Shown: piece after piece, positions 1 to 64,000 of the stretch
Numbering within the stretch: position 1 is the first letter of the stretch
Layout: the number at the start of each line of letters is the position of its first letter
NCBI GenBank assembly: GCA_001563335.1
Contig: LRSL01000086.1
Coordinates: forward strand, 15,087 to 79,086
Direction of reading: 5' to 3'
From: Candidatus Thorarchaeota archaeon SMTZ1-45
Lineage (GTDB): Archaea; Asgardarchaeota; Thorarchaeia; Thorarchaeales; Thorarchaeaceae
Length of the DNA: 64,000 nucleotides
The notes under the pieces: generated by a model
The model's database searches: none
The model's input: the letters and a program-made list of their open reading frames with translations, nothing else
What the model was told of the DNA's origin: nothing
Made by a program: the position numbers and the translations under genes

Positions 1-791
1 ATATTTTGAAGGTCTACGTAGGGAATGGAAACAGTTCTTCTCATTCTAGCAATTTTTCTTCGAAGTGTTCTGCCTGCACTGGGCTTGATGCCCAAGTTAG
101 AGAATCTATCTGCTAGTTCGGTCGCAGTCACATAATAATTCGATTCTATTGCAGCTGTTGTAAGCAGATCTTCTGTTGAGAATGTATCACCTTTACTTTG
201 CTCCACAGTCCCCACTGAAGGTAGAATATCCACGTAGTCTTTTGCCGCATCAATAGTTGCAAGGAGCCTGAAATCATGACTGAATGTCCAAGTATTTCCA
301 TTGAACAATGCCAAGTTCATATGATGAGAGGTGCTAAGTGCTTCATCAAGTTCAATGTTTAATTGGTAGGGTTTCTTTCTGAATCGTTCAACCTGCTTAT
401 GAAACCAAGAATACCTATCATCAACTGGAATTATCGCTTCAAAATATATCATATCTTCTAAAGTTGATGACATCATTGATTTCGTCAGTCTGGTTACAAA
501 AGCATTAGATTGTAACCATCGTGAGAATTTTGTTAGAACATCAGACATTCCTGAAGTCTGTGCCCATCCAAACAAAAGGCGAAGACCAATTTGACCATAG
601 TCAATATTGCCACGTATAGCCAATCCATGTTCATATTCAAGCTTTGTCCACAGTTGGTTTACAGCAGATCGTGTCACATCTAATTCACGTGCTAGAGTTG
701 ATTGTCGCATCGATGGTGCGATCGCTAGTCTATTCAATAATCGTAATTCGCTTCTGCCCAGAGGTTTTGATGTTGTCAACAGAATACCCAC
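1..791 (-). CDS. Partial Lrp/AsnC-like winged-helix regulator with a possible second HTH; runs off the window start
   Basis: Not in the ORF track. My translation from GTG at 791 is open to position 1: MGILLTTSKPLGRSELRLLNRLAIAPSMRQSTLARELDVTRSAVNQLWTKLE...NIDYGQIGL..., with a second HTH-like stretch TATELADRFSNLGIKPSAGRTLRRKIARM. Confidence 0.7.
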   Translation of the reverse strand, partial: MGILLTTSKPLGRSELRLLNRLAIAPSMRQSTLARELDVTRSAVNQLWTKLEYEHGLAIRGNIDYGQIGLRLLFGWAQTSGMSDVLTKFSRWLQSNAFVTRLTKSMMSSTLEDMIYFEAIIPVDDRYSWFHKQVERFRKKPYQLNIELDEALSTSHHMNLALFNGNTWTFSHDFRLLATIDAAKDYVDILPSVGTVEQSKGDTFSTEDLLTTAAIESNYYVTATELADRFSNLGIKPSAGRTLRRKIARMRRTVSIPYVDLQN

Positions 792-1070
792 GTAATATGG
801 CCAATTGTTTAGTTATGAATGTGGCGTTAGTCCGATTTGTAGTAAATCGGAATGAATTTGTTCGATTTTTGTCATGTATTTCTTAGGATATGCCCTAAAA
901 TAGCGCTAAGAGGCTTACTAGAAGTGGTTCTAGGTCCAGCACTCCCTTATTATACCAGTTTCCTAATCTCTTTCTTGGATTCACACTGCAGACTGAGCTC
1001 AGAAGTTAGGTAATACTGACTTGGTCAGTTGTATCTATCTTCCTAGTTAGTCTGAGGTAGGCGGCCAGCT

Positions 1071-1163
1071 ATGAACCAAAAAAACATCGGCCGCATCGGC
1101 CAAAGAGTAGCAAGTGAATCCGCCATATCAACTACCAGCGACGAAGGAGGTGAAAACGATTAG
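1071..1163 (+). CDS. Putative 30-aa micropeptide MNQKNIGRIGQRVASESAISTTSDEGGEND
   Basis: ATG with GAGGT upstream; first of a chain of short ORFs. Size alone gives weak support. Confidence 0.3.
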   Translation: MNQKNIGRIGQRVASESAISTTSDEGGEND

Positions 1164-1296
1164 CACTGACCGGATGAGAACTCTTTACGAGAGCATGACT
1201 AAGAATCGTGCAGCATTGGAGTTGCTATCAATCGGTGTTGTGCGCGGCATTTCTACTGTTGTGCAGCCGCCATGCGAAGATCCTAGCCCGTTCTAG
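1150..1296 (+). CDS. Small hypothetical protein (about 41-48 aa, start uncertain)
   Basis: Strong GGAGGTG site at 1146-1152 followed by an open frame ...ISTDRMRTLYESMTKNRAALELLSIGVVRGISTVVQPPCEDPSPF. Confidence 0.45.
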   Translation: MKTISTDRMRTLYESMTKNRAALELLSIGVVRGISTVVQPPCEDPSPF

Positions 1297-1333
1297 TCAG
1301 CATCAGGTATGATGACTAGTACATAGGTGATTG

Positions 1334-1408
1334 ATGGCAGACACGTCAGTTGAAATGAATCGTTGCTGGCACGGTTGGTATGGATTCTTGTCATTCTCTG
1401 CAGTGTGA
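1334..1408 (+). CDS. Putative 24-aa aromatic micropeptide MADTSVEMNRCWHGWYGFLSFSAV
   Basis: AGGTGA SD immediately upstream of the ATG. Confidence 0.35.
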   Translation: MADTSVEMNRCWHGWYGFLSFSAV

Positions 1409-1619
1409 GAGTCAAAAAAGAGAGAATCTACATCGAAGGAGAATTGGACCCCGGAACCTCCCCCCAAAAGAGAATGGTCCGGGAGAGAATCCAAGGCCGA
1501 CCTTTGAGATAGAAGAGAACTATGAAGTATTCGAGGAGAGAAAAAAGAAAATGAACCCACGAGCAGGCGACAATTGTATTGAACCCTGGTAAAATGAACA
1601 AAATTGCGGAAAAGCCGTA

Positions 1620-1889
1620 ATGGAGGAAAAAGAAGAAATGATACGAACACAAAAAATCGACCCAATATTCGGAGACATCTCCACGCCCGAGAACGGACGT
1701 GAGGTGGACCCATTCACTGATTCAGAAACAGTGAGACTCGTTGCAGTAAATCTTGAGTTGGCTGTTAGAAACTTGGTCAGTGCAAATGCTCCACCAGAGA
1801 GTCTTGTGGTTACAGCGGACATCGGCACACAGAAGATCATGGCTATCCCCACTGCGGATGGCGACATTAAGGTGCTAGTGTTCGAATAG
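1620..1889 (+). CDS. Small hypothetical protein (89 aa)
   Basis: Protein-like composition with an alpha/beta pattern; followed by a strong hairpin. Confidence 0.7.
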   Translation: MEEKEEMIRTQKIDPIFGDISTPENGREVDPFTDSETVRLVAVNLELAVRNLVSANAPPESLVVTADIGTQKIMAIPTADGDIKVLVFE

Positions 1890-1922
1890 TAGCCACGGTG
1901 AATGCAATGGACCCGGCGTATT

Positions 1923-1948
1923 TCCGGGGTCACTATAGTCACCCCGGA
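1923..1948. terminator. GC-rich near-perfect palindrome, terminator or processing hairpin
   Basis: TCCGGGGT-C-ACTATAGT-C-ACCCCGGA just downstream of 1620-1889. Confidence 0.5.
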
Positions 1949-2155
1949 GTAGTACAGTCAGAAAGGTATGTATGAAAAGTGAGGCGTCTATATAGCCTCA
2001 GTCAGTACTTCCACTTGTTCTTACGCCGTTCATATTGAATCCGAATATGGTTTCGGAGGGGTCCCAATTGGAACGGCAGTACACATTTCAACCAGTTTGG
2101 AGAAAAGAGAATAGCGAATCTCATCTAAAATTCTGATGAAAGGAGCGAACATGAC

Positions 2156-3646
2156 TTGGATGATGGACCCTCTAAGATTGAACATGATCTTCTCGCTTGG
2201 GAGGAATTGATAGAGTCTGAGAGGGAGAGAGAAGAGAAAGAAAGACTCGACAAAATCAAAGATGAAAAAGAAAAGCTCAATGAAATAAAAGCAAGACTCG
2301 ACAGAGTCAGAATACGACTTGATGAAATAAAAGAAGATAGTCCTAGTTTAACAGAATCTCTACGTACCATCTTTTCATGGCGCAATTACTCAGTGTATCT
2401 TACGACCTCGTGGATATTCACTGCATTCAGCTATATGGGGGCATTCTTCAACCTCTATCTGCTCGAGGAACTGGACTGGGGTATTGTGTTAATTGGAGGT
2501 GTATTGTCTGTCGTAAATGCAATTTCTGCAATCTCACGTCTAGTTGGGGGGTATGTTGGTGATGTGTCCAACAGAAAACATCTCTCTGTAGTTGCCATGT
2601 TCATGATGGCGGCATATAATCTAATAATGGGCATCTTTGTTGAGTTCACTTGGATCATTATTGCACTCTTGTTTTTCTCGACTATGGAGATTTTCAAAGG
2701 TGGGTCAACTGCATACATTATGGACAACATCCCCAAACAGCATGGGGGGTTAGGGATTTCGCTCTTCAGTGCTGGAAGAGTTTTTGGTATTATTACTCTC
2801 GGTCTTTTTGTTATACTCACTCCATTAATGGGATTTGGAGAAAGTATGCGTTTGATGTTCTTGATTGGAGGGCTGTTTCTAATTTTCGGGACAATAGCAA
2901 GAGCTGTTCTTCTTGAGGGAACGACTCCTGATGTAAAACGAGAGGGCATATCTCTATTCAGGGATTTTATTCAAGAGAATATGAGAGCTGTTAGAATACT
3001 CCTCAGAGTTGTACCTGGGATGATTGCCATTGTTGTTATAGATTCATTAAGTGATTCGCTGTTCAAATTTGGTGCTTACATCTATATCTATGAAAAAATA
3101 GGGATTGAGATACCTGGTTTGATCTTCATGACTATTCTCACTATAATAGTATCAGTACCAATGTTACTGGGAACTGGTAGAATGTCTGATAGACGGGGTG
3201 AGAAGAAGACTGCACTGATTGTTTACAGCTTTATGCCGATTAGCGCATTACTCCTTATCATAGCCCCCATCTTCCCCTTCTGGGTGCCTGAACCTCTATA
3301 CAATCAAGCAGAAACAATTCTTACTGGACTAGGAGCAGTTTTCTCAACACCATTTCTCGCAATAATTTTGAAATCGGTCAATGATGCAGTCTGGTATCTC
3401 TTGCTATTGACCATTATCCAGAAAAACCTACCAACACAAGATGCATCAAAGATACTCAGTGTGTTTTGGTTTCTTGTGTATCTATTTTCATCTATTGGGC
3501 CATCAGTTGGAGGGTTTGTATTCCATTATTTCAATCAGGTGGATCTCTTCAGCATTATACTCTTACTTAATATCATAATACTAGGATGGATTGCACGTCA
3601 AGGTCTCGTCAAGAGTCAGGAAAAAAACAGGGAATGTTCAAAATGA
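2156..3646 (+). CDS. MFS transporter with N-terminal charged coiled-coil extension
   Basis: Many TM helices; motif A-like GGYVGDVSNRK and GRMSDRRGEK; N-terminal E/K/R-rich heptads. Confidence 0.85.
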   Translation: MDDGPSKIEHDLLAWEELIESEREREEKERLDKIKDEKEKLNEIKARLDRVRIRLDEIKEDSPSLTESLRTIFSWRNYSVYLTTSWIFTAFSYMGAFFNLYLLEELDWGIVLIGGVLSVVNAISAISRLVGGYVGDVSNRKHLSVVAMFMMAAYNLIMGIFVEFTWIIIALLFFSTMEIFKGGSTAYIMDNIPKQHGGLGISLFSAGRVFGIITLGLFVILTPLMGFGESMRLMFLIGGLFLIFGTIARAVLLEGTTPDVKREGISLFRDFIQENMRAVRILLRVVPGMIAIVVIDSLSDSLFKFGAYIYIYEKIGIEIPGLIFMTILTIIVSVPMLLGTGRMSDRRGEKKTALIVYSFMPISALLLIIAPIFPFWVPEPLYNQAETILTGLGAVFSTPFLAIILKSVNDAVWYLLLLTIIQKNLPTQDASKILSVFWFLVYLFSSIGPSVGGFVFHYFNQVDLFSIILLLNIIILGWIARQGLVKSQEKNRECSK

Positions 3647-3689
3647 GTAAACAATGGTTTGCATCAGATATAGGCAAAGAGTGAGAAAG

Positions 3690-4334
3690 ATGGATTTGAG
3701 TAAAAAAGCAATGCAAATAGTAAGTATCTTGGATAAAACATATCCTGATGCTCCAGCAACATATCTGAACTATAAGAGTCCCTTTGAGATGCTAATTGTA
3801 ACAATTCTATCAGCACGAGCCACAGATGCAGGTGTGAACAAGATCTCTCCAACACTTTTCAAGAAATATCCCACTCCAGAGAAACTGGCAAAAGTGAATC
3901 TTGATGAAATTGGCCAAATCATACGCCCACTTGGAGCCTATAACAAAAAGGCAGGATACATCACTGGAACATCTCGCCTGCTGGTCGAGAAGTTTGATGG
4001 CAAGGTCCCTAACACATTGAAGGAACTTATCTCATTCCCAGGTGTGAGTAGAAAGACTGCAAACGTTGTGTTGTCAGTTGTCTTTGGAATCAGCGAGGGA
4101 ATTGTATTGGATACACATGTCATGCGTGTGACTCTTCGACTCGGTCTAAGTGAGCATGAGAATAAACCAGAAAAAATCGAGAAGGATATGATGGAATTGC
4201 TTCCAAACAAGTTCTGGAGCGATTATGCTCGATTAATTGGTGCTCATGGTAGACAAACTTGCAAGTCAAGACGACCAAATTGCACTTCGTGTACACTCAA
4301 TAAGCTTTGTCCATCTGCAGAGCTTGGTAAGTGA
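3690..4334 (+). CDS. nth: Endonuclease III
   Basis: HhH motif FPGVSRKTANVV, VLDTHV and C-terminal 4Fe-4S motif CKSRRPNCTSCTLNKLC. The ORF track start is 3654. Confidence 0.93.
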   Translation: MDLSKKAMQIVSILDKTYPDAPATYLNYKSPFEMLIVTILSARATDAGVNKISPTLFKKYPTPEKLAKVNLDEIGQIIRPLGAYNKKAGYITGTSRLLVEKFDGKVPNTLKELISFPGVSRKTANVVLSVVFGISEGIVLDTHVMRVTLRLGLSEHENKPEKIEKDMMELLPNKFWSDYARLIGAHGRQTCKSRRPNCTSCTLNKLCPSAELGK

Positions 4335-4420
4335 TGGGTTGAAGGCGATATCTAGGAAACGACTTATCTAGGTTCCGAATTCACTCAAGTATACATAACT
4401 TTGACAGGTGAAGTCATTCA

Positions 4421-5716
4421 ATGTTAGACATCCGATTCATTCGAGAGAATATCGACCTGATTCGAGATAACCTAAAGCGTCGGCAGGATGATAGGAAACT
4501 GAAGGAGTTTGACCTCCTTCTCAAACTCGATGAGAAAATACGGTGGCTGAAGAGGGACATACAAGACCTCAGAACCCAACGAAACAAAATTTCAAGAGAG
4601 ATTGGTGAACTGAAGAAATCGGGCGAGGATGACTCAAAGCTTGTTAAAAAAGTAAACAATGTAAATAAGAAAATCAGATCCATTGAAGCTGAAACAAATG
4701 AGCTCGAACAGCAGCTCAAACGAATTCAGATGAGTATCCCAAACATCCTTCATGAGAGTGTCCCCTATGGTGTTGATGAGGAGGACAATGAAGTTTTAAG
4801 AGAGTGGGGTGGTAGACCCGAGTTCGATTTTGAGTATCACAGTCATGTTGACTTATTGGAAACATTGGATGTGGGAGACATTCCTAGGGCTGCAAGACTT
4901 TCAGGATCAAGGTTCTACTATCTCAAGAATGAACTGGTCTTGCTTGATATCGCAATGCAGCAAATGGCACTTGAAATGCTTGTTGAGAGAGGATTTAGTC
5001 CAATCTATCCTCCTTTCATGATGAAACGTGAACCATATGAGGGTGTAGTAGACCTAGCAGATTTTGAGGATGTTATGTATAAGATAGATGGAGAGGATCT
5101 CTATCTCATTGCTACATCTGAACACCCGATGGCGGGAATGTACATGGGGGAGATATTTGAACCAACAGACCTTCCTCTCAAACTTGCTGGAGTGAGTGCA
5201 TGTTTCAGAAAAGAGGCTGGTTCACACGGCAAAGATACCAAGGGCATCTTCAGAGTACATCAGTTTAACAAAGTCGAGCAATTTGTTTTTAGCCTGCCTG
5301 AGGATTCATGGAATATCCATGAGGAACTCATCAAGAACGAAGAGGATTATGTACAGGCACTGAATCTACCATATCGTGTGGTGAATATCTGCACAGGGGA
5401 TATGGGTATAGTAGCTGCAAAGAGGATAGATTTAGAATTCTGGTTTCCAGGACAACAGATGTACAGAGAGGGGGGCTCATGTAGTAACTGTACAGCCTAC
5501 CAAGCAACCAGACTCAACATCAAATACCGTCTGAAAAAGGGAGGTACTGAGAAAGCGTACCTTCACACATTGAACAGCACCATGATGGCGAATCCACGAA
5601 CAATGGTGGCAATCATTGAAAATTATCAAAAAGAGGATGGAAGTGTAGAAATACCAAAAGCACTACAAAAGTATCTTCCATCAGGAATCAAAGAGATAGT
5701 ACCTCAGAAGAAATGA
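4421..5716 (+). CDS. serS: Seryl-tRNA synthetase
   Basis: MLDIRFIREN N-terminal coiled coil, LIATSEHP, CFRKEAGSHGKDTKGIFRVHQFNKVEQ, HTLNST. Confidence 0.97.
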   Translation: MLDIRFIRENIDLIRDNLKRRQDDRKLKEFDLLLKLDEKIRWLKRDIQDLRTQRNKISREIGELKKSGEDDSKLVKKVNNVNKKIRSIEAETNELEQQLKRIQMSIPNILHESVPYGVDEEDNEVLREWGGRPEFDFEYHSHVDLLETLDVGDIPRAARLSGSRFYYLKNELVLLDIAMQQMALEMLVERGFSPIYPPFMMKREPYEGVVDLADFEDVMYKIDGEDLYLIATSEHPMAGMYMGEIFEPTDLPLKLAGVSACFRKEAGSHGKDTKGIFRVHQFNKVEQFVFSLPEDSWNIHEELIKNEEDYVQALNLPYRVVNICTGDMGIVAAKRIDLEFWFPGQQMYREGGSCSNCTAYQATRLNIKYRLKKGGTEKAYLHTLNSTMMANPRTMVAIIENYQKEDGSVEIPKALQKYLPSGIKEIVPQKK

Positions 5717-5776
5717 AGTCACGATGCCCATCAAGCTTAATACGGGCTTTCTTGATGCCAAACTTGGGGAACATCA

Positions 5777-6247
5777 TTGACTACTGTACAGCAAACGTTT
5801 GAACAACTGGTCTCCCTTGCAATAAAGAGGGAGGAGGAAGCACACGACTTCTACATGAAGGCGTCAGAAGATTCGGAGCTGAAAGCATCAGCAAAATTGC
5901 TCAAGGATCTCGCAGGCCAGGAGGTTATTCACAAGAAAAAGTTGCAAGAGGCACTCAAGGATGGGGTCTGTGAAACTTTTACTTGCAGTTCTGTTGCAGA
6001 AGTGGAGAAGCTAGATTTGGATCGATACCTTGTTGACATTCCACTTCTACCTTCATCATCACCACAGGATGTTCTGATTGTAGCAATCAAGAGGGAGGCT
6101 GCTGCAAACAGCTTCTACAAGGCACTTTCTGAACTAACAGGTAATTCTGCACACAGATCAGTCTTTGAAACTTTGGCAAAAGAAGAAGATACTCATAAGA
6201 CCAGACTACAGAACATGTATGATGATATATTCCAACCAGACATGTGA
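5777..6247 (+). CDS. Rubrerythrin/ferritin-like protein
   Basis: Duplicated AIKRE...FY...LA.xExxH pattern. Confidence 0.85.
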   Translation: MTTVQQTFEQLVSLAIKREEEAHDFYMKASEDSELKASAKLLKDLAGQEVIHKKKLQEALKDGVCETFTCSSVAEVEKLDLDRYLVDIPLLPSSSPQDVLIVAIKREAAANSFYKALSELTGNSAHRSVFETLAKEEDTHKTRLQNMYDDIFQPDM

Positions 6248-6248
6248 G

Positions 6249-6267
6249 AGGGCTTTTCTAAAGCCCT
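6249..6267. terminator. Hairpin between convergent genes
   Basis: AGGGCTTT-TCT-AAAGCCCT. Confidence 0.5.
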
Positions 6268-6282
6268 GTCACATTCTATTTA

Positions 6283-7566
6283 TTATTTCATCATGTGCAA
6301 TTTTTGTGCAGCTATGAATGTCAGACCACGTTTGGTCAGTTCTTCTGCAGTGCGGTTTAATGCGTGATGTTTGTCAAGATAGTTCTGAGTTAGTAGAGGC
6401 ATATGACCTTGTTCTTCTATCTCACTCTTTTGTCGGAAGTAGTCGAGGATGTCACTGGGATATTCACGGTTTGCATCTATCTCAGGAACACCACCTTCGT
6501 GCTTTGCACTGATGTTCTTCACATGGTCTGCAATATCAAGAAGCTCAGGTAGTCGGTCATATGGTTGTCGAACGATGTTCTTGTAAGTTTCAGTGATGTG
6601 GTGTTCCAATCTAACAACATTCTCGAATCCAAAGTCTTCACGGATGTAGGCTGCAAGTTCAAGGGTTTTGTTGTCAACACTGTTTGAAAGATTGAATCCT
6701 ATCAGAGGACTTGTACCATCTTCCCTACTGAACAGCTTTGCAGTCATAAGTGTCCATAGACATGCATATGGGTTATCATTACCTACAAAGACGGATATCT
6801 TGAATTCCATATCTATACCAAGCTTGTGCATCATATAGCCTACTAGAATGCTTCCAAGATTGACGTTGAGCACCTGTTTCACACCATACTTTGTGTAGTA
6901 GTTTAGATATTCATCAGCCCACTTCAATGGAAACTTATTTGGCATCCCAACGCCGCCAAAGTAGCCTGTAATCGTATCGGGACCTCCAAGATGAACGTTT
7001 ACAGGAGCACCATCTGGACCTGGGTAGGTGCCTTTGGTGTCTAATGTTTCAACATACGATGCACCCACAATTTGCATACCTGCTGCAAATGCAATGACTT
7101 GGTTATCGGCTGTCTGTTCAGCCATATTCCGAACTCGAATAAATCTACCAGGCATGAGTTCTTGTTTTTCAATCGATTGCTTGGCTTCTTCAATGAGCCA
7201 AGGGAAATACTGGCAAGCACTAATCTCTAAAGTGACCGCAAATCTATCGTCAAATTTCATATTATTGGCTTTGTTCCCAAGTATTTTGCGTCGGTATTCG
7301 GGTATAGAGATGAAAGCACCATCATCGCGTTGTTCCTGTAGCCAAGTGAGATCTTTCACATAGGTGGAATCTTTTGTTTCGAGTTGTGCCAAGAGATTCT
7401 CAAGTTTTCTCGCCTCCTCTGCTCTCTTGTTTATCTCATGCACACCGCCATATTTCTCAATCACATCAATTAGTCCAGTGACAAGAGGATTGTCTTCCTG
7501 CATTAGAAAATCGTTGATCTCATTGAGTCGTTTTGGATCAATCATCAAAGCTGTTCTATCAATCAT
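6283..7566 (-). CDS. Hypothetical protein (427 aa), probable enzyme of unknown function
   Basis: Long ORF with conserved-looking motifs (NVHLGGPDTITGYFGG, RLEHHITET, SAKHEGG); family not recognised. Confidence 0.75.
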   Translation of the reverse strand: MIDRTALMIDPKRLNEINDFLMQEDNPLVTGLIDVIEKYGGVHEINKRAEEARKLENLLAQLETKDSTYVKDLTWLQEQRDDGAFISIPEYRRKILGNKANNMKFDDRFAVTLEISACQYFPWLIEEAKQSIEKQELMPGRFIRVRNMAEQTADNQVIAFAAGMQIVGASYVETLDTKGTYPGPDGAPVNVHLGGPDTITGYFGGVGMPNKFPLKWADEYLNYYTKYGVKQVLNVNLGSILVGYMMHKLGIDMEFKISVFVGNDNPYACLWTLMTAKLFSREDGTSPLIGFNLSNSVDNKTLELAAYIREDFGFENVVRLEHHITETYKNIVRQPYDRLPELLDIADHVKNISAKHEGGVPEIDANREYPSDILDYFRQKSEIEEQGHMPLLTQNYLDKHHALNRTAEELTKRGLTFIAAQKLHMMK

Positions 7567-7700
7567 GGCTTACCCATCCAGTAATGATTATTGATTAGTT
7601 GAACTTTATTCAAGTTAGGTCCCTATCAGTAGCTCACCCCTAAAAAGGGATTCTGCATTTTTTGGACGCAATCTTCTCCAGGTATCTAATCAAATATCGT

Positions 7701-8663
7701 CTATTGATAACATCTAATTGGTGCAAGAAGCTTCGGATAGTGGTAATGTAATAATCTACGCATCTCAAAGCAGAGATGGCATTCATTAACGAATGTTGAA
7801 TTTGGTTCTAGCCCATGTTGTAGAGCTAATTGATAGAGACCTATCGGACCAGTTTCCGCCAATATACGAATGATTGGATGATTGCTGTATGAATAGCTGT
7901 TGAGGGAGTCTGAGAGTGAGTTTCTCTTCGCGTTCCCAATGCATATTCCTGGGCACAGGGTGATATTTCCTTCAAAGTCTATCTCAATCACTTCAGGACT
8001 TCGCAAGTCGCCTCCTAGCCAGAAGGGTAGGATGCATTTCCCATGGGGAATTTCGGGAGACATTTCAGCATAACCGATCAGTGATTTAGCCCCTCTTCCC
8101 TCAAAGTCGACTGGATATAATGACTGCTCTATGCCTTCTATGTCTTGCACCTCTCTAAGAGATGCCTTTGTCAACTGATCATAGGGGTTTTTGGACTCAA
8201 GTGACTTCATGTAGTAACTATCCACCCATACCTTCTCAAGACCAAGAAAGACTGCCGCTTCGATGCCAAGCTTAACATTTCTGATATCGATATATTGCTG
8301 ATGAAACCCGTCAACGCTAAAGGTAAGCGTGTTCAGGCCTGCGTCTATAAGCTCCTTGAGCGTCTTTCTGGCCACATGAGATGTCCTTGCCCAGAACCCA
8401 TTTGTTATGGATCCTCTTCGTGGAACACCTAAATCTTTCGCGATTGTTAGCATTGCCTTCATATCATCTAGGTAGAGAAATGGTTCACCACCATGAAGTG
8501 TCAGCCATTCAAATTGTTTATTTTCTGCTAGGTCAGAGAGCCACTGCTCAGCGTCATCAAGACTGATATGACCTACTTGCTCTGGACCTGCGTTGTACGC
8601 ACAGTGATCACATTTAGATGGGCATCGGAATGTGATCAAAAGACTAGCTCCACGTACCTGCAT
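7701..8663 (-). CDS. Radical SAM protein
   Basis: CPSKCDHC (CxxxCxxC), LHGGEPFL, ITNGFW; C-terminal Cys cluster (CPG...ECHLC). Confidence 0.88.
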   Translation of the reverse strand: MQVRGASLLITFRCPSKCDHCAYNAGPEQVGHISLDDAEQWLSDLAENKQFEWLTLHGGEPFLYLDDMKAMLTIAKDLGVPRRGSITNGFWARTSHVARKTLKELIDAGLNTLTFSVDGFHQQYIDIRNVKLGIEAAVFLGLEKVWVDSYYMKSLESKNPYDQLTKASLREVQDIEGIEQSLYPVDFEGRGAKSLIGYAEMSPEIPHGKCILPFWLGGDLRSPEVIEIDFEGNITLCPGICIGNAKRNSLSDSLNSYSYSNHPIIRILAETGPIGLYQLALQHGLEPNSTFVNECHLCFEMRRLLHYHYPKLLAPIRCYQ

Positions 8664-8711
8664 CTTCTACCTCCACCCCAACTCCTAATTCTTATAATCG
8701 CTCGATAAAAG

Positions 8712-9332
8712 TTAAGTCAAATCCTTAGGTGTTTGGACATCCTCCTCAATCCACGAATCTGAAGATTCTGTTTCATAGATGTAATCACGAAGAAAGCCCC
8801 TAATGGCAGGACCTACTGTGGCGGTGATGATTGAACCCGCGGTCACCTGTATCCAGTTCAATGTAATTAGTTCTGCAAATGCTACTCCTAGTGCCACCAA
8901 AAAAGAATAGTCCAAAAGAACAAACAAGAATATCTCACCAATAAAGTAGCCAAGCATCATCACTAGCGAAGCAACGACCAAACCGACTATGTCCAATTTT
9001 GTTAGGCGACTAGTCATCCCAACTTGGCGGCTCGCTAATCCTACAATCATTCCTTCACACCCTTTTACAACAAACGTAATCGGTGCAAATTGGATATAAC
9101 CTAAAGTCACATCAGCCACTGCTGAACCAACGCCTCCCGCAAAAAAACCACCGAGAGGCCCAAGTAGAAGTCCACTCAGCATTACAAGTGCATCGCCAAA
9201 ATTCAAGAAACCAGTGCTCGTTGGGAACGGAACAACTATTATCATGGTGGCAGCAGTAGTTAAAGCAGTCAGAATAACCAGAAGCGCCACGAACAGTGTT
9301 CTATTTTGTGTTTTGGGTTTGAAGAGCTCCAA
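8712..9332 (-). CDS. ECF transporter S component
   Basis: VPFPTSTGFLNFGDALV...GGVGSAVAD...APITFVVKG motif; hydrophobic. Confidence 0.88.
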   Translation of the reverse strand: MELFKPKTQNRTLFVALLVILTALTTAATMIIVVPFPTSTGFLNFGDALVMLSGLLLGPLGGFFAGGVGSAVADVTLGYIQFAPITFVVKGCEGMIVGLASRQVGMTSRLTKLDIVGLVVASLVMMLGYFIGEIFLFVLLDYSFLVALGVAFAELITLNWIQVTAGSIITATVGPAIRGFLRDYIYETESSDSWIEEDVQTPKDLT

Positions 9333-9871
9333 TTATCATCATCCTCTCGAAATAAGTACTTGCTGAAGATAATCAAATCCTCGCCATAGTAATGACTTCG
9401 CAGGAACCCCTCTTTTCTGTAGCCAAGACTTTGATACAGCTGAATTGCCTCAGTCATTACCCATGCAGTTACTAAGAAAAGTTTGTGATTCCCATTCTTG
9501 ATTGCTATAGACTCTAAGGTTTCAAGTAGCTCAGTGCCGATGCCACGACATTGATACATAGGATGAACTCCAAAAGAACTTACCCGCATACTCTCATGTT
9601 CTTCGAAGCCTGTCACAGTTCCAACGACATCATTGCCAATTTCTGCAATGAGAACTTGAGATGCTGATAGAATGCGATCACGAATTATCCATGGTTTGGA
9701 AATAGTTCTATCAACAGCTTTCTTTGGATATCCCCTCGATATGAGAGGATAGAATGCAGCCTGCATTACTCGATAGATCGCAAGAGCATCCTCTAATGTG
9801 GCTTTCCTGATTTTGAATGCGGGCTCTGATTTGATTTGAACTGTGTCACCAAGATCAATGAAAGACACCAT
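9269..9871 (-). CDS. GNAT acetyltransferase
   Basis: VHPMYQCRGIGTELL acetyl-CoA motif and AIQLYQSLGY; overlaps the ECF gene start. Confidence 0.85.
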   Translation of the reverse strand: MVSFIDLGDTVQIKSEPAFKIRKATLEDALAIYRVMQAAFYPLISRGYPKKAVDRTISKPWIIRDRILSASQVLIAEIGNDVVGTVTGFEEHESMRVSSFGVHPMYQCRGIGTELLETLESIAIKNGNHKLFLVTAWVMTEAIQLYQSLGYRKEGFLRSHYYGEDLIIFSKYLFREDDDNWSSSNPKHKIEHCSWRFWLF

Positions 9872-9967
9872 AGTTGCTATTCTCCAAGTGAGGTTTGCTT
9901 ACTTCAACAAGTATGGTTTTTGAAAAATTATATATAATTTTGAGCCTATATATAGGCCAGATATGTA

Positions 9968-11461
9968 ATGTCGTGCCTTTTTTCTTTCAAATGCTCAAGA
10001 TGTAATCAAACACATGACTCTGACTTGTATGCTCCTAGATGCACGAGTTGTGGAGGAGTGTTACGTGTAGAGTATGATATTGAATGTGTAAAAGAAAAAC
10101 TTGGAAAGAACGGGTTTGAGAGAAGGACATCAGGAGTATGGAAGTATCATGAGTTATTGCCTGTACTGGACAAGACCAATCTTGTATCTCTTGGGGAGGG
10201 TGGGACTTACCTACATAGATGTTATGGTCTAGCTGAAAAACTGGGCTTAGATGAGTTATACCTGAAAGACGAAACAACTAACCCTACTGGTGCGTTCATA
10301 GACAGAGGAACTGCAGTGGAGGTTACTGTAGCAAGACAGAGGGGGTACAATTCAGTCTGCTGTGGGACTACAGGAAATTTGGCAGTTTCACTCGTTGCAT
10401 ATGCTGCAAGAGCAGGATTGGAAAGTAAGGTGTTCATTGGACAAAAAGGTCATGTTGATTCAGGTAAACTCTACCAGATTCTAGCATATGCAGCTCAGGT
10501 TGAAATTGTGAGAGATCGAGAAGAAGCTCTATCTCGAGCATGGCAAGAAAGTAAACAGAGTCACTCTGTTGTGCCCAGCAATCCACACTTTCTTGAGGGG
10601 GTTAAGACTACAATCTTGGAAACATGTGAACAGTTGGACTGGGAAACACCAGATTGGGTGATAGCGCCGATGGGAAACGGTGGACATATCTCAATGATAT
10701 GGAAAGGACTTGTTGAACTAAAGGAGCTTGGACTAGTTCCAAAACTGGATGTTAGGTTAGTAGGAGCACAAGCAAGGGGATGTTCACCGATTGTAGAAGC
10801 ATTCGAAAAAGGTAGCAAGAAGATAATTCCATCTAGTCATGTTTCAACTGTTGCCATTGACATTGGTGTCAGAGATCCTTCTTGCGGAAACATGGCTCTC
10901 GACTCTTTGGAGCAATCAAAGGGATTGGCTGTATCCGTAACTGATAGGGAGATTCTCGAAGCGGTAAAAGACTTGGCTCGATTGGAAGGTGTGTTTGCTG
11001 AGCCAGCTTCAGCGACAACAATAGCAGTGCTGCAAAAACTTGTAAATGAGGGTCGAATTGACAGGGGTGACAGAATTGTCTGTGCTATTACTGGAATGGG
11101 GTTAAAATATCCAGAGATAACACGCACATTCGTAAAAGGTAAGAGTACCTTAGAGTACTTTCTGAGCCACGTGGAGGGGCGTCGTTTTACAACAAAACTT
11201 GGTCAAACAAAAGTACGAATATTGCAGATTCTTTCAAGAGGAGAGTCTTATGGTTATGCAATCTGGAAATCAATGGTAGATGACTACGGTTTTCGAATCA
11301 AAATCCCAAGTATCTACCAGCATATCTCTGAACTGAAAAATAGTGGGCTTATCGTCCAGACAAGAACCGAGGAAACCTACAGAAAGACTTCCAGAAATTA
11401 TTATGGTCTGACTGAGAGAGGGCATCTAACACTTGACCAACTTGAGAAACTATCAGAATAG
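9968..11461 (+). CDS. Threonine-synthase-like protein lacking the PLP lysine, fused to a C-terminal PadR-type HTH
   Basis: Zn ribbon, SLGEGGT, NPTGAFIDRG (canonical NPTGSFKDRG), PMGNGG, EPASA; C-terminus ILQILSRGESYGYAIWK...SIYQHISELKNSGLI...RNYYGLTERG. Confidence 0.85.
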   Translation: MSCLFSFKCSRCNQTHDSDLYAPRCTSCGGVLRVEYDIECVKEKLGKNGFERRTSGVWKYHELLPVLDKTNLVSLGEGGTYLHRCYGLAEKLGLDELYLKDETTNPTGAFIDRGTAVEVTVARQRGYNSVCCGTTGNLAVSLVAYAARAGLESKVFIGQKGHVDSGKLYQILAYAAQVEIVRDREEALSRAWQESKQSHSVVPSNPHFLEGVKTTILETCEQLDWETPDWVIAPMGNGGHISMIWKGLVELKELGLVPKLDVRLVGAQARGCSPIVEAFEKGSKKIIPSSHVSTVAIDIGVRDPSCGNMALDSLEQSKGLAVSVTDREILEAVKDLARLEGVFAEPASATTIAVLQKLVNEGRIDRGDRIVCAITGMGLKYPEITRTFVKGKSTLEYFLSHVEGRRFTTKLGQTKVRILQILSRGESYGYAIWKSMVDDYGFRIKIPSIYQHISELKNSGLIVQTRTEETYRKTSRNYYGLTERGHLTLDQLEKLSE

Positions 11462-11586
11462 GATTATTTCTGGAAAGAGTCGCGCAGCGTGGGTGTATAG
11501 GAGAAGTGTTTTAACATCTAATACGTTATTAACCTCACAGCGGTTCGAGCAGTATTGCTGGACTTGGCAGATTGAGGTAGAGAACA

Positions 11587-11967
11587 ATGTCCAAGAAATG
11601 GATACAGAGTGATGATTGGAAAACCGAAAAACATGTACCTGTAATTGAAATCATGAAGGTTGAGGATGGAAAAGCCTTCGTCAAAGTGTCTGTTGGCAAG
11701 GAGATTGCACATCCAAACACAACAGCCCACCATATCAAATGGATGGATCTCTTTTTCTGGCCAGAAGGAGATAAGTTTCCAGTGGAGATCGGTTACGCAA
11801 CCTTCGACCATCATGGTGAGTCAGCTCAGGGACCAGACACTAGTGGAATTTACAGCGAGCCCGTTACTAAGTTTGTCTTCAAGACTGGCAAACCAGGTAC
11901 CTTGATGGCTACAGCTTATTGCAACATTCATGGTCTCTGGAAGAGTGAAGCTGAACTTACACTCTAA
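11587..11967 (+). CDS. sor: Superoxide reductase (neelaredoxin/desulfoferrodoxin ferrous-iron domain)
   Basis: EKHVP, HPNTTAHHIKW, YCNIHGLW. Confidence 0.92.
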   Translation: MSKKWIQSDDWKTEKHVPVIEIMKVEDGKAFVKVSVGKEIAHPNTTAHHIKWMDLFFWPEGDKFPVEIGYATFDHHGESAQGPDTSGIYSEPVTKFVFKTGKPGTLMATAYCNIHGLWKSEAELTL

Positions 11968-11991
11968 GACTCAATCATGAGTTTGATTAAA

Positions 11992-12016
11992 ATGGGCCTA
12001 CCACGGTAGTGCCCAT
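11992..12016 (+). terminator. Hairpin followed by a T-rich tract
   Basis: ATGGGC-CTACC-AC-GGTAG-T-GCCCAT, then catcattttc. Confidence 0.5.
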
Positions 12017-12061
12017 CATCATTTTCTTCGTTATTTCATTCTTTGAGAGCATTGGAGTCAG

Positions 12062-12319
12062 TTATTCGCGGTCCTTGGTTTTTGATGTTTCAGAAAGGAC
12101 CGCCCGCCATATTGTATGACCATCAGAAAGTCCAGCTGCTGTCATTCTCTTTCCCAAATGAAGAGCAAAATCGCCTGACTCAAAATCAACAGGTACTGCT
12201 TCCCAAGGCATGATAGCAGAGAGTTTGTACTCAGTTCCATCATCTGATGTAATGACATATTGGTCCATTGTTCTGGAAACAATCCCTGTGAGTGACACTT
12301 CCTTCATTTCGTCATTCAT
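12062..12319 (-). CDS. Small beta-rich hypothetical protein (possibly OB-fold)
   Basis: VSLTGIV...YVITSDDGTEYKL...GKRMTAAG pattern. Confidence 0.65.
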   Translation of the reverse strand: MNDEMKEVSLTGIVSRTMDQYVITSDDGTEYKLSAIMPWEAVPVDFESGDFALHLGKRMTAAGLSDGHTIWRAVLSETSKTKDRE

Positions 12320-12342
12320 AGGTATTCAATTCCCACTATGAT

Positions 12343-12359
12343 AGTCACATTATGTGACT
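12343..12359. promoter_or_regulatory. Palindromic operator in a divergent promoter
   Basis: Perfect AGTCACAT-T-ATGTGACT; TATA-like TATATATA at about 12390. Confidence 0.55.
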
Positions 12360-12429
12360 TCGTCCTGTGACCCCTATACGTGGCTTCGGTATATATACTA
12401 AATCTGAGCAGTATTTCTTGTGAAATATC

Positions 12430-12534
12430 ATGGCTCTAACAACTAACTCACGAAATTCATCGGTAATGGAGAAAACCAAGGCTCATGTCATGTCGACTGA
12501 TGCCTTGACCCATGCATACACCTATCGGAGGTAG
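12430..12534 (+). CDS. 34-aa micropeptide MALTTNSRNSSVMEKTKAHVMSTDALTHAYTYRR
   Basis: Downstream of a TATA box; C-terminus paralogous to the next ORF. Confidence 0.6.
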   Translation: MALTTNSRNSSVMEKTKAHVMSTDALTHAYTYRR

Positions 12535-12541
12535 ATTCGAG

Positions 12542-12628
12542 ATGGCGTTTGCTAAGAAACAGAACAAGAGAATCTACAAGAAACAAATCTCGACGGATGC
12601 CCTTGCCTATTCATATCTCTACAGGTAG
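12542..12628 (+). CDS. 28-aa micropeptide MAFAKKQNKRIYKKQISTDALAYSYLYR
   Basis: GGAGGT SD embedded in the end of the previous ORF; shares STDAL-x-x-x-Y-x-YR with it, with synonymous codon differences. Confidence 0.65.
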   Translation: MAFAKKQNKRIYKKQISTDALAYSYLYR

Positions 12629-12708
12629 TTGGTAATTATGATAAGCGTTTCAAAGAAATTCTTCAGTTCATACAAGGATAATGCAAAACGTCGTTGTCAC
12701 ACAAAAAA

Positions 12709-12746
12709 TGAAGTGCTTATGATGGAAGTAACATGAGCACTTCATG
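12709..12746. terminator. 14-bp stem hairpin
   Basis: ATGAAGTGCTTATG-N10-CATGAGCACTTCAT, between the micropeptides and a convergent gene. Confidence 0.5.
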
Positions 12747-12772
12747 TTGATTTTATCACCAATATAAGTGTC

Positions 12773-13408
12773 CTAATCATCAGATCGTATAATCCATCTG
12801 ACCAATTCAGCAATCATCTGATTTTCATCCATAAATTGTGCTCTATAGTCTGAACGTTTGAATGCAAGTAGGACATTCTGCATTCCGGGATCAAAGCCTA
12901 TGATGCTAACTGCTTTTTCAATCACATTTGGTCTAAATGCGATTGATGTTAGTAATAAAGAAACTCCAAAAAGACCAATGAGTAGGACGGGCCAAAAGTC
13001 AATCGGACGAGCTCTTGAAATCCTATCACCAATTAGAAAGACACTAAAAATTGCGAAGGCCATGAGCAGACCATCAACAATCAAACAGAGAGATTGGTAT
13101 CTGTCAGTGCCATCATCAGGATTTGCATGATTCTCGCACACTTGGATTGGCAGAACTTTCATTTCAGATGGTTTAGAGTCACCTCTAAATCGCGTGTAGG
13201 GGCTGTAGACATATTGCCAAGAGCGTCTAAGATATTGTTTTCCAGTTTTTGCAACCTTCAGACGTACAACCTTGGTGGCCGGTGCGCCGCAAACTGGACA
13301 TGTTTTAGGAAACCGTGCTTTTAGAAAATCAACTTTGACAAGTGGTTCATCAAAGTACTCTTTTCTAGGACTCAATCTCTGGGTCTCCATTTTATAGCTC
13401 TTAATCAA
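12773..13408 (-). CDS. Zn-finger membrane protein (2 TM)
   Basis: FPKTCPVCG...VCENH followed by two hydrophobic helices. Confidence 0.75.
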   Translation of the reverse strand: MIKSYKMETQRLSPRKEYFDEPLVKVDFLKARFPKTCPVCGAPATKVVRLKVAKTGKQYLRRSWQYVYSPYTRFRGDSKPSEMKVLPIQVCENHANPDDGTDRYQSLCLIVDGLLMAFAIFSVFLIGDRISRARPIDFWPVLLIGLFGVSLLLTSIAFRPNVIEKAVSIIGFDPGMQNVLLAFKRSDYRAQFMDENQMIAELVRWIIRSDD

Positions 13409-14050
13409 ATGAGTAAAGAGTTTATCGAACAGTGCTTTTTATGGAACATCTTTATTTTCAATATCCTACAAATGAAGCTCATGTATTATGGCGAGTGTGT
13501 GTGTCTCAGAGCACTTGAATTAGAGGACCTCGACGATATTTTGAAGCACTGGAACAACCTAGAGCTTCGTCAATATCTAAGCAGTCAGACCCCAATGTCC
13601 AGACAAGCTGAACGTCAGTGGCTGGAACGCGCGACTACTTTAGATCCTTGGCGAGATGGAGGAATGACTCTTGCTATTGAGGATAAGAAAACCAAAGAGT
13701 TTCTAGGGACTGTTAGTTTATTCACCATTTCCTCACAACACAAAGCAGCAGAGTTTGGAATTGCAATACATAACCCGGAGAATCTTAGTAAAGGCTATGG
13801 TACGGATGCAACTCGTGTTATGCTATGGATAGCTTTCCACATTCTAGGTCTTAATAGCGTTTTTCTCAGAACTCTGGATAGTAATAAACGTGCACAGAAA
13901 GCCTATGAGAAAGCAGGTTTCAAAAATGCAGGAGTGACTAGGCAAGGGGCGTTTGTCAAAGGAACTTTCCACGACGCCATCATAATGGACATCCTCAAGG
14001 AAGAGTTTCTCAAGGTATATCCTCCTGGTACTGAAGTTGGAAAACCCTAA
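13409..14050 (+). CDS. RimJ/RimL-family GNAT acetyltransferase (true start probably about 13472-13481)
   Basis: LRALELEDL, AEFGIAI, SKGYGTDA, NKRAQKAYEKAGF. Confidence 0.88.
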   Translation: MSKEFIEQCFLWNIFIFNILQMKLMYYGECVCLRALELEDLDDILKHWNNLELRQYLSSQTPMSRQAERQWLERATTLDPWRDGGMTLAIEDKKTKEFLGTVSLFTISSQHKAAEFGIAIHNPENLSKGYGTDATRVMLWIAFHILGLNSVFLRTLDSNKRAQKAYEKAGFKNAGVTRQGAFVKGTFHDAIIMDILKEEFLKVYPPGTEVGKP

Positions 14051-14141
14051 TTTAATCAACTAATGAAACACAACAATCAAAAAGAGGTCGAGACGTCAAG
14101 CCGCCTAATAATCTCCACAATTTCAGAAGGAGACAATACTA

Positions 14142-16145
14142 ATGTCTGAGTCAACCCTCCAAGAACGTTCAATCAATACAATCCGCTTCTTGTCCGCAGA
14201 TGCTGTTCAAAAGGCTAATTCTGGACACCCTGGAATGCCAATGGGTGCTGCTGCGATGGCATACGCTCTATGGACTCGACATCTTCGTTTTAACCCAAAA
14301 AACCCAGACTGGTGGGACCGTGATCGTTTCATCCTCTCTGGAGGTCATGGGTCAATGCTACTTTATTCCTTACTATACCTGACCGGTTACGACGTCAGCA
14401 TGGAGGACATCAAGGATTTCAGACAACTGGGTTGCAAGACTCCAGGGCATCCAGAGAATTTCTGCACTCCAGGGGTTGAGGTGACCACTGGACCACTTGG
14501 CCAAGGATTGGCAAATTCAGTGGGGATGGCAATCGCTGAGGCCCACCTAGCAGCTGTTTTCAACCGAGCTGGCTACAAGATAATTGACCATTTCATCTAT
14601 ACCATCGTTACTGATGGCGACCTAATGGAGGGGCTCTCATCTGAGGCAGCATCTCTTGCAGGACACCTTCGTTTGGGGAAGCTAATCCTTCTGTATGATG
14701 ACAACCTCATCTCAATTGATGGAAGCACAAATCTTACATTTACTGAGGATAGAGGAGCGAGATTCGAAGCATTTGGATGGCATGTACAACATGTAAACGA
14801 TGGTAACGATGTTGATGCTGTGGATAGGGCAATTGAGAGAGCAAAGAATGATCCACGTCCATCACTGATACTCTGTAGGACACATATTGGGTATGGATTA
14901 CCAAACAAACAGGACACAGAGAAAGCACATGGCGAGCCAGCAGGTGAGGAGGAATTGGCTGGTGCCAAGAGGAAACTTGGTTGGCCACTTGAATCAAAGT
15001 TCTATGTTCCTGATGATGTCTTGGAATACTATCGAAATATAGGAGAAGAAGGCGCAGAAAAAGAGAGAGCATGGAATAAACGATTTGACTCTTATAGCAA
15101 GGCATATCCTGAACTAGCAGCTGAACTTGAAAGAAGAATGAAAGGTCAACTCGTAGAGGGTTGGGATAGCGATTTACCTACTTTTGATGTAGATGATGGC
15201 CCTCTTGCAACTCGAGTTGCTTCTGGAAAGGTCATCAATGCCCTCGCACTGAAGCTTCCAGAGATGATTGGAGGCTCAGCAGATCTGACTCCATCAAACA
15301 AGACATGGATTAACAATAGCCCATCATTCCAAGCGGATTCACCAGAGGGCAGAAATATTCACTATGGTGTCCGTGAGCATACTATGGGTGCAGCTGTTAA
15401 TGGAATGGCAGCTCATGGAGGAATAATCCCATTCAGTGGAACGTTTCTCATGTTCTCAGATTACATGCGTCCATCAATCCGATTATCAGCCTTATCCAAA
15501 CATCGAAGTATCTGGGTTTTTACACATGATAGCATTGGTGTTGGAGAGGATGGACCTACTCACCAACCAGTAGAGCATCTGGCATCACTAAGAACTATTC
15601 CAGGACTTGTTGTGATTCGTCCTGGAGATGCCAATGAAGTGGTGGAAGCTTGGAGAATATCTATTGAGCGGAGCCAAGGTCCAACCCTTATGGCATTTAC
15701 ACGACAGAATGTTCCTATCCTAAATCGGAATAAATACGCACCAGCAACTGGTCTGAGAAAGGGGGCATATGTACTTGTAGACCTAGGAAATACACCAGAG
15801 ATTATTCTTATGGCAACGGGATCTGAGGTTCCATTGATTGTTCAAGCTGGGGAGGAACTGTACGATGAGGGAATTAGTGTACGACTTGTTTCATTCCCAA
15901 GCTGGGAGTTATTTGAGAGTCAGAATAAAGAATATCGTGATTCCGTTCTGTTACCCAGTGTAAAGAAAAGACTAGCTGTCGAAGCAGGAGTTTCACAAGG
16001 ATGGAAAAAATGGGTAGGAGATGATGGAGACATTATATCAGTTGATAAATTCGGAAAATCAGCTCCTTCAAAGGTGATATTTGAGGCATATGGATTCACA
16101 GTAGAGAACATCCTTGATAGAGCGCGAAAACTACTTGAAAAATGA
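14142..16145 (+). CDS. tkt: Transketolase (single-chain, bacterial type)
   Basis: [30 protein letters not shown] ThDP motif, [16 protein letters not shown]. Confidence 0.97.
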
Positions 16146-16198
16146 TCAAGTCTTTCAAAGGATTTCAAGTTTTCATAAACCTTTAAACATGAGAATAA

Positions 16199-17236
16199 GT
16201 GTTTATAGGCCTTCTTATTATACCGTTGTCCCTTTTCTGTTCAACACTCCCTATAAATACTAAATTCTGGGTATATCTTGGTGATTCAGTGAATATCTAT
16301 CAAAAAACATCACTTGCACTCTTTGCCCTCTTGTTGATAGGGATTGGAGTGCCACTTGCAGCCGCGCAGAGCACGGGAATTCTATACCAGTATTCCGCTG
16401 GCATTGCGTCACTTGAAACAGATGACATCGCTATCAAAGTCACAGGGAATGATCAAGCCCCACACTTTCATTGGTGGGACCCTAACAATCCGACTGTAGA
16501 CTATCATGTCATGTTTGTCAGAATGTTTGAAGCGAATGACACCGATTCAAACGGAATCTTTGACAATGGAACTGACATTATGATTGGCGCTCCATTTGTC
16601 CTACCTACAACAGGTTGGGGTTTCAGTGACTTTGAAACAGTCGAGGAAGATGGAAATATTACTGAGGTGCATTTCAACTTCACAACTGAAGCTACCTTTG
16701 ACCCTCGTCCAGAAGGCACAGGGGTGGACTATGGAAATCTACCAAGTCTACCAGAGTTCGATTTGGAGATTGAGGTCAGGATACACATGTATCTTGAGAG
16801 TCCAGGCGAGTTCAAATTTGACCTTATAGTCGACGGTTGGAGCTGGACCTATGAGGACTCTCTCCTAGTTCTCATGTTCACAGTGACTGAGAGTACCCAT
16901 GGGCAATCTCATGGTGATACTGATCCGTCAGGATTCCATAGAACAGGAACTAAGTTCCAGTTCGAGAACGGGTACTTCGAGTATAATGAAACCGCTCTTG
17001 CAGCCAACAACACACTGCAGGTTAGAGCCAGTTATGGTGACGCTCCAGGAGCGTATTCAGGGAATGCTGTCTATCTCTCCTTTGAGAACTTTGGTAACGA
17101 AACTCTAGAGTACGATCCAATACTTGGTGTTCTTTCCCCCGTACCAGGGCTTGTCCTTGATCCAATGACTCTTGGACTTGTGGCTGGAGCTGCAGTCATA
17201 GTTATCTTGGCTGTTGTTCTAGTCAGGAGAAAGTAG
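16199..17236 (+). CDS. Secreted or surface protein with C-terminal TM anchor (start probably about 16289)
   Basis: Signal-like SLALFALLLIGIGVPLAAA, acidic beta-rich body, YDPILG, C-terminal TM plus RRK. Confidence 0.8.
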   Translation: MFIGLLIIPLSLFCSTLPINTKFWVYLGDSVNIYQKTSLALFALLLIGIGVPLAAAQSTGILYQYSAGIASLETDDIAIKVTGNDQAPHFHWWDPNNPTVDYHVMFVRMFEANDTDSNGIFDNGTDIMIGAPFVLPTTGWGFSDFETVEEDGNITEVHFNFTTEATFDPRPEGTGVDYGNLPSLPEFDLEIEVRIHMYLESPGEFKFDLIVDGWSWTYEDSLLVLMFTVTESTHGQSHGDTDPSGFHRTGTKFQFENGYFEYNETALAANNTLQVRASYGDAPGAYSGNAVYLSFENFGNETLEYDPILGVLSPVPGLVLDPMTLGLVAGAAVIVILAVVLVRRK

Positions 17237-17243
17237 TACATCA

Positions 17244-17280
17244 GAGGAAGCGGCCAGTCTGCTTCCTCAAACCTCTTTTT
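17244..17280 (+). terminator. Hairpin plus T-tract
   Basis: GAGGAAGC-GGCCAGTCT-GCTTCCTC followed by ctcttttt. Confidence 0.55.
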
Positions 17281-17303
17281 GTTGTTTTAATTTCATTGGA
17301 AAG

Positions 17304-17606
17304 TTAGTTCTTCCTTTTCAGCTTTAGCAACTTGACCAGCATCACATAGTGCTTGCGAATTGTCGTTTTAGAAACGCCAATCATGTCAGTCAATGATTAT
17401 TGAGTGATTGGATCCTAAGTCAGAATTGCAGCAATGTAGATTGCTGCCCCTATTATCCCACTAGCATTCAGTTCAGTGAGAATCTCCTTTGTTCTCTCAT
17501 CATCCAGAATGGTTAAACACCTTATCCGGGTCTGTTCAGGAAGACAAAGTTCGGTAAGAACTTGCCTCGCTGATTGATTAATTCTTTCAAAGTTAAGTTC
17601 AGTCAT
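17304..17606 (-). pseudogene. TFB C-terminal cyclin-repeat remnant with two in-frame stops
   Basis: ...SGIIGAAIYIAAILT*DPITQ*SLTDMIGVSKTTIRKHYVMLVKLL aligns with the C-terminus of the TFB at 46917 ([43 protein letters not shown]). Confidence 0.7.
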
Positions 17607-17703
17607 AGATAAACCTCTCAGGTTTAGTATATAATATGCGTGAAAAAACAGGCTCTAAGCTTGTTATATAAGGCGAAAGATTTCACAGACCGAAAGGCTT
17701 AAT

Positions 17704-17741
17704 TAGTTAGGTGCCGAACTAGTTGATTAGGGTCCGAACTA
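17704..17741. promoter_or_regulatory. Tandem imperfect palindromes, probable operator of the adjacent MarR
   Basis: TAGTTAGGTGCCGAACTA and TGATTAGGGTCCGAACTA directly before the GGAGG SD. Confidence 0.55.
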
Positions 17742-17755
17742 ATAGGAGGCTGTCT

Positions 17756-18226
17756 GTGTTGGATGAACCTGAAATCAGAGAGATGTGTCTGAATCTTCTA
17801 GATACTGGGTGGCCAGCGTATCTGACAACAATTGATGATGGGGGATTTCCTCAAACACGTGCAATGTTCAATCTAAGGAATAAGGAGAGGTTTCCCAAGC
17901 TCATACCAATCTTTGATGGACACAGTTCAGACTTTATGATTCTCTTCTCAACAAATACATCATCAACAAAGGTAAGAGACATCAGGAGAAACGGTGCTGT
18001 TTCAGTTTATTATTGCAATCCTGAGAACTGGTGTGGAGTCATGTTTGGTGGAAACATTGAGATTGTTCAGGACTCCGAGCTGAAAAAAGCAATTTGGCAT
18101 GAGGGGTGGGAACGGTATTACGCTGGAGGTTATGATGATCCAGATCATACTCTTCTAAGACTCATACCCACTACAGCTCGTGGATGGACTGGGAGTTCAA
18201 CTTTCAAAATTGACTTAGGTGATTAG
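17756..18226 (+). CDS. Pyridoxamine 5'-phosphate oxidase-like / general stress protein
   Basis: YLTTIDDGGFPQTRAM, FSTNTSSTKV, YAGGYDDPDHTLL; start moved to the GTG after GGAGG. Confidence 0.85.
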   Translation: MLDEPEIREMCLNLLDTGWPAYLTTIDDGGFPQTRAMFNLRNKERFPKLIPIFDGHSSDFMILFSTNTSSTKVRDIRRNGAVSVYYCNPENWCGVMFGGNIEIVQDSELKKAIWHEGWERYYAGGYDDPDHTLLRLIPTTARGWTGSSTFKIDLGD

Positions 18227-18228
18227 AA

Positions 18229-18681
18229 ATGATGTCACAACGAGAGGGTGGATTCTTAATTACCCAGATTCATCATCTGGGGAGAAGAGTGTTTGCAGAG
18301 CTACTGAAAAAACGTGACATTGAGATTAGTCCTGGACAAGGACGGATTCTGTTTTCACTCTGGAAAAAGGACGAAGTGCCTATCAATGTCCTCGCTAAAC
18401 GAACTCTTCTGCGAAAGTCAACATTGAGCGAGCTGCTAGATAATCTTGAAGCTGCAGGACATATCAAGCGTGTTCAGTCAGAGGAGGATAAGAGAAAGAC
18501 TTTGATTCGATTGACTGAAACATCTAGAAGTCTTGAGAGAATGTACATAGAGGTCTCCGTCGAAATGACAAATCTGTTCTATAAAGGATTTACACCTGAA
18601 GAAATAGACCTGTTTGAGAAGTACCTCCGTAGAGTATTGGATAACTTGGTTGATGTGGAGTCAAGTGAGGTTGGAGAATAG
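18229..18681 (+). CDS. MarR-family regulator
   Basis: wHTH with KSTLSELLDNLE...SEEDKRKTLIRLT. Confidence 0.92.
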   Translation: MMSQREGGFLITQIHHLGRRVFAELLKKRDIEISPGQGRILFSLWKKDEVPINVLAKRTLLRKSTLSELLDNLEAAGHIKRVQSEEDKRKTLIRLTETSRSLERMYIEVSVEMTNLFYKGFTPEEIDLFEKYLRRVLDNLVDVESSEVGE

Positions 18682-18706
18682 AAAAGGGTCCATTAATGCG
18701 ATTGAT

Positions 18707-20191
18707 CTAATTGAATCTACGCTTGATGATGAGAATAGACATCACTAGAGCAAAACCTAAGGTAACACCCATAGTCAAGGAAAGCAGATAGGTATCATTT
18801 GATGATTCCCATGGAGTATAGGTGGGGCTTGTTAGATTTGTAGTGATGCTGTGAGTAGTTGTTGGACCTGTTGGAGAAGTTGTTGTTGAGGTTGCTGTTG
18901 AAGAAATTTGAAAATTGATTGGCAACGGAGGTTGAACATCCATGTTTTCTTGTGTGAATATTTCGGAGGTATAATTGTCCATTACCTCGACAAAAGCACT
19001 GATAGTTTCCTTGATTTGACTATCTGAAAGCATCTCAGGCACCGAGGTCATTAGCTGTTCATATGCATTCACTGTGAAGTCTTCAGCAAAGAACGCAAAC
19101 TTCTGCACTTCTCTTACGCGTTCGGGAAACAGTAACCACGAAATAGAATTAGAGTAACGGGCTCTAGCAGATTGGTACTTTTCTTGCGTATGAAGCCAAA
19201 GGTCCTCAATACTCTCAGGAATAAATTCAGCATACACCATTGAGGGCACAAATACTCCAACAATTGGATTTGAGCCACATGCAGTCCACATACAGTTCAA
19301 GATCCCATCATATCTTTCGTCCCCACTCACAGCAACCATTGTAGCTACAGTGTTAGGATTACATGCTTCACCGTCTATGGAGAAGTTTGCAGTTCCAAGC
19401 TCCTTATGGTGCACATAACGTGACACGTTCTGCATTACATGCTTTGGAGAGATGTATCCATTCATACTATATACCTCATCAAGCGCATCTAGAAGATACT
19501 GGTCTCTGCCATTAGGTCCACTTGCTGCTCCTGGAAAGATACGAGGATGATTTGCACGGGTGTCATATCCATTTATCACATACTGAACATACGCTTTCGT
19601 GTTGCTAATTTCAAAGAAAGCCCCTACCCCAAATCGATCTATAACTCCGACACAAGTAGCTATATTTCCAAGAGATGCTCGATAGACAGGACCAATTATA
19701 GAGTAGCTGTTATTTAATGCATGAGCTACGTCTGATACTGACTCAAACAGCTCTAATATTCTTTGATTTAGCAGTACGTTGCCTGTTATTGGTTCTGAAC
19801 CAGCCAGTGCTGGTAAGTATGTATTCATCACTGCTAGACCTTTCTCATTAATTCCCATTGTATTTGTATTTACACCAACGTATGCATAGGTATTTGCAGT
19901 TGCAGGAGTATAGACTGGAATATTCATTCGTTCATCAATAAGGTCCCGATTTTTCATTAAGATTGCACGACCATCTCTTGTGGCATTTCCTGTTACAATC
20001 ACAGAGCTACATGCCTGATTTTGGTCTTCTGTATAGTTTATTGGGAAACTGGTTGGTAGTACTGAGTGAGTTTCCTCACAGATCAAATCTTGTTTATAAT
20101 CGAGTGATATTTCATTGATGCTCGATGTTGAAACTAAAACTATAAACAGTATACAAAGTAGAATGTTTGCGTTTCTTTTATAGCCATTCAT
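18707..20191 (-). CDS. Secreted Ntn-hydrolase (C45/C69-like) with Thr-rich linker and C-terminal TM
   Basis: ACSSVIV...DGRAILMKNRD, MGINEKGLAV, TRANH. Confidence 0.8.
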   Translation of the reverse strand: MNGYKRNANILLCILFIVLVSTSSINEISLDYKQDLICEETHSVLPTSFPINYTEDQNQACSSVIVTGNATRDGRAILMKNRDLIDERMNIPVYTPATANTYAYVGVNTNTMGINEKGLAVMNTYLPALAGSEPITGNVLLNQRILELFESVSDVAHALNNSYSIIGPVYRASLGNIATCVGVIDRFGVGAFFEISNTKAYVQYVINGYDTRANHPRIFPGAASGPNGRDQYLLDALDEVYSMNGYISPKHVMQNVSRYVHHKELGTANFSIDGEACNPNTVATMVAVSGDERYDGILNCMWTACGSNPIVGVFVPSMVYAEFIPESIEDLWLHTQEKYQSARARYSNSISWLLFPERVREVQKFAFFAEDFTVNAYEQLMTSVPEMLSDSQIKETISAFVEVMDNYTSEIFTQENMDVQPPLPINFQISSTATSTTTSPTGPTTTHSITTNLTSPTYTPWESSNDTYLLSLTMGVTLGFALVMSILIIKRRFN

Positions 20192-20300
20192 AGCCCATCA
20201 GTTTCCTCATTGCATTATTCACAATTAGAGAATAAAAAAGAGGCTTCTGACGCAATTTTGACAGCCACTAATAAAAGGAGATGGCATCTTTAATCATATT

Positions 20301-21092
20301 ATGGCATACAATATACGACATCTGACAGATGATTTAGTTGACGATGTGGTTAATATTCTTGCTAAGAATTCATTATCAAACATCACGCTGATTGCTGATT
20401 GTACTCAACTTAGAGAGTGGTGTGATGTTCGAGTATTGATACACGATGACCAAATCAATGCGATTTTCTCATTCTACAGTGATTTGGATTTCTTGGCAAC
20501 AGCGTTTTGGTGCAGAGATGTCGGATCACTGCAAAAATTAATGGCAGATTATTCAGAAGAATTGGGAAACAAAGAGTTCATTGCAATCTGCACAAAGGAG
20601 CAGCTAGACCAGTTCGAAAAAGTCTGCGTTGTTCTAAAACCAATCAGAGAAAGGCAAATGATTGCTGACAGAACCACAGAATTGCATTGCGAGTGTAAAT
20701 CAACACCAATCAGACTATCTATGAAAGATGCTGAGAAGCTCAAAGAATTGTATAGACTCAGTGGTACGCCAGCATGGACCCCTAATGCCATGACCTTGGG
20801 ACCTTTCTACGGGGTTGTAGATGATGATGAAATGATATCAGTTGCTGGCATTCATTATGTTACTCCCTATGGAGCAGAGATAGGTAATATTGCCACACAC
20901 CCTAATCACCGACGGAAGGGATTCGCAGCCGCTTGTATCAAGGCAGTTGTCGAAGAAGTTTTGGAGAATTCCGAATTGGCAATTCTCCATTATTTTGCTG
21001 ATAATCTTCCAGCTCAGAATTTGTATGAGAGAATGGGATTTAGGTACTCAAAGGCTGATCCTGTGTACTTTGTTCGAGCTGCCTGCAAGTAA
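20301..21092 (+). CDS. GNAT (FR47-like) acetyltransferase
   Basis: IGNIATHPNHRRKGFA, DNLPAQNLYERMGF. Confidence 0.88.
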   Translation: MAYNIRHLTDDLVDDVVNILAKNSLSNITLIADCTQLREWCDVRVLIHDDQINAIFSFYSDLDFLATAFWCRDVGSLQKLMADYSEELGNKEFIAICTKEQLDQFEKVCVVLKPIRERQMIADRTTELHCECKSTPIRLSMKDAEKLKELYRLSGTPAWTPNAMTLGPFYGVVDDDEMISVAGIHYVTPYGAEIGNIATHPNHRRKGFAAACIKAVVEEVLENSELAILHYFADNLPAQNLYERMGFRYSKADPVYFVRAACK

Positions 21093-21244
21093 TAATTAGT
21101 TAGCATTTGACAATACTCTAAGAGATGGACGAGAGTCTATCTCTTCAGTGATAAGATAAAGAGAGTCAAATATAGAAGGGGGGCTTATAGGAATATAAGC
21201 AGTTCAACTTGTGAGAGAGAATCCGCCGGTGAGGAGATAATAAG

Positions 21245-24200
21245 TTGAAAGTTGAGAAACGTGATAAGAGAATAGTGGAGTTCGATGATTCCAAGATTGA
21301 GGCGGCTATAACAAAGGCATTTGAATCGATCAATGCGGACACAGGTCCTGTACGTGGTCTAACAAAGGAAGTCGTTCAGATAATTCACGAGAAGGAAAGA
21401 GATGTCATCCATATTGAGGAGATACAAGACATTGTTGAAGACACTCTGATGCTCAGAGGTTTCACAGAGATTGCTCGACGCTATATGAAATACCGAGAGA
21501 AGCACAATGAGGCTCGGAAGATACTCCAGATGATGGGAGTTGTTGATGACCTCAAGTTTGGGCCTAATGCAGCAACCGTCCTCTCGAGATATCTTCTGAA
21601 GGATGAGGAGGGAAATCCAACAGAAACCCCATCACAGCTCTTTCGTAGAGTTTCAGGAGCTGTGGCGAGTATCGAAAAGAAGTATGACAAGAATGCTGAT
21701 GTGAGGGAATATGACGATCTCTTCTATTACATGATGGCAAACCTTGAGTTTCTACCAAACAGTCCGACTCTCTTCAATGCAGGTACAGAGATAGGCCAGT
21801 GCAGTGCCTGTTTTGTACTACCTATTGAGGACAACATGGACTCAATATTTACTTCACTCAAACATATGGCTGTGGTTCAGAAATCAGGCGGTGGTACGGG
21901 GTTCTCATTTTCAAGATTAAGACCAGTAGGATCAACCGTTGGAACCACTGGGGGAGTGGCTAGCGGTCCAATCTCTTTCATGAGAGTATACGACACTGCA
22001 ACAGAGATCATCAAGCAGGGTGGACGTCGCAGAGGAGCAAATATGGCCATACTCAGATGCGATCATCCAGACATAATGGAATTTATAGCTTGTAAGTCCG
22101 ATAAGCAGACCTTTAGAAATTTCAACATCTCGGTTGCATTAACGAGTGAGTTCATTAATGCCCTACAGGGTGACAAAGAAATCAACCTTGTTGCACCTCA
22201 TAATGGCGTAAAAATTCAGAGTATACGAGCAAGAGTGATTTTCGACGCGATTGTATATAATGCATGGAGTACAGGAGATCCAGGAATAGTCTTCATCGAC
22301 CGTATTAATGATGAACATCCACTAGGTGGCGAGCTGATAGAATCAACAAATCCATGCGTATCCGGAAATACTATAGTAAGTACAGATGTTGGTCTGTTGA
22401 GTATTCAAGATGTACCTGGGGTGATAAAGACTGCAAAGAAACTTGTTTATTGTCTTAAGACCAAAGAGGGATACCAAGTCAAAGTCACAAATGATCATCG
22501 AATACTAACGACAACAGGGTGGAAGCAAGCTGGAGATTTGAGTAAAGGTGATTTTATTTGCCTTCAGAGTACAGAAGGAGGATTTGGTAAAACAGGGAAT
22601 CTTAGAATTGGTCAAATTCTTGGGTGGTATGTTGGTGATGGTTGGAATACAGGAACTGACCAACGTGCTACTCTTGCTTTCTATGGCGATGATAAAGGTA
22701 AGTTAGCTCAGTACTTCTGTGATATTGTAAATGAGGAGCTTGAGTCCGACTTAGTGGTCATTAAAAGCAAGAATCGTGAGGAAGTTAGATCAAGAAGAAT
22801 CTTGAATCTAGTTCAAGAGTGGGGGATGGAATCAAAGGAGATATCAAATCCAATTCTCTCTTCATCTGCTGATTGCCAAAGAGGTTTCCTACAAGGGTTA
22901 TTCACTGCAGACGGTTCGATTCAGGGAAAGCCTGAGAAAGGAATCTCAGTGCGACTATCGCAAAGTAATCTGGACAGTCTTCGTAGTGTACAGATTATGT
23001 TGTTGAATTTCGGTATTGCTTCGAAAATCTATGATAATCGTCGACGAGAACAAATGCGATTATTACCTGATAGTAAAGGGGAACCAAAACACTACAAGAC
23101 TAAGGCAAATCATGAGCTTGTCATATCAAAGGAGAATATTGTGAAATTCCGTGATCAAATCGGTTTTCTGTTAGAGTACAAACAGAGTCGTTTAGTCAAA
23201 GGTCTTGATTCATTGAGTATCCGTGGGCCATATAAGGAGAATTTTCTGGCTCGGTTTGAATCACTCACACCTCAATTGGAGGAAGATGTCTTTGACATTG
23301 TTGGTACTCCACATTGTGGATTTGTGGGGAATGGGATTGTTGTGCATAATTGTGGTGAACAACCCCTGATGCCCTATGAGTCATGCGTCTTGGGAAGCAT
23401 CAACCTCTCACGAATGGTCAAAGATGGAGAGATCGATTGGTCAAGACTTGAAGAGGTCGTAAAGCTCGCGGTTCGTTTTCTTGATAATATCATCGATTTA
23501 AACGTCTATCCAGTGCTTGAGATTGAACAGGTTACCAAAGCCAATAGGAAGATTGGTTTAGGCATCATGGGATTTGCTGAGCTTCTTATTAAATTGAGAA
23601 ATCCCTATGACTCAGAGAAGGGACTAGAAAAAGCCGAAGAGGTGATGTCATTCATTCGACAAAAGGCTGAGAGAGCATCAAGCGAACTTGCAAAGATTAG
23701 AGGTAATTTCGAGAACTTCGCACTCTTGAAAAAGCGTAATAGGTGGAAACGAAATGCATCTCTGATCACTGTTGCACCAACGGGCAGTATTAGTCTAATC
23801 GCACAAACAAGCAGTGGTATTGAACCATTATTTGCAATCGCTCACAGTCGTATGCTTGCTGAGGGAATCCATCTGAGTGAAGTGAGTCCGCTATTCGAGA
23901 GAGTTGCAGTGGAAAGAGGTTTCTGGAATGACGAAATAGAGCATGAAGTCGCAAGATCAGGTTCGGTTCAACAAATTGATGGAGTTCCAGATGATATAAA
24001 ACAGGTCTTCAAGGCAGCACATGAGATAAGTCCAGAATGGCATGTTAGAATGCAGGCGGCTTTTCAGAAGCATACTGATAATGCTGTAAGTAAAACTGTT
24101 AATCTGCCAAACAGTGCCACGACTGAAGATGTTGAGCAAATATTTTTGCTAGCTAATCAGTTGGGACTCAAGGGTACAACTGTATTTAGAGATGGATGTC

Positions 24201-24250
24201 TAGGCGGAGTTCAGGTCTTGTATCCAGGATGTCAAAATTGCGATTCCTAG
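21245..24250 (+). CDS. nrdJ: Adenosylcobalamin-dependent (class II) ribonucleotide reductase with ATP cone and intein
   Basis: ATP cone VEKRD, PNSPTLFNAG, SACFV, QGGRRRGANM, TNP|CGEQ, CVLGSINL, APTGSIS, C-terminal CQNC. Confidence 0.95.
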   Translation: MKVEKRDKRIVEFDDSKIEAAITKAFESINADTGPVRGLTKEVVQIIHEKERDVIHIEEIQDIVEDTLMLRGFTEIARRYMKYREKHNEARKILQMMGVVDDLKFGPNAATVLSRYLLKDEEGNPTETPSQLFRRVSGAVASIEKKYDKNADVREYDDLFYYMMANLEFLPNSPTLFNAGTEIGQCSACFVLPIEDNMDSIFTSLKHMAVVQKSGGGTGFSFSRLRPVGSTVGTTGGVASGPISFMRVYDTATEIIKQGGRRRGANMAILRCDHPDIMEFIACKSDKQTFRNFNISVALTSEFINALQGDKEINLVAPHNGVKIQSIRARVIFDAIVYNAWSTGDPGIVFIDRINDEHPLGGELIESTNPCVSGNTIVSTDVGLLSIQDVPGVIKTAKKLVYCLKTKEGYQVKVTNDHRILTTTGWKQAGDLSKGDFICLQSTEGGFGKTGNLRIGQILGWYVGDGWNTGTDQRATLAFYGDDKGKLAQYFCDIVNEELESDLVVIKSKNREEVRSRRILNLVQEWGMESKEISNPILSSSADCQRGFLQGLFTADGSIQGKPEKGISVRLSQSNLDSLRSVQIMLLNFGIASKIYDNRRREQMRLLPDSKGEPKHYKTKANHELVISKENIVKFRDQIGFLLEYKQSRLVKGLDSLSIRGPYKENFLARFESLTPQLEEDVFDIVGTPHCGFVGNGIVVHNCGEQPLMPYESCVLGSINLSRMVKDGEIDWSRLEEVVKLAVRFLDNIIDLNVYPVLEIEQVTKANRKIGLGIMGFAELLIKLRNPYDSEKGLEKAEEVMSFIRQKAERASSELAKIRGNFENFALLKKRNRWKRNASLITVAPTGSISLIAQTSSGIEPLFAIAHSRMLAEGIHLSEVSPLFERVAVERGFWNDEIEHEVARSGSVQQIDGVPDDIKQVFKAAHEISPEWHVRMQAAFQKHTDNAVSKTVNLPNSATTEDVEQIFLLANQLGLKGTTVFRDGCLGGVQVLYPGCQNCDS
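22355..23350 (+). mobile_element. Intein (332 aa) with LAGLIDADG homing endonuclease
   Basis: Starts CVSGNT, block B VTNDHRI, LAGLIDADG blocks ILGWYVGDG and FLQGLFTADG, ends VVHN followed by Cys; removing it restores TNPCGEQ. Confidence 0.93.
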
Positions 24251-24260
24251 AGACCATTGC

Positions 24261-25100
24261 TCAGGTGGACCGCTTGGCTTCTTCATCAATGATGGAACGT
24301 CTAGTATTGATCAGCTTGTTATATGTGCTTTTGAGAGCTTTTTCAGCGTCAAAGAACCATAGTTGTTTTGCTAACAACCATTTGGTCTTTGATTCTCGAA
24401 AGCTACGTGACAGTTGTGTATAGTTCGTCTTCAGCTGTCCGATTACTACTGTAGAGTCCTTGCACCGATCACGAAGAGATCGGATCTTTTCCTCTAATGG
24501 AGCTAAGTCCTTAGCGAGTGTTCGCTCAACAGCATCTCTGATATGGCTGTTTCCGTTCAGGTTGATAATCCTGATACGAGACCAGCGCAACGTATTTCCT
24601 CCATTTTCACGAACGAGTCTACTAAACTCGCTAGAGTCGATCAATACTCGTTCATTTTCAGAACCTAGAATTCTTCTTCGTTCTCTTGACCTGAGTAGTG
24701 GGAAGAGAATCACACCTGGCCTGAGGCGGACCCCAGGAGTTTTCCTTATTAGTCTCTCAACGTATTTTTTCTGTTGTGCAGTTGGATTACTAAAACTGAA
24801 TGAAACAATCGAATAGACGCGATTTTCATATGATTCCTCCAGCTTCATTCGGGCTGTCGGTATCTTTCGAGTTTTAATGAATGATGTAACAGGTTGATTT
24901 TGAAGAATTGTGTCATGAAGTTCGGAATATCCATGAACAATAAACACACCTTTCCGGATTCGTTGAACACCTTCTACTGCCGAGAGTTTCCTAGACACAC
25001 CTTTAGTTCCGTCAGGAGAACCTAATAGAATGATTAATCGAGAATCACCTTTCAATTCGGAGGCATCTGGGAGGATGCCTTCTACACTGGCTTCGGTCAT
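24261..25100 (-). CDS. Basic hypothetical protein with a ChrB-N/PaaX-like segment and C-terminal coiled coil
   Basis: YSIVSFSFSNPTAQQKKYVERLIRKTPGVRLRPGVILFP and LAKQLWFF resemble that family's pattern (from memory, not searched). Confidence 0.65.
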   Translation of the reverse strand: MTEASVEGILPDASELKGDSRLIILLGSPDGTKGVSRKLSAVEGVQRIRKGVFIVHGYSELHDTILQNQPVTSFIKTRKIPTARMKLEESYENRVYSIVSFSFSNPTAQQKKYVERLIRKTPGVRLRPGVILFPLLRSRERRRILGSENERVLIDSSEFSRLVRENGGNTLRWSRIRIINLNGNSHIRDAVERTLAKDLAPLEEKIRSLRDRCKDSTVVIGQLKTNYTQLSRSFRESKTKWLLAKQLWFFDAEKALKSTYNKLINTRRSIIDEEAKRST

Positions 25101-25365
25101 TTTCTATAGCACATTTGTCCTTCAAACAACAGCAAAAGGTATTCAAAGGTCATTGGTGACACATTTGAGCGACTGCAATAATCGTTAATATCTTTGTCTG
25201 GCATGTTTAAATACTTGTATTTTAGTAAATATTTTTGATAACCTTATAAATGAAATTTAGGACTTTCATAGTAATTTTTTTCAATTTTAAGGGATAAGAA
25301 AATGAGTTTCTGTAACTAGAATAACTTTACTCTTTATTCGACACACATTGTTTGAGGTGACATCT

Positions 25366-25446
25366 ATGCACTTCGATGATGAAGATCTTTGGGATAGTGA
25401 TGACGACTTCGACGATGACTGGGAAGACGACGACGACGACTGGTAG
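25366..25446 (+). CDS. 26-aa acidic Trp-rich micropeptide MHFDDEDLWDSDDDFDDDWEDDDDDW
   Basis: GAGGTGA SD 5 nt before the ATG; mixed GAT/GAC codons; 17 of 26 residues are D/E. Confidence 0.7.
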   Translation: MHFDDEDLWDSDDDFDDDWEDDDDDW

Positions 25447-25518
25447 GTCGAGGTTGGTTAGTCGGTCTCGATAGAACTCTTCCGGTCCAATCTTATCCCA
25501 GACTTGGACGTGAATGCT

Positions 25519-25584
25519 ATGGCTAAAAAGAAACCAGCAGCAAAAAAATCGACCAAAACTGAAACTAAGAAAAAGAAGAAGTAA
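25519..25584 (+). CDS. 21-aa Lys-rich micropeptide MAKKKPAAKKSTKTETKKKKK
   Basis: GGACGTGA SD-like site upstream; 11 of 21 residues are Lys, with mixed AAA/AAG codons; terminator follows. Confidence 0.65.
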   Translation: MAKKKPAAKKSTKTETKKKKK

Positions 25585-25596
25585 CAATATAGGACC

Positions 25597-25635
25597 GGGA
25601 GAAGTCTATCAGACTTCCCCGTTCTTCCTTTTTTT
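25597..25635 (+). terminator. Hairpin plus T-tract closing the micropeptide pair
   Basis: GGGAGAAGTCT-ATC-AGACTTCCCC then ttcttccttttttt. Confidence 0.6.
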
Positions 25636-25642
25636 ACATCGT

Positions 25643-27598
25643 TTATTTTGCGTGTTTAATTTCTTCAACAGATTCTGGGTTCACTAGGGATGAGGTATCA
25701 CCCGGATCTTCTCCCAAATAGGCAGCTCGGATCATTCTCCGCATCACTTTGGCGTTTCTTGTTTTAGGTAGATCAGAAACAAAAAGAACATCACGAGGAG
25801 TAAGTGGTTTACCCATTGCTATAGCCACAGATTGCTTGAGCTCCTCTCTTAGTTTCTCAGATGGTTCAACTCCAGGATTAAGGACACAAAATACAACAAG
25901 TTCATTGAGCTTGATTTTGTGCGGCACGCCTATCGTTGCAGCCTCAGCTACAGCAGGATTACTCACAAGAACTGACTCAGCCTCTGCAGGTCCAAAGCGC
26001 TTGCCTGCCACTTTGATGATATCATCAGACCTACCAAGAATATACCAAAGTCCATCTGAGTCAATCGCGGCAAAGTCCCCATGGACCCAAGTATTTTTCC
26101 AACGAGACCAGTATGTGTTTTCATATCTCTCGGGATTCTTCCAAAATCCACGGGTCATTCCTATCCAGGGTGATTTGATAACGAGTTCTCCAACTTTATT
26201 TCGTACAGGAGTTCCATCCTCATCAAACACGTCTGCGGCAATTCCAGGACAAGGTCCAGAAAATGCACAAGCCTTCAAGGGCAATAGAGGGTTTCCCATC
26301 ACAATACCACCTGAGATTTCTGTGCCACCAGAATAGTTGATTATTGGTATTCTCTTCATCCCTACTTTCTCGAAAAGCCACATCCAAGGATCGGGATTCC
26401 ATGGTTCGCCAGTGGAGCCAAAGTAACGAAGTGAAGAGAGATTGTGCGGCTTAATTGGGTCTTCTCCATGGGTCATCAACAATCGAATCAGTGTTGGGGA
26501 TACTCCAAGTATCGAAACCTTATGTTTCTCAACAATCTCCCAAAGGCGTCCAGGATGCGGGTAGTCAGGAGCACCATCATAAAGGAAAAAGGTCCCTCCC
26601 AGAATCAAAGCCCCAAATACCAGCCAAGGCCCCATCATCCACCCCATGTCAGTCATCCAGTAAATCAGCTCACCAGGGTGCAAGTCTGTTCCAAAAGCCA
26701 TGTCTTGAGCTGATTTAATTGGAAATCCACAATGGGTGTGTACTGCTCCTTTTGCCAGTCCCGTAGTGCCAGAGGTGTAGATAATCATCATAGGCGATTC
26801 TGCATCTGTTATCTCTGTACTAGCTGAATCAGATTGGTCAGAAATGAGGTCGTGCCACCAATAGTCTCGCTTAGGCTTCATTTCAATTGATACTTCAGTC
26901 AGATTCAGAACAATCATATGTTCCAATGAGGATATCTTTTCAGCAGCCTCATCTGCGATTGGTTTCATGGGAATAGTCTTGCCTCTGCGGATAGCCCCAT
27001 CAACTGTGAAAATTGCTTTGGCATCAGCATCACCCAATCGGTCGACAATTGCATTAACTCCAAATCCTGAGAATAGTGGGAGGATTATGCCGCCAATTTT
27101 AGCTATTGCTAGTAGCGCAACTGTAATCTCAGGAATCATTGGCATGTAAATTCCAATTGAATCGCCTAATCCAAGTCCAAGTTCGCGGAGTGCATTTGCT
27201 GTCTTATTCACCTCTCGATACAAATCACCATATGTCATTGAACGAGTTGCACCATCTTCGCCCTCCCATATCAGTGCAAGTTGTGTTTCAGTATTTGTGC
27301 CCATGTATTTATCTATGCAATTGTGAATAATGTTCAGCTTCCCATTGACACACCAACGTGGCCATGCAATACCATTTGAGAGATCCACAACTTGGTCATA
27401 AGGTTCATAGAACTCAATATTAAGAAACTTCAGAAGTGCGTCTGTAAACCATGCCACATCCTCTGTCGAACGTTGCATGAGTTCATCAAAGTCTTCTATT
27501 TCATGCAACTTCATGAATCTCGTGAGGTTGGCCTTTTCTACATGTTCCGATGTAGGTCGCCAGACGATCTCGCCTCCAAACTCAAAGGTCTCTTTCAA
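25643..27598 (-). CDS. acs: AMP-forming acetyl/acyl-CoA synthetase
   Basis: IIYTSGTTGLAKG, STGEPW, SGGTE, GRSDDIIKVAG, LPKTRNAKVMRR. Confidence 0.9.
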   Translation of the reverse strand: MKETFEFGGEIVWRPTSEHVEKANLTRFMKLHEIEDFDELMQRSTEDVAWFTDALLKFLNIEFYEPYDQVVDLSNGIAWPRWCVNGKLNIIHNCIDKYMGTNTETQLALIWEGEDGATRSMTYGDLYREVNKTANALRELGLGLGDSIGIYMPMIPEITVALLAIAKIGGIILPLFSGFGVNAIVDRLGDADAKAIFTVDGAIRRGKTIPMKPIADEAAEKISSLEHMIVLNLTEVSIEMKPKRDYWWHDLISDQSDSASTEITDAESPMMIIYTSGTTGLAKGAVHTHCGFPIKSAQDMAFGTDLHPGELIYWMTDMGWMMGPWLVFGALILGGTFFLYDGAPDYPHPGRLWEIVEKHKVSILGVSPTLIRLLMTHGEDPIKPHNLSSLRYFGSTGEPWNPDPWMWLFEKVGMKRIPIINYSGGTEISGGIVMGNPLLPLKACAFSGPCPGIAADVFDEDGTPVRNKVGELVIKSPWIGMTRGFWKNPERYENTYWSRWKNTWVHGDFAAIDSDGLWYILGRSDDIIKVAGKRFGPAEAESVLVSNPAVAEAATIGVPHKIKLNELVVFCVLNPGVEPSEKLREELKQSVAIAMGKPLTPRDVLFVSDLPKTRNAKVMRRMIRAAYLGEDPGDTSSLVNPESVEEIKHAK

Positions 27599-27947
27599 TT
27601 AATACACTCCTCTTGGTTTGATTCTGCAAGCTGCAACTCTCCCAATATGGACATTCACCTATTTCACGGTAGTGATTTAGAAATAACCAAAGTTAGAGAG
27701 AAAAATCGAACTTGTTCACAGCATGTTTCGTGATTTCAAGATTGCAAGACTTTTACTTTCTACACCATTTTTCGCACTTGAAAGCTAGTTCTTCTTCGCG
27801 ATACAACAGATTACATTCTTTGCAAAGAAAAAGACCGTTCACTTTCTTTGTCATACGAAAAAGAGTTTCATGATTTCTTTAGTTTGATGGTATGATTATT
27901 ACTAAGATGGGAAATCTCAAATCATTCTGGTAATTCAATCCTAAAAT

Positions 27948-28292
27948 GTGATTGTCATGTCAATTGGGTCATATCCAGATTGTATAACAAAACTGCCAAA
28001 AGCTAAGATACCTTTTCCAGGAGTTCAAGCATGGATTTCTCAGGGCAATGAGTCTCAAGTTGGGTTCTTTGAGATAGAACCAATCGGGGTCGTACCTCCG
28101 CATAGTCACAAGGCACAATATGGCTTTGTTATTGAGGGAGAGATGCTACTGACAATTGGTGATGTTACCAAACTCTACAAAAAAGGTGATTCATACTATA
28201 TACCTGAAGGGGTTGTACATTCAGCAGAGTTCAAAACATTTTGTAGAGTAATGGATTTCTTTGCTGAACCTAAAAGGTATGAAACTGAATAA
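27948..28292 (+). CDS. Cupin-domain protein
   Basis: VPPHSH...Q.GFVIEGE...YYIPEGVVHSA. Confidence 0.88.
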   Translation: MIVMSIGSYPDCITKLPKAKIPFPGVQAWISQGNESQVGFFEIEPIGVVPPHSHKAQYGFVIEGEMLLTIGDVTKLYKKGDSYYIPEGVVHSAEFKTFCRVMDFFAEPKRYETE

Positions 28293-28392
28293 GCTGACTA
28301 TTCTTTTTCATCAAATGTTATTCAAAACCTTGGTTATGAAGAAACCTGTTTACCACTTCATTTTTTATCTGGTAGCGCAACGATGAGTTTAT

Positions 28393-28432
28393 ATGAATCC
28401 TGATTCATTATTAAATTGAATCAATATTCAAT
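28393..28432. promoter_or_regulatory. Two TGAAT-N4-ATTCA operators abutting a TATA box
   Basis: ATGAATCCTGATTCAT (28393-28408) and ATTGAATCAATATTCAAT (28415-28432). Confidence 0.7.
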
Positions 28433-28434
28433 AT

Positions 28435-28917
28435 ATGTTGGTGTTAATCATGACAAAGATTTGCGTTACTTCATCAGGGACAACATTGGACTCTATGGTT
28501 GACCCTCGATTTGGTAGGTGTGCTTACTTCATCATTGCAGATCCTGAAACATATGACTTTGAAGCAGTGCCAAATGAAGCTGCAAGTTTTGCAGGTGGTG
28601 CAGGAATCAGGGCGGCTCAGATTGTTGTCGCCAAGAATGTTGAGGCGATCCTCACAGGTAGTGTTGGCCCTAATGCATTCCCGGCATTACAGGATGCAGG
28701 AGTTAGAATACTTGCTGGAGTATCAGGCACTGTAAGGTCCGCAATAGAGAGCTATAACAAAGATGTATTCCAGGAACTGACAACCCCGGGTCCTTCAAAT
28801 GTTGGAAGAGGACAGGGGGGTCCTGGTCGTGGACTGGGAATGGGCTATGGATATGGATTGGGAATGGGTCGTGCTGGGGGTGGGCGAGGTCGCCATAGAG
28901 GAGGGAGGAATAGGTGA
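28435..28917 (+). CDS. NifB/NifX-family (ORP-like) protein with Gly/Arg-rich tail
   Basis: VDPRFGRCAYF, GAGIRAAQ, TGSVGPNAF. Confidence 0.9.
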   Translation: MLVLIMTKICVTSSGTTLDSMVDPRFGRCAYFIIADPETYDFEAVPNEAASFAGGAGIRAAQIVVAKNVEAILTGSVGPNAFPALQDAGVRILAGVSGTVRSAIESYNKDVFQELTTPGPSNVGRGQGGPGRGLGMGYGYGLGMGRAGGGRGRHRGGRNR

Positions 28918-29282
28918 CAACTAGAATACTTATCCCTACACATGACATGGAAGGTACTGAGATTGCGGACCACTTTGGAAGAGCACCCTATTTTGCAGTG
29001 ATTGATCTAGATGTGAAAGGAAACACAATTGAAATAAGAGTACACCCAAACACAGGCGAACATTCAGGCGGAAGAGGACATGCTCATAGCAACGTCCAGA
29101 AGTATCAACCTCAAGCTGTAATTGTGTATGGAATGGGACCTCGTGGAATCGTGAGTTTTCAATCTCAGAATATCGCAGTTCTTAAGGCAAACAGCAGGTT
29201 CGTTCATGAGATTGTTCAAGCTTATCAGCGAAACGAGTTAGAAGAACTAACCGAGGGCTGTGCAGAAGCCCACCACAGATAA
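28914..29282 (+). CDS. NifB/NifX-family protein
   Basis: HFGRAPYFAVI, GMGPRG. Confidence 0.88.
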   Translation: MTTRILIPTHDMEGTEIADHFGRAPYFAVIDLDVKGNTIEIRVHPNTGEHSGGRGHAHSNVQKYQPQAVIVYGMGPRGIVSFQSQNIAVLKANSRFVHEIVQAYQRNELEELTEGCAEAHHR

Positions 29283-30156
29283 ATTGGGACAAATGGATCA
29301 TGGGCGTGATTCATTGATTGTCACAATTGCATCAGGAAAGGGTGGTACTGGAAAGACCACGGTGGCAGTAAATCTTGCTCTTTCATTGAACCATACATAC
29401 TTGTTTGACTGTGATGTTGAGGAGCCTAATGTTCATACTCTACTTCATCCAAGAAATGTCACATCTGAAGAGGTGACTGTATTAACTCCTGAAGTAGATC
29501 ATAATCTGTGTACATTTTGTAGGAAATGTAGCGAATTCTGTCAGTTCAATGCGATTTTCGTTGGCAAGACCAATGTATTAGTATATGACAAGATATGTCA
29601 TTCATGTGGAGGTTGTGCTCTCATCTGTCCTGAAAGTGCAATAAGAGAGCGAGCACGGACTGTAGGATCCATCAAATCAAGTAAAGTAGATGATGTGAGT
29701 CTTGTTTACGGAGAGTTGAATATCGGAGAACCTATGGCGGTTCCAGTAATCAAAGCTGTCAAAGCGCACATTGTGAATAATGCAATCAATATCCTTGATG
29801 CACCTCCAGGAACATCATGTACCGTTATTGAAACAGTGCAAGAAAGCGACTATGTTGTGTTGGTGACTGAACCAACGCCATTTGGATTACACGACCTTAT
29901 GATGACCATTGATGTAGTTAATAGAATTGGTGTGCCATACGGTGTTGTAATCAATAGATCTACCATAGGGAACGATAATACAGCTAAGTTTCTGAAAGAA
30001 AAGAGAATTCCAATCCTCATGGAAATCCCTTTTGAGAAGCGTATAGCCAAACTCTATTCCAGAGGCATTCCATTCGTCAAGGAACTCACAGAATACCGTG
30101 AAAAGTTACAGGAGATGATGAAGTCTATTCAGGAGATTGTGAATAATGACAAATGA
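29260..30156 (+). CDS. MinD/ParA-type P-loop ATPase with inserted 2x[4Fe-4S] ferredoxin
   Basis: SGKGGTGKTT, DCDVEEPN, CTFCRKCSEFC, CHSCGGCALIC, DAPPGTSC, VTEPTPFGLHDL. Confidence 0.92.
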   Translation: MQKPTTDKLGQMDHGRDSLIVTIASGKGGTGKTTVAVNLALSLNHTYLFDCDVEEPNVHTLLHPRNVTSEEVTVLTPEVDHNLCTFCRKCSEFCQFNAIFVGKTNVLVYDKICHSCGGCALICPESAIRERARTVGSIKSSKVDDVSLVYGELNIGEPMAVPVIKAVKAHIVNNAINILDAPPGTSCTVIETVQESDYVVLVTEPTPFGLHDLMMTIDVVNRIGVPYGVVINRSTIGNDNTAKFLKEKRIPILMEIPFEKRIAKLYSRGIPFVKELTEYREKLQEMMKSIQEIVNNDK

Positions 30157-31018
30157 GGTGGCGGTTATCAGTGGGAAAGGTGGTACTGGAAAGACCACAA
30201 TAGCTGCTGCATTTGCTGCAATAGCAAGCAACATAGTGATGGCTGATTGCGATGTTGATGCACCTGATTTACACATCCTCCTGCAACCAAATATGGAAAA
30301 GACTGAGGAATTCATCAGCTCGAAAATCGCACTCATAGATGAAGGTTCATGCACATACTGTAACCTTTGCCAAACACATTGTCGTTTTGATGCAGTTGAT
30401 CCACCAGATATTAACTCAATATCATGTGAAGGGTGTGGAGTGTGTGAGTATATATGTCCGGAGAGAGCCATCATGATGCGTGACAAGGTTTCTGGTCATA
30501 TTCATGAATCATCGACCCACTTTGGACCCATGGTTCATGCGAAATTATTGCCAGGGGAGGGCAATTCAGGCAAGCTTGTAACTGAGGTGCGTAAACGTAG
30601 TGTAAAGTTTGCAGAAAGGCTTGGAAATGAGATGGTGTTGATTGATGGATCTCCTGGAATTGGGTGTCCGGTCATTGCTACAGTATCAGGACTGCAATTG
30701 GGAATTGTCGTCACTGAGCCAACATTATCAGGCATACATGATTTGAAGAGAGTATTAGACCTGATGAAACAATTATGGGTCAGACCAGCTATTATCATCA
30801 ACAAGTACGATATCAATCTTGATAATTCTAGAGTTATTGAGAGATTCTGTCTAGATAATAGTATTGAGATTCTTGGAAAATTACCCTTCGATACGATAAT
30901 GACTGAATCCATGATTGAAGGAATGACTCTTCCAGAATACTCTCCTAAACACAATCTCGTGAAATCCTTGCAAAGAATGTGGAAAAGGATTGAAAATATG
31001 ATGAGAATGAATCCCTAG
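30146..31018 (+). CDS. Paralogous MinD-type ATPase with ferredoxin domain
   Basis: SGKGGTGKTT, DCDVDAPDL, CEGCGVC, SGKLVT, DGSPGIGCPV. Confidence 0.92.
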   Translation: MTNEVAVISGKGGTGKTTIAAAFAAIASNIVMADCDVDAPDLHILLQPNMEKTEEFISSKIALIDEGSCTYCNLCQTHCRFDAVDPPDINSISCEGCGVCEYICPERAIMMRDKVSGHIHESSTHFGPMVHAKLLPGEGNSGKLVTEVRKRSVKFAERLGNEMVLIDGSPGIGCPVIATVSGLQLGIVVTEPTLSGIHDLKRVLDLMKQLWVRPAIIINKYDINLDNSRVIERFCLDNSIEILGKLPFDTIMTESMIEGMTLPEYSPKHNLVKSLQRMWKRIENMMRMNP

Positions 31019-31028
31019 TGTAGATGTT

Positions 31029-31445
31029 CTAAGGAGAGTCGTATCGTTTCCATCGCAACCTAGGAGAACCACAATTTGGACATGCATTTTGTTTGTCCTT
31101 CTCCATATCTAATCGATGGCCACAGTCGATACACTGAAGTCCCCCAGAACCATCTCCCAACACATAACGACCACCCTCAATTCGTAATACTTGGCCCTCC
31201 ACTATTCCCTGAGCAATCTTGTTGCGAGCTGATGCCAGTATTCTGTTAAATGTTGGTTGACTGATTTTCATTATTGTGCATGCTTCTCGTTGATTCATCC
31301 CTTCGTAATCAGCAAGACGGACAGCTTCAAACTCGTCAACAGTAAGAAGTATTTCGTCAAGATCTTTAGCTGGTATTCCAGCTGGCTTGTAGACGGAAAC
31401 TGTTGGTTCTCTATGGACAAATCGATGTCTTTTCCGACGAGGCAT
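31029..31445 (-). CDS. DUF134-family DNA-binding protein with Zn ribbon
   Basis: MPRRKRHR, DEFEAVRLAD, ISQPTFNRILASARNKIA, CIDC...CPNC. Confidence 0.9.
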   Translation of the reverse strand: MPRRKRHRFVHREPTVSVYKPAGIPAKDLDEILLTVDEFEAVRLADYEGMNQREACTIMKISQPTFNRILASARNKIAQGIVEGQVLRIEGGRYVLGDGSGGLQCIDCGHRLDMEKDKQNACPNCGSPRLRWKRYDSP

Positions 31446-31496
31446 GGTGCATTTATCGATTCAAGGCACCAAAAGGATTCCGGTCAATTCGCAAAT

Positions 31497-32243
31497 CTAT
31501 ATAGCCATGCCTCCATCCACCGATAGACAAGTGCCAGTACAGAACTCAGCAGTGGCTAAATACAGGATTCTCTCTGCAATCTCTTCAGGTCGACCAAAAC
31601 GTCTGAGCGGTTGGCGCTCAATGAACTCTCTTCTCGCAGCCTCTGAATCAGGGAATTTTGATAGTCGATCTTTTAGAGAAGGAGTATCAGTTGTGCCTGG
31701 ACAGATGCAATTGACGCGTATCCTATCATCCATGTAGTCAATAGCTATTGCACGGGTGAGAGAAATTAGTGCACCCTTTGATGCTGTGTAGGCGGCTCTA
31801 TCTTTTGCTCCCATCAAAGCGACTGCAGATGCCACATTGATAATAGTACCTTCTGTCTTTCTCAAATGAGGGATTGCAAATTTTGATAGAAGATAAACAC
31901 CTCGAACATTAACTGCCATTGTACGATCCCAGTCCTCTGGACTTGTATTGTCCACCTTACCTGGAACCACAACTCCTGCATTATTCACCAAGATGTCTAG
32001 TTGACCATATCTTTCAATGGTCTCAGACATAATCTACCGATCCATTTCGAGTTCAGACACATCGCCCTCGATGAATATGGACTCACTACCAAGTGACTGA
32101 ATCTTCCTAGTAACATTCAATCCAGAATCAGATATGTCTGCAACTACAACATTTGCACCATTTTGTGCAAACAAAATAGATGTTGCTTCATCTATACCTG
32201 CACCAGCTACTGTTATTATGGTGGTCTTGCCGCTTAACTTCAT
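31497..32243 (-). pseudogene. SDR oxidoreductase interrupted by an in-frame TAG
   Basis: ORFs 32034-32243 and 31497-32030 are in frame across TAG-ATT; degenerate Rossmann motif TVAGAGID; NNAG and YTASK intact. Confidence 0.75.
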
Positions 32244-32301
32244 CTATTACACCGCTCCACTAGACAACTCCTCGATTATGAAACTTCACCTATTATAGCG
32301 A

Positions 32302-33939
32302 TTGATTTGCTTTGCACTAAGCGAATCTTCATTAGAGAATTACATTGATTCCGACAACCAATGTCTAAGAAGGGAGATAATCAAGAAATTGACACAAGAG
32401 CCCAAACCTCCATTGACATCTGAAGAAACAGATAGGGCTCTTGCTAAAATGGTGAAGCAAGGAATCGCTGCTCAAGTCAAGACTACCTTTACTGAGAGTG
32501 TTTTCCTTGTTGGTTTTGCCCTTCTCTTGCAAGCTCCAAATATAGTGATTGGCATTTTAGCTGCAATTCCTTCTGTCACTCAGCTACTACAAATTCCATC
32601 AATATTTCTCTTGGAGAAATATAGAAACAGGCGACAATTGAATACCTACACGCAATTAGGTAATCGATTTGGAATCCTTCTCATGGCCTTGATACCATTC
32701 ATAGCTATTGGTGAGATTGGTTTACTACTCCTTATTGGAGCAATGTTCATCCAAAGCGTGTTTACAGCCATTGGCTCACCCAGTTGGAACTCTTGGATGC
32801 GGGATTTAGTACCTCCTGATCGTCTTGGCAGATTCTTTTCAACAAGAATGGCACTAACGGGACTTGTAGCAATAGTTGCTTCTCTCTCTGGAGGTTTCTT
32901 CATCAGCAACTGGTTGGCATATATTGACCCAAGCGACATGGTTGGTCAGCTCTCTACATACTCAGTACTTTTCTTCATTGCATTTCTTTTTGGAATGATG
33001 GCAATATATTATACAAGAACCACTCCTGAGCCTCCGATGCATTCCCGACATGAGGAACTCAGTTTTGCGCAATTACTAGCAGAGCCATTCCAAAATGAGA
33101 ATTACAGAAATCTGATGATTTTCTCTGCAGTGTGGAGTCTAAGTACCTCTTTCGCGAGCCCATTCTTCACAGTCTATCTACTTGATGTGAATATACTTGG
33201 ATTAGAGGTAGTATTTGTTGCAGGTCTCGTAGCTCTTACACAACTAACAAGCGTAATCTTTCTGAGATTATGGGGACGTCTTGCGGATCGATTCAGTAAC
33301 AAGTCAATCTTACAAGTAACATTACCTTTCTTCATCATTGGTACATTTCTTTGGACCTTCAGTTCAATTGCGAGGAATTATGGAGTACTGATTCCATTAA
33401 TCATTCTAATACACATTTTCAACGGGTTTTCAGCCGCCGGAGTTAATTTGAGCAGTAATAACATTGGTTTGAAATTAGCACCTCGTGGTGAGTCAGCAAC
33501 TTATCTTGCAGCAAGAGGATCAATAATCGCAGTGACTGGAGCTATTGCTCCTGTTATTGCAGGATTACTGGCTGACCTTTTTGCACATCACACAATAGAG
33601 TTCTCTCTTTCATGGCTTATTGATGGCGAGTTATTTACTCTCATTCCAGCCTATCGTTTGTCTGGTATTGACTTTCTATTCGTCATCTCTTCAATCATTG
33701 GGATATATGCAATACATCGGATTGCTCTCGTGAAGGAGGAAGGAGAGGTTGAGGAAAAGGTTGTCATTGATGCGTTGATTGCAGAAACTAGGAGAAATGT
33801 TAGGACTGTTTCAACAGTCGATGGCCTGCGACACACATTCGAGGCCCCACTGAAGGTCACGAGAAGAGGTAGAAGAAAAAAGAAACCAGCTGATATAGAA
33901 CCAATTCCTGATGACGATAGCCATGATGAGGGTCAATAG
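32302..33939 (+). CDS. MFS transporter
   Basis: Multiple TMs, WMRDLVP...GRFF, WGRLADRFSNK. Confidence 0.88.
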   Translation: MICFALSESSLENYIDSDNQCLRREIIKKLTQEPKPPLTSEETDRALAKMVKQGIAAQVKTTFTESVFLVGFALLLQAPNIVIGILAAIPSVTQLLQIPSIFLLEKYRNRRQLNTYTQLGNRFGILLMALIPFIAIGEIGLLLLIGAMFIQSVFTAIGSPSWNSWMRDLVPPDRLGRFFSTRMALTGLVAIVASLSGGFFISNWLAYIDPSDMVGQLSTYSVLFFIAFLFGMMAIYYTRTTPEPPMHSRHEELSFAQLLAEPFQNENYRNLMIFSAVWSLSTSFASPFFTVYLLDVNILGLEVVFVAGLVALTQLTSVIFLRLWGRLADRFSNKSILQVTLPFFIIGTFLWTFSSIARNYGVLIPLIILIHIFNGFSAAGVNLSSNNIGLKLAPRGESATYLAARGSIIAVTGAIAPVIAGLLADLFAHHTIEFSLSWLIDGELFTLIPAYRLSGIDFLFVISSIIGIYAIHRIALVKEEGEVEEKVVIDALIAETRRNVRTVSTVDGLRHTFEAPLKVTRRGRRKKKPADIEPIPDDDSHDEGQ

Positions 33940-34055
33940 CCATTCTCCAAATCGTTCATTCGGTAAATACGTTTATATTCTTCCAAATGTAAATAGTATA
34001 CAATTGTATTCTCTTTGTATACAATCTGTAATTAGTACATAGAGGATGTAGAAAA

Positions 34056-34175
34056 ATGGCTGTAGCGAAACAACCTAAGCAGGAATCAACCGTGATTGCT
34101 TCAAGCAATAGGGTGTCAGAATACAAGAAAGTTGTTGAGGACATGCGGATTATAGCAAAACACTATGGAAGATAA
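34056..34175 (+). CDS. Putative 39-aa micropeptide MAVAKQPKQESTVIASSNRVSEYKKVVEDMRIIAKHYGR
   Basis: GAGGA SD upstream; own promoter region with TTGTATACAA palindrome; not in the ORF track. Confidence 0.5.
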   Translation: MAVAKQPKQESTVIASSNRVSEYKKVVEDMRIIAKHYGR

Positions 34176-34193
34176 TTGTAGTTAAACTCCAGT

Positions 34194-35327
34194 CTACAAG
34201 ACAAGTTTAGCCAAGATTGATTCGACCGACTCAATCTTAATTTTAGAGTCTATGCTTGCGGCGCCATCACGTAGATTTCTAAGGCAAAAAGGACAAGCTG
34301 TAGCAAGAATTGATGCTTCGGTTGCTTTGGCTTCTTGAACCCGATTTGCAGCAATTGCTATTGAGTCCTCAACCTTTCCAGCACGGAAACCACCTCCAGC
34401 TCCACAGCATTTAGCAAACTTTCGATTCCACTCCATTTCGACAAGTCTAACTCCAGGTATAGATGAGAGCACCTGTCGAGGTGCGTCATAAAGCCCTGAG
34501 TGTCTACCGAGATGACAAGGATCATGGTACGTTATAGTAGCATTGAGAGGACTAATCTTGAGCCTCTTCTGTTTGATTAGTTCTTGTAATAACTCAATAG
34601 TATGTGTAGTCTTGAACCTTGATTCATCATTCATTAAAAGCTTGAAGTCGTTAGAGAACATTCTATAGCAACCAGCACATGAAACCAGAATTTTGTCTGA
34701 CTGCATACTCTCAAAGAGTGTGGTAATCCTCTTCGCTTGTTCAAAAGCTTGAAATTCATCGCCCACACGATATGCAGGAGAGCCACAGCATATCTGTTCA
34801 TTTGGGATTCTGAAACTTACTCCTGCAGCTCTTAGGATTTTGAGTAAGGAGTCTATTTCTTCACTTTCTCTGTATATCTGGGTACATCCAAGAAACAAAG
34901 TATAATCTGCTGAACTTAGCTTAGATTCAGATAGAGATTGTAAGACCGTATCGCCCTCAGCTGAATTAGCTGAATAGGGATTGCCACTTTCACGGGTGCT
35001 CGTGCTGATTTTTCTGTAACCTTCAGGAGGAGCGACTCCCTGCTTACAGAGAACTGCTTTCATCTCATGGATGGCTTCACTCTGATTATACCCACAAGCC
35101 ACATCACAGAGACCGCAACTTGTGCACGCAAAAACTCGTTCAGCTATGGTTTCATCTAGTTGGAGTCTTCCCCTGAGTAAATGGTAAAGAATAGTCATCT
35201 TTCCCTTTGCTGCATAACTGTCTAATTGCATTTGGCTGTAGGCAGGGCAGTTTTCACGACAGAATCCACAACGTACATGCATACAAGCACGCGCCCAGTC
35301 CTCATATTTTTCGAGCCGGTCTATCAT
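34194..35327 (-). CDS. Fe-S oxidoreductase (GlcF/HdrD-like, CCG domains)
   Basis: CGFCRENCP, CTSCGLC, CCGS, YHDPCHLGR, CCGAGGG, TACPFC. Confidence 0.9.
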   Translation of the reverse strand: MIDRLEKYEDWARACMHVRCGFCRENCPAYSQMQLDSYAAKGKMTILYHLLRGRLQLDETIAERVFACTSCGLCDVACGYNQSEAIHEMKAVLCKQGVAPPEGYRKISTSTRESGNPYSANSAEGDTVLQSLSESKLSSADYTLFLGCTQIYRESEEIDSLLKILRAAGVSFRIPNEQICCGSPAYRVGDEFQAFEQAKRITTLFESMQSDKILVSCAGCYRMFSNDFKLLMNDESRFKTTHTIELLQELIKQKRLKISPLNATITYHDPCHLGRHSGLYDAPRQVLSSIPGVRLVEMEWNRKFAKCCGAGGGFRAGKVEDSIAIAANRVQEAKATEASILATACPFCLRNLRDGAASIDSKIKIESVESILAKLVL

Positions 35328-36766
35328 TAACTAAACCCCCTGTTTCCCCGATTCAAAATGTTCTTTGGATCTAATAATGATTTCAGGTCCTTGAGAAGGT
35401 TCCAAGCAGAACCCAATTGGTCTTGAACCCAAGGTGAAGAACGTAATCCTAGTCCATTGGCATTTGAAAGACTGCCACCCATCTCTAGAGCTCGGCGATA
35501 CATTCGCTCTTTAAACTGGAACCACTTGTCAATCTCACTCTTTCTTCGAGTATCAACTGGTACGCTGAAATAAATGCAGAATGGAATAGGTCCTCTAGGA
35601 CCACCAACAACAAACGCTCCAAAATCAATATCGACCCACCCAAACTCTCTTTTCAATTCATCACAAAAGTCGCTGAATTCTTGGAACTTACTGAGTGGTA
35701 CACAGGCATCAACCAAATCAGGCTCATATTCAGTATGTGATAGGGCAAAATTACTCTGATCAAAGGTGTCTTTTCCAATGTTGATAGAGTTCCACCATGA
35801 CTGGGTAAGGTCTGAGGGTAGTCTATTTCCACCCTGTTTCTCAGAACATTTTGTTATGACCTTGAGTGTTGTATCCACCATTTCAGCACTACCAGACGCT
35901 CCAAATAGAACAGCCATTGAAATTTTATCAGGAATTGGTGTTTTTGCTCGCTCCATATATTGAACAAGAGACCTTCGATCAAACATAAAGACTGTTTCAG
36001 GCCAACATCCAGATGCATGAGCACTTTTGCAAGCCTCAATGGCTGTGGTTATATTAGAAAACCCGAAGCTTACCCGGTCCCGCATGGGAGGTTTGGGATA
36101 TACTTTGAGTGTGGCTTCAGTGATGATACCAAAAGTACCTTCTGCACCAAGAAAGAGATTCAGGAGATTATGGGTTGGTAATGAGAGATAACTCTTACCT
36201 CCAATCCTGATTCTTTGGCCATCACTCATAATCACTTCCAATGCAAGAACCTGGTCGTACACATAACCGTACTTCGCGCCATAGATGCTGATACCCATAC
36301 AGCTCAATGCTCCACCAATTGTTGAAGAGAGGCTACTCTCAGGATGGTGGGCAAAAAACACCCCTTTGTCTAGAGCTGCATTGTAAATTGCTTCAATGGT
36401 TGTACCTGCTTGAGCTGTGATGGTCAGGTTGTCAGTATCAACCTCTAGAACTCTATTTAGTCGCTTCATATCAAGTACAATTCCATGCGCGACAGCCAGT
36501 GGATTACCAGACATACTAGTTCCCCCACCCCAAGTATAGATTGGCACATTCATTTGATTGGCGATTTTTACTACCTCAACAACTTCATCTGAAGTTCCTG
36601 GTTTGACAATGATGTCAGGTGTGTAATCGTCCGCAATTCCTTCAATTGAATAATCTTTGGAATAGACCAATCTATCACATAACTCGCTACTTACATGTCT
36701 GTCGCCAGCTATCTCTATTAGCATCTTCTCAACAAGTGACAAATCTGTCATGAGTATCAATTCCAT
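35327..36766 (-). CDS. FAD-binding oxidoreductase (GlcD/D-lactate dehydrogenase family)
   Basis: GGGTSMSG, STIGG, GAEGTFGIITEATL, LDPKNILN; the usual C-terminal HG.G is NG.G here. Confidence 0.9.
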   Translation of the reverse strand: MELILMTDLSLVEKMLIEIAGDRHVSSELCDRLVYSKDYSIEGIADDYTPDIIVKPGTSDEVVEVVKIANQMNVPIYTWGGGTSMSGNPLAVAHGIVLDMKRLNRVLEVDTDNLTITAQAGTTIEAIYNAALDKGVFFAHHPESSLSSTIGGALSCMGISIYGAKYGYVYDQVLALEVIMSDGQRIRIGGKSYLSLPTHNLLNLFLGAEGTFGIITEATLKVYPKPPMRDRVSFGFSNITTAIEACKSAHASGCWPETVFMFDRRSLVQYMERAKTPIPDKISMAVLFGASGSAEMVDTTLKVITKCSEKQGGNRLPSDLTQSWWNSINIGKDTFDQSNFALSHTEYEPDLVDACVPLSKFQEFSDFCDELKREFGWVDIDFGAFVVGGPRGPIPFCIYFSVPVDTRRKSEIDKWFQFKERMYRRALEMGGSLSNANGLGLRSSPWVQDQLGSAWNLLKDLKSLLDPKNILNRGNRGFS

Positions 36767-36961
36767 CGGTGGATGTCATTTCAGGAAGAGAGGGTGAATA
36801 ATATCTCTACTGTAGGGACCATTATGTATGACTTATTGTATTTCAGCGTATAAATGACTGTGAAAACACATTTTATAGGACGAGTACATAGCTGAAATAT
36901 CACTATAAGTGGTGTAACAATTGGTTTGTAGTGACCCCACCTCGGAATTGGAGAGGATAGT

Positions 36962-38020
36962 ATGGCAGCATCTCGCCGTTGGCAATTCAAGATCTGTCTA
37001 ATTGGAGATGGCTATGTCGGGAAGACAAGTATTCGTCGAAAGTACCTAGGACAGGGATTCAGGTCGAACTATATTCCATCATTGGGTGTTGATTTTGCAC
37101 AAAAGACAGTAACGTACAATGGGGATGATGTTCGTTTGGTAATCTGGGACATAGCTGGGCAACCACAATTCCAGAGCCTACGAAAGCGCTACTACGAGGG
37201 GTGTAGTGGTCTGATACTTGCTTATTCTGTGGTGGATAGAGAGTCATTCGATAATGCTTCCAAATGGTTGGTCGAGGCGAAGGGATTTATGGAGGATTTT
37301 CCTGCTTTGATTATAGTAGGGAACAAAATCGATCTTCGGTCATATCATCCAAAAGAGAACATAATAACTTATGAAGAAGGTCTTGAGTTCACCAAGAAGT
37401 TCAGTGAACGACTAAACACTCCTGCCATCTTTATCGAAACCTCAGCATTGACGGGGGAGAATATCGATAGGGCGTTTGACAAACTGACTAGGCTAATGAT
37501 TAATCCAGAGGATTATCAGACAATTACTACGATGCATGAAGTACGTGTGGGGACCGCTGAGCAAAGCCAACCCTCTGCGTCTAGTTCTTTAACGCCTACT
37601 ATTTCAAGCAGTCAACCTGTTATAGAAATGCCATCTGTTGAAGAGTCAGTAATAGCTCAAGAGGATGAGGTTGCACTAACCATGACCCATTTGATCGAGC
37701 TCCGCGGAAAGCTGAAGAAGGCTGAAGAAGAGTTCCGTGATTACTCGTTGGAAGTCGAAACCAAGCTTCTTACACTCAGGAACACTGTTCATGTAAAGAA
37801 AATAATGTACGAGCATCTAAGAGAACAGCTAACTCAAACTAGGCAGGAGTGGGCAGATGCCTATGACCAGCATGTTAAGTTGGACCAAGAGAAGAAACAG
37901 GAAATAGAGAAACGATTGGCTCATATTGCTAAGATTAGAGACCAAATCGATGAGATTGAAACATCAATCAAGAAACAAGTAAGCAAACTGGATTTAGGTA
38001 AAAGTATGGACCAATTATAG
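36962..38020 (+). CDS. Rab/Ras-like small GTPase with C-terminal coiled coil
   Basis: G1 GDGYVGKTS, WDIAGQ, NKID, ETSA; S/P-rich linker then long heptad region. Confidence 0.92.
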   Translation: MAASRRWQFKICLIGDGYVGKTSIRRKYLGQGFRSNYIPSLGVDFAQKTVTYNGDDVRLVIWDIAGQPQFQSLRKRYYEGCSGLILAYSVVDRESFDNASKWLVEAKGFMEDFPALIIVGNKIDLRSYHPKENIITYEEGLEFTKKFSERLNTPAIFIETSALTGENIDRAFDKLTRLMINPEDYQTITTMHEVRVGTAEQSQPSASSSLTPTISSSQPVIEMPSVEESVIAQEDEVALTMTHLIELRGKLKKAEEEFRDYSLEVETKLLTLRNTVHVKKIMYEHLREQLTQTRQEWADAYDQHVKLDQEKKQEIEKRLAHIAKIRDQIDEIETSIKKQVSKLDLGKSMDQL

Positions 38021-38118
38021 TAATTTTTGAATTTCCATGAAGCACAGGTGTATGGTTTAAACTGAAAGTACTTTAACCAGAAGACAATGGTTCACGTTAT
38101 CAAGGACCGTTACTATTC

Positions 38119-39420
38119 TTGTCAGAGAAGCATCACGAACTAATCGATCAGAAAGTTCGAAATTCAAATCACGAGGGAAATGTCCTCACTGTGCTTAATC
38201 TCTCTCTAGTGACATTCCTAGTTCTCCTTGGTCTAAGCATGGTTGCTCCAATTCTACCAACCTATGCAGAGAGTTTTCAAGTATCATACACCCTCGTAGG
38301 TTTCGTAGTTTCATCCTTTGCTGTAACACGAATGGTTCTCGACATGCCTGCAGGACTACTCTCAAGAAGATTCGACAAGAAGAAAATAATGATTTCAGGA
38401 TTGGTACTCATTTCAACTTCATCAATACTTGCTGGTTTTGCCCCCAACTATGGCACACTTGTAATCGCGCGTATGATAGAAGGCGCAGGCTCAGCGCTAT
38501 ACGTCACTACAGCCACAGTGTTCCTAGCTCAAATATCAGGAGAGGAGAAAAGGGGGCAGTGGATGAGTTTGTATATGGGCATGTTGCTTCTCGGAGCAAT
38601 CTTTGGACCAACATTTGGAGGGGTTCTTGCAGACACTTACGATATTCGAGCCCCCTTCTTTGCTTATGCAATAATTACAGGCCTTGGTGTGTTTCCAACA
38701 ATAACGCTGCCAAAACTAGCTAATTCTGGGAATGCATCTTCATCTCTTAAGAGAGGCGAGATCCTAAGAGACATGAGAGAAGTTCTATCCACACCTTCAT
38801 TTCTTCTAGTGACCTTTGCAGTCTTCACAACATTCTTTCTACGTACAGGAGTACGAACTACACTAGTACCGCTATTTGCCGCTAATAATCTGGGTCTTGA
38901 TTCGGGTGCCATCGGTCTAGTACTTACGATTGGGGGGATAACGACTGCAATTACAATCACGCCCATGGGAAGTGTTTCAGACAGAATTGGGAGAAAGATT
39001 CCTCTAGCATTATGTCTCGTTTTGACTGCAGCTATCACTCTGGTGATTCCATTTTCTACGGATTTGCTAACATTATCAATTTCCCTAGGAATATATGGAG
39101 CCGTAATTGGTTTCTCAGGACCCAGCGCGGCTTATGTGACTGATTTATCACCACCGGATAAACTAGAAATATCCATGGGACTCTATCGCATGATCAGTGA
39201 TTTCGGATTCGTTGTTGGACCGCTTCTGCTTGGTTTCATAGCTGACTTGACAGCTACACCAGTGGGTGGGGAGCCTCATTCTGGACTCATTGGCATGTTT
39301 CCCTTCTTGATAGCCTCAATTATTCTCATAGTTGCCTTCTTTGTACTTTTACGAGCTGATGATCCAGCAAGAGATAGAAGACAAAATGCCGTACTAAAGA
39401 GTGACTTACAACTCATTTGA
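38119..39420 (+). CDS. MFS transporter (DHA1-like)
   Basis: ARMIEGAG, GPTFGG, GSVSDRIGRK. Confidence 0.9.
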   Translation: MSEKHHELIDQKVRNSNHEGNVLTVLNLSLVTFLVLLGLSMVAPILPTYAESFQVSYTLVGFVVSSFAVTRMVLDMPAGLLSRRFDKKKIMISGLVLISTSSILAGFAPNYGTLVIARMIEGAGSALYVTTATVFLAQISGEEKRGQWMSLYMGMLLLGAIFGPTFGGVLADTYDIRAPFFAYAIITGLGVFPTITLPKLANSGNASSSLKRGEILRDMREVLSTPSFLLVTFAVFTTFFLRTGVRTTLVPLFAANNLGLDSGAIGLVLTIGGITTAITITPMGSVSDRIGRKIPLALCLVLTAAITLVIPFSTDLLTLSISLGIYGAVIGFSGPSAAYVTDLSPPDKLEISMGLYRMISDFGFVVGPLLLGFIADLTATPVGGEPHSGLIGMFPFLIASIILIVAFFVLLRADDPARDRRQNAVLKSDLQLI

Positions 39421-39504
39421 ACAGATCAATTTCTATAATTAATTGGATTTATCTCAGTTGATAGTGATTCTACTTAGAACTATCCTCTTTTATACACGCG
39501 AGCT

Positions 39505-40002
39505 TTGATGAGGGATATGGAGGACTTAGAAATGCATGAGGAGGAACTAAGAGAACTCATCACAGAAATTCGTGCCGCACGATCAAACCCAAAGAAGCTA
39601 AAGACTCTGCTTAACAAGTATGAGAATGAATTTGGAACTCAAGCAGAGAAACGAGTTCTGGAGATCATCGCTGAAGATACTGAGAAGTCATGGGTGGGAA
39701 TTGCTGAGGAAAGAGAGAATAATGACATTCAGGGCATCCTTGATACATTATGGGAGTCCTTTGAACGAGTGGGAGGAGAGTTCACTGTCAAGAGGACAAA
39801 AGATTCAGCACAGATTCACTGTACAAAGTGCCCAATGGCTGACACGTACCTCAAGATTGGAAAGCCTGAGTATGGATTGATTTTTCATTGCAGTACTGAT
39901 CCACACATTGTAGCCGGATTCAATCCGAAGATGGAGTTTAGAATCACAAAGAGGCTCATGACTGGGGATGAGTGTTGCAATCATTATTATCGTTTGAAAT
40001 GA
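39505..40002 (+). CDS. L-2-amino-thiazoline-4-carboxylate hydrolase-like protein
   Basis: CTKCPMA...HCSTD...GFNP...LMTGDECC. Confidence 0.8.
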   Translation: MMRDMEDLEMHEEELRELITEIRAARSNPKKLKTLLNKYENEFGTQAEKRVLEIIAEDTEKSWVGIAEERENNDIQGILDTLWESFERVGGEFTVKRTKDSAQIHCTKCPMADTYLKIGKPEYGLIFHCSTDPHIVAGFNPKMEFRITKRLMTGDECCNHYYRLK

Positions 40003-40086
40003 CATCTCCAAATGTGAAAGTCTGAAGAATGCTAGCAGATGAAAATCCAAAAACCTCATTATTGATGAATGTGAATAGTGTAGAAC

Positions 40087-40629
40087 ATGTCATTAGAAGG
40101 GTATCCTAATTGGATTCGAGGTATTGATGTATTTATTGGACTCGTTACAATCATTGTAGGAGCCTGGATCTTATTAAGTCCAGATCTTGTTGAAGCCACT
40201 TTAGTACTCGCGATGGCTATTGGTCTTTTTCTAATCGGTGTGGTAAGATTTGGGAAAGGTATCACCATGAGTGGCTTGACAATGACAAGCCGTGCCATGA
40301 AGATATTGAGTGGTATTGGAGCAATTGTCCTCTCGATTCTTTCTTTTATATTTAGTAGTTTGACGATAGTAGCCTTGATTTCATTACTAACCTTCGCAAT
40401 AATGATACTAGGAATTTCAAGGATTGTTGTTGGGTATAATGAGAAGACATTATCGGCTTGGGTGAGATGGATGAATATTCTTGGTGGAGGAATTGTATTC
40501 TTCTTTGGATTCTTTGCAGCAATTCTTTCAGGTTTAGGATTCTTTACACTTAGGCTGCTGATATCTTGTGCGTTTATGGTCCTAGGACTTATCCGAATTG
40601 CAGCTGCATCGAAAGGGGAGTTGACGTAG
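40087..40629 (+). CDS. HdeD/DUF308-like membrane protein
   Basis: Six hydrophobic helices with repeated G.xR motif. Confidence 0.75.
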   Translation: MSLEGYPNWIRGIDVFIGLVTIIVGAWILLSPDLVEATLVLAMAIGLFLIGVVRFGKGITMSGLTMTSRAMKILSGIGAIVLSILSFIFSSLTIVALISLLTFAIMILGISRIVVGYNEKTLSAWVRWMNILGGGIVFFFGFFAAILSGLGFFTLRLLISCAFMVLGLIRIAAASKGELT

Positions 40630-40653
40630 AAAGAAAAAGAGAGAGAGGATTGT

Positions 40654-41241
40654 ATGCCAACTAAAGAAAAAGGTGCACGCATTCCACAAAGAAGTGCATA
40701 TACAGTGAAGAATTTGCTTGGGGATCTCAAGAAACTCAAACTGACACCAAGCACACTCTACACTGTCGGAACTGAAATCATCTACTTCGAGTGGACACAA
40801 GCTCGTGAAGAATTAGGGGAGCAGGATGAGATTACTATACATCTTGAGGAACTTATGAGATTCATGCAAACAGATTATGAAAGACGGCTCTTACAGGGCG
40901 AATTAAGACGCGAAAAGGATACTCCTAACGAAGCAATTAACACTTTTCTTAAAGAAACACCTATTGAGTTTCAGTCTTATGTGCTCAAAAGACCTGGACC
41001 TTTTGTACAAGGAGTATTGCAAGCAATGCATACTCAAAGTGAGAGAGAGATAGCACGTTACAAAAGAACAGAGAACGGAATTCGTAAAGAGTTAGAAGAA
41101 CATCCAAAAGATCCTGAGTTGTGGAATCATCTTCGTCTTGTGCTTTGGATTATTGGTCAATATGATGACGCAAGTGATGCGTATAAACGAGCCAAAATAT
41201 TCGGATGGGACAAGACTAAGTCAAAGATTGTTGGAATATAG
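40654..41241 (+). CDS. Hypothetical protein with C-terminal TPR
   Basis: PKDPELWNHLRLVLWIIGQYDDASDAYKRA. Confidence 0.75.
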   Translation: MPTKEKGARIPQRSAYTVKNLLGDLKKLKLTPSTLYTVGTEIIYFEWTQAREELGEQDEITIHLEELMRFMQTDYERRLLQGELRREKDTPNEAINTFLKETPIEFQSYVLKRPGPFVQGVLQAMHTQSEREIARYKRTENGIRKELEEHPKDPELWNHLRLVLWIIGQYDDASDAYKRAKIFGWDKTKSKIVGI

Positions 41242-41330
41242 CATTAGCCCTCTCAAATACCTGATTGGAATCGGTGGGTTTGAATACATCTTATGTTCTT
41301 GATATATCTAAACCAGAAGGAGGTTTTTGA

Positions 41331-41747
41331 ATGACATCAAAAGAATTAATGGAAATGTTGAATCAAGCTATTGCGAGAGAGATACAAGTAAGTATACAAT
41401 ATATGTGGCAGCATGTCAGGATTTATGGATTTGACCATCTAGCAATTGCTGAAGAGCTGAAGAAAACTGCAATCGCAGAGATGAAACATGCTGAGAGCAT
41501 TGCAGAGAGAGGTGACTATCTTGGGGGTGTTCCTACCACGACTCCGGCAATAATAACAGTTGTAAACAAACCACAAGAAATGATCACTCTTGATATGCAT
41601 GCAGAGGAGGAGGCTATTGAACTTTACAAGAAGATTATAGAGCGTGCAGATGAAGAGAAAGACTATGTGACTCGAGAACTTTTTGAGAACATACTCTCAG
41701 ATGAGGAAGATCATCACAACGTGTTCAGGACTTTACTTGAGAAGTAG
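41331..41747 (+). CDS. Bacterioferritin-like protein
   Basis: E...QY..QH, EMKHAE, EEEAI..Y, DEEDH. Confidence 0.88.
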   Translation: MTSKELMEMLNQAIAREIQVSIQYMWQHVRIYGFDHLAIAEELKKTAIAEMKHAESIAERGDYLGGVPTTTPAIITVVNKPQEMITLDMHAEEEAIELYKKIIERADEEKDYVTRELFENILSDEEDHHNVFRTLLEK

Positions 41748-41763
41748 AGAGCTAGAATAACAT

Positions 41764-44274
41764 TCAAAATTCAGCATATCTGTAGAAGACCCACTTGACA
41801 AGTTCAGTGGAGATTACATAGAGAATAGCAATTGCTAGAAGAATACCTATGACAAACAAAGACAAAGGAGTGAAACTAAGAATCAAAGCAGCAGGTGAAT
41901 ATGGCAAGAAAAGAACAATCAGTAATACTGCAATTGATGAGCCAAAAAGACGTTTGCTTGGTCTACTCTTCCAGAAGAGTCTTCGTGTCCTGATTACAAG
42001 CATTATGAGCAATTCGGTTATAACAGACAGGACAAACCATCCTGTCTGAAATAGAGTTTCTGTTGAGTGGAGTAATAGTAGAAAGACTGCGAATGTGAGA
42101 AGATCAAATAGTGTGCTCTGCAGACCAAAGGTGGCCATAAACTGCGTTATAAAGCGTATATTCCATCTTCGTGGTTTGTCTATTAATTCCTCATCCACAT
42201 CGTCAGTTGAAATTGTAGTCGCAGGAAAGTCTGTTAGCAAGTTGATTGTGAGTATTTGTTTGGGTAGCAATGGTAAGAATGGTAGGATTAGGGAGGCAAA
42301 TGCCATGCTAAACATATTACCAAAATTTGCACTTGTTGTGACAAAGATGTATTTCATCGTATTGGCAAATGTCTTTCTGCCAGAATCAACACCTTTGATT
42401 AATACATCAAGATTCTTCTCAAGGAGAACAATCTCTGCAGCCTGTTTGGCAACGTCAACCGCTCCTTCAACGGATATGCCGACATCAGCTGCATGGATTG
42501 CAGACGCATCATTTATGCCATCTCCCATGAATCCGACTACATATCCTGATTTCCTAAGTGAAAGAATTACACGCTCCTTTTGATTCGGTTCCACTTCTGC
42601 AAATATGTCTGTTTGACCTGCTTGCACCATTAATGCTTCGTCACTCATTTGACGTAATTGTGTTCCTGTAATGATCTTTGGTTGTGCTATACCTATTTGG
42701 GTTGCCAGATTCGTGGCGACGAGCTTGTTATCACCGGTTATCATTTTGAACTGAATCATTCGATCCTGCAGGTTGGCAATTACTCGGTCAATTCCAGGTT
42801 TCGGAGGGTCATAAAGTACAATGAAACCCAAGAAGGTCATATCTGATTCGAAGCTTCGGTCAATCGTTTCTACCAATCCAACATTTCGATAAGCAACCCC
42901 TATGGTTCGATAGCCCTGACTGCTGAAATCCGCCAGTTTTGCTAGTATTCTGCTTTTTGCTTCTTCAACAGACATTGTCACATTTGAATTAATTTGTACT
43001 TGAGAGCACACGTCCAGTACATTTTGAACAGCACCTTTTGTAATTAGAATGTTAACTCCGTCTTCAGCAATCAAGATACTGAGTTTCTTGCGCACGAAAT
43101 CAAATGGCAATTCGTCAGATTTAGAATAGTTATGAACATCAAAATTGCTGCTCTTTATTATCGCTTCGTCAATTGGATTAGTATATCCGCTCTGATAGTA
43201 GGCATTGAGATAGGCATAGAAACGGACTTGGTCGTTTGGATTCCCCTCAATGTCCACAGATGAATGAACTACAACCCGTCCTTCTGTTACTGTCCCTGTT
43301 TTGTCAGAACACAAGAGATTCATAGATCCAAAGTCCTCGATGGAATTGAGACGTTTGACAATTACCTTTTCATTTGCCATCTGCTGTGCACCTTTTGCAA
43401 GGTTAATACTTATGACAGCAGGCAGTAGTTGTGGTGTAATACCTACAGCAAGAGCTAGAGCGAACATCAATGAATCAAATACAGGTCGATTGGAGTAGAC
43501 ATTGAGTGCAAAAATCGCAACTATGAAGATTAGGGTGAGCTCCATTAATAAATATCCGAATCTCGTTATCCCCCTCTCGAATTCTGTCACTGGAGGCTTG
43601 ACTCTTAGCCTTTCTGAAATCTCTCCCAATTGGGTCTGCAATCCAGTAAGGACGACTACTGCTTTCCCGGTGCCGCTTACAACACTTGTTCCCATAAACA
43701 AAGCATTTTGTCGTAAATCTGACTCTTTCAATTCCTGAGATTGTTGTTTCTTTTCAGCAGGAAATGTTTCTCCTGTCAAAGCTGCTTCATTCACATAGAA
43801 ATCCTTAGAGTCCAATATTCTGCAGTCGCCAGGAATGATGTCACCGGCATTAAGGATTACAATGTCACCTGGAACTATCTGTTCCAGAGGAACTTCGATT
43901 TCACCTTGATCTCTTAGAACTGCAACACGAATCTTAATCATTTCAAGGAGCTTTTCTACAGCATCAGTAGTCGTTTTTTCTTGCCAAAACCCAAGGCTAC
44001 TACTCAAAACCAAGATGCCCGCAATTATCAGACCGTCAATATTGTCGCTCGTTGCAAAAGCTAGAATTGAAGAAAATAGAAGAATAAGGATTATTGGACT
44101 TTTGAATTGACTAGCAAGTATAGAGAGAGCGTCTGTTCTTTTTTTTGGCTTCAGCCTGTTAGGTCCATATTTGGCCAGTCTATCTTTTGCCTCTTCTGAT
44201 GTGAGACCTATGGTAGTTGTACCAAGTTCTTGAATTAAGACATTCAAGTCTTCAGTCCAGAGGTCAACCCCCAT
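41764..44274 (-). CDS. mgtA: Mg2+-transporting P-type ATPase
   Basis: LTGET, CSDKTGT, TGDN, GDGINDA, SANFGNMFS. Confidence 0.9.
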   Translation of the reverse strand: MGVDLWTEDLNVLIQELGTTTIGLTSEEAKDRLAKYGPNRLKPKKRTDALSILASQFKSPIILILLFSSILAFATSDNIDGLIIAGILVLSSSLGFWQEKTTTDAVEKLLEMIKIRVAVLRDQGEIEVPLEQIVPGDIVILNAGDIIPGDCRILDSKDFYVNEAALTGETFPAEKKQQSQELKESDLRQNALFMGTSVVSGTGKAVVVLTGLQTQLGEISERLRVKPPVTEFERGITRFGYLLMELTLIFIVAIFALNVYSNRPVFDSLMFALALAVGITPQLLPAVISINLAKGAQQMANEKVIVKRLNSIEDFGSMNLLCSDKTGTVTEGRVVVHSSVDIEGNPNDQVRFYAYLNAYYQSGYTNPIDEAIIKSSNFDVHNYSKSDELPFDFVRKKLSILIAEDGVNILITKGAVQNVLDVCSQVQINSNVTMSVEEAKSRILAKLADFSSQGYRTIGVAYRNVGLVETIDRSFESDMTFLGFIVLYDPPKPGIDRVIANLQDRMIQFKMITGDNKLVATNLATQIGIAQPKIITGTQLRQMSDEALMVQAGQTDIFAEVEPNQKERVILSLRKSGYVVGFMGDGINDASAIHAADVGISVEGAVDVAKQAAEIVLLEKNLDVLIKGVDSGRKTFANTMKYIFVTTSANFGNMFSMAFASLILPFLPLLPKQILTINLLTDFPATTISTDDVDEELIDKPRRWNIRFITQFMATFGLQSTLFDLLTFAVFLLLLHSTETLFQTGWFVLSVITELLIMLVIRTRRLFWKSRPSKRLFGSSIAVLLIVLFLPYSPAALILSFTPLSLFVIGILLAIAILYVISTELVKWVFYRYAEF

Positions 44275-44417
44275 TCAGCTCACTCAACAATCTTAAGGCA
44301 ATCTATCATTTATGCATTAGGATTGTGATAGATAAAAGTAGATTTCTTAAAGTCATAAGGAGAGAGCTGTCGTTGAGCTCATTTAGCAAGTTTTTCTTTT
44401 CAGTTGCAAGACCATAA

Positions 44418-44828
44418 CTATCCGATTCTTTTGCGCACTCGTTCAGCAGCTCTCGCACGTGTATGTTCAGCCATATATATCATTGAAAACAGAATACCTC
44501 CAATCACAAGAAAGAAGGCATCTGGTATTAGGAGGCTTTCCATTGCTAATGTTATACATATTGGGATAAAATGCAAGAATGCAAGTAGCAGGACAACATA
44601 ATGATTTTCTAATCTTCCTCCAAATACGCCAATGGCAAGCAAAACTATTAGACTGGATAAAGACACGAGAGTTAGAATGATTTGAAGATTGACCAAGATT
44701 GCTGTGAATGTAATCTGCTGTATCAAAGTGATTAACCAGTTACCATATATTCCAATGACGATTCCCTCAAATAACATCAGTTGTTCGTTCCTAGTTACAT
44801 TTTGATTTGATTGGTCAGATGAGGTCAT
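44418..44828 (-). CDS. Membrane protein (4 TM)
   Basis: Hydrophobic ORF with GGAGA upstream. Confidence 0.65.
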   Translation of the reverse strand: MTSSDQSNQNVTRNEQLMLFEGIVIGIYGNWLITLIQQITFTAILVNLQIILTLVSLSSLIVLLAIGVFGGRLENHYVVLLLAFLHFIPICITLAMESLLIPDAFFLVIGGILFSMIYMAEHTRARAAERVRKRIG

Positions 44829-44934
44829 GACGAAGATTTCTCCAAAGAAATCGGATGGAAAATGAGATTAAATCTTATCCCTCAACCTTACCTAGATTTA
44901 GTAATGCTCTCCAAAAGAATCAGGCTGGAAGCCC

Positions 44935-45153
44935 TCATTTCCCATCATCATGTCGCCAAATCATTATTGCGAGTATGATGAGAATAACACCAGTCATCCA
45001 GTGATGATACTGAAATCCAAATAGTGCAATGTGATACTCGCTTAGGTCTGGAAGAATATGTCCAATTGGAAAACCAAACATCCACAGTTCGTCCGTAAGA
45101 AATACAATCCCTACAAGCGTCAGTAGAATTGCGAACATTTTCTTTTTCGACAT
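44935..45153 (-). CDS. Small membrane protein
   Basis: Two TMs with a YHHW motif. Confidence 0.6.
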   Translation of the reverse strand: MSKKKMFAILLTLVGIVFLTDELWMFGFPIGHILPDLSEYHIALFGFQYHHWMTGVILIILAIMIWRHDDGK

Positions 45154-45553
45154 TCTGGTTTCCCAGTACTGTAAATATTTTCGACAGGAACAGATAATGT
45201 CGATTATAGGTGTTTTGATATTGCGTTTAAAGGATGTGAATAGTGATTCACACTACGAGTAGCATTTAAAGAGATTAAGTGATTATTTAATAAAGAGCTA
45301 ATAAAACTTGAAAATGACTTAAAATATCTATTATGCCTATTTTCCCCCTTATAAGGCAAAAGATTCGTAATACTAATAAGTGGAAAATCCTGTTTTTAAT
45401 GTTAGAAAGAAGGACGAAAAACACGCATACAGGTCTAATATTCATAGACCGTCGATGTTCATAGGCGTTCCATTGACGCTAATAATTAATAGTAACGGAC
45501 CAAGCGCAAATGTCCTGCTTATCAATACCAAAATGCTGAATCCGCTACAATAG

Positions 45554-45757
45554 GTGATATACATGAAGGAAAAACTGAGAGAGAGGTTACCAATTATCGA
45601 GTGGCCTGATATAGAGAGAAGAATGGCAATAATATCACGAATGACGAGTGAACCCCCAGCTAAAACACAGAAAAAAGAGAGTCCAGAGCTAGTAGAGAGG
45701 ACTGATATTCCATCTCCTTTCTCAGGTGAATCTTCAGAGATTGAAAGGAAAATCTAG
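45554..45757 (+). CDS. Small hypothetical protein upstream of kamA
   Basis: AGGTGA SD before ATG at 45563; charged, disordered sequence. Confidence 0.55.
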   Translation: MIYMKEKLRERLPIIEWPDIERRMAIISRMTSEPPAKTQKKESPELVERTDIPSPFSGESSEIERKI

Positions 45758-45774
45758 GCAAGTGTTGGGATAGT

Positions 45775-46884
45775 ATGAGCTGGGATCTACTTCTAGAAGA
45801 CAGTATATCAACTGTTGAGGATTTAGCTGATTATTTGCATGTGAACGACAAAGACAAAGCTGTATTGAAGGAAATCTGTCAGGATCATCCACTAAGGATA
45901 TCTAAATACTACCTATCTTTGATTGACAAAGAGGATGCTGAAGATCCCATTAAGAAACTGGCTGTACCTCTAACTCATGAGAGTTATTTGGAGGGGAGCT
46001 ATGACACGAGCGGTGAAAAGGTAAATACCGTTTTACCCGGATTGCAGCATAAGTACAAAGAAACTGCTGTAATTCTATCGACAAATGAATGCGCCATGTA
46101 TTGTCGACATTGTTTTCGAAAGCGATTGGTTGGATTGAATACTGATGAAGTTGTTCAAGACATTCAAATCGTAGCAGATTACATTGAGAAACATAAAGAG
46201 ATTAGCAACGTTCTCATCACTGGAGGCGATCCTTTTGTATTGCCAAATGGTCGCATACAAGAGTTTCTAGAAGTTTTGACAGAAATAGAGCATCTTGATT
46301 TTATAAGATTTGGAACAAGAGTTCCTGTCACTTTCCCCCAAAGAATTCTTTCAGACGAGAATCTAATAGAGATTCTGGAATCCTATTCCAAAAAGAAGAA
46401 ACATCTGTATATAGTCACTCAGTTCAATCATTCTCGAGAAATAACTAAAGAATCAATTGAGGCCTGCAATCGTCTTCAAGATGTAGGAATACTAGTCAGT
46501 AATCAGACTGTGCTTTTGAGAGGTGTCAATGATGATTCAGAAACAATGGCACAACTACAAAGGGGTCTTGTGCGAATTGGTGTAGTGCCATATTACGTAT
46601 TTCAATGTCGACCTGTGAAACGGGTGAAAAGGCACTTCCAAGTTCCACTTTATGAGGCTTGCAAGATAATGGAAGAAACACATGCCAAGTTAGATGGACA
46701 TACTAAGAGGTTTCGTTTCATTATGTCACATCCAACTGGGAAGATTGAGATTCTAGGTATCGATGGAAACCAATTCCTCTTCAAATATCATCAAGCCAAG
46801 GATTCCAGAGATTATGGTAAGATTTTCACTAGGAAAGTTGACAAGACATCTGCTTGGTTAGACGATTTAGAAATTGACACGTGA
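45775..46884 (+). CDS. kamA: KamA-family radical SAM (lysine 2,3-aminomutase-like)
   Basis: GLQHKY, CAMYCRHCFRKR, TGGDP, NQTVLLRGVND, PYYVFQC. Confidence 0.88.
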   Translation: MSWDLLLEDSISTVEDLADYLHVNDKDKAVLKEICQDHPLRISKYYLSLIDKEDAEDPIKKLAVPLTHESYLEGSYDTSGEKVNTVLPGLQHKYKETAVILSTNECAMYCRHCFRKRLVGLNTDEVVQDIQIVADYIEKHKEISNVLITGGDPFVLPNGRIQEFLEVLTEIEHLDFIRFGTRVPVTFPQRILSDENLIEILESYSKKKKHLYIVTQFNHSREITKESIEACNRLQDVGILVSNQTVLLRGVNDDSETMAQLQRGLVRIGVVPYYVFQCRPVKRVKRHFQVPLYEACKIMEETHAKLDGHTKRFRFIMSHPTGKIEILGIDGNQFLFKYHQAKDSRDYGKIFTRKVDKTSAWLDDLEIDT

Positions 46885-46916
46885 TTAGCACTTTGTGTTT
46901 ACTATGTTCAACCTGA

Positions 46917-47918
46917 TTAGTGTGTCTTTATATCAAGCTCTCGAACAAGCTCTTTGTACCTGTTCCGGACAGTAACTTCAGTCACTCCTGCTGCAGATGC
47001 AATCTCTCGTTGTGTCACTTTATTATTAGTGAGAATAGATGCGATGTAAAGAGCTCCAGCAGCTATTCCTCGAGGGTCACGTCCTATGAGTAATCTACCG
47101 TGGTCTTTTGCATCCTTTAGCACATCTAAAACAGTTTCTTGCATCACTCCTGGTAATTCAAGCTCTGTTATTAGCTTTGGAACATAGTTCATTGGATCTG
47201 GGATAGGCAATCGCAGTTTGAGTTTCCGTACTAAAAACCGGTAATATCGACCAATTACTTTCCATTCGATGTGTGTGTGTCGACCAATTTCCTTTAATGA
47301 TCGGGGGATTTCTCTCAGACGAAATGAAGCATATATTGATGCAGCTGCAAGTGCATCAATGGACCGACTTCGTACTTTTTTCTTAACTATGAGCCTTCTG
47401 TACAACATAGCTGCGAGTTCACTGACACTCTTTTTAAGACCCAGCTGAGAAGACAGTCTCTCAATTTCGGACAATGCTCTTGAGAGGTTTGTTTCGGCAG
47501 AACTGTGAACTCTACTACGAATCTGCCATTTCCGTAGTCGAGATATTTTGGCTCTTCTCTCTGATGAAAACCTCTTGCCTGAAGAGTCCTTATTTCTCCA
47601 ATCTATTATGGTGGATAAGCCTTTATCATGAAACATGAGTTTTACAGGGCTTCCAGCCCTCGCTCGAGACTTCCTTTCATCAGCTGTGAAAGCTCTCCAT
47701 TCTGGTCCATTATCGATTCGGCGATCACTTATCACAAGACCACACATAGCACAAACTGTTTCTCCGGTCTTTGTTTTTCGAATAGCCTTTTTCGAACCAC
47801 ATTCAGAACATGCATCAGTAGTTGATGTTGTATCAGCTTTGTTCAATCTTCTGCTAGTTGCATTGGAACCCATTATCGAAATACTACCACCTGCGACGTC
47901 GTCTGCCATAACGATCAT
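46917..47918 (-). CDS. tfb: Transcription initiation factor IIB
   Basis: Zn ribbon CSECG...CAMCG, GPEWRAF, two cyclin repeats, VTEVTVRNRYKEL. Confidence 0.95.
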   Translation of the reverse strand: MIVMADDVAGGSISIMGSNATSRRLNKADTTSTTDACSECGSKKAIRKTKTGETVCAMCGLVISDRRIDNGPEWRAFTADERKSRARAGSPVKLMFHDKGLSTIIDWRNKDSSGKRFSSERRAKISRLRKWQIRSRVHSSAETNLSRALSEIERLSSQLGLKKSVSELAAMLYRRLIVKKKVRSRSIDALAAASIYASFRLREIPRSLKEIGRHTHIEWKVIGRYYRFLVRKLKLRLPIPDPMNYVPKLITELELPGVMQETVLDVLKDAKDHGRLLIGRDPRGIAAGALYIASILTNNKVTQREIASAAGVTEVTVRNRYKELVRELDIKTH

Positions 47919-48414
47919 ATCTTGAGTTTCGGTCGCGGCTTCTTCTTACAGAGTAAATAGCCTCACCGGAATCTCCTTTCCTATCATAAGGCTGATAGTA
48001 ATGTCGTGGTCTTGGGCTTCGATAATCCTTCGTAGACATGTCAACATCATGGTTGACGTTTTCAATATCGTTCTCAGCTTTTTTGATTTCACTGTGACGA
48101 CCTATCTTTAACTGCAGATTTCCTCTAAAGAAGCCTGTATACCCATTCTCAAGTTTATAGGTTGTTCCAATCTCAATTTTCTCTATTTTGTCATTCCATA
48201 GTGGAAGTTTTACTATACCAGTTTCATCTCCAACAGTGGCATCAGCGACTCGATGAGTTTCAAATGTGCGACGGGATGTTACTTCTCTCACTTCACCTTT
48301 TTCTAAAACCTTGAAAATCAAATCCACATGTTTCATTCGTGGTTTTAATTCCTCAATCTTTATCTCGTTAGAGTCTTTGGTCTTTGTTTCATCATTTTCA
48401 ATTTCAGAAGTCAT
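47884..48414 (-). CDS. Single-OB-fold ssDNA-binding protein with Arg-rich tail
   Basis: VADATVGDETG...LWND...ENGY...GNLQLKIGR. Confidence 0.88.
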   Translation of the reverse strand: MTSEIENDETKTKDSNEIKIEELKPRMKHVDLIFKVLEKGEVREVTSRRTFETHRVADATVGDETGIVKLPLWNDKIEKIEIGTTYKLENGYTGFFRGNLQLKIGRHSEIKKAENDIENVNHDVDMSTKDYRSPRPRHYYQPYDRKGDSGEAIYSVRRSRDRNSRYDRYGRRRRRW

Positions 48415-48684
48415 TCAAATCACTTACACCAAATCAAGGGACGTCTAAACTACAATCACGAAGTTAATTCCTATGTAATTCGACACGGAAATCATCAAAT
48501 GCAACGACCCTTCATTATCATTAATTCGCAGATTGCCTTTTTAAATGTCAGCCTATGTAAAGCACTGATATTGTCATTTTTGAATAAAATGGATTTAATA
48601 AATCCAAAAATACTGAAAATAACTCTATTATATCCGAAATATTCATATCTCTTCTCTACTCGAAACACAAGAGAAGAGAAACTC

Positions 48685-48817
48685 ACTAACGAACCCTATG
48701 CCATGCACCACTGGACAGGAGATTCAGTATTGTGTAGGAATCAGGCGCAGGTGTCAAGTTTGTGTGTTGGTAATAAGAACAACCAATGCAAATACTCTAG
48801 CCTCATTGGGTTCGAGT
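48685..48817 (+). ncRNA. Candidate structured 5' leader RNA
   Basis: Closing stem CGAACCC-T-ATG/CAT-T-GGGTTCG enclosing two internal stems; ends just before an SD. Confidence 0.45.
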
Positions 48818-48836
48818 AGAATGAAGGTGAAAAATA

Positions 48837-49070
48837 TTGAAGCACACATCAGGAGAGATTATTGCAGCTCAAATTGCAAACATCCCAAATAGCAATCGTG
48901 GTTATGGATATATTACCATTGAAACTCCAAACAAGGAGCATGTTAAACTGAAAGTTGATGCAATGACCAAATACGATACTGTTGAAAGAGGAGAACATGT
49001 GACTATAGAATACGACAATCTAGGGGGCACAGAGATTCTTTCAGCTAAGAAGATTCTCAGAAAGACATGA
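48837..49070 (+). CDS. Small OB-fold-like protein
   Basis: AAGGTGA SD; beta-rich GYGYITIET...GEHVTIEY. Confidence 0.7.
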   Translation: MKHTSGEIIAAQIANIPNSNRGYGYITIETPNKEHVKLKVDAMTKYDTVERGEHVTIEYDNLGGTEILSAKKILRKT

Positions 49071-49091
49071 TATTTAGAGGACTCAATAGTT

Positions 49092-49631
49092 ATGGGAAAA
49101 AGACCAGGACACTGCTATCGAGATTGTGACAGGCCACCCTACACTCGGAAAAGGTACATCTATAGAAGACCTACAAATAAGATTACTAGCTTTGATATGG
49201 GCAACCCATCAGGTGATTTCAAGGCAAAATTATCTTTGATTGGTCTTGAGAGATGCCAAATACGACATCAAGCCCTTGAAGCGGCTCGTATTGCATCAAA
49301 TCGGCTAATGATGAGGAATGTTGGCAGACAGAATTATCACCTACGAGTTCGTGTAAAGCCGTTTCATTTCTTGAGAGAGAACAAAATGATTTCAGGTGCT
49401 GGAGCAGATCGAATCCAAGATGGAATGCGTTTAGCGTTTGGGAAAGTCATTGGTATTGCAGCTAGAATCAAACCGAAGCAACCAATAATTTCAATCAGAT
49501 GTGACAACAAACACATCAAGCAAGCGCAGCAAGCTCTGAAAAGAGCTGCACCCAAGCTCCCGACCCCATGCAAGATTATTTTTGACAAGATTGATTCCAA
49601 ATTAAAACAGAGCATGGGATATGGATTTTAG
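49092..49631 (+). CDS. rpl10e: 50S ribosomal protein uL16 (L10e)
   Basis: ALEAARI, LRENKM...GADRIQDGMRLAFGK, ALKRA..KLP. Confidence 0.95.
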   Translation: MGKRPGHCYRDCDRPPYTRKRYIYRRPTNKITSFDMGNPSGDFKAKLSLIGLERCQIRHQALEAARIASNRLMMRNVGRQNYHLRVRVKPFHFLRENKMISGAGADRIQDGMRLAFGKVIGIAARIKPKQPIISIRCDNKHIKQAQQALKRAAPKLPTPCKIIFDKIDSKLKQSMGYGF

Positions 49632-49832
49632 GGGTCTGGGTTTATAGGCCTGTGTTTCTTTCGAGAAGATATGATATGAAGTATAGAAGATCTTTATGGT
49701 TTGTTCGATTAATTGCAGGCAACTCTAAGGGAGAAAATATAGTCATTTTCTCAATCCTCTTCCTAGGAGGATAATCTATCAAATCTTGAATCTAGCTGAG
49801 TATTTGACACGAGTGTCCTGAGTGCATCTCTG

Positions 49833-50819
49833 TCAATTTTTAACTACATGGACAATTCCATTAAGATGAATTAACTTAGCATGATTCCTACGTTCCAAGA
49901 TTCTAAGAAGGTCATGGCTCTCAGCTAAAGCTAAGAGAAGCGAATTAGAATCATAATCACCATAGATGATTCTTGAGATATCATAGACTGTTTGCGGGGT
50001 GTCTGTTAGTGAGTCAGAAGTCTTCTGGAGTTTGTCGTCATATTCAGTCCGTAGTACTTGAATTCTAGATTTGATGTCAAGAATTGGTTCTCTGTGGCCA
50101 GGTAGTGCAATATAGCTGTTTCTGGAAGCGATTCGATTCAAAGAATCGAGGTAGGTGATTATGCCTATTTTTTCTGACCTTTCGAATGATATGCTTGGGT
50201 TTGAACTGATATCTCCTAGAATGAAATCTCCACTAAAGATAACTTGTTTTTCGTCGCATACATAACATGTCGACCCAGACGAGTGTCCGGGCACCCAGAC
50301 TGCAGAAATATCACCAATACCGGTTTTAAAAGTAGCACCATCATTGAAACTGATAGCTGTTGGAACAGACTCTACAAGTGATTTGAAATACTCAATGAGA
50401 CCTTTTGGTGGCAGTATCGGGCGTTCAGTCTGTGGAACTCCAGAGGATGTAATTAGATCCGTGTAGAACTCCATGTAGAGTTCTGCATACCTATCATAGT
50501 TTACTACTGCTGTGGCGTCCTTCTGATGAATCCATACCTTTGTAGGATTGTCATGGGCATGTGCTCGTTCTCTAACAAATTGCGCAGCCAATCCAATGTG
50601 ATCAATATGACCATGAGTCAGGAGAATCTGCTCAATGTCTGACATAGAATATGACCTTTCTTGGAGCTCTTTCTGGATTATTTCTAAACTCTTGGTAGTC
50701 TTTGGACCTGTATCAATCAGAGTGAGTGGAGAGCTTTCTATAAGGTAACAATTAACACTACCAACAGGAAATGGAGTCGGCACCTCGATTCTAGATACTC
50801 CATCGATTAGATTCTTCAT
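49833..50819 (-). CDS. MBL-fold metallo-hydrolase
   Basis: THGHIDHIG, PGHS, SGD, PGH. Confidence 0.9.
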   Translation of the reverse strand: MKNLIDGVSRIEVPTPFPVGSVNCYLIESSPLTLIDTGPKTTKSLEIIQKELQERSYSMSDIEQILLTHGHIDHIGLAAQFVRERAHAHDNPTKVWIHQKDATAVVNYDRYAELYMEFYTDLITSSGVPQTERPILPPKGLIEYFKSLVESVPTAISFNDGATFKTGIGDISAVWVPGHSSGSTCYVCDEKQVIFSGDFILGDISSNPSISFERSEKIGIITYLDSLNRIASRNSYIALPGHREPILDIKSRIQVLRTEYDDKLQKTSDSLTDTPQTVYDISRIIYGDYDSNSLLLALAESHDLLRILERRNHAKLIHLNGIVHVVKN

Positions 50820-50929
50820 GAGTGATTAGACCAATTGAGGTATTGCCTATATTGTCAATATAAAGAAGGTCATCCAAACAAAAAGTCGTTTCAAAATAAA
50901 TGGACATCTAGATTGTGCCATATTCAGTA

Positions 50930-51001
50930 ATGAAAAGGGTGCTCAACAATATCAAGGCAGGGTTGCTTGACGCTTTCTCAACGTTTAAGACTGTCAGATG
51001 A
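50930..51001 (+). repeat. Interspersed repeat copy (5' half conserved)
   Basis: ATGAAAAGGGTGCTCAACAATATCAAG matches the family consensus. Confidence 0.6.
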
Positions 51002-51022
51002 AGCTTGAGTGTGAATTGAAAA

Positions 51023-51832
51023 ATGAGTATTAACAGTTCAAAATTTGACAAAATCAGGAATATGTTAAATGGAAAGAGAGTTCTTGTGGCATTCAGTGGA
51101 GGTGTGGATAGTACTGTGCTTGCGCACATAGCAAAAGAGACTGCTGTTGACACGAGACTGCTGACCATCGATAGCATTACATTTCCTCGGTCAGAATTGA
51201 ATGCGGCTGTAAGTATAGCAGCAGAGCTAGGTATTGAACTACAAATCATCCAAGTTGATGAACTCTCGAACAAAGATTTGGTCAGGAATCCTGTTGACAG
51301 ATGTTATCATTGTAAGAAAGAGTTGTCTTCTGTCTGGTTGAAAGCTGCAGAAGACATAGGCATGGATTTAGTTGTTGAAGGGACCAATGCTAGCGAGATG
51401 GATGGACATCGTCCTGGTGTAAAAGCGCTTGAGGAATCTGGAGTGATGTCACCATTTAGAGATGCAGGCGTCACAAAAGATGAAATTCGAACTTATGCTA
51501 GAGAGGTGGGACTCTCAGTTGCTGACAGACCTTCTATGGCTTGTCTCTCAAGTAGATTTCCATATGGCACTGAAATTACTGAAGATCGCGTGAGGATAAT
51601 AGATATAGTGGAGAGAGAAATCAAAGAAACCTTTGGTATTGAATGCGTTCGTGCAAGATTTCATGGTGATCTGGTTAGAGTTGAGGTAGGGAGAGAAGAG
51701 AGAAAGAAGTTACTTGATGAAAGCAAACTTGATGAATTACATGAACTAGCGAAAAAGGCAGGGTTCAAGTATGTCACTCTTGATGCTTTTGGATATAGAA
51801 CTGGTGCCATGAATGAAACTCTTGAGTCCTAA
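51023..51832 (+). CDS. larE: ATP-dependent sacrificial sulfur transferase LarE
   Basis: AFSGGVDS, RCYHCK, RPG, ACLSSRFPYG, YVTLD..GYRTG. Confidence 0.92.
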   Translation: MSINSSKFDKIRNMLNGKRVLVAFSGGVDSTVLAHIAKETAVDTRLLTIDSITFPRSELNAAVSIAAELGIELQIIQVDELSNKDLVRNPVDRCYHCKKELSSVWLKAAEDIGMDLVVEGTNASEMDGHRPGVKALEESGVMSPFRDAGVTKDEIRTYAREVGLSVADRPSMACLSSRFPYGTEITEDRVRIIDIVEREIKETFGIECVRARFHGDLVRVEVGREERKKLLDESKLDELHELAKKAGFKYVTLDAFGYRTGAMNETLES

Positions 51833-51965
51833 TGAGTTTTCAACTGTTTCATATAGTCTAAGTGAAAGAGTCTACGAATTTATCCTTCACCAAGACCTTT
51901 ATTAATTATAGTTAAGATAATTATAGGAAGATGCGTTTACACGTAATGAAAATAGGTGATGGGAC

Positions 51966-52367
51966 TTGACTGAAAACCTGAAGATATCTGAAACCATCCA
52001 AGCAAAGCCAGAGGACATTTACAATGCTTGGTTAGATGGCGAGAAGCATAGTGAGATGACTGGGAGCAAAGCAATAGTGGAACTGAAAGTCAATGGAATG
52101 TTTACTGCATGGGATGGATATATTGAAGGGAAAACAATTGAAATGAGCCCCCATCAAAGAATTGTACAGAAATGGCGTACAACTGATTTTCCGTCTGACA
52201 GTCCCGACTCGAAACTTGAAATCATTTTGAAAAGGGTGGAAAAAGGAACAAGAATAACTTTGGTCCATTCAGAAATTCCCGAGGGCCAGGCTGATGAATA
52301 TAGAAAAGGTTGGCAGGAATTCTATTTCGACCCAATGAAAAGATATTTCGAAATAAAATCAGATTGA
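51966..52367 (+). CDS. SRPBCC/Aha1-like domain protein
   Basis: IYNAWLD, FTAWDGYIEG, RIVQKWR, GWQEFYFDPM. Confidence 0.9.
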   Translation: MTENLKISETIQAKPEDIYNAWLDGEKHSEMTGSKAIVELKVNGMFTAWDGYIEGKTIEMSPHQRIVQKWRTTDFPSDSPDSKLEIILKRVEKGTRITLVHSEIPEGQADEYRKGWQEFYFDPMKRYFEIKSD

Positions 52368-52542
52368 AAGCCTGGTATTTGCGTTGACTTGCCGTTATTA
52401 ATACAGAATTTTTCATCAGTCTAAGACTTTGTTTTGGAAGTGACCAGGGTCTATACCAGCGAGTGTAGAGAGAATGAATCTTGTCAAGGGTCGTGACAAT
52501 AATAGAAGTAACCTATCTAACTCCATTTCTTTTTGATTGTCA

Positions 52543-53355
52543 CTATTCATCATCTATCGACTCCAATTCCTCTGCTTTTTTGATAGCAGTATCAGCGAGA
52601 ATGAAAGCAAAGGGAGCAGTGAAGATTGAAACCATTAACAATGCGACACTTATACCTGATAACCAAGGTATCTCCCCAGATGCAACTAGGATTAGGAATA
52701 TACCTAGAGTAGACACTGAAACTACAGCAAATACTGAGAACGCTAAGAAATTCCCTCTATTTGGGGATCGCATGAGAAACCAGCTGTCGGAGATGAGAAG
52801 GAGAACAGAGAGCCCAAGATTGTATTTCCGTGCAATCTTTACCAAATTGTTCGCTGAACTCGCTGTTAACATCAAAGTGAGTATGAAGACGGTTATTGTC
52901 AAGACGGAAATAAATTGATTTTGTCCAAGCGTGAGTAATATAAAAATGAAACTGAAAAGCACAAGCATAATTCCAAAACCAAATCCAACCTGCATTTTGA
53001 ACAGATGTATCTCCTCTTTGGGTGTCATAGTCATGGCGGCAGACAGGACACCATATCGATCCACTTGACGCTCCTCTCTGACTTGATCGAGTAGAATCAA
53101 TGCCTTCTTGCCAAGGGCGGTTATCCTGTACTCACCATTGACAGTTTCTATCAGACCTACTTCTGCGAGCTCTTTGAGATGATAGTTGAACGTACCACTC
53201 TCAAGAGATGGGTCAAGACCCAAGACATGCATTAGTTGTGTATAAGAGGCACTACCTCTTTTTGAAATGAGCTGAATGATCTCTCTTCTAGTGGAATTCG
53301 AGAGTGCCTTTAACACTCCTTCGTGATATTCTCTTGATGACTTCAATAGTATCAC
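52543..53355 (-). CDS. ArsR-type HTH fused to a membrane domain (start uncertain)
   Basis: LKALSNSTRREII...FNYHLKEL...YRITALG followed by about 4 TMs. Confidence 0.8.
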   Translation of the reverse strand: MILLKSSREYHEGVLKALSNSTRREIIQLISKRGSASYTQLMHVLGLDPSLESGTFNYHLKELAEVGLIETVNGEYRITALGKKALILLDQVREERQVDRYGVLSAAMTMTPKEEIHLFKMQVGFGFGIMLVLFSFIFILLTLGQNQFISVLTITVFILTLMLTASSANNLVKIARKYNLGLSVLLLISDSWFLMRSPNRGNFLAFSVFAVVSVSTLGIFLILVASGEIPWLSGISVALLMVSIFTAPFAFILADTAIKKAEELESIDDE

Positions 53356-53461
53356 GTAGTGTTTTGTTTCGAACTTATTTAAGCCATTTTCACGAAATTT
53401 TTCGACAATATCTCTGTCAGTTTGTTGAATAATTTCGACATGTTTTATGATGTTTTTTAAA

Positions 53462-53522
53462 ATGACAAGGCTGCTCAACAGTGTGATTTTGTTAGGTTTC
53501 CCATGTAAATGATCCTACTGCC
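53462..53522 (+). repeat. Degenerate interspersed repeat copy
   Basis: ATGACAAGGCTGCTCAACAGTGT...GTTTCCC...CCTACT. Confidence 0.5.
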
Positions 53523-53545
53523 TTTTTCTTCATATCAATCTGATG

Positions 53546-54022
53546 TTAAATCTCCTTCTCCATCCAGATATTAAAACCCCATGGGTTTGGAATTGAGCTG
53601 GTCTGTGTATATCCTCGATTCTTGTAGAATCTGATTGCCCATGTAGCATTACAGTCCGTTACCAGTCGTATTTTCTTCAACCCCATATCTCTTGCTACAG
53701 CTTCTATATGAGAAACCAGAGCTGTACCGATTCCTTGTTTCTGATGATTTGGTAATACATAGACCCAGCGGATTCGACCAGTTTCTGCGGCTTCAACGCT
53801 CAATGCAGCTACTGCTATAATGCTTCCCTCATATCTGTGTATATAGAAAGTCATATTCTCTAAACTTTCTTCATACTCTTTGAGTGTGATAATTGGTTCT
53901 CTGAAATACTGCTTTGGAATTATTCGACCAAACGCATCACGATTGGATGAGTTGATGACATTGATTATTTCTTGAGCATCCTTCAGTTTCGATTTTTCAA
54001 TAAGAGATTCTGCATCTTTCAA
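53546..54022 (-). CDS. GNAT acetyltransferase
   Basis: YVLPNHQKQGIGTAL, AIRFYKNRGY. Confidence 0.88.
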   Translation of the reverse strand: MKDAESLIEKSKLKDAQEIINVINSSNRDAFGRIIPKQYFREPIITLKEYEESLENMTFYIHRYEGSIIAVAALSVEAAETGRIRWVYVLPNHQKQGIGTALVSHIEAVARDMGLKKIRLVTDCNATWAIRFYKNRGYTQTSSIPNPWGFNIWMEKEI

Positions 54023-54203
54023 ACTACATCATGTATCATTAATGTTAAGGAACAATATGAATAATGAGCACTATTCCTAGTTAGCAACCTGAAAGTGTGT
54101 TTGATAATCTAGGCTAAGCTAAGTTTCTTCATTATGACTGGAGCGCCTGGTTGACTAAAACCAGTTTCCAGTTCATTTAGTAGGCTGTCAGGCAGCTTAG
54201 TTC

Positions 54204-54872
54204 CTACTGAGAGAGATATTGATCCAAATTGCCTTTCCAATTCTTATGTTCGTGTTCTGGTAACTCCTGAACTCTGCATAACGGTCTGGCGATGATTTCT
54301 CGAATCTCGAAGGACTTGAAGAAATTCATTGTGTATGTTGGTCGAACACATAGAGCTGTATCGAGCCCCTTGAATGTACCAGCACATGAAATAACATCCT
54401 CACCCTCTCTAACTTCTCCAGAGTCCACTGCGATGATTGCTGCCTCAATAGCAATTTTAGTTCCTGCGCCAAACACCTCGAGTGTCTTATCAATAATCGC
54501 CTCAGGTGTAGGGGCGTTCCAGTCTAAGGATCTTGATGGTGGCGCGAAAGGTCTTGTGCTCTGAACTATCTTGACACCATTACTGATCAAAGTCTCTCGA
54601 GTCTCGGAGTATTCAGAACGACTAAGGCCTATTGGTATTCTTCCTTTTGGACCCCAGGTCGATGCAGGGTAGTGAGTAACAACAATCAAAACAATATCCA
54701 GATCCTTGAAGACATCAAGAACTCTCAAAGCGCTTCGGCCAGTTTCAGAAGCAACTATTACTTTGGTCAGCCCAAGCGCCTTGCAGCGGTTTCTTGCTGC
54801 TAACAATGTCTTTTCAGTATTTATCTCACCACAGTACTGGAAATATAATGTTGGGCGCTCTACATCACCCAT
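54204..54872 (-). CDS. Pyruvate-kinase C-terminal-like (PK_C) archaeal protein
   Basis: GEINTEKTL, VASETGRSA, GTKIAIE, GLDTA, IREII; start trimmed to the ATG after a GGAGA SD. Confidence 0.82.
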   Translation of the reverse strand: MGDVERPTLYFQYCGEINTEKTLLAARNRCKALGLTKVIVASETGRSALRVLDVFKDLDIVLIVVTHYPASTWGPKGRIPIGLSRSEYSETRETLISNGVKIVQSTRPFAPPSRSLDWNAPTPEAIIDKTLEVFGAGTKIAIEAAIIAVDSGEVREGEDVISCAGTFKGLDTALCVRPTYTMNFFKSFEIREIIARPLCRVQELPEHEHKNWKGNLDQYLSQ

Positions 54873-54980
54873 TCGTCTATCATCTCCCTGAAACGTATGG
54901 TGCCTTTTGCCTATGAAGATGTGGTCCTTAGAAACAGATATGATAGACAGTAGTTCCAATACTCTAACACACCGAGAGAA

Positions 54981-55481
54981 GTGAATAATATAGATGATTG
55001 CTGTATTATGATATATGTGATAATAATGACTTCAGAAAATCATTCGGAAAAGGAGTCGATTCTAAGACTTCGTGATAATTGGGAGGAGGCTGTCGCTTTT
55101 AGGGTTACAATTATAGATGATGGGAATTGCCGCGCAAATCACAAAGTTGGCCAAAAGTTTGAATTTAGCTGGAAATCTCCAGAGGGTATTTGCACAGAGA
55201 GCCTTGTTGGAATGTATCCCATATTACATTCCATGCGAGTATTTGGTGATATGAGGGAATTAGGTAGTTCTGAGCGTAATGTGAGGGTGTATAATTGCCC
55301 ATCTCGAGAGATCAAATTCAAGATCAAGGCCCTCTACAAATGTAACATATGCGGAAGTCAGTTACAGGTTAACCAAGATGGAGTTCAATCACTACAACTG
55401 CAGTGTACAAAGCCAGAATTTCCCCTACGTGTATGTGAAAGCTGTTATTCCAATTATAAAGAGAAGAGAATCGAGTGGTAG
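54981..55481 (+). CDS. TIGR04076-like Cys-rich protein with C-terminal Zn ribbon
   Basis: GNCRANHKVGQKF, GIC...MYP, NCP; CNIC...CESC. Confidence 0.72.
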   Translation: MNNIDDCCIMIYVIIMTSENHSEKESILRLRDNWEEAVAFRVTIIDDGNCRANHKVGQKFEFSWKSPEGICTESLVGMYPILHSMRVFGDMRELGSSERNVRVYNCPSREIKFKIKALYKCNICGSQLQVNQDGVQSLQLQCTKPEFPLRVCESCYSNYKEKRIEW

Positions 55482-55510
55482 TATCAATAGCAGTATGATT
55501 ATCTAAAAAC

Positions 55511-55578
55511 AAATAGGGCGTTCAAGAGAACACTACTAAGGCAAAGCCCCTGTTCTACAAATCCGATCAATCTTACAT
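55511..55578 (+). repeat. Degenerate interspersed repeat copy
   Basis: AGGGCGTTCAA...GGCAAAGCCCCTGTTC...TCAATCTTAC. Confidence 0.5.
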
Positions 55579-55629
55579 ATTGTAACTATTAGGTTAATCG
55601 TGGTATGTTTTTGTCGCACCACATATTTT

Positions 55630-55651
55630 ATAATGAATCTTGATTCATTAT
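55630..55651. promoter_or_regulatory. TGAAT-N4-ATTCA operator overlapping a TATA box
   Basis: ATAATGAATC-TT-GATTCATTAT, nearly identical to the site at 28393. Confidence 0.72.
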
Positions 55652-55699
55652 TTATTGCCGTTGTTGGGATTTCAATCTCAAAATAACATTTGAGAGAAG

Positions 55700-56557
55700 G
55701 TGTTCAAGACGTCAAAAGTTGTTTCTAAAGTAAGTGAGATGGTTCCGCCTGAAGTAAAAGAGAATATGAGAGATGTGAAACACAAAATCGTTGTACTCTC
55801 TGGCAAAGGTGGTGTAGGTAAGACCACAGTCGCAACTAACATGGCAATGTTATTTGCAAAGAGGGGACTCAAGTCTGGAATCCTCGATGTCGATATATAT
55901 GGACCAAATGTGCCTAAACTCTTAGGTCTCGAGGGTGAACACCCACACGCAGAACACCAAAAGCTATTGCCAGTTGAGGGACCACTGGGTCTCAAAGTGA
56001 TGAGTATGGGTTTTCTTCTTCGAAACAGTGATGATGCTATTGCTTGGAGAGGTCCATTAGTGGGAAAGGCTATTCAGCAATTCCTAAGTGACGTCAAATG
56101 GGGCGAGCTGGATGTGATCGTTGTTGACCTACCACCAGGCACAGGAGATGAGATTCTGAGCATTCTCCAGTCAATTCCTGAGATTGATGGTGTCATTATT
56201 GTATCAACTCCTCAAGAGGTCGCTGTATTGGATGCACGTCGAGCAATTCGACTTGTAGAGAAGATGGGAGTACGGATTCTTGGTATTATAGAGAACATGA
56301 GTGAGTTTGTATGTCCACACTGTGGTAAGTCGTACAATCTTTTTGGAGAAGGTGTGACTCAGAAAGCCGCCAACGAGTTTGGAATTAGGCACCTCGGCTC
56401 CTTACCACTAGATCCAAGAATCATCAGCCTCTCTGATAGGGGAACTCCTTTTGTCGTGGAAGACCCAGAATCCAAAGCTGCCAAAGCATTTGGAGTGGTC
56501 GTTGATCAGCTCAGTAAGACAATCGGCATCAAAAAGAATCAGGGTGAGAAAAAATGA
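55700..56557 (+). CDS. mrp: Mrp/NBP35 Fe-S carrier ATPase
   Basis: SGKGGVGKTT, DVDIYGP, WRGP, DLPPGTGD, ENMS...CPHCG. Confidence 0.95.
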   Translation: MFKTSKVVSKVSEMVPPEVKENMRDVKHKIVVLSGKGGVGKTTVATNMAMLFAKRGLKSGILDVDIYGPNVPKLLGLEGEHPHAEHQKLLPVEGPLGLKVMSMGFLLRNSDDAIAWRGPLVGKAIQQFLSDVKWGELDVIVVDLPPGTGDEILSILQSIPEIDGVIIVSTPQEVAVLDARRAIRLVEKMGVRILGIIENMSEFVCPHCGKSYNLFGEGVTQKAANEFGIRHLGSLPLDPRIISLSDRGTPFVVEDPESKAAKAFGVVVDQLSKTIGIKKNQGEKK

Positions 56558-56841
56558 GAGGTGGATATGGACGGTCAGGCAGTAGAGGTCGTTGGCCAGG
56601 AAATGGTCCATTCCAGGACCTACCACCATGGGAGAGACCTGGTTGGCTCTATGGACGTGGATCTTGTTGGTATATGGGATATCGTCCCGGTATTGACTAT
56701 ACAGTTCAGCCATTTTCAGTAGCCAACAATCTTCAATCTTTGCAGAGCCAAAAAAAACTGCTTGAAGAACAAATCAGAAGTCTTCAGGATAGACTAAAGA
56801 ATATTGAGAAACATCTGTCAGAGATTCAAAAACAGGAGTAG
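56554..56841 (+). CDS. DUF5320-like protein
   Basis: Gly/Arg-rich N-terminus, PPWERPGW, C-terminal coiled coil. Confidence 0.75.
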   Translation: MRGGYGRSGSRGRWPGNGPFQDLPPWERPGWLYGRGSCWYMGYRPGIDYTVQPFSVANNLQSLQSQKKLLEEQIRSLQDRLKNIEKHLSEIQKQE

Positions 56842-56888
56842 ATTATCTACAGGTGTGAATAACGAGTGGTACTAATGGTACCGAAACG

Positions 56889-57899
56889 ATGTGTATAACT
56901 ATGACATACACATATGGCCCAGTGGCATCATGGCGCTATGGACGCTCTTTGGGAATTGATGTAACGACTCGTCCAAAGAAGTGCACCTTCAACTGCATCT
57001 ATTGTCAATTGGGCTCAACGATAGAACATGTAGTTTCACCAGATGATATTCTAGATAAATTGCCATCTTCTCAGGATATCCTCAAAGAGGTCTATAGTGT
57101 TTTAAGACGGTTAGATTTGAACTCCATCGATGCTGTAACATTCTCTGGAGCAGGAGAACCCACTCTAAACTTGGAAATTGGTGTGTTAGCAGATGCAATA
57201 AAAAGAGAGATTCAGAGTTTACCTCTTGTACTTCTGACAAATGCATCACTTCTCCAAACCCCTGAGGTGAGAAAGAACCTTACTGGATTTGATATTATTT
57301 CTGCCAAGATGGATGCAGGTGATGATAGAACCTTCAGACTCATCAATCATCCAGCACGGGGTATTTTCACATTGGATGACATTATTGATGGCATTAAGAA
57401 ACTACATAAACAGATGTATGGCACTCTGGCTCTAGAGGTCATGCTTCTAAAAGGACCACAGGGATTGACGAATGCAGAAGGACAAGCTAGAGGAGCACTC
57501 ATTGAGAGGATTCTTGAGATCACACCTGATGTTGTACAGATCTACACTCCTTGGCGTCCCTCTGCAGTTGAGGGCATTCAACCACTCTCAGTCAACATTC
57601 TACACGAGTTTGGGCAGGAGCTTGGTGAGTATCTTGGCATGGATAAAATATGGGTTTATGGTTACCATGATGCCCGAAACAAACCCGTGAGATGGAAAAA
57701 TCATAATAAAATTGAGAATGAGATCATTGATCTACTCAGACGCAGACCATGCAGAATTTCGGATGTCATAGTTTCCATGGGAATAAAGACAGCACTCGCG
57801 AAACACATCCTAAACAGCCTTCTCAAAAGTGGAGAGGTATCGATACAGAAGATAGAGAATGAATCCTTCTACAGAATCGTTAATTATCCAGAGGTTTGA
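56889..57899 (+). CDS. Radical SAM protein with C-terminal HTH
   Basis: YGPVASWRYGRSLGID, CTFNCIYCQ, GAGEPTL. Confidence 0.9.
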   Translation: MCITMTYTYGPVASWRYGRSLGIDVTTRPKKCTFNCIYCQLGSTIEHVVSPDDILDKLPSSQDILKEVYSVLRRLDLNSIDAVTFSGAGEPTLNLEIGVLADAIKREIQSLPLVLLTNASLLQTPEVRKNLTGFDIISAKMDAGDDRTFRLINHPARGIFTLDDIIDGIKKLHKQMYGTLALEVMLLKGPQGLTNAEGQARGALIERILEITPDVVQIYTPWRPSAVEGIQPLSVNILHEFGQELGEYLGMDKIWVYGYHDARNKPVRWKNHNKIENEIIDLLRRRPCRISDVIVSMGIKTALAKHILNSLLKSGEVSIQKIENESFYRIVNYPEV

Positions 57900-57952
57900 A
57901 TAGAGGAATTCAACATTGTCATGAGTCCCTCTCAGAGGAATTGAAATGTAAA

Positions 57953-58023
57953 ATGAAAAGGGTGTCCAATACTGTAAGGAATGGAAGATTGCCTTACTCA
58001 TCCAACATTATCAACCTATACTT
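57953..58023 (+). repeat. Interspersed repeat copy
   Basis: ATGAAAAGGGTGTCCAATACTGTAAGGAATGGAAGATTGCCT...TCAACCTATACTT. Confidence 0.65.
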
Positions 58024-58139
58024 TTTGCCCATCATAGTAGCATCTAAGATAGACTACAAACCGTTTTTCTTGATGAGCTTTAATGAAGCACATTCATAAT
58101 GTGTTGTAATAATACAGATTGTTATGGTCATGTGAAACT

Positions 58140-58649
58140 TTACTTGGTAGATAGTTTTTCTAAATCTTCGAGAATGGCCTCAAGATCTTCTTCATGCTCA
58201 ACTTCATCTGCAAGAATCTCTAGAACCATCTTATGAGTGATTGGATCTTTTCCCTCAGTCATCTCGACCAATTTGTTATATACTACTATGGCACATTGTT
58301 CCCCCTTGATGTTCTGGACTAATAACGCACGAACCGATGGATCTGATGGCGTTTCATATCCACAGTTTGTTTCTTTATACCAATCCTCCGGTTTAATCAA
58401 AGGAGTTCCACCCAACTGAATCATTCTCTCTACCAGCATCCCAGCATGTCGAAGCTCATCACCAGCATGTTCCATTAGTTCTGCCTCTAAGAGACCTCTC
58501 ATTGGTCCGACAACTATCTGCGCTCCAATCCAATATTGATAATATGCCAACCATTCATCTGCAAATGCTTTATTGAGTAGCTTTAGTAGTTCATCGACAT
58601 CAAGTTTGGCTTTGACTATTTCCGTTCCTTTACTTCCCATTATGATCAC
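58140..58649 (-). CDS. DPS-like (DPSL) ferritin-family protein
   Basis: ADEWLAYYQYW, DELRHA, GEQCAI, DEVEHE. Confidence 0.9.
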   Translation of the reverse strand: MIIMGSKGTEIVKAKLDVDELLKLLNKAFADEWLAYYQYWIGAQIVVGPMRGLLEAELMEHAGDELRHAGMLVERMIQLGGTPLIKPEDWYKETNCGYETPSDPSVRALLVQNIKGEQCAIVVYNKLVEMTEGKDPITHKMVLEILADEVEHEEDLEAILEDLEKLSTK

Positions 58650-58791
58650 CCTGTATTATGAATTCGGAGCATGTTCAACTATGAGAAATTGAATCATGAT
58701 TCGCTTCATAACGTTGAGTCGTGGGTAATATTAGACTTTCGCTTTAGAATGGCAGAATTTCTATCCCCTGCGTGCAATGTTTACTACTATG

Positions 58792-58868
58792 TTGAAAGGG
58801 ATGTTCAATACTACCGAGAGAAGATTAGTTCCCTGATTACCTGACTTTCTCGTAAACCTGCACCTTTC
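58792..58868 (+). repeat. Interspersed repeat copy
   Basis: TGAAAGGGATGTTCAATAC...AGTTCCCTGATTACCTGAC. Confidence 0.6.
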
Positions 58869-58950
58869 TCTTTCTGAAGACAGAGCAAGCTGTATTGATT
58901 ATTTAAGATGATAGAAAACGCAAGAGGTGTTACTGAGGGGATATTGCTCA

Positions 58951-59454
58951 TTAATCATGATCATTTTCAAAACGATCATCAGCTTTGAATGAGTGGTCTT
59001 TTCTAATTGGGGACATTCCAAGCCAGCCTGATGTTGCTAGAGGTCTATTATCAAACTCTGGAACAAAGGGTTTGATATCAAGTAGTGGTGTTTCATCAAG
59101 CATGTCAACTCCTTTAATATATAGACGTGTTCCCTCAATGCTGACTAGTTTTACAATAGAAATTCCAATAGGATTGGGGCGTGATGGGGCTCTTATGGCA
59201 AATATGCCATGCGAGTCGGTATCAAGGTATGGTTTCATTTGCATCTTGGGGGCTTTAGCCTTATGAAACCAATACAGGAGAATGATGTGTGAAAACCCAT
59301 CCAGAGACTTGAGACCATCACGGAATTCTTCGAATACCTCAACATACCCGAGAGCATCAGACTTGCTCGATTGAATTGGAGTGGCTTTGCTCGATTTGAA
59401 AGGAGTTCTGATAGTTCCGATGGATTGTATCTTGAACTCTTGTGGTTTACTCAT
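58951..59454 (-). CDS. tsaA: tRNA m6t6A37 methyltransferase TsaA/TrmO family
   Basis: FSHIILLYWFH, GIFAIRAPSRPNPIG, DMLDETPLLDIKPF. Confidence 0.92.
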   Translation of the reverse strand: MSKPQEFKIQSIGTIRTPFKSSKATPIQSSKSDALGYVEVFEEFRDGLKSLDGFSHIILLYWFHKAKAPKMQMKPYLDTDSHGIFAIRAPSRPNPIGISIVKLVSIEGTRLYIKGVDMLDETPLLDIKPFVPEFDNRPLATSGWLGMSPIRKDHSFKADDRFENDHD

Positions 59455-59607
59455 GGTAGATTGAATAACTACATTATCAGATATCTGTTATTGGAGATAC
59501 TCACCGTTACAACTAAACTACTGGAACTACTCAAACAGGAAGCTAAGCAACTGGATTAAACATAACGTTAGTATTGACTTGTTCTCGTTTGTAAGTAATT
59601 TATCAAA

Positions 59608-59678
59608 ATGAAAAGTGTACTCAACAACGTCAGAAAGGGAAAGTTCCCTGTTCACTCGACCCCGTCAGCCTCTACTTC
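59608..59678 (+). repeat. Interspersed repeat, well-conserved copy
   Basis: ATGAAAAGTGTACTCAACAACGTCAGAAAGGGAAAGTTCCCTGTTCACTCGACCCCGTCAGCCTCTACTTC. Confidence 0.85.
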
Positions 59679-59703
59679 AAACATTGTATGAAGAATATGT
59701 AAA

Positions 59704-60537
59704 TTACGAGTTGTCAGAATCAACATCCCTATCGAAGGGATGCGAGCGAGCTAAAATACGTTCAAAATGTCTACGACTATCTTCTACTACTGAACTTGAG
59801 GTTTCAAGTGTAAAAAGCCCGAACTCTCCTGCAGGTGTGAATAGGCTAGTTATTGCTATATTATCATCAAGAAGTGCTCCATCTCGTATGAGTTCTGGCT
59901 CAAGCTCATCTATGGTCACGTAACGTACTGAGATTCCAGCCTCGCTCTGCTCTCTGATTGTATTGGTAAGTGGGAATTCATCTCTCAGAAAATCCTTGTC
60001 TTTTAAAATGAAGATTCGGATAATCTTTAGTCCCTTCCTAGCTGTTCTAAGATTAGTTTCCTGCCAGAGATGATGATCACCAGTTGACCATTTGTACGGA
60101 TCCATGACAATATCTGTAGCGAGAACAGTCTTCTGAACAGTGTCAAATATCTGTCCTGCTCTCACATAGGCCTCTTCGCGTGGAATACTGATTCGACCTC
60201 TCCTGAGATCCTTAATCATCTCTCCGAACTTAAGTAGTCCTCGTTGTGCTTCTTGAATGTGAAGTGGACTTCCGTTTCTCATAATAAGGTCATATTCAGC
60301 GACCACCTCTCTTAGAGGCTTATGCGTGGCACTGACCTCAGAGATTGATAGTGTGTCAGCGATGACTTTTGTTGAGTGTGAAAGCTGAATTTGTGTTTCT
60401 ATTGTCAGCGCAACTAGCTCAATTACCAATGCTACCAAAACGGAGGAGAGAACATCTGTGGTGGCTAACCAAACGACGAAGCTCGCAATAATGGCTATCA
60501 TGAGTCCCAATAGTTTCTCTGGAATTCGGATGCTCAT
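59704..60537 (-). CDS. Hypothetical protein with 2 N-terminal TMs and a soluble alpha/beta domain
   Basis: Two TMs, then ARKGLKIIRIFI...AGISVRYV...DGALLDD. Confidence 0.75.
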   Translation of the reverse strand: MSIRIPEKLLGLMIAIIASFVVWLATTDVLSSVLVALVIELVALTIETQIQLSHSTKVIADTLSISEVSATHKPLREVVAEYDLIMRNGSPLHIQEAQRGLLKFGEMIKDLRRGRISIPREEAYVRAGQIFDTVQKTVLATDIVMDPYKWSTGDHHLWQETNLRTARKGLKIIRIFILKDKDFLRDEFPLTNTIREQSEAGISVRYVTIDELEPELIRDGALLDDNIAITSLFTPAGEFGLFTLETSSSVVEDSRRHFERILARSHPFDRDVDSDNS

Positions 60538-60643
60538 TGTAAATCAACTCACTCTTTGACCCCTGATGATAATTAGATATGGGTTGGATTTGTGTCTACT
60601 TGTGGATAAATTCGATTCTAAATAGCAAATGCACAAAAACACA

Positions 60644-60714
60644 AGAAAAAAGGTGCTCAATAGTGTCAGAAGAGGAGAGTTCCCTGTTCACCCGACCCCG
60701 TCGGTTTCTGCCCT
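60644..60714 (+). repeat. Interspersed repeat, well-conserved copy
   Basis: AAAAAGGTGCTCAATAGTGTCAGAAGAGGAGAGTTCCCTGTTCACCCGACCCCGTCGGTTTCTGCC. Confidence 0.85.
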
Positions 60715-60745
60715 TACCAGTTTAGAACTGATAAAGCTCGACTTT

Positions 60746-61315
60746 TTAGGACGCATTACAAATCTTGTTAGCTAGTTCACGAACCTCGGCAACTAGTCTA
60801 GTATTCTTTTCGGCATCCCCTATGTCATTTGCAGTTCCATGAACAATCCCCAAAGTTTCCCCTTTCATATAGCGTATAAGATGTTTGATAGAATTTATCG
60901 CATGTTGAACTCCGGATTCTTTAACATTAGTATCTCCGTAAACAAAGAGAACAGCAAATCGTTTTCCATCTAACTTGTGACCGCCTTTAACATGCAATGC
61001 TACTAATCTGTCAATGAATAATTTCAGTTGACCAGAATAATTGAACCAGTATATTGGTGATGCAAAAATGATGGTGTCAGCTTCGATAATTTTCGGGTAA
61101 ATCTCATTCATATCATCGTCATCTTGAACGCATCTTAGAGGAAAACCTTCGTAGCACCAGAAACAACCTCGGCAGTGTTTAATGTTGAGTTCATGAAGAT
61201 GAAGAATTCTTGATTCCATCCCTTTCTTTTCTAGTATATCATTCATCTGGTTAATTAAGTAACGAGTATTGCCCTTTCTTCTTGCGCTACCGTTCAGAAT
61301 CAGAATTTTACTCAT
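60746..61315 (-). CDS. Iron-sulfur flavoprotein / flavodoxin family
   Basis: GSARRKGNT, CRGCFWC...C, ASPIYW, LKLFIDR. Confidence 0.92.
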   Translation of the reverse strand: MSKILILNGSARRKGNTRYLINQMNDILEKKGMESRILHLHELNIKHCRGCFWCYEGFPLRCVQDDDDMNEIYPKIIEADTIIFASPIYWFNYSGQLKLFIDRLVALHVKGGHKLDGKRFAVLFVYGDTNVKESGVQHAINSIKHLIRYMKGETLGIVHGTANDIGDAEKNTRLVAEVRELANKICNAS

Positions 61316-61374
61316 GATAAGACCAGGTTGATTGGTAAGTAATAAGCATGTAGTTCAACGAAAACGATGTAGAA

Positions 61375-61446
61375 GAGAAAGAGTGGATCAACAGGTTAGG
61401 AAGGGGATAGTTCCCTGTTCATCCCCACTCAATTAGCCTCTACTTC
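61375..61446 (+). repeat. Interspersed repeat copy
   Basis: GAAAGAGTGGATCAACAGGTTAGGAAGGGGATAGTTCCCTGTTCATCC...AGCCTCTACTTC. Confidence 0.8.
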
Positions 61447-61576
61447 TTAGAACAATGAATTAGGCGATTTTCAACCAAGTTTTGGTATGGGTACTTGAAA
61501 CTGCATCAAGCATAAGGTTAGTACTGTCTTAAGACAGTACTAGATAATCAGGAATAGAGAAGGAAAAAGATGCAAT

Positions 61577-61643
61577 ATAGAGAAGGTGCTCAATAATGCA
61601 ATATGCGTAATCCTCCAAATACCCTACAACCAACCTCTACTTC
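61577..61643 (+). repeat. Repeat copy with conserved ends and divergent centre
   Basis: GAAGGTGCTCAATAATG ... CAACCTCTACTTC. Confidence 0.7.
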
Positions 61644-61797
61644 TCACTACATGGGCGCCATAGCTTTTTCTCAGTCCAAACATCAAAGCTCAAGTGACTC
61701 GGGACCCTGTTGCTCAATGCATATCCAAAATCTAATGTGGGACAGAGGCATCTGATTGTGGTAAATGAGTAGATACACGCTCCAGTGAGGAATTAAT

Positions 61798-62766
61798 TTG
61801 AACTGGGAATCCTTACTGCACAAGAATCTCTTGCAATGGCTGTTAGATGGAGAGCCTTGGGTTATCTATCGGACTTTGACATGGCTACTAGATAAGCCGG
61901 AGAATGATGATTCAGTATTAGAAGCAAAAAGGATGGTTCCCAAGCATCCAATGATAGAAGGCATCTTCGCAGGCTTGAATGCGAACGGATACTGGGGGAA
62001 ACCGGAGGATATACATACCTGGTGGCCCAAGAAATTCACCACATTCTGGCTGCTACCAGTCCTCGCAGATTTCGGTCTAACGATAGATGATAAGAGAATC
62101 GCGAAAGCTTGTGAATATGTGTTCACTACACAGCTTCAATCTGGTGCTTTTGGATGGTCTCCACCAACAAAACCCGGAGAGTGTCATACTGCAATACTTG
62201 TCGAAGCAATGGCAAAGCTTGGTCTTTTGCATGACTCAAGAGTACAGAGTGCCTACAGATGGCTCGTCAAGAAACAGCGCCTAGATGGCGGATTCTGGTG
62301 CAAGAACACTGGTCTGATAGGGAAACCAAGAGAGAAAGAGCCAAGCTGTGCTTTTGCAACTATGTTCGTGCTTGGAGCAATGGCTCAGAATCCTAGGTTA
62401 AAAGAGAGTATAGCTGCGAAGAGGGGGATCAGGTTCCTGTTTAAATGCTGGAGAAATCGTGGGAAAATGAAATATGCTGGCCATGACAGTGAGATTGGAC
62501 ATGGTTGGGAGAAGTTGAAATATCCGTTTACAGAATATCGTATTCTGAAGTTCCTTGAAGTTCTGTCGCAGTTTAAGCATTCAAAGCAAGAGCTTCTTAG
62601 ATCTGGACTGGTTGACCTACTACTCAAGAAACGTGACAACGATGGACGGTTCACACCCGAGTCAATCCATAGAGCTTGGTCTGATTGGGACTTTGGACAG
62701 AAACAGAAACCGTCGAGATGGATTACTCTTTGCGCTTTGCGGATTATGAAGAGTGCAATTGAGTAG
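61798..62766 (+). CDS. Prenyltransferase/squalene-cyclase-repeat (alpha/alpha barrel) protein
   Basis: QLQSGAF, WLVKKQRLDGGFWC, KLKYPF, KPSRWIT. Confidence 0.8.
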   Translation: MNWESLLHKNLLQWLLDGEPWVIYRTLTWLLDKPENDDSVLEAKRMVPKHPMIEGIFAGLNANGYWGKPEDIHTWWPKKFTTFWLLPVLADFGLTIDDKRIAKACEYVFTTQLQSGAFGWSPPTKPGECHTAILVEAMAKLGLLHDSRVQSAYRWLVKKQRLDGGFWCKNTGLIGKPREKEPSCAFATMFVLGAMAQNPRLKESIAAKRGIRFLFKCWRNRGKMKYAGHDSEIGHGWEKLKYPFTEYRILKFLEVLSQFKHSKQELLRSGLVDLLLKKRDNDGRFTPESIHRAWSDWDFGQKQKPSRWITLCALRIMKSAIE

Positions 62767-62857
62767 AAAGATCTTTAATTGAATTCAAGTGTACAGCAAG
62801 TCAACATACTGTATTCTTTCACTATGGATATCCTATGTCATGTTTATATATTGCAAA

Positions 62858-62928
62858 AGAGAAAGGGTGCTCAACAGTGTCAGAAACGGGAAAGTTTCCT
62901 GTTCACCGCCCACGTCACCCTTTACTTC
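62858..62928 (+). repeat. Interspersed repeat, well-conserved copy with 8-bp terminal inverted repeat
   Basis: AAAGGGTGCTCAACAGTGTCAGAAACGGGAAAGTTTCCTGTTCACCGCCCACGTCACCCTTT; AAAGGGTG/CACCCTTT. Confidence 0.85.
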
Positions 62929-62948
62929 TCTTTACAATCAATCAATTC

Positions 62949-63170
62949 ATTTTTCCCACGCTTCTTTCATTATAAGATTTCTTTTCAGAAACTCCTTCAT
63001 CAAGTCTTCTGGAACTTTGCTCATTCTGCATGAGAAATTGGTACAGATTTTGCATGTACCTCCTCTGAGCATCTTGTCAAAGGAAACAGCTAACATAAAG
63101 AAAATTCATGCACGCGCATTATTAGCTCATACAGCAGAGGCACTATTTGTTTCTGTAATATTCTCATAAA
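62949..63170 (-). pseudogene. Decayed gene remnant
   Basis: Protein-like C-terminus CKICTNFSCRMSKVPEDLMKEFLKRNLIMKEAWEK preceded by in-frame stops. Confidence 0.4.
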
Positions 63171-63431
63171 TATACTACAAGAAGTTCAATTATTCTGGTC
63201 CGCTCATAACAGCAATATTGATAGTAACCACGGTAATCTTGCTTGACTTTTCCTGACCGCTACAATAATCCTTCAAGACTATGCTGTGTTCAACAATCCT
63301 GTTGGAACTTGGATCCCATTCGCCCTGATCTTCATAGCTACTATGATAGTTAGAATTTATTTGAATAGGAGTGTATAGTATCTCTAGTTTGGAGTGAGTT
63401 TCTTCGATTACACAGAGATGAATTTTATAAA

Positions 63432-63480
63432 ATGAAGAAAGTGTTAAAAATGTCAGAAAAGCTAATTCCTATTTCGCCCA
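63432..63480 (+). repeat. Degenerate repeat copy
   Basis: ATGAAGAAAGTGTTAAAAATGTCAGAAAAG...TTCCTATTTCGCCC. Confidence 0.55.
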
Positions 63481-63525
63481 ATTCTATAAGGTCCTAATAT
63501 TAGTAGTCATCGTGAGGTGATTGGG

Positions 63526-64000
63526 ATGAAAAGCTTTCTTATTTTTCCTGCTCCAGATGTCATAAACCTTAGATATTCTACTCCAACATTAAGTCCTCCA
63601 CTTGGTCTTCTCTATATCGCCTCTTCGTTACGCGAAGCTGGAGTCGAAGTCAGACTTGTTGACCAGTTGGGAGAAAAGATACCTGATGAAAAGATACTGA
63701 GGAGAGTAGAAAGATACTCTCCAGATGTAGTTGGTTTGTCATTGATGTCATGGCAGGCAAAAAAAGCTGCAAAACTGGCGGCTATGATTAAAGAGAAACT
63801 TCCTGACACTCATATAGTATTTGGAGGCGTGCATGCATCAATCAACGCCGAACGAATGATGAAAAAATACATCCAAATCGATTCAACTATTGAGGGAGAG
63901 GGCGAGCTATCTATGGTCGAGCTTTTCAAAGCTCTAGAACACGGGAATTCTATTCAAACAGTATCTGGTATCTATTACCGTGAGAACGGGAAAGTGAAGA
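63526..64000 (+). CDS. Partial B12-binding-domain radical SAM protein
   Basis: Not in the ORF track. GAGGTGA SD; PPLGLLYIASSL, PDVVGLS, IVFGGVHAS, GEGE; runs off the window end. Confidence 0.88.
   Translation, partial: MKSFLIFPAPDVINLRYSTPTLSPPLGLLYIASSLREAGVEVRLVDQLGEKIPDEKILRRVERYSPDVVGLSLMSWQAKKAAKLAAMIKEKLPDTHIVFGGVHASINAERMMKKYIQIDSTIEGEGELSMVELFKALEHGNSIQTVSGIYYRENGKVK

Follow-up and report, generated by a model that had tools for sequence, protein, structure and literature searches.

A highly acidic, tryptophan-spaced micro-gene, its lysine-rich companion, and a basic orphan neighbor in Asgard archaea and Bathyarchaeia

Results

Organization of the Locus

The window, the whole 64,000-nucleotide stretch of contig LRSL01000086.1 from Candidatus Thorarchaeota archaeon SMTZ1-45 that we analyzed, holds two very short frames between a divergent gene for a basic protein and a convergent acs gene. 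The features are as follows.

24261–25100, minus strand: ORF of a 279-aa basic orphan protein, divergent from the acidic micro-gene
25153–25199, no strand assigned: 47-base conserved block, TTGGTGACACA...CGTTAATATCTTTGTCT, on the upstream side of the 279-aa gene
25317–25340, plus strand: conserved block TAGAATAACTTTACTCTTTATTCG, ~40 bases before the acidic ATG, with a conserved core TTTAC(T/A)C
25354–25360, plus strand: SD-like GAGGTGA, ending 5 bases before the acidic-frame ATG
25366–25446, plus strand: acidic-Trp micro-gene, 26 codons and stop (ATG at 25366, TAG at 25444–25446)
25447–25518, plus strand: spacer between the frames, 72 bases, with conserved blocks
25519–25584, plus strand: lysine-rich micro-gene, 21 codons and stop (ATG at 25519, TAA at 25582–25584)
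25591–25635, plus strand: hairpin (25591–25626) and T7 run (25629–25635) closing the unit
25643–27598, minus strand: acs, convergent, its stop 7 bases past the T7 run

The first frame encodes MHFDDEDLWDSDDDFDDDWEDDDDDW (26 aa, with 15 Asp, 2 Glu, 3 Trp, and neither Lys nor Arg) and the second MAKKKPAAKKSTKTETKKKKK (21 aa, with 11 Lys). The first-pass annotation had described a two-frame unit with an SD site, AT-rich DNA upstream, and a closing hairpin and T run, and all of these were confirmed at the positions given above, as was the mixed use of synonymous codons, with nine GAC and six GAT for the Asp residues of the acidic frame and both AAA and AAG in the lysine frame. The DNA at 25200–25345 is 77% A+T, compared with 59% window-wide, and the TAGAATAACTTTACTCTTTATTCG block is, by its position, a candidate archaeal promoter box; a sigma-70 promoter scan was set aside because the host is an archaeon. 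The 47-base block is almost unchanged across 12 same-genus loci and recognizable also in two more cassette types and another genus. It includes an A/T box ~25 bases before GTGTCAC on the minus strand and is probably the promoter of the 279-aa gene, or an operator.

Between the frames, SD-like GGACGTGA is found at 25506–25513, and the spacer varies from 67 to 72 bases among relatives, with 1- and 4-base indels. GTG at 25510, three codons earlier, is a possible alternative start of the lysine frame, and a start-type codon (GTG, ATG, or TTG) stands three codons upstream of its ATG in 11 of 11 cassettes. A seven-pair helix (ATAGCAA/TTGCTAT) is predicted over the lysine-frame start, with a single compensatory change as weak evidence for the pairing. 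The closing hairpin, with a folding energy of −18.6 kcal/mol, is present in 11 relatives and shows compensatory changes at six of nine pairs; a scan for simple terminator patterns gave no sites at the locus. Rfam gave nothing above threshold there, the best of ten weak matches scoring 19.6 bits against a cut-off of 47. On the opposite strand, an 86-aa frame (25327–25587) overlaps the cassette.

Conservation of the Two Micro-Genes

Among the 39,719 ATG-started frames of 12–60 aa counted in the 3.54-Mb genome, the acidic frame is the only one with at least 50% Asp/Glu, and the adjoining lysine frame the only one with at least 40% Lys. The first-pass annotation had tied its reading to the survival of the frames and SD sites in close relatives. 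The acidic frame is intact in all 12 same-genus loci, at DNA identities of 69–78%, and GAGGTG(A/G) is kept in the same 12; the lysine frame is retained in ten, and in the other two it has gone by deletion or decay with the acidic frame still there. Indels in the same-genus acidic frames are in-frame, third positions vary, and the stop swaps between TAA, TAG, and TGA at one fixed place. An SD-like site precedes all 22 distinct acidic peptides compared.

In an alignment of 11 cassettes, the acidic frame has 5, 6, and 18 variable columns (of 25) at codon positions 1, 2, and 3, and the lysine frame has 9, 6, and 12 (of 20). The middle of the lysine frame evolves fast, with 260 nonsynonymous and 135 synonymous codon differences. 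The first seven codons of the acidic frame are invariant at the DNA level in the 11 cassettes, which hints at an additional RNA-level constraint. Judged by sequence comparison, both frames are real conserved genes: the conservation acts at the protein level, and translation is what this pattern suggests.

Range of the Acidic-Trp Family

An earlier profile of 22 peptides proved too insensitive, as it recovered only eight known loci among 400 genomes and missed the window's own, and the range was therefore scanned with DNA patterns. The N-terminal DNA pattern was found in 28 of 400 Asgard-phylum genomes, with one match to the reversed control. The positives comprised 17 of 27 further genomes of the window's genus, 7 of 17 genomes in one sister genus and 1 of 7 in another, and 2 of 315 from beyond the family. 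When 185,579 species were scanned, 77 loci emerged, 76 of them archaeal, and 2.9 million viral contigs gave no pattern match.

The peptide has two forms, one built on Asp, in Thorarchaeota, and the other on Glu, in Bathyarchaeia. Family members are 19–42 residues long, and the aromatic residue 3, the spaced Trp, and the aromatic C terminus persist across the two phyla; the last residue is Trp in the window's peptide and Trp, Phe, Leu, or Glu among its relatives. Asp is thus replaced by Glu between phyla with the Trp spacing and the aromatic end unchanged, which fits charge-driven binding. In some peptides (loci L163 and L177–L181), the acidic Trp body carries a Lys/Arg head, and no fused longer form was present in any locus examined. 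The family is common in Bathyarchaeia, a non-Asgard group, and is thus not an Asgard-specific, eukaryote-like trait.

Database searches gave little. Pfam returned no family for the window's acidic peptide at E up to 0.01 and none, DSS1_SEM1 included, for 20 of its relatives at E up to 10, both weak negatives given that the HMMER filters are harsh on such composition. The acidic peptide had no phmmer match among PDB sequences at E up to 10, and a 42-aa fused-type peptide searched against the Atlas gave an uninformative best score of 0.79. In the literature, judged by titles and the starts of abstracts, we found no published description of the family. Gene callers pass over frames of such length, and a family in two archaeal phyla has so stayed unannotated.

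The Basic Orphan Protein Next to the Acidic Frame

The 279-aa protein has a net charge of +21 and a pI of 10.3, its relatives ranging from +18 to +35 and from 9.9 to 11.4. It belongs to no Pfam, NCBIfam, or PADLOC family, and its own family is tiny, with 48 clusters among 1.84 billion representatives and a tree that follows lineages. In 23 of the 27 Asp-type loci, the protein is the divergent upstream neighbor. The remaining four comprise two at contig ends and two that belong to a second paralogue, which in relatives sits after a gene for a metallo-beta-lactamase-fold protein. That neighbor is unrelated to the 279-aa protein.

The association was also approached from the other side. A reverse search was anchored on distant homologues of the basic protein, with the peptide unused, and looked for an acidic frame with Trp/Phe within 1.5 kb. 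Such a frame stood beside the basic protein in 19 of the 20 loci from Asgard archaea and in 16 of the 19 from Bathyarchaeia, against a background of 11 matches, one with at least two Trp, in the whole 3.54-Mb genome. The arrangement differs between lineages, the acidic frame being divergent from the basic gene in Thorarchaeota and downstream on the same strand in a second Asgard family and in Bathyarchaeia. The first-pass annotation had looked to synteny next to nrdJ and acs in Asgard genomes; this proved local to one genus and is broken elsewhere. From gene neighborhoods and sequence, the two micro-genes and the divergent 279-aa gene are a three-gene module that appears old in Asgard archaea and Bathyarchaeia, and the steadiest partner of the acidic peptide is the 279-aa protein rather than the lysine peptide.

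The partnership has bounds. Among 201 sampled Bathyarchaeia genomes, 11 were positive for the pattern and 18 for the basic protein, and just one was positive for both; in three of four tested genomes with an ABCE1-adjacent Glu-type peptide, the basic-protein profiles had no match. With many family members lacking a detectable basic-protein gene, the peptide cannot depend on the basic protein everywhere.

As to what the basic protein may be, a ChrB_N/PaaX_M fold is a lead from structure modeling. The Atlas model aligned to ChrB_N/PaaX_M with TM scores of 0.43–0.53, residues ~77–279 matching ChrB_N-bearing clusters. The sequences give this no support: PF20229 (ChrB_N) and PF20803 matched none of 19 basic-protein members at E up to 1, a genome-wide search at E up to 10 was likewise empty, and the protein differs from ChrB proteins in having no ChrB_C domain. 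PDB matches of the basic-protein profile were rejected as coiled-coil noise (GrpE, E 0.099; prefoldin, E 0.27), as was an internal duplication between its N-terminal and middle parts (hhalign probability 1.6%). No acidic tail is present on 48 representative basic proteins, whose Asp/Glu share peaks at 0.40 per 15-residue window.

The Lysine Frame and the Peptide Pair

The first-pass annotation had proposed a charge-complementary pair. In its fuller form, the two peptides would be the functional unit, a disordered complex or coacervate in which the nucleic-acid binder is the lysine peptide, with the acidic peptide as its chaperone or antidote and the basic protein as a regulator or bystander. 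The pairing does recur. A lysine frame follows the acidic frame by 50–100 bases in 11 of 15 type-1, 3 of 5 type-3, and 4 of 4 assessable sister-genus cassettes; in the second Asgard family, it adjoins the acidic frame in 3 of 3 loci, with the order reversed; and in Bathyarchaeia, it has its own SD site in two loci and is found in 5 of 19 basic-protein loci. The peptides that join a Lys/Arg head to an acidic Trp body point in the same direction. The pair is shared by three genera of the window's family, by another Asgard family, and by a few Bathyarchaeia. As a core unit, however, it does not stand, as the lysine frame is often lost: beyond the two same-genus losses with the acidic frame retained, it is found in none of nine second-paralogue cassettes, and 4 of the 15 distinct type-1 cassettes have no copy, nor do 14 of the 16 loci in further Thorarchaeota genera or 45 of the 48 Glu-type loci. 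The fast evolution of its middle also counts against a pair as the unit, and we consider this explanation rather unlikely.

ABCE1 and Translation Factors

A second explanation turns on the Bathyarchaeia neighborhoods. In 33 of 48 Glu-type loci, the gene for the ribosome-recycling factor ABCE1/RLI, identified by the Pfam domains Fer4_RLI, Fer4, and two ABC_tran, is one or two genes away on the same strand. The acidic Trp peptide could then be a free-standing counterpart of acidic/aromatic tails docking on translation factors, for example the acidic N-terminal motif of eIF3j/Hcr1 and the C-terminal tail of the ribosomal stalk protein aP1; it would serve to tune ABCE1 or further factors, with rRNA contacts left to the lysine peptide. 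In eIF3j, a Lys-rich stretch follows the acidic motif. The docking element of eIF3j is a Trp-centered acidic motif whose Trp enters a hydrophobic pocket of the eIF3b-RRM (PMC2824034, excerpt). The N-terminal region of eIF3j sits on ABCE1 near NBD1, and an 18-mer of the archaeal stalk protein aP1 shares this patch, termed a multivalent interaction patch (PMC7780240, excerpt).

Several observations weigh against this reading. Each gene has signals of its own, a TATA-like box for ABCE1 and a T-rich stop region for the acidic gene; the ABCE1 proteins of Glu-type loci are 71–98% identical, and the adjacency may be a single inherited arrangement. The window's genome has its ABCE1 on another contig (C81), with no such acidic frame beside it, and the tail of its own aP1 ends in a Leu/Phe motif unlike the acidic peptide. 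To our knowledge, eIF3b is absent from archaea, which also counts against it. A role in translation is, on these grounds, distinctly unlikely.

Leader, Carrier, and Artefact

The frames might also act in cis, as a leader or sensor in which a poly-Asp/Glu run with Trp and then a poly-Lys run, both hard to translate, control something farther downstream, or they might be incidental to an RNA. Acidic and lysine runs disturb ribosomes, and the seven invariant starting codons and the helix predicted over the lysine-frame start would suit such a role. The unit has no gene downstream on the plus strand for a leader peptide or attenuator to regulate, as the conserved hairpin and T run close it against the convergent acs; other lineages have the acidic frame on the 3′ side of the basic-protein gene or in convergent orientation to it. 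The peptide features persist across two phyla though the DNA and the acidic residue differ, and there is no Rfam match. We find cis action, a leader or attenuator included, very improbable.

Equally little credence can be given to the acidic peptide as a carrier or precursor, either an amino-group carrier resembling LysW/ArgW or the source of a Trp-derived modified peptide or cofactor. LysW and ArgW are small and acidic, have a Trp near the C terminus, and dock on basic enzyme surfaces, and a small acidic peptide with Trp at or near its end resembles them to that extent. They carry an N-terminal zinc ribbon with four Cys and a C-terminal Glu for attachment, and an ATP-grasp ligase (LysX/ArgX) is encoded nearby. 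The acidic peptide, in contrast, has no Cys and hence no zinc ribbon, and no fixed terminal Glu. The neighbors examined, which are the basic orphan, nrdJ, and acs or else ABCE1, THUMP, asparaginase, CGI-121, and Topo VI-B, include no ATP-grasp, radical-SAM, or other maturase gene. The wholesale replacement of Asp by Glu argues against residue-specific chemistry.

A toxin–antitoxin system, which would be patchy and mobile, often in several copies, and have a toxin of known fold, was rejected: the locus has one copy in the genome, is syntenic across the genus, encodes no PADLOC family, and has no viral-contig match, and the basic-protein tree follows lineages. The chance that the frames are an artefact, be it chance low complexity, the antisense strand of the T-rich acs stop region, or a shadow of the opposite 86-aa frame, is close to nil: the reverse strand of the lysine frame is indeed T-rich directly after the acs stop, and the antisense frames of the cassette stay open for at least 79 aa in 8 of 11 relatives, an openness that follows from GAY and AAR codons having no stop complements, but the lysine frame persists at loci without an acs neighbor, variation concentrates on sense third positions, the 1- and 4-base spacer indels break any single antisense frame, and both frames are unique in the genome, with the acidic family spanning two phyla and the lysine frame recurring in both.

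Discussion

The first-pass annotation had compared the acidic peptide with the WASP/WAVE acidic region and Sem1/DSS1 and the lysine peptide with histone tails, and such kinship is unsupported, the 20 peptides searched having no Pfam match at E up to 10. In WASP/WAVE, the acidic Trp tail ends a protein with WH2 and central (C) elements, whereas the acidic peptide stands alone, with an SD site only before its Met. The Lys/Ala/Pro-rich tail of histone H1 or of a histone is attached to a globular or histone-fold domain; the lysine frame is 21 codons with its own start and stop and no Pfam family, and the likeness is one of composition only. DSS1/Sem1 includes a pair of acidic/aromatic sites and a C-terminal helix in ~60–90 residues, a length unmatched by the 19–42 residues of the acidic family and the 26 of the window's peptide. 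The likeness to DSS1/Sem1 and CSNAP lies in small size, acidity, and Trp/Phe among Asp/Glu; both are disordered cofactors that serve PCI complexes and BRCA2 and are described as glue or DNA mimic (PMC8442969 and PMC7641332, excerpts).

Two further comparisons can be made. In eukaryotes, disordered polyelectrolyte complexes form between prothymosin-alpha and linker histone H1 or a folded basic domain (PMC7661507 and PMC11971343, excerpts), and the likeness lies in oppositely and very highly charged low-complexity partners, for which here too binding is expected from charge alone. Prothymosin-alpha and H1 are 110–200 residues long, have no spaced Trp anchors, and are not encoded together; the present system, known from genes, has two separate peptides of 21–26 residues and a folded basic orphan, with no sequence kinship to either. 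The acidic runs around Trp9, Trp19, and Trp26 resemble eIF3j/Hcr1, a likeness of motif and not evidence of descent, and no homology to eIF3j was detected for the acidic peptide. eIF3j, an accessory factor of ABCE1, has ~260 residues. It has a helical body, a KERR motif, and a ribosome-binding C-terminal half (PMC2824034, excerpt), whereas the acidic gene ends at 26 codons.

The best explanation overall, to which we give somewhat less than an even chance, is that the acidic peptide works by binding its basic neighbor, the lysine peptide being facultative. With 26 residues and a net charge of about −17, the peptide is most likely a disordered polyanion, and its aromatic residues come at regular spacing (Phe3, Trp9, Trp19, and the C-terminal Trp26). 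These residues would most likely be the anchors with which it binds the +21 protein, through charge and Trp insertion, and the peptide may thereby be a nucleic-acid mimic, an escort, or an antagonist of the basic protein. The lysine peptide (net +11) could be a third part, either serving the acidic peptide as counter-ion or competitor or binding nucleic acid independently. A bolder combination, which we offer as a speculation of low probability, is a three-part polyelectrolyte switch built from free-standing linear motifs, in which the acidic-Trp peptide would dock on the orphan protein in Thorarchaeota and on ABCE1 or the ribosome in Bathyarchaeia, with the lysine peptide competing. Such a switch would be an archaeal analogue, or even a forerunner, of acidic/aromatic and lysine-box contacts that in eukaryotes are built into larger translation factors such as eIF3j.

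If made, the peptides would be among the most highly charged gene products known and a minimal natural system for disordered, charge-driven binding. The ABCE1 neighborhood makes a role in ribosome recycling directly testable, and the peptides give a handle on an orphan family of basic proteins in Asgard archaea and Bathyarchaeia.

Two neighbouring micro-genes of extreme composition

The unit is placed on the forward strand of the intergenic region between the gene for a 279-aa protein (24261-25100, reverse strand) and acs (25643-27598, reverse strand), and consists of the following elements:

25200-25345: A+T-rich stretch (77% A+T vs. 59% window-wide)
25354-25360, + strand: SD site GAGGTGA, 5' of the acidic frame
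25366-25446, + strand: acidic frame of 26 codons, MHFDDEDLWDSDDDFDDDWEDDDDDW, with 17 Asp/Glu, 3 Trp and a mix of GAT and GAC
Spacer of 72 bases, separating the acidic frame from the lysine frame
25519-25584, + strand: lysine frame of 21 codons, MAKKKPAAKKSTKTETKKKKK, with 11 Lys and a mix of AAA and AAG
25591-25626: hairpin, -18.6 kcal/mol
25629-25635: run of seven T after the hairpin

The A+T-rich promoter region, GAGGTGA, both frames, the hairpin with its T tract and the mixed synonymous codons were all as described by the first-pass annotation. A simple terminator scan left the hairpin unflagged, and an Rfam search of the unit gave zero families at threshold. The 3.54-Mb genome has 39,719 frames of 12-60 aa that begin with ATG; only one of them is at least 50% acidic and only one at least 40% lysine, and these are the two neighbouring frames of the window. 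As the two composition outliers are unique and adjacent, a chance origin of the pair is excluded.

The 542-base intergenic region had a match in 17 of the 24 other genomes of the genus and in none of the 16 outside it, the 11 full loci showing 69-78% identity. The acidic frame is intact in 12 of 12 loci (the window counted), with GAGGTG(A/G) kept 5-7 bases 5' of its ATG. Its length differs by whole codons, and its stop is fixed in position and alternates between TAA, TAG and TGA. We counted variable columns in the 11 of 15 distinct type-1 cassettes that have both frames, omitting the four lacking the lysine frame: codon positions 1, 2 and 3 vary in 5, 6 and 18 of 25 columns in the acidic frame and in 9, 6 and 12 of 20 in the lysine frame. 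The lysine peptide is conserved at its ends, MAKKKPAKK and KKKK, and evolves fast in the middle. The spacer tolerates 1- and 4-base indels; in the hairpin that ends the unit 9 pairs are retained, compensatory changes occur in 6 of them, and a T-rich run comes next. The opposite strand holds an 86-aa frame in the window, and comparable antisense frames are open in 8 of 11 relatives; such openness is a by-product of the GAY and AAR codons, and only the sense frames agree with how the variation is distributed. We hold with high confidence that both micro-genes are real.

Codons 1-7 of the acidic frame (25366-25386) are identical in DNA in the 11 cassettes, and later Asp codons alternate freely between GAT and GAC. 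A 7-pair helix is predicted at 25489-25521 (in relatives, ATAGCAA pairing with TTGCTAT) and would span the lysine frame's ATG; it shows one compensatory change, and the pairing is weakened in the window itself.

Acidic peptides in Asgard archaea and Bathyarchaeia

We scanned 400 sampled genomes of the phylum with a DNA pattern for Met-x-Phe-(Asp/Glu)4-x-Trp and found it in 28. It was present in 17 of 27 genomes of the genus (the window's own not counted), in 7 of 17 and 1 of 7 genomes of two sister genera, and in 2 of 315 outside the family; the reversed control pattern gave 1 match. A scan for the pattern plus an SD site covered 185,579 prokaryote species with a single genome per species and found 77 loci. 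Going by record titles, these come from Thorarchaeota (20), Promethearchaeota (4), Hermodarchaeota (1), Bathyarchaeota/Bathyarchaeia/Bathycorpusculum (44), Nitrososphaerota (2), Crenarchaeota (1), "uncultured archaeon" (3), Nanoarchaeota (1) and a bacterium (1). The one nanoarchaeotal locus is doubtful (21-aa frame, one Trp), and the single bacterial locus, a 13-aa frame, we regard as chance. Among 2.9 million viral contigs there were 0 pattern matches.

By peptide type, 27 of the 77 loci are Asp-type and 48 Glu-type, the latter typically MIFEEEDEWEEGEDEEWEEEEW (22 aa). The source of charge varies across the family; constant are the extreme negative charge, an aromatic residue 3, Trp spaced at 5-10 residues, a C-terminus that is aromatic or acidic, and a size of 19-42 residues. 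In relatives, a four-Trp second paralogue (such as MHFDDDDLWEEEDWDDDEWDDNDDDW) is frequent (e.g. loci L013-L017 and L025-L029), just 3' of a metallo-beta-lactamase-fold gene and after homologues of two window genes, PNPOx-like (17723-18226) and MarR (18229-18681); a whole-genome small-frame scan found it absent from the window's genome. At loci L163, L177, L179-L181 and L182, a Lys/Arg head and an acidic Trp body are joined within a single frame (MSRRKTPPKEEEEEEEEEWEDWGEEEEEWEEEEEWEEEEEEW, for example).

A basic orphan protein as the steady partner

A homologue of the 279-aa protein is encoded divergently upstream in 23 of the 27 Asp-type loci; the other four comprise two loci cut off by contig ends and two that represent the second paralogue. 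The protein matched no Pfam, NCBIfam or PADLOC family and its own family comprises only 48 clusters among 1.84 billion representatives. Its net charge is +21 in the window and +18 to +35 across 31 members, and none of the 48 representatives carries a fused acidic tail. The Atlas structure model resembles ChrB_N/PaaX_M domains (TM 0.43-0.53), a likeness with no sequence support in family searches; a comparison for internal duplication gave no support.

For a reverse test, we used the basic protein as the anchor, leaving the peptide unused, and looked up to 1.5 kb away for an acidic Trp/Phe frame. The profile matched 75 of the 400 phylum genomes: the family accounts for 59 of these (out of 85), a second family for 13 (out of 19) and two further families for a single genome apiece. 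We chose 20 of the 78 listed places, not at random: 16 came from other genomes of the Thorarchaeota family, 3 from the second family and 1 from a third. The acidic frame was there in 19; at the sole miss the sequence stops 292 bases beyond the gene. A profile built from the most distant members detected the basic protein in 18 of 201 Bathyarchaeia genomes sampled evenly, and an acidic frame was found at 16 of 19 places, that is, at 15 of 18 intact genes and one decayed copy. As background, the identical scan of the window's whole genome gave 11 acidic matches, one with at least 2 Trp.

The arrangement differs between groups: the basic gene and acidic frame are divergent and 221-356 bases apart in Thorarchaeota, follow one another on one strand with the lysine frame between them (basic, lysine, acidic) in the second Asgard family, and in Bathyarchaeia the acidic frame is either downstream on the same strand or convergent. 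The persistence of the linkage despite rearrangement argues for a function common to the two products. In a tree of 42 basic proteins, omitting the decayed copy and most close relatives, the Thorarchaeota-family rows (support 99/97) and the second Asgard family are apart from the Bathyarchaeia rows. The basic protein of L163, from an Asgard-binned genome (G340) with 11% contamination, nests among the latter, which could reflect gene transfer or a binning error.

In other Thorarchaeota-family genera (L145, L147, L151, L154, L155), the basic-protein gene has a different second acidic Trp frame (such as MEEWDDEDEDWDDDEWEDDEDW) at its 3' end, in convergent orientation, and is thus flanked by two acidic micro-genes. 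A 47-base block (25153-25199) 5' of the 279-aa gene shows almost no variation within the genus and can still be recognised in sister genera, and its GTGACAC core is repeated in the SD region of the acidic frame (GAGGTGACAT). The adjacent B12-type ribonucleotide reductase gene (21245-24250, + strand) contains an intein that bears a LAGLIDADG domain (Pfam Intein_splicing, LAGLIDADG_3) and encodes 1001 aa vs. 669-738 aa in four relatives.

Glu-type loci beside ABCE1

In 33 of the 48 Glu-type loci, ABCE1 is found one or two genes further along the same strand; it and the acidic gene each have their own signals. The ABCE1 proteins of Glu-type loci are 71-98% identical, so the adjacency may be a single inherited arrangement. 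The basic protein is missing from most of these ABCE1-side genomes: of 4 searched with the profiles, 1 had it, and among the 201 Bathyarchaeia genomes 11 were positive for the pattern and 18 for the protein, with an overlap of one. In the window's genome, ABCE1 is on a different contig from the unit. An unnamed protein of ~135 aa adjoins the Glu-type gene in some Bathyarchaeia (L077, L101, L105, L112, L125), in 3 of these 5 between it and ABCE1.

The lysine frame is facultative

The lysine frame follows the acidic frame in 11 of 15 distinct type-1, 3 of 5 type-3 and 4 of 4 assessable sister-genus cassettes, and in 0 of 9 cassettes is it beside the second paralogue. Two of 12 same-genus loci have lost it, one through a deletion and the other through decay, and it is found in 2 of 16 loci of other Thorarchaeota genera, 3 of 3 of the second Asgard family, 5 of 19 Bathyarchaeia basic-protein loci and 3 of 48 Glu-type loci (two with a strong SD). 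Since it is kept where the neighbour is not acs, it is not merely antisense of the acs stop region. The dedicated two-gene unit proposed by the first-pass annotation exists as a pair; the core of the module is the acidic peptide with the basic protein, and the lysine frame is facultative. Outside the window (contig C15:42924, + strand), the Lys/Ala-rich N-terminal tail of a longer frame resembles the lysine peptide; its product looks by eye like an FKBP-type prolyl isomerase.

Known analogies and a proposed role

The nearest working analogies to the micro-gene products are three. One is disordered polyelectrolyte pairs such as prothymosin-alpha with H1 (PMC7661507, PMC11971343). Another is eIF3j, whose acidic Trp motif is held by a pocket of eIF3b (PMC2824034) and whose N-terminal region occupies a patch on ABCE1 that the archaeal stalk tail also uses (PMC7780240). 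DSS1/Sem1 is the third. The stalk protein encoded by this genome has a tail that does not resemble the acidic peptide. Membership in these systems we reject: profile searches with the window peptides and their relatives gave no match to any analogous family, and size and architecture are wrong. By these searches, the eukaryotic linear-motif kinship suggested earlier is absent; the observation itself is confirmed and its interpretation was partly right. A LysW identity was likewise rejected, the acidic peptide having neither zinc ribbon nor ligase neighbour. Elsewhere in the genome (contig C118:about 3700-4211, + strand), a small Cys-rich, zinc-ribbon-like protein with a long acidic Phe/Trp tail ending in DDDDEW has an architecture reminiscent of LysW-type carriers. 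A motif-string search, and topic searches judged by titles and abstract starts, found no literature on these micro-genes.

Charge and aromatic spacing are conserved and the choice of Asp or Glu is not, as would be expected of a disordered polyanion that has aromatic anchors; this is not the pattern of an enzyme substrate or of a folded domain. Because the +21 protein is its constant neighbour, our best reading is that the acidic peptide would bind this basic protein, mimicking, escorting or antagonising the nucleic acid that is its likely ligand, with the lysine peptide as an optional counter-partner.

What the first reader, a model, noticed from the sequence alone, without database searches (positions are those of the whole stretch)
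50930..63480. Co-oriented ~70-bp repeat partitions accessory genes into a cassette-like array
Seen: about 11 copies, all in the same orientation, start near 50930, 53462, 55511, 57953, 58792, 59608, 60644, 61375, 61577, 62858 and 63432, with a possible weak copy near 54090. The consensus by eye is ATGAAAAGGGTGCTCAACAGTGTCAGAAAGGGAAAGTTCCCTGTTCACCCGACCCCGTCAGCCTCTACTTC. From 57.9 kb onward each interval holds exactly one unit: DPSL ferritin, tsaA, a 2TM hypothetical, a flavodoxin, an empty ~200-bp interval, an alpha/alpha-barrel gene and a decayed gene. The 55.5-57.9 kb interval holds one operon. Copies near 59.6-62.9 kb are best preserved and those further left are more degraded. I saw no convincing copy in the first 50 kb. 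Known: integron arrays have this one-gene-per-repeat layout with GNAT, flavodoxin and SRPBCC-type cargo, and integrons have been reported in archaea. However, these repeats lack a proper RYYYAAC/GTTRRRY pair and stay conserved beyond the putative core. Inference: recombination or insertion sites of an undescribed gene-capture platform whose recombinase lies outside this window.
Basis: partly seen in the sequence, partly recalled or inferred. Interest (0 to 1): 0.9.

Follow-up and report, generated by a model that had tools for sequence, protein, structure and literature searches.

The report
Gene cassettes between 16S-trailer copies
The ~80-base repeat is a copy of the spacer that follows this Thorarchaeota (Asgard) archaeon's 16S ribosomal RNA gene, and about a dozen such copies cut a strain-variable island of accessory genes into movable one-gene units, an integron-like layout built without any recognisable integron parts.

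Summary
The repeat is real. Three more copies lie beyond the window, up to the contig end, and none lies elsewhere in the 3.5-Mb assembly. It is not an attC site. In eight relatives the array starts 20-110 nt behind the 3' end of the 16S rRNA gene. The repeat is the 3' trailer strand of the 16S processing stem, and an inverted copy upstream of the 16S is the leader strand. Arrays occur in 27 of 27 genomes of the genus and in 35 of 36 of the family (single matches in some genera). None occurs in 24 genomes of other families, and a scan of 185,579 species hit only Thorarchaeota/Promethearchaeota MAGs. Cassette content differs between genomes. Shared cassettes keep their polarity (283 direct against 1 inverted match), and homology breaks inside the repeats at variable positions. 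One public metagenome holds a form that skips three cassettes, with the junction in the repeat core. No tyrosine, serine or HUH recombinase is associated. Best reading: an additive island anchored on the 16S trailer and reshuffled mainly by homologous recombination.

The parts
49833..50819 (-). Metallo-beta-lactamase-fold gene; conserved flank at the far (16S-distal) end of the island
   Evidence: Pfam Lactamase_B, E 1.2e-22. Homologues sit at the same end of the array in G001, G012 and G017. The cluster is found in 9 genomes.
50929..50962 (+). Degraded repeat copy (5' half only)
   Evidence: 15.0 bits, E 4.8e-4 in the window; shuffle maximum 5.3 bits.
51023..51832 (+). Cassette gene: PP-loop ATPase family
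   Evidence: Pfam QueC/PP-loop. Homologous DNA (76-77% identity) lies next to good repeats in G013 and lies in the G005 array.
51966..52367 (+). Cassette gene: AHSA1/SRPBCC-type
   Evidence: Pfam AHSA1, E 2.1e-19.
52543..53478 (-). Cassette gene: winged-helix regulator
   Evidence: Pfam DUF7347/HTH_20. The homologue in G013 ends 14 nt before a strong repeat.
53459..53484 (+). Degraded repeat copy (core only)
   Evidence: 12.7 bits, E 0.0024.
53546..54022 (-). Cassette gene: GNAT acetyltransferase
   Evidence: Pfam Acetyltransf_1, E 4.1e-19.
54204..54959 (-). Cassette gene: PK_C-like domain protein
   Evidence: Pfam PK_C. Its 81%-identical homologue in G012 lies between two repeats.
54981..55481 (+). 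Cassette gene, no Pfam family
   Evidence: No Pfam match. Its 79%-identical homologue in G013 lies between two repeats, and the homology ends at repeat position 24.
55507..55572 (+). Marginal repeat copy
   Evidence: 8.9 bits, E 0.039; above all 20 shuffles.
55700..57899 (+). Three-gene operon: NUBPL/ParA-type ATPase, DUF5320, radical SAM
   Evidence: Pfam. The same genes occur in 6-7 genomes, mostly at the edge of the array.
57950..58027 (+). Repeat copy
   Evidence: 26.4 bits; E 1.5e-13 genome-wide.
58140..58649 (-). Cassette gene: ferritin-like (DPS-like)
   Evidence: Pfam Ferritin, E 1.3e-27.
58793..58870 (+). Repeat copy
   Evidence: 29.1 bits.
58951..59454 (-). Cassette gene: TrmO/TsaA N-terminal domain
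   Evidence: Pfam TrmO_N, E 8.9e-39.
59604..59678 (+). Repeat copy (best in the window)
   Evidence: 63.7 bits.
59704..60537 (-). Cassette gene: DUF6879 protein
   Evidence: Pfam DUF6879.
60643..60712 (+). Repeat copy
   Evidence: 51.3 bits.
60746..61315 (-). Cassette gene: NADPH-dependent FMN reductase / flavodoxin-like
   Evidence: Pfam FMN_red, E 4.9e-28.
61374..61448 (+). Repeat copy
   Evidence: 42.4 bits.
61574..61647 (+). Marginal repeat copy closing a ~125-nt empty interval
   Evidence: 7.9 bits, E 0.081; above all 20 shuffles.
61798..62766 (+). Cassette gene: prenyltransferase/squalene-cyclase-like alpha-alpha toroid
   Evidence: Pfam SQHop_cyclase_C/Prenyltrans.
62854..62931 (+). Repeat copy; 5' partner of the deletion junction seen in run X3
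   Evidence: 57.0 bits. A contig of X3 joins L001 13958 (this copy) to L001 18073, the copy at window-equivalent 66970.
63146..63372 (+). Frameshifted remnant of a 121-125-aa gene
   Evidence: tblastn with proteins of G013 and G075 gives two hits in different frames, 67-74% identity.
63517..64000 (+). Cassette gene: B12-binding radical SAM enzyme; runs past the window to C86 80048, 8 nt before the next repeat
   Evidence: Pfam B12-binding and Radical_SAM on the full ORF in L001.

Best explanation
The repeat is a paralogous copy of the 3' external spacer (trailer) of the organism's single 16S rRNA gene, that is, the strand that pairs with the 5' leader to form the pre-16S processing stem. The window's - strand is the 16S sense strand. 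The 16S gene itself should lie just past the end of contig C86 and read leftwards into the array (inferred). The array is an additive, strain-variable genomic island. It starts directly behind the 16S gene and ends at a conserved metallo-beta-lactamase-fold gene (window 49.8-50.8 kb). Each unit is one gene or small operon plus a trailer copy. Units are added, deleted and re-ordered by recombination between trailer copies, which keeps their polarity. Shown: the identity of the repeat, its place next to the 16S gene in relatives, the cassette-wise variation, and breakpoints inside the repeat. Inferred: the engine. Three facts point to general homologous recombination and gene conversion between trailer copies (host RadA-type machinery), including exchange with DNA from related cells, rather than a dedicated site-specific recombinase. 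Breakpoints are spread along the repeat. Copies within a genome resemble that genome's own trailer. No recombinase gene travels with the arrays. Toxin-antitoxin cassettes (ParE/RelE-like, PIN, DUF3368/UPF0175) probably hold the array against loop-out deletion (inferred by analogy).
For: (1) Rfam finds SSU_rRNA_archaea next to the array end in G017, G005, G030 and G029, in G012, G015 and G025 and in G062. That is 8 genomes of 4 genera, and the 16S 3' end always faces the array. In G017 the last copy ends 26 nt from the 16S end. (2) A copy in inverted orientation lies upstream of the 16S in G005 and G029. Leader and trailer cofold into an imperfect stem of about 60 bp, -86 to -129 kcal/mol in 3 genomes. 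(3) Distribution: 27 of 27 genomes of the genus, 35 of 36 of the family and 0 of 24 of other families. A pattern scan of 185,579 species hit 10 stretches, all Thorarchaeota/Promethearchaeota MAGs. (4) On 48 contig stretches, 258 of 261 copies are co-oriented. There are 210 intervals, median 1157 nt, falling into 161 homology clusters. (5) Shared cassettes give 283 matches of 300 nt or more in the same polarity and 1 inverted. G001 and G012 (93-96% identical cassettes) differ in cassette order and by one extra cassette, with homology ending in the repeats. (6) Change-point analysis of pairs at 84% identity or more: the cassette-linked part of the left repeat starts anywhere from position 0 to 78 (21 pairs). 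The right repeat is mostly unlinked, with the linked part ending at position 16 or earlier in 13 of 17 pairs. (7) Copies are 85-99% identical to the genome's own trailer in G017, 90-94% (3 of 4 copies) in G030 and 79-97% in G062. Position-wise background identity between genomes ranges from about 0.3 at variable positions to about 0.9 at core positions; no mean was computed. One G017 copy is a chimera of the resident and a foreign trailer type. (8) Run X3 holds a contig that joins the copy at 62854 to the copy at 66970, skipping 4114 nt, with 8 shared letters in the core. Other X3 contigs cover the skipped part. (9) PF00589, PF00239 and PF01797 give no match in this assembly. PF00589 is found in only 16 of 41 genomes of the family and never on an array contig. 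(10) Other Asgard lineages show the same thing with their own sequence: G094 and G162 (family f5), G082 and G076 carry 1-6 co-oriented copies of their own trailer downstream of the 16S. In G094, G162 and G082 the copies include the last ~14-57 nt of the 16S gene.
Against: This assembly has no 16S gene (87.7% complete), so adjacency here is inferred from relatives and from a loose end at the last copy. Copies in this genome are only 53-85% identical to the last assembled copy, which is poor substrate for homologous recombination. The longest block shared between copies is the core of about 15 nt. The 5' core is conserved across genera more than a mere scar should be. The only population-level junction seen lies in that core. 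Right-hand breakpoints cluster near it. All of this would also fit a site-specific enzyme. How a trailer copy first becomes attached to a new gene is not explained. The decline of identity with distance from the 16S is weak and not significant (Spearman -0.47 in G005, -0.49 in G000, +0.11 in G017). ORF calls in relatives come from a crude caller of my own. Breakpoints may have been blurred by later gene conversion.
Confidence: 0.6

Rival explanations
1. An undescribed site-specific recombinase, encoded away from the array, recognises the conserved core of the trailer copy (around the motif GCTCAAC, with the GGGAAAGTTCCC near-palindrome) and excises and inserts cassettes as circles. This would be a true integron analogue whose attachment site is the 16S trailer.
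For: The 5' half of the repeat is the part conserved between genera (model positions 2-48). The information peaks lie at the core and at the near-palindrome. The X3 junction lies within 8 shared letters of the core. In 13 of 17 pairs the right-hand repeat is unlinked at or before position 16. Polarity is strict (283 against 1). Repeat divergence within this genome looks too high for efficient homologous recombination.
Against: Left-hand breakpoints range from position 0 to 78. No tyrosine, serine or HUH recombinase is found in this assembly. No recombinase is among the 22 most recurrent protein clusters of 48 array contigs; 10 of the 22 were scanned here against Pfam, and 2 more (the beta-lactamase-fold and LVIVD clusters) through other members. 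Near-complete array-bearing genomes (G001 97%, G035 97%) have no PF00589 match. The core is also the base of the processing stem, so its conservation has another explanation.
Confidence: 0.2
2. The copies exist mainly for an RNA-level function. As transcribed 3' or 5' untranslated elements they would pair with the abundant 16S leader or trailer RNA, or be cut by the rRNA-processing machinery. This would terminate, process or couple cassette expression to rRNA synthesis. Cassette boundaries would coincide with them only because genes are kept with their regulatory element.
For: Copies keep the segments that pair with the leader and follow genome-specific variants of the trailer, for example the CAGCAG variant in G030. 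On the 16S sense strand a T-rich tract follows each copy. In G017, G030 and G062 copies far from the 16S stay 85-99% identical to the functional trailer.
Against: Single-ORF intervals have the gene in the 16S direction 55 times and against it 43 times, so the element is not in a constant position relative to the transcript. Copies decay at the distal end of this array. The variable segment (positions 24-33) differs among copies of one genome although there is only one leader. In G094, G162 and G082 the copies include 16S gene sequence, which points to duplication of a contiguous DNA segment. No covariation was seen.
Confidence: 0.1
3. A canonical integron cassette array without integrase (CALIN) whose attC sites happen to be homogeneous, as reported for Asgard MAGs.
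For: Co-oriented repeats less than 4 kb apart. Mostly one gene per interval (98 of 210 intervals have a single ORF). Toxin-antitoxin cargo. A GTTRRRY-like motif (GTTGAGC) on the - strand, read directly. Ghaly et al. 2022 report CALINs enriched in Asgard genomes (PMC9668308, passages read).
Against: Ten of 12 single-strand DNA folds have z-scores between -0.95 and +0.29. The RNAalifold consensus energy is -0.7 and -2.2 kcal/mol on the two strands. No Watson-Crick covariation among 83 copies. No proper RYYYAAC partner. The repeat is demonstrably the 16S trailer. ORF orientation is mixed. No IntI.
Confidence: 0.03
4. A MITE/REP-like selfish repeat, or a chance or assembly artefact.
For: Short non-coding repeats in intergenic DNA.
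Against: No copy outside this locus in 3.5 Mb. One orientation only. A conserved chromosomal position in independent assemblies of 36 genomes, including a 243-kb contig. Scores far above the shuffles.
Confidence: 0.02

Closest known systems
[quoted passage not shown] Actinomarinales' in PMC7771536; passages read)
   Same: The island expands next to a stable-RNA gene. Each inserted cassette ends in a direct repeat of part of that gene or its flank. Content differs between strains. Rearrangements move cassettes within the island.
   Different: The target here is the 16S rRNA 3' trailer (processing-stem strand), not a tRNA. There are up to 15 copies per contig stretch (G012:C81). Units are mostly single genes. 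No integrase is found in or near the arrays. Copies are homogenised towards the genome's own trailer.
Sedentary chromosomal integrons and CALINs, including those reported in Archaea (Ghaly et al. 2022, PMC9668308; passages read)
   Same: Co-oriented repeats delimit small cassettes. Cargo is diverse, with toxin-antitoxin modules. [quoted passage not shown] Cassette order varies between relatives.
   Different: There is no IntI, and no attC hairpin or R''/L''/L'/R' architecture. ORF orientation is mixed. Crossover points are variable. The repeat derives from an rRNA spacer. I could not see that paper's data S1 and S3 (supplements are closed), so I cannot say whether some of its Asgard 'attC' clusters are these arrays.
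Archaeal pre-16S rRNA processing stem with bulge-helix-bulge motif (for example PMC7038931; search listing and start of abstract only)
   Same: The 16S-proximal copy and the inverted upstream copy form the long leader-trailer helix expected of a processing stem.
   Different: A processing stem has one leader and one trailer. Here the trailer strand is present in 5-15 extra copies with genes between them. A canonical 3-4-3 bulge-helix-bulge was not identified with confidence.
Replacement-type hypervariable islands flanked by conserved genes and exchanged by homologous recombination (PMC4033161, search listing and start of abstract only; the SAR11 island beside rRNA genes is recalled, not checked)
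   Same: A highly conserved gene serves as a homology anchor for exchange of variable DNA between relatives.
   Different: Here the exchange is cassette-wise through internal repeats, not whole-island replacement by double crossover in the flanks.

Membership tests
Integron (complete or CALIN) | Integron integrase (tyrosine recombinase) next to the array or in the genome | tested here: not met
   PF00589: 0 matches in this assembly (87.7% complete). 16 of 41 genomes of the family have a match, none on an array contig. A CALIN by definition lacks IntI, so this alone does not exclude that label.
Integron (complete or CALIN) | attC sites: imperfect inverted repeats (R''/L''...L'/R') that fold as single-stranded hairpins, with structure conserved more than sequence | tested here: not met
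   DNA folds of 6 copies on both strands: 10 of 12 have z between -0.95 and +0.29, and 2 of 12 (one copy) have z of -2.4 and -2.6. Consensus fold energies are -0.7 and -2.2 kcal/mol. No Watson-Crick covariation in 83 copies. A GTTRRRY-like motif is present but has no RYYYAAC partner (read).
Integron (complete or CALIN) | Score with the IntegronFinder/HattCI attC models | not testable with these tools
   Neither program nor an attC covariance model is available. Rfam gave no family for the repeats.
Integron (complete or CALIN) | Cassette ORFs overwhelmingly in one orientation relative to the recombination site | tested here: not met
   Single-ORF intervals: 55 against 43. One representative per homology cluster: 38 against 31 (own ORF caller).
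Integron (complete or CALIN) | Two or more co-oriented sites less than 4 kb apart that bound cassettes | tested here: met
   258 of 261 copies are co-oriented. The median interval is 1157 nt.
Additive genomic island at a stable-RNA gene | Lies directly at the 3' end of a stable-RNA gene | tested here: met
   Met in 8 relatives. Not shown for this assembly, which lacks a 16S gene; inferred from the contig end and the loose ends.
Additive genomic island at a stable-RNA gene | Direct repeats are copies of part of the RNA gene or its immediate flank | tested here: met
   Copies match the genome's own trailer to 85-99% in G017. In G094, G162 and G082 they include the last ~14-57 nt of the 16S.
Additive genomic island at a stable-RNA gene | Integrase gene carried by the inserted elements | tested here: not met
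   No recombinase family among the recurrent cargo clusters scanned, which were 10 of the 22 most recurrent. No PF00589 match on array contigs. Not every cargo protein was scanned.
Additive genomic island at a stable-RNA gene | Content varies between close relatives by whole cassettes | tested here: met
   161 clusters among 210 intervals. G001 and G012 differ in order and by an indel. X3 holds a deletion variant.
MITE / REP-type dispersed repeat | Many copies dispersed over the genome, in both orientations | tested here: not met
   All significant copies lie on one contig and one strand.
Archaeal rRNA processing stem | Leader and trailer pair over tens of base pairs around the rRNA | tested here: met
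   Cofolds in G005, G017 and G030. In G029 the predicted intermolecular pairing was patchy.
Archaeal rRNA processing stem | Canonical bulge-helix-bulge motif (3-nt bulges either side of a 4-bp helix) | tested here: inconclusive
   The G005 duplex shows a 3-nt bulge, a 6-bp helix and a 5-nt bulge. This is an energy-model prediction only.

The most novel reading that the evidence does not exclude
Thorarchaeaceae, and in miniature other Asgard lineages, possess a gene-capture platform of a kind not described before. Its attachment site is the 3' processing-stem strand of the 16S rRNA precursor. It is served either by an unrecognised recombinase that reads the conserved core or by a route coupled to rRNA processing (leader-trailer pairing, splicing endonuclease and ligase). 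This would be an integron-like system invented independently in the closest archaeal relatives of eukaryotes and tied to the rDNA locus.
Probability: 0.2. Interest if true: 0.92.

Novelty: new variant of a known kind. Interest (0 to 1): 0.75.

Why it matters
It shows that a whole family of Asgard archaea keeps a hot spot for acquiring and shuffling accessory genes directly behind its only 16S rRNA gene, using copies of the rRNA spacer as the joints. Four things follow.

1. It is an integrase-free counterpart of integrons and tRNA-linked islands, which makes the question 'can repeats plus general recombination suffice for cassette capture?' testable.
2. It suggests why 16S genes are so often missing or sit at contig ends in Thorarchaeota MAGs. 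In one search, 5 of the 8 sampled genomes of the genus lacked a 16S, and G035:C2 ends 34 nt after its 16S: assemblies may break at the repeated trailer.
3. It cautions that attC-based surveys of Asgard genomes may or may not have counted such arrays.
4. It offers a natural, conserved landing site for future genetic tools in Asgard archaea.

The small versions in a second Asgard family suggest that the process, not the sequence, is what is conserved.

Tried and rejected
Rfam on window 48000-64000 at E up to 1 gave one sub-threshold chance match (Clostridium-PBP, 32.6 bits against a gathering score of 94.4) and nothing on the repeats.

RNAalifold on 9 copies, both strands, found only 7 and 9 weak pairs. 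Mutual information over 83 copies: the top pairs are not Watson-Crick pairs.

A pooled per-position identity comparison of the repeats flanking homologous cassettes, using all pairs at 70% identity or more, was too noisy to place a crossover. I replaced it with the change-point analysis of pairs at 84% or more.

A gradient of identity to the 16S-proximal copy was tested in 6 arrays. It is weak and not significant.

The small ORFs I first took for conserved genes at the array end (my clusters 19, 20, 45 and probably 69) had no Pfam family. They turned out to be spurious frames inside or beside the 16S gene.

The copies at 63432 and 54090 are not supported.

Own-trailer search in 18 further genomes: 13 had no copy within the stretch fetched, which was 20 kb except 3.4 kb for G084 and 15 kb for G028. 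One (G104) had only a weak 47-nt match.

No RNA holder was listed for the stretch, so nothing can be said about expression. All four runs laid were contigs, so circles, read starts and strandedness could not be assessed. A contig joint in X1 (L001 4866 to 9258) does not lie at repeats and is unexplained. A 'goes back' joint in X2 (16839 to 10721, with 5 letters between) could be a circle, a duplication or another strain's hybrid repeat, and is not used as evidence.

The supplements of PMC9668308 could not be opened, so overlap with the published Asgard CALINs is unknown.

Searches for prior description found no paper on repeats or cassettes behind Asgard 16S genes: 'Thorarchaeota' + 'integron'; 'Asgard', 'bulge-helix-bulge', '16S rRNA', 'processing stem'; 'Thorarchaeia', 'mobile genetic elements', 'hypervariable', 'repeats'; 'downstream of the 16S', 'direct repeats', 'genomic island', 'archaea'; 'Asgard', 'gene cassettes', 'flexible genomic island', 'rRNA'. 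This covers only the open-access library searched.

Structure prediction, complex prediction, the search for homologous proteins, the search of protein representatives and the protein atlas were not used, because no candidate protein emerged.

Full report
**1. The observation.** The window is G000:C86:15087-79086, and C86 is 82,838 nt long. The repeat finder already showed families of co-oriented copies between 50.9 and 62.9 kb. An nhmmer profile from four copies, iterated on all 119 contigs, found nine copies at E from 1e-20 to 6e-11. All are on C86 and on the + strand, and nothing else in the genome scored below E = 1. Six lie in the window. Three lie beyond it, at C86 80056, 80813 and 82056, so the array runs to within 700 nt of the contig end. 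With a later profile built from 239 copies and filters off, the window gives ten + strand hits between 50929 and 62931, of 63.7 to 7.9 bits. The maximum in 20 locally shuffled windows was 5.3 bits, and the best hit in the first 50 kb was 2.1 bits. Two (55511, 61577) are marginal. Two (63432, 54090) are not supported.

**2. Not an attC site, not a structured RNA.** Rfam has no family for the repeat. Consensus folds of nine copies are close to zero energy on either strand. Ten of twelve single-strand DNA folds are no better than shuffles. Among 83 distinct copies from several genomes the strongest mutual-information pairs are not Watson-Crick pairs. The - strand carries a GTTRRRY-like motif (GTTGAGC) but has no proper RYYYAAC partner.

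**3. Relatives.** A sequence-only covariance model matched 27 of 27 genomes of the genus and 35 of 36 of the family. It matched 0 of 24 genomes from 17 other families of the phylum. In four genera there is only a single match, probably the leader or the trailer itself. A degenerate 37-nt pattern scanned over one genome of each of 185,579 species hit ten stretches. After fetching 48 contig stretches I counted 261 copies at E < 0.1, of which 258 are co-oriented with the rest of their contig.

**4. What the repeat is.** I took arrays that lie inside long contigs and compared their flanks. On one side sits a metallo-beta-lactamase-fold gene, which is window 49833-50819 here. On the other side sat small conserved 'ORFs' without a Pfam family, followed by an M1 peptidase with HEAT repeats, DUF7521, an MFS transporter and a class I aminoacyl-tRNA synthetase. 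Reading the DNA showed that these small ORFs are frames inside a 16S rRNA gene on the opposite strand. Rfam confirmed complete SSU_rRNA_archaea genes in G017, G005, G030 and G029, in G012, G015 and G025 and in G062. The 16S 3' end always faces the array, and the first copy lies 20-110 nt away. G035:C2 ends 34 nt after its 16S, and that genome's array begins near the start of another contig. The only copies in opposite orientation near a 16S lie just upstream of it (G005, G029). Cofolding the upstream and downstream flanks gives an imperfect helix of about 60 bp. The repeat, read on the window's - strand, is therefore the 3' trailer strand of the pre-16S processing stem, and the upstream copy is the leader strand. 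This assembly contains no 16S gene. That fits a contig that breaks inside a repeated region. In all four public runs, contigs that leave the end of C86 continue into another copy whose first 24-62 letters equal the last assembled copy. A loose end at that copy continues with a trailer type that in G029 leads straight to the 16S.

**5. Cassette behaviour.** The 210 intervals between consecutive copies have a median length of 1157 nt (quartiles 759 and 2172). By my own simple ORF caller, 98 hold one ORF of 60 aa or more, 46 hold two and 63 hold more. They fall into 161 homology clusters, so content is very diverse. Homologous intervals in different arrays match 283 times in the same polarity relative to the repeats and once inverted (matches of 300 nt or more). 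ORF direction is mixed: 55 single-ORF intervals run in the 16S direction and 43 against it. G001 and G012 share cassettes at 93-96% identity, but in a different order and with one extra cassette in G012. Homology stops in the repeats. Several genes in the degraded left part of this window (PP-loop ATPase, PK_C-like, the 166-aa protein) lie between or directly beside good repeats in G013 and G012. The winged-helix regulator's homologue in G013 ends just before a strong repeat. The left part therefore looks like old cassettes whose repeats have decayed. The most recurrent cargo is a ParE/RelE-like toxin, found in 13 genomes and always on the 16S strand. PIN-domain proteins come next. This genome's array holds a DUF3368/UPF0175 pair.

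**6. Where recombination happens.** I used cassette pairs of at least 84% identity whose neighbours are not homologous, and ran a likelihood change-point analysis on the flanking repeats. The cassette-linked part of the left repeat (+ orientation) starts anywhere between position 0 and 78 of 80 (21 pairs). The right repeat is mostly unlinked, with the linked part ending at position 16 or earlier in 13 of 17 pairs. A cassette thus tends to travel with the copy on its left, which on the 16S strand is the copy downstream of it, but the crossover is not at one place. A contig of run X3, from a different study than the likely source, joins the copy at 62854 to the copy at window-equivalent 66970. 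Eight letters of the core are shared, and 4114 nt (three cassettes) are skipped. Other contigs of the same run cover the skipped part. These are Logan contigs with only 30 letters on the short side, so this is one observation, not a frequency.

**7. Concerted evolution.** Copies in G017 are 85-99% identical to that genome's 16S-proximal trailer. In G030 three of four are 90-94% identical, and in G062 the range is 79-97%, even 8-31 kb from the 16S. Copies share genome-specific insertions and substitutions. G005 and this genome are more heterogeneous (68-82% and 53-85%). One G017 copy is a chimera: the resident type up to about position 60, then a type seen in G012 and G029. Either copies are made from the resident trailer, or they are converted by it, with occasional import of foreign cassettes.

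**8. No recombinase.** PF00589 (tyrosine recombinase), PF00239 (serine recombinase) and PF01797 (Y1 HUH transposase) give no match in this assembly. Five TnpB-like matches lie on other contigs. Across 41 genomes of the family, 16 have a PF00589 match and none of these is on an array contig. Array-bearing genomes of 97% completeness (G001, G035) have none. The assembly is 87.7% complete, so absence here is not proven.

**9. Beyond the family.** I searched 20 kb downstream of the 16S gene with each genome's own trailer. All three positive controls were recovered. Co-oriented copies were found in G076 (6) and G082 (2) of the family, and in G094 (1) and G162 (2) of another Asgard family. G104 gave one weak match and 13 genomes gave none. 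In G094, G162 and G082 the copy also includes the last ~14-57 nt of the 16S gene. The DNA in between encodes an LRR protein, HEPN/AbiV-type proteins and unknowns, and no integrase. This is the signature of insertion at the 3' end of a stable-RNA gene with regeneration of that end.

**10. [quoted passage not shown] What is new here is fourfold. The target is the 16S trailer. The scale and family-wide conservation of the array are large. The units are mostly single genes. There is no integrase. Archaeal integrons, mostly CALINs and enriched in Asgard MAGs, have been reported (PMC9668308, passages read), but the tested defining features of integrons are not met here. I could not check that paper's supplementary lists.

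I put 0.6 on an island reshuffled mainly by homologous recombination and conversion between trailer copies, and 0.2 on an unrecognised site-specific enzyme acting on the conserved core. I put 0.1 on a primarily RNA-level role of the copies, and little on a canonical integron or a dispersed selfish repeat. The origin of new cassettes, that is how a gene first acquires a trailer copy, remains unexplained.

Noticed in passing
L081 3900-3948 and 4443-4525 (G012:C81, + strand): Two repeat copies lie in inverted orientation about 13 kb on the 5' side of that genome's 16S gene, away from the main array. This could be a second small array, or an inversion end.
   Followed up: no
L041 9547-9626 (G029:C1, - strand): An isolated strong copy (E 2e-10) sits inside a 178-kb contig, far from that genome's 16S and array contigs.
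   Followed up: no
G035:C2:589938-592348, G048:C1:448464-450889, G088:C5:332567-335232, G115:C71:619-4212, G014:C73:13812-16104: The SSU rRNA matches span 2.3-3.6 kb for a 1478-position model. This suggests large insertions or introns in the 16S genes of several Asgard genomes.
   Followed up: no
L105 3831-3930 (- strand), inside ORF 3427-4938: An Rfam PYLIS_3 match (pyrrolysine insertion element of mttB, 40.7 bits against a gathering score of 38) lies in a Thorarchaeaceae genome (G082), 1 kb beyond its trailer copy.
   Followed up: no
Family-wide: 25 of 41 Thorarchaeaceae genomes, several 97-98% complete, have no match to the tyrosine-recombinase family. This is odd if a XerA-type dimer-resolution enzyme is expected.
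   Followed up: partly
L099 (G094) 6.8 kb and L101 (G162) 2.3 and 5.0 kb downstream of the 16S: Another Asgard family carries 1-2 copies of its own 16S 3' end plus trailer, at 87-96% identity. A 1171-aa LRR protein and HEPN/AbiV-type genes lie between them.
   Followed up: partly
L001 4866 to 9258 (window 53779 to 58171): One contig of run X1 joins these two places, skipping 4391 nt, and neither end is at a repeat. Loose ends recur at L001 8060/8095 and 10351/10384 in several runs. Probably related strains or other organisms.
   Followed up: no
window 41331-41747 (+) and 58140-58649 (-): The ferritin-like cassette protein has a paralogue about 17 kb upstream on the same contig (my cluster 37: C86 56417-56833 and 73226-73735).
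   Followed up: no
L024 14849-14952 and 2366-2480; L022 8956-9059; L081 12306-12409: tRNA matches of 104-115 nt, presumably intron-containing tRNA genes, lie in the conserved flank beyond the 16S.
   Followed up: no
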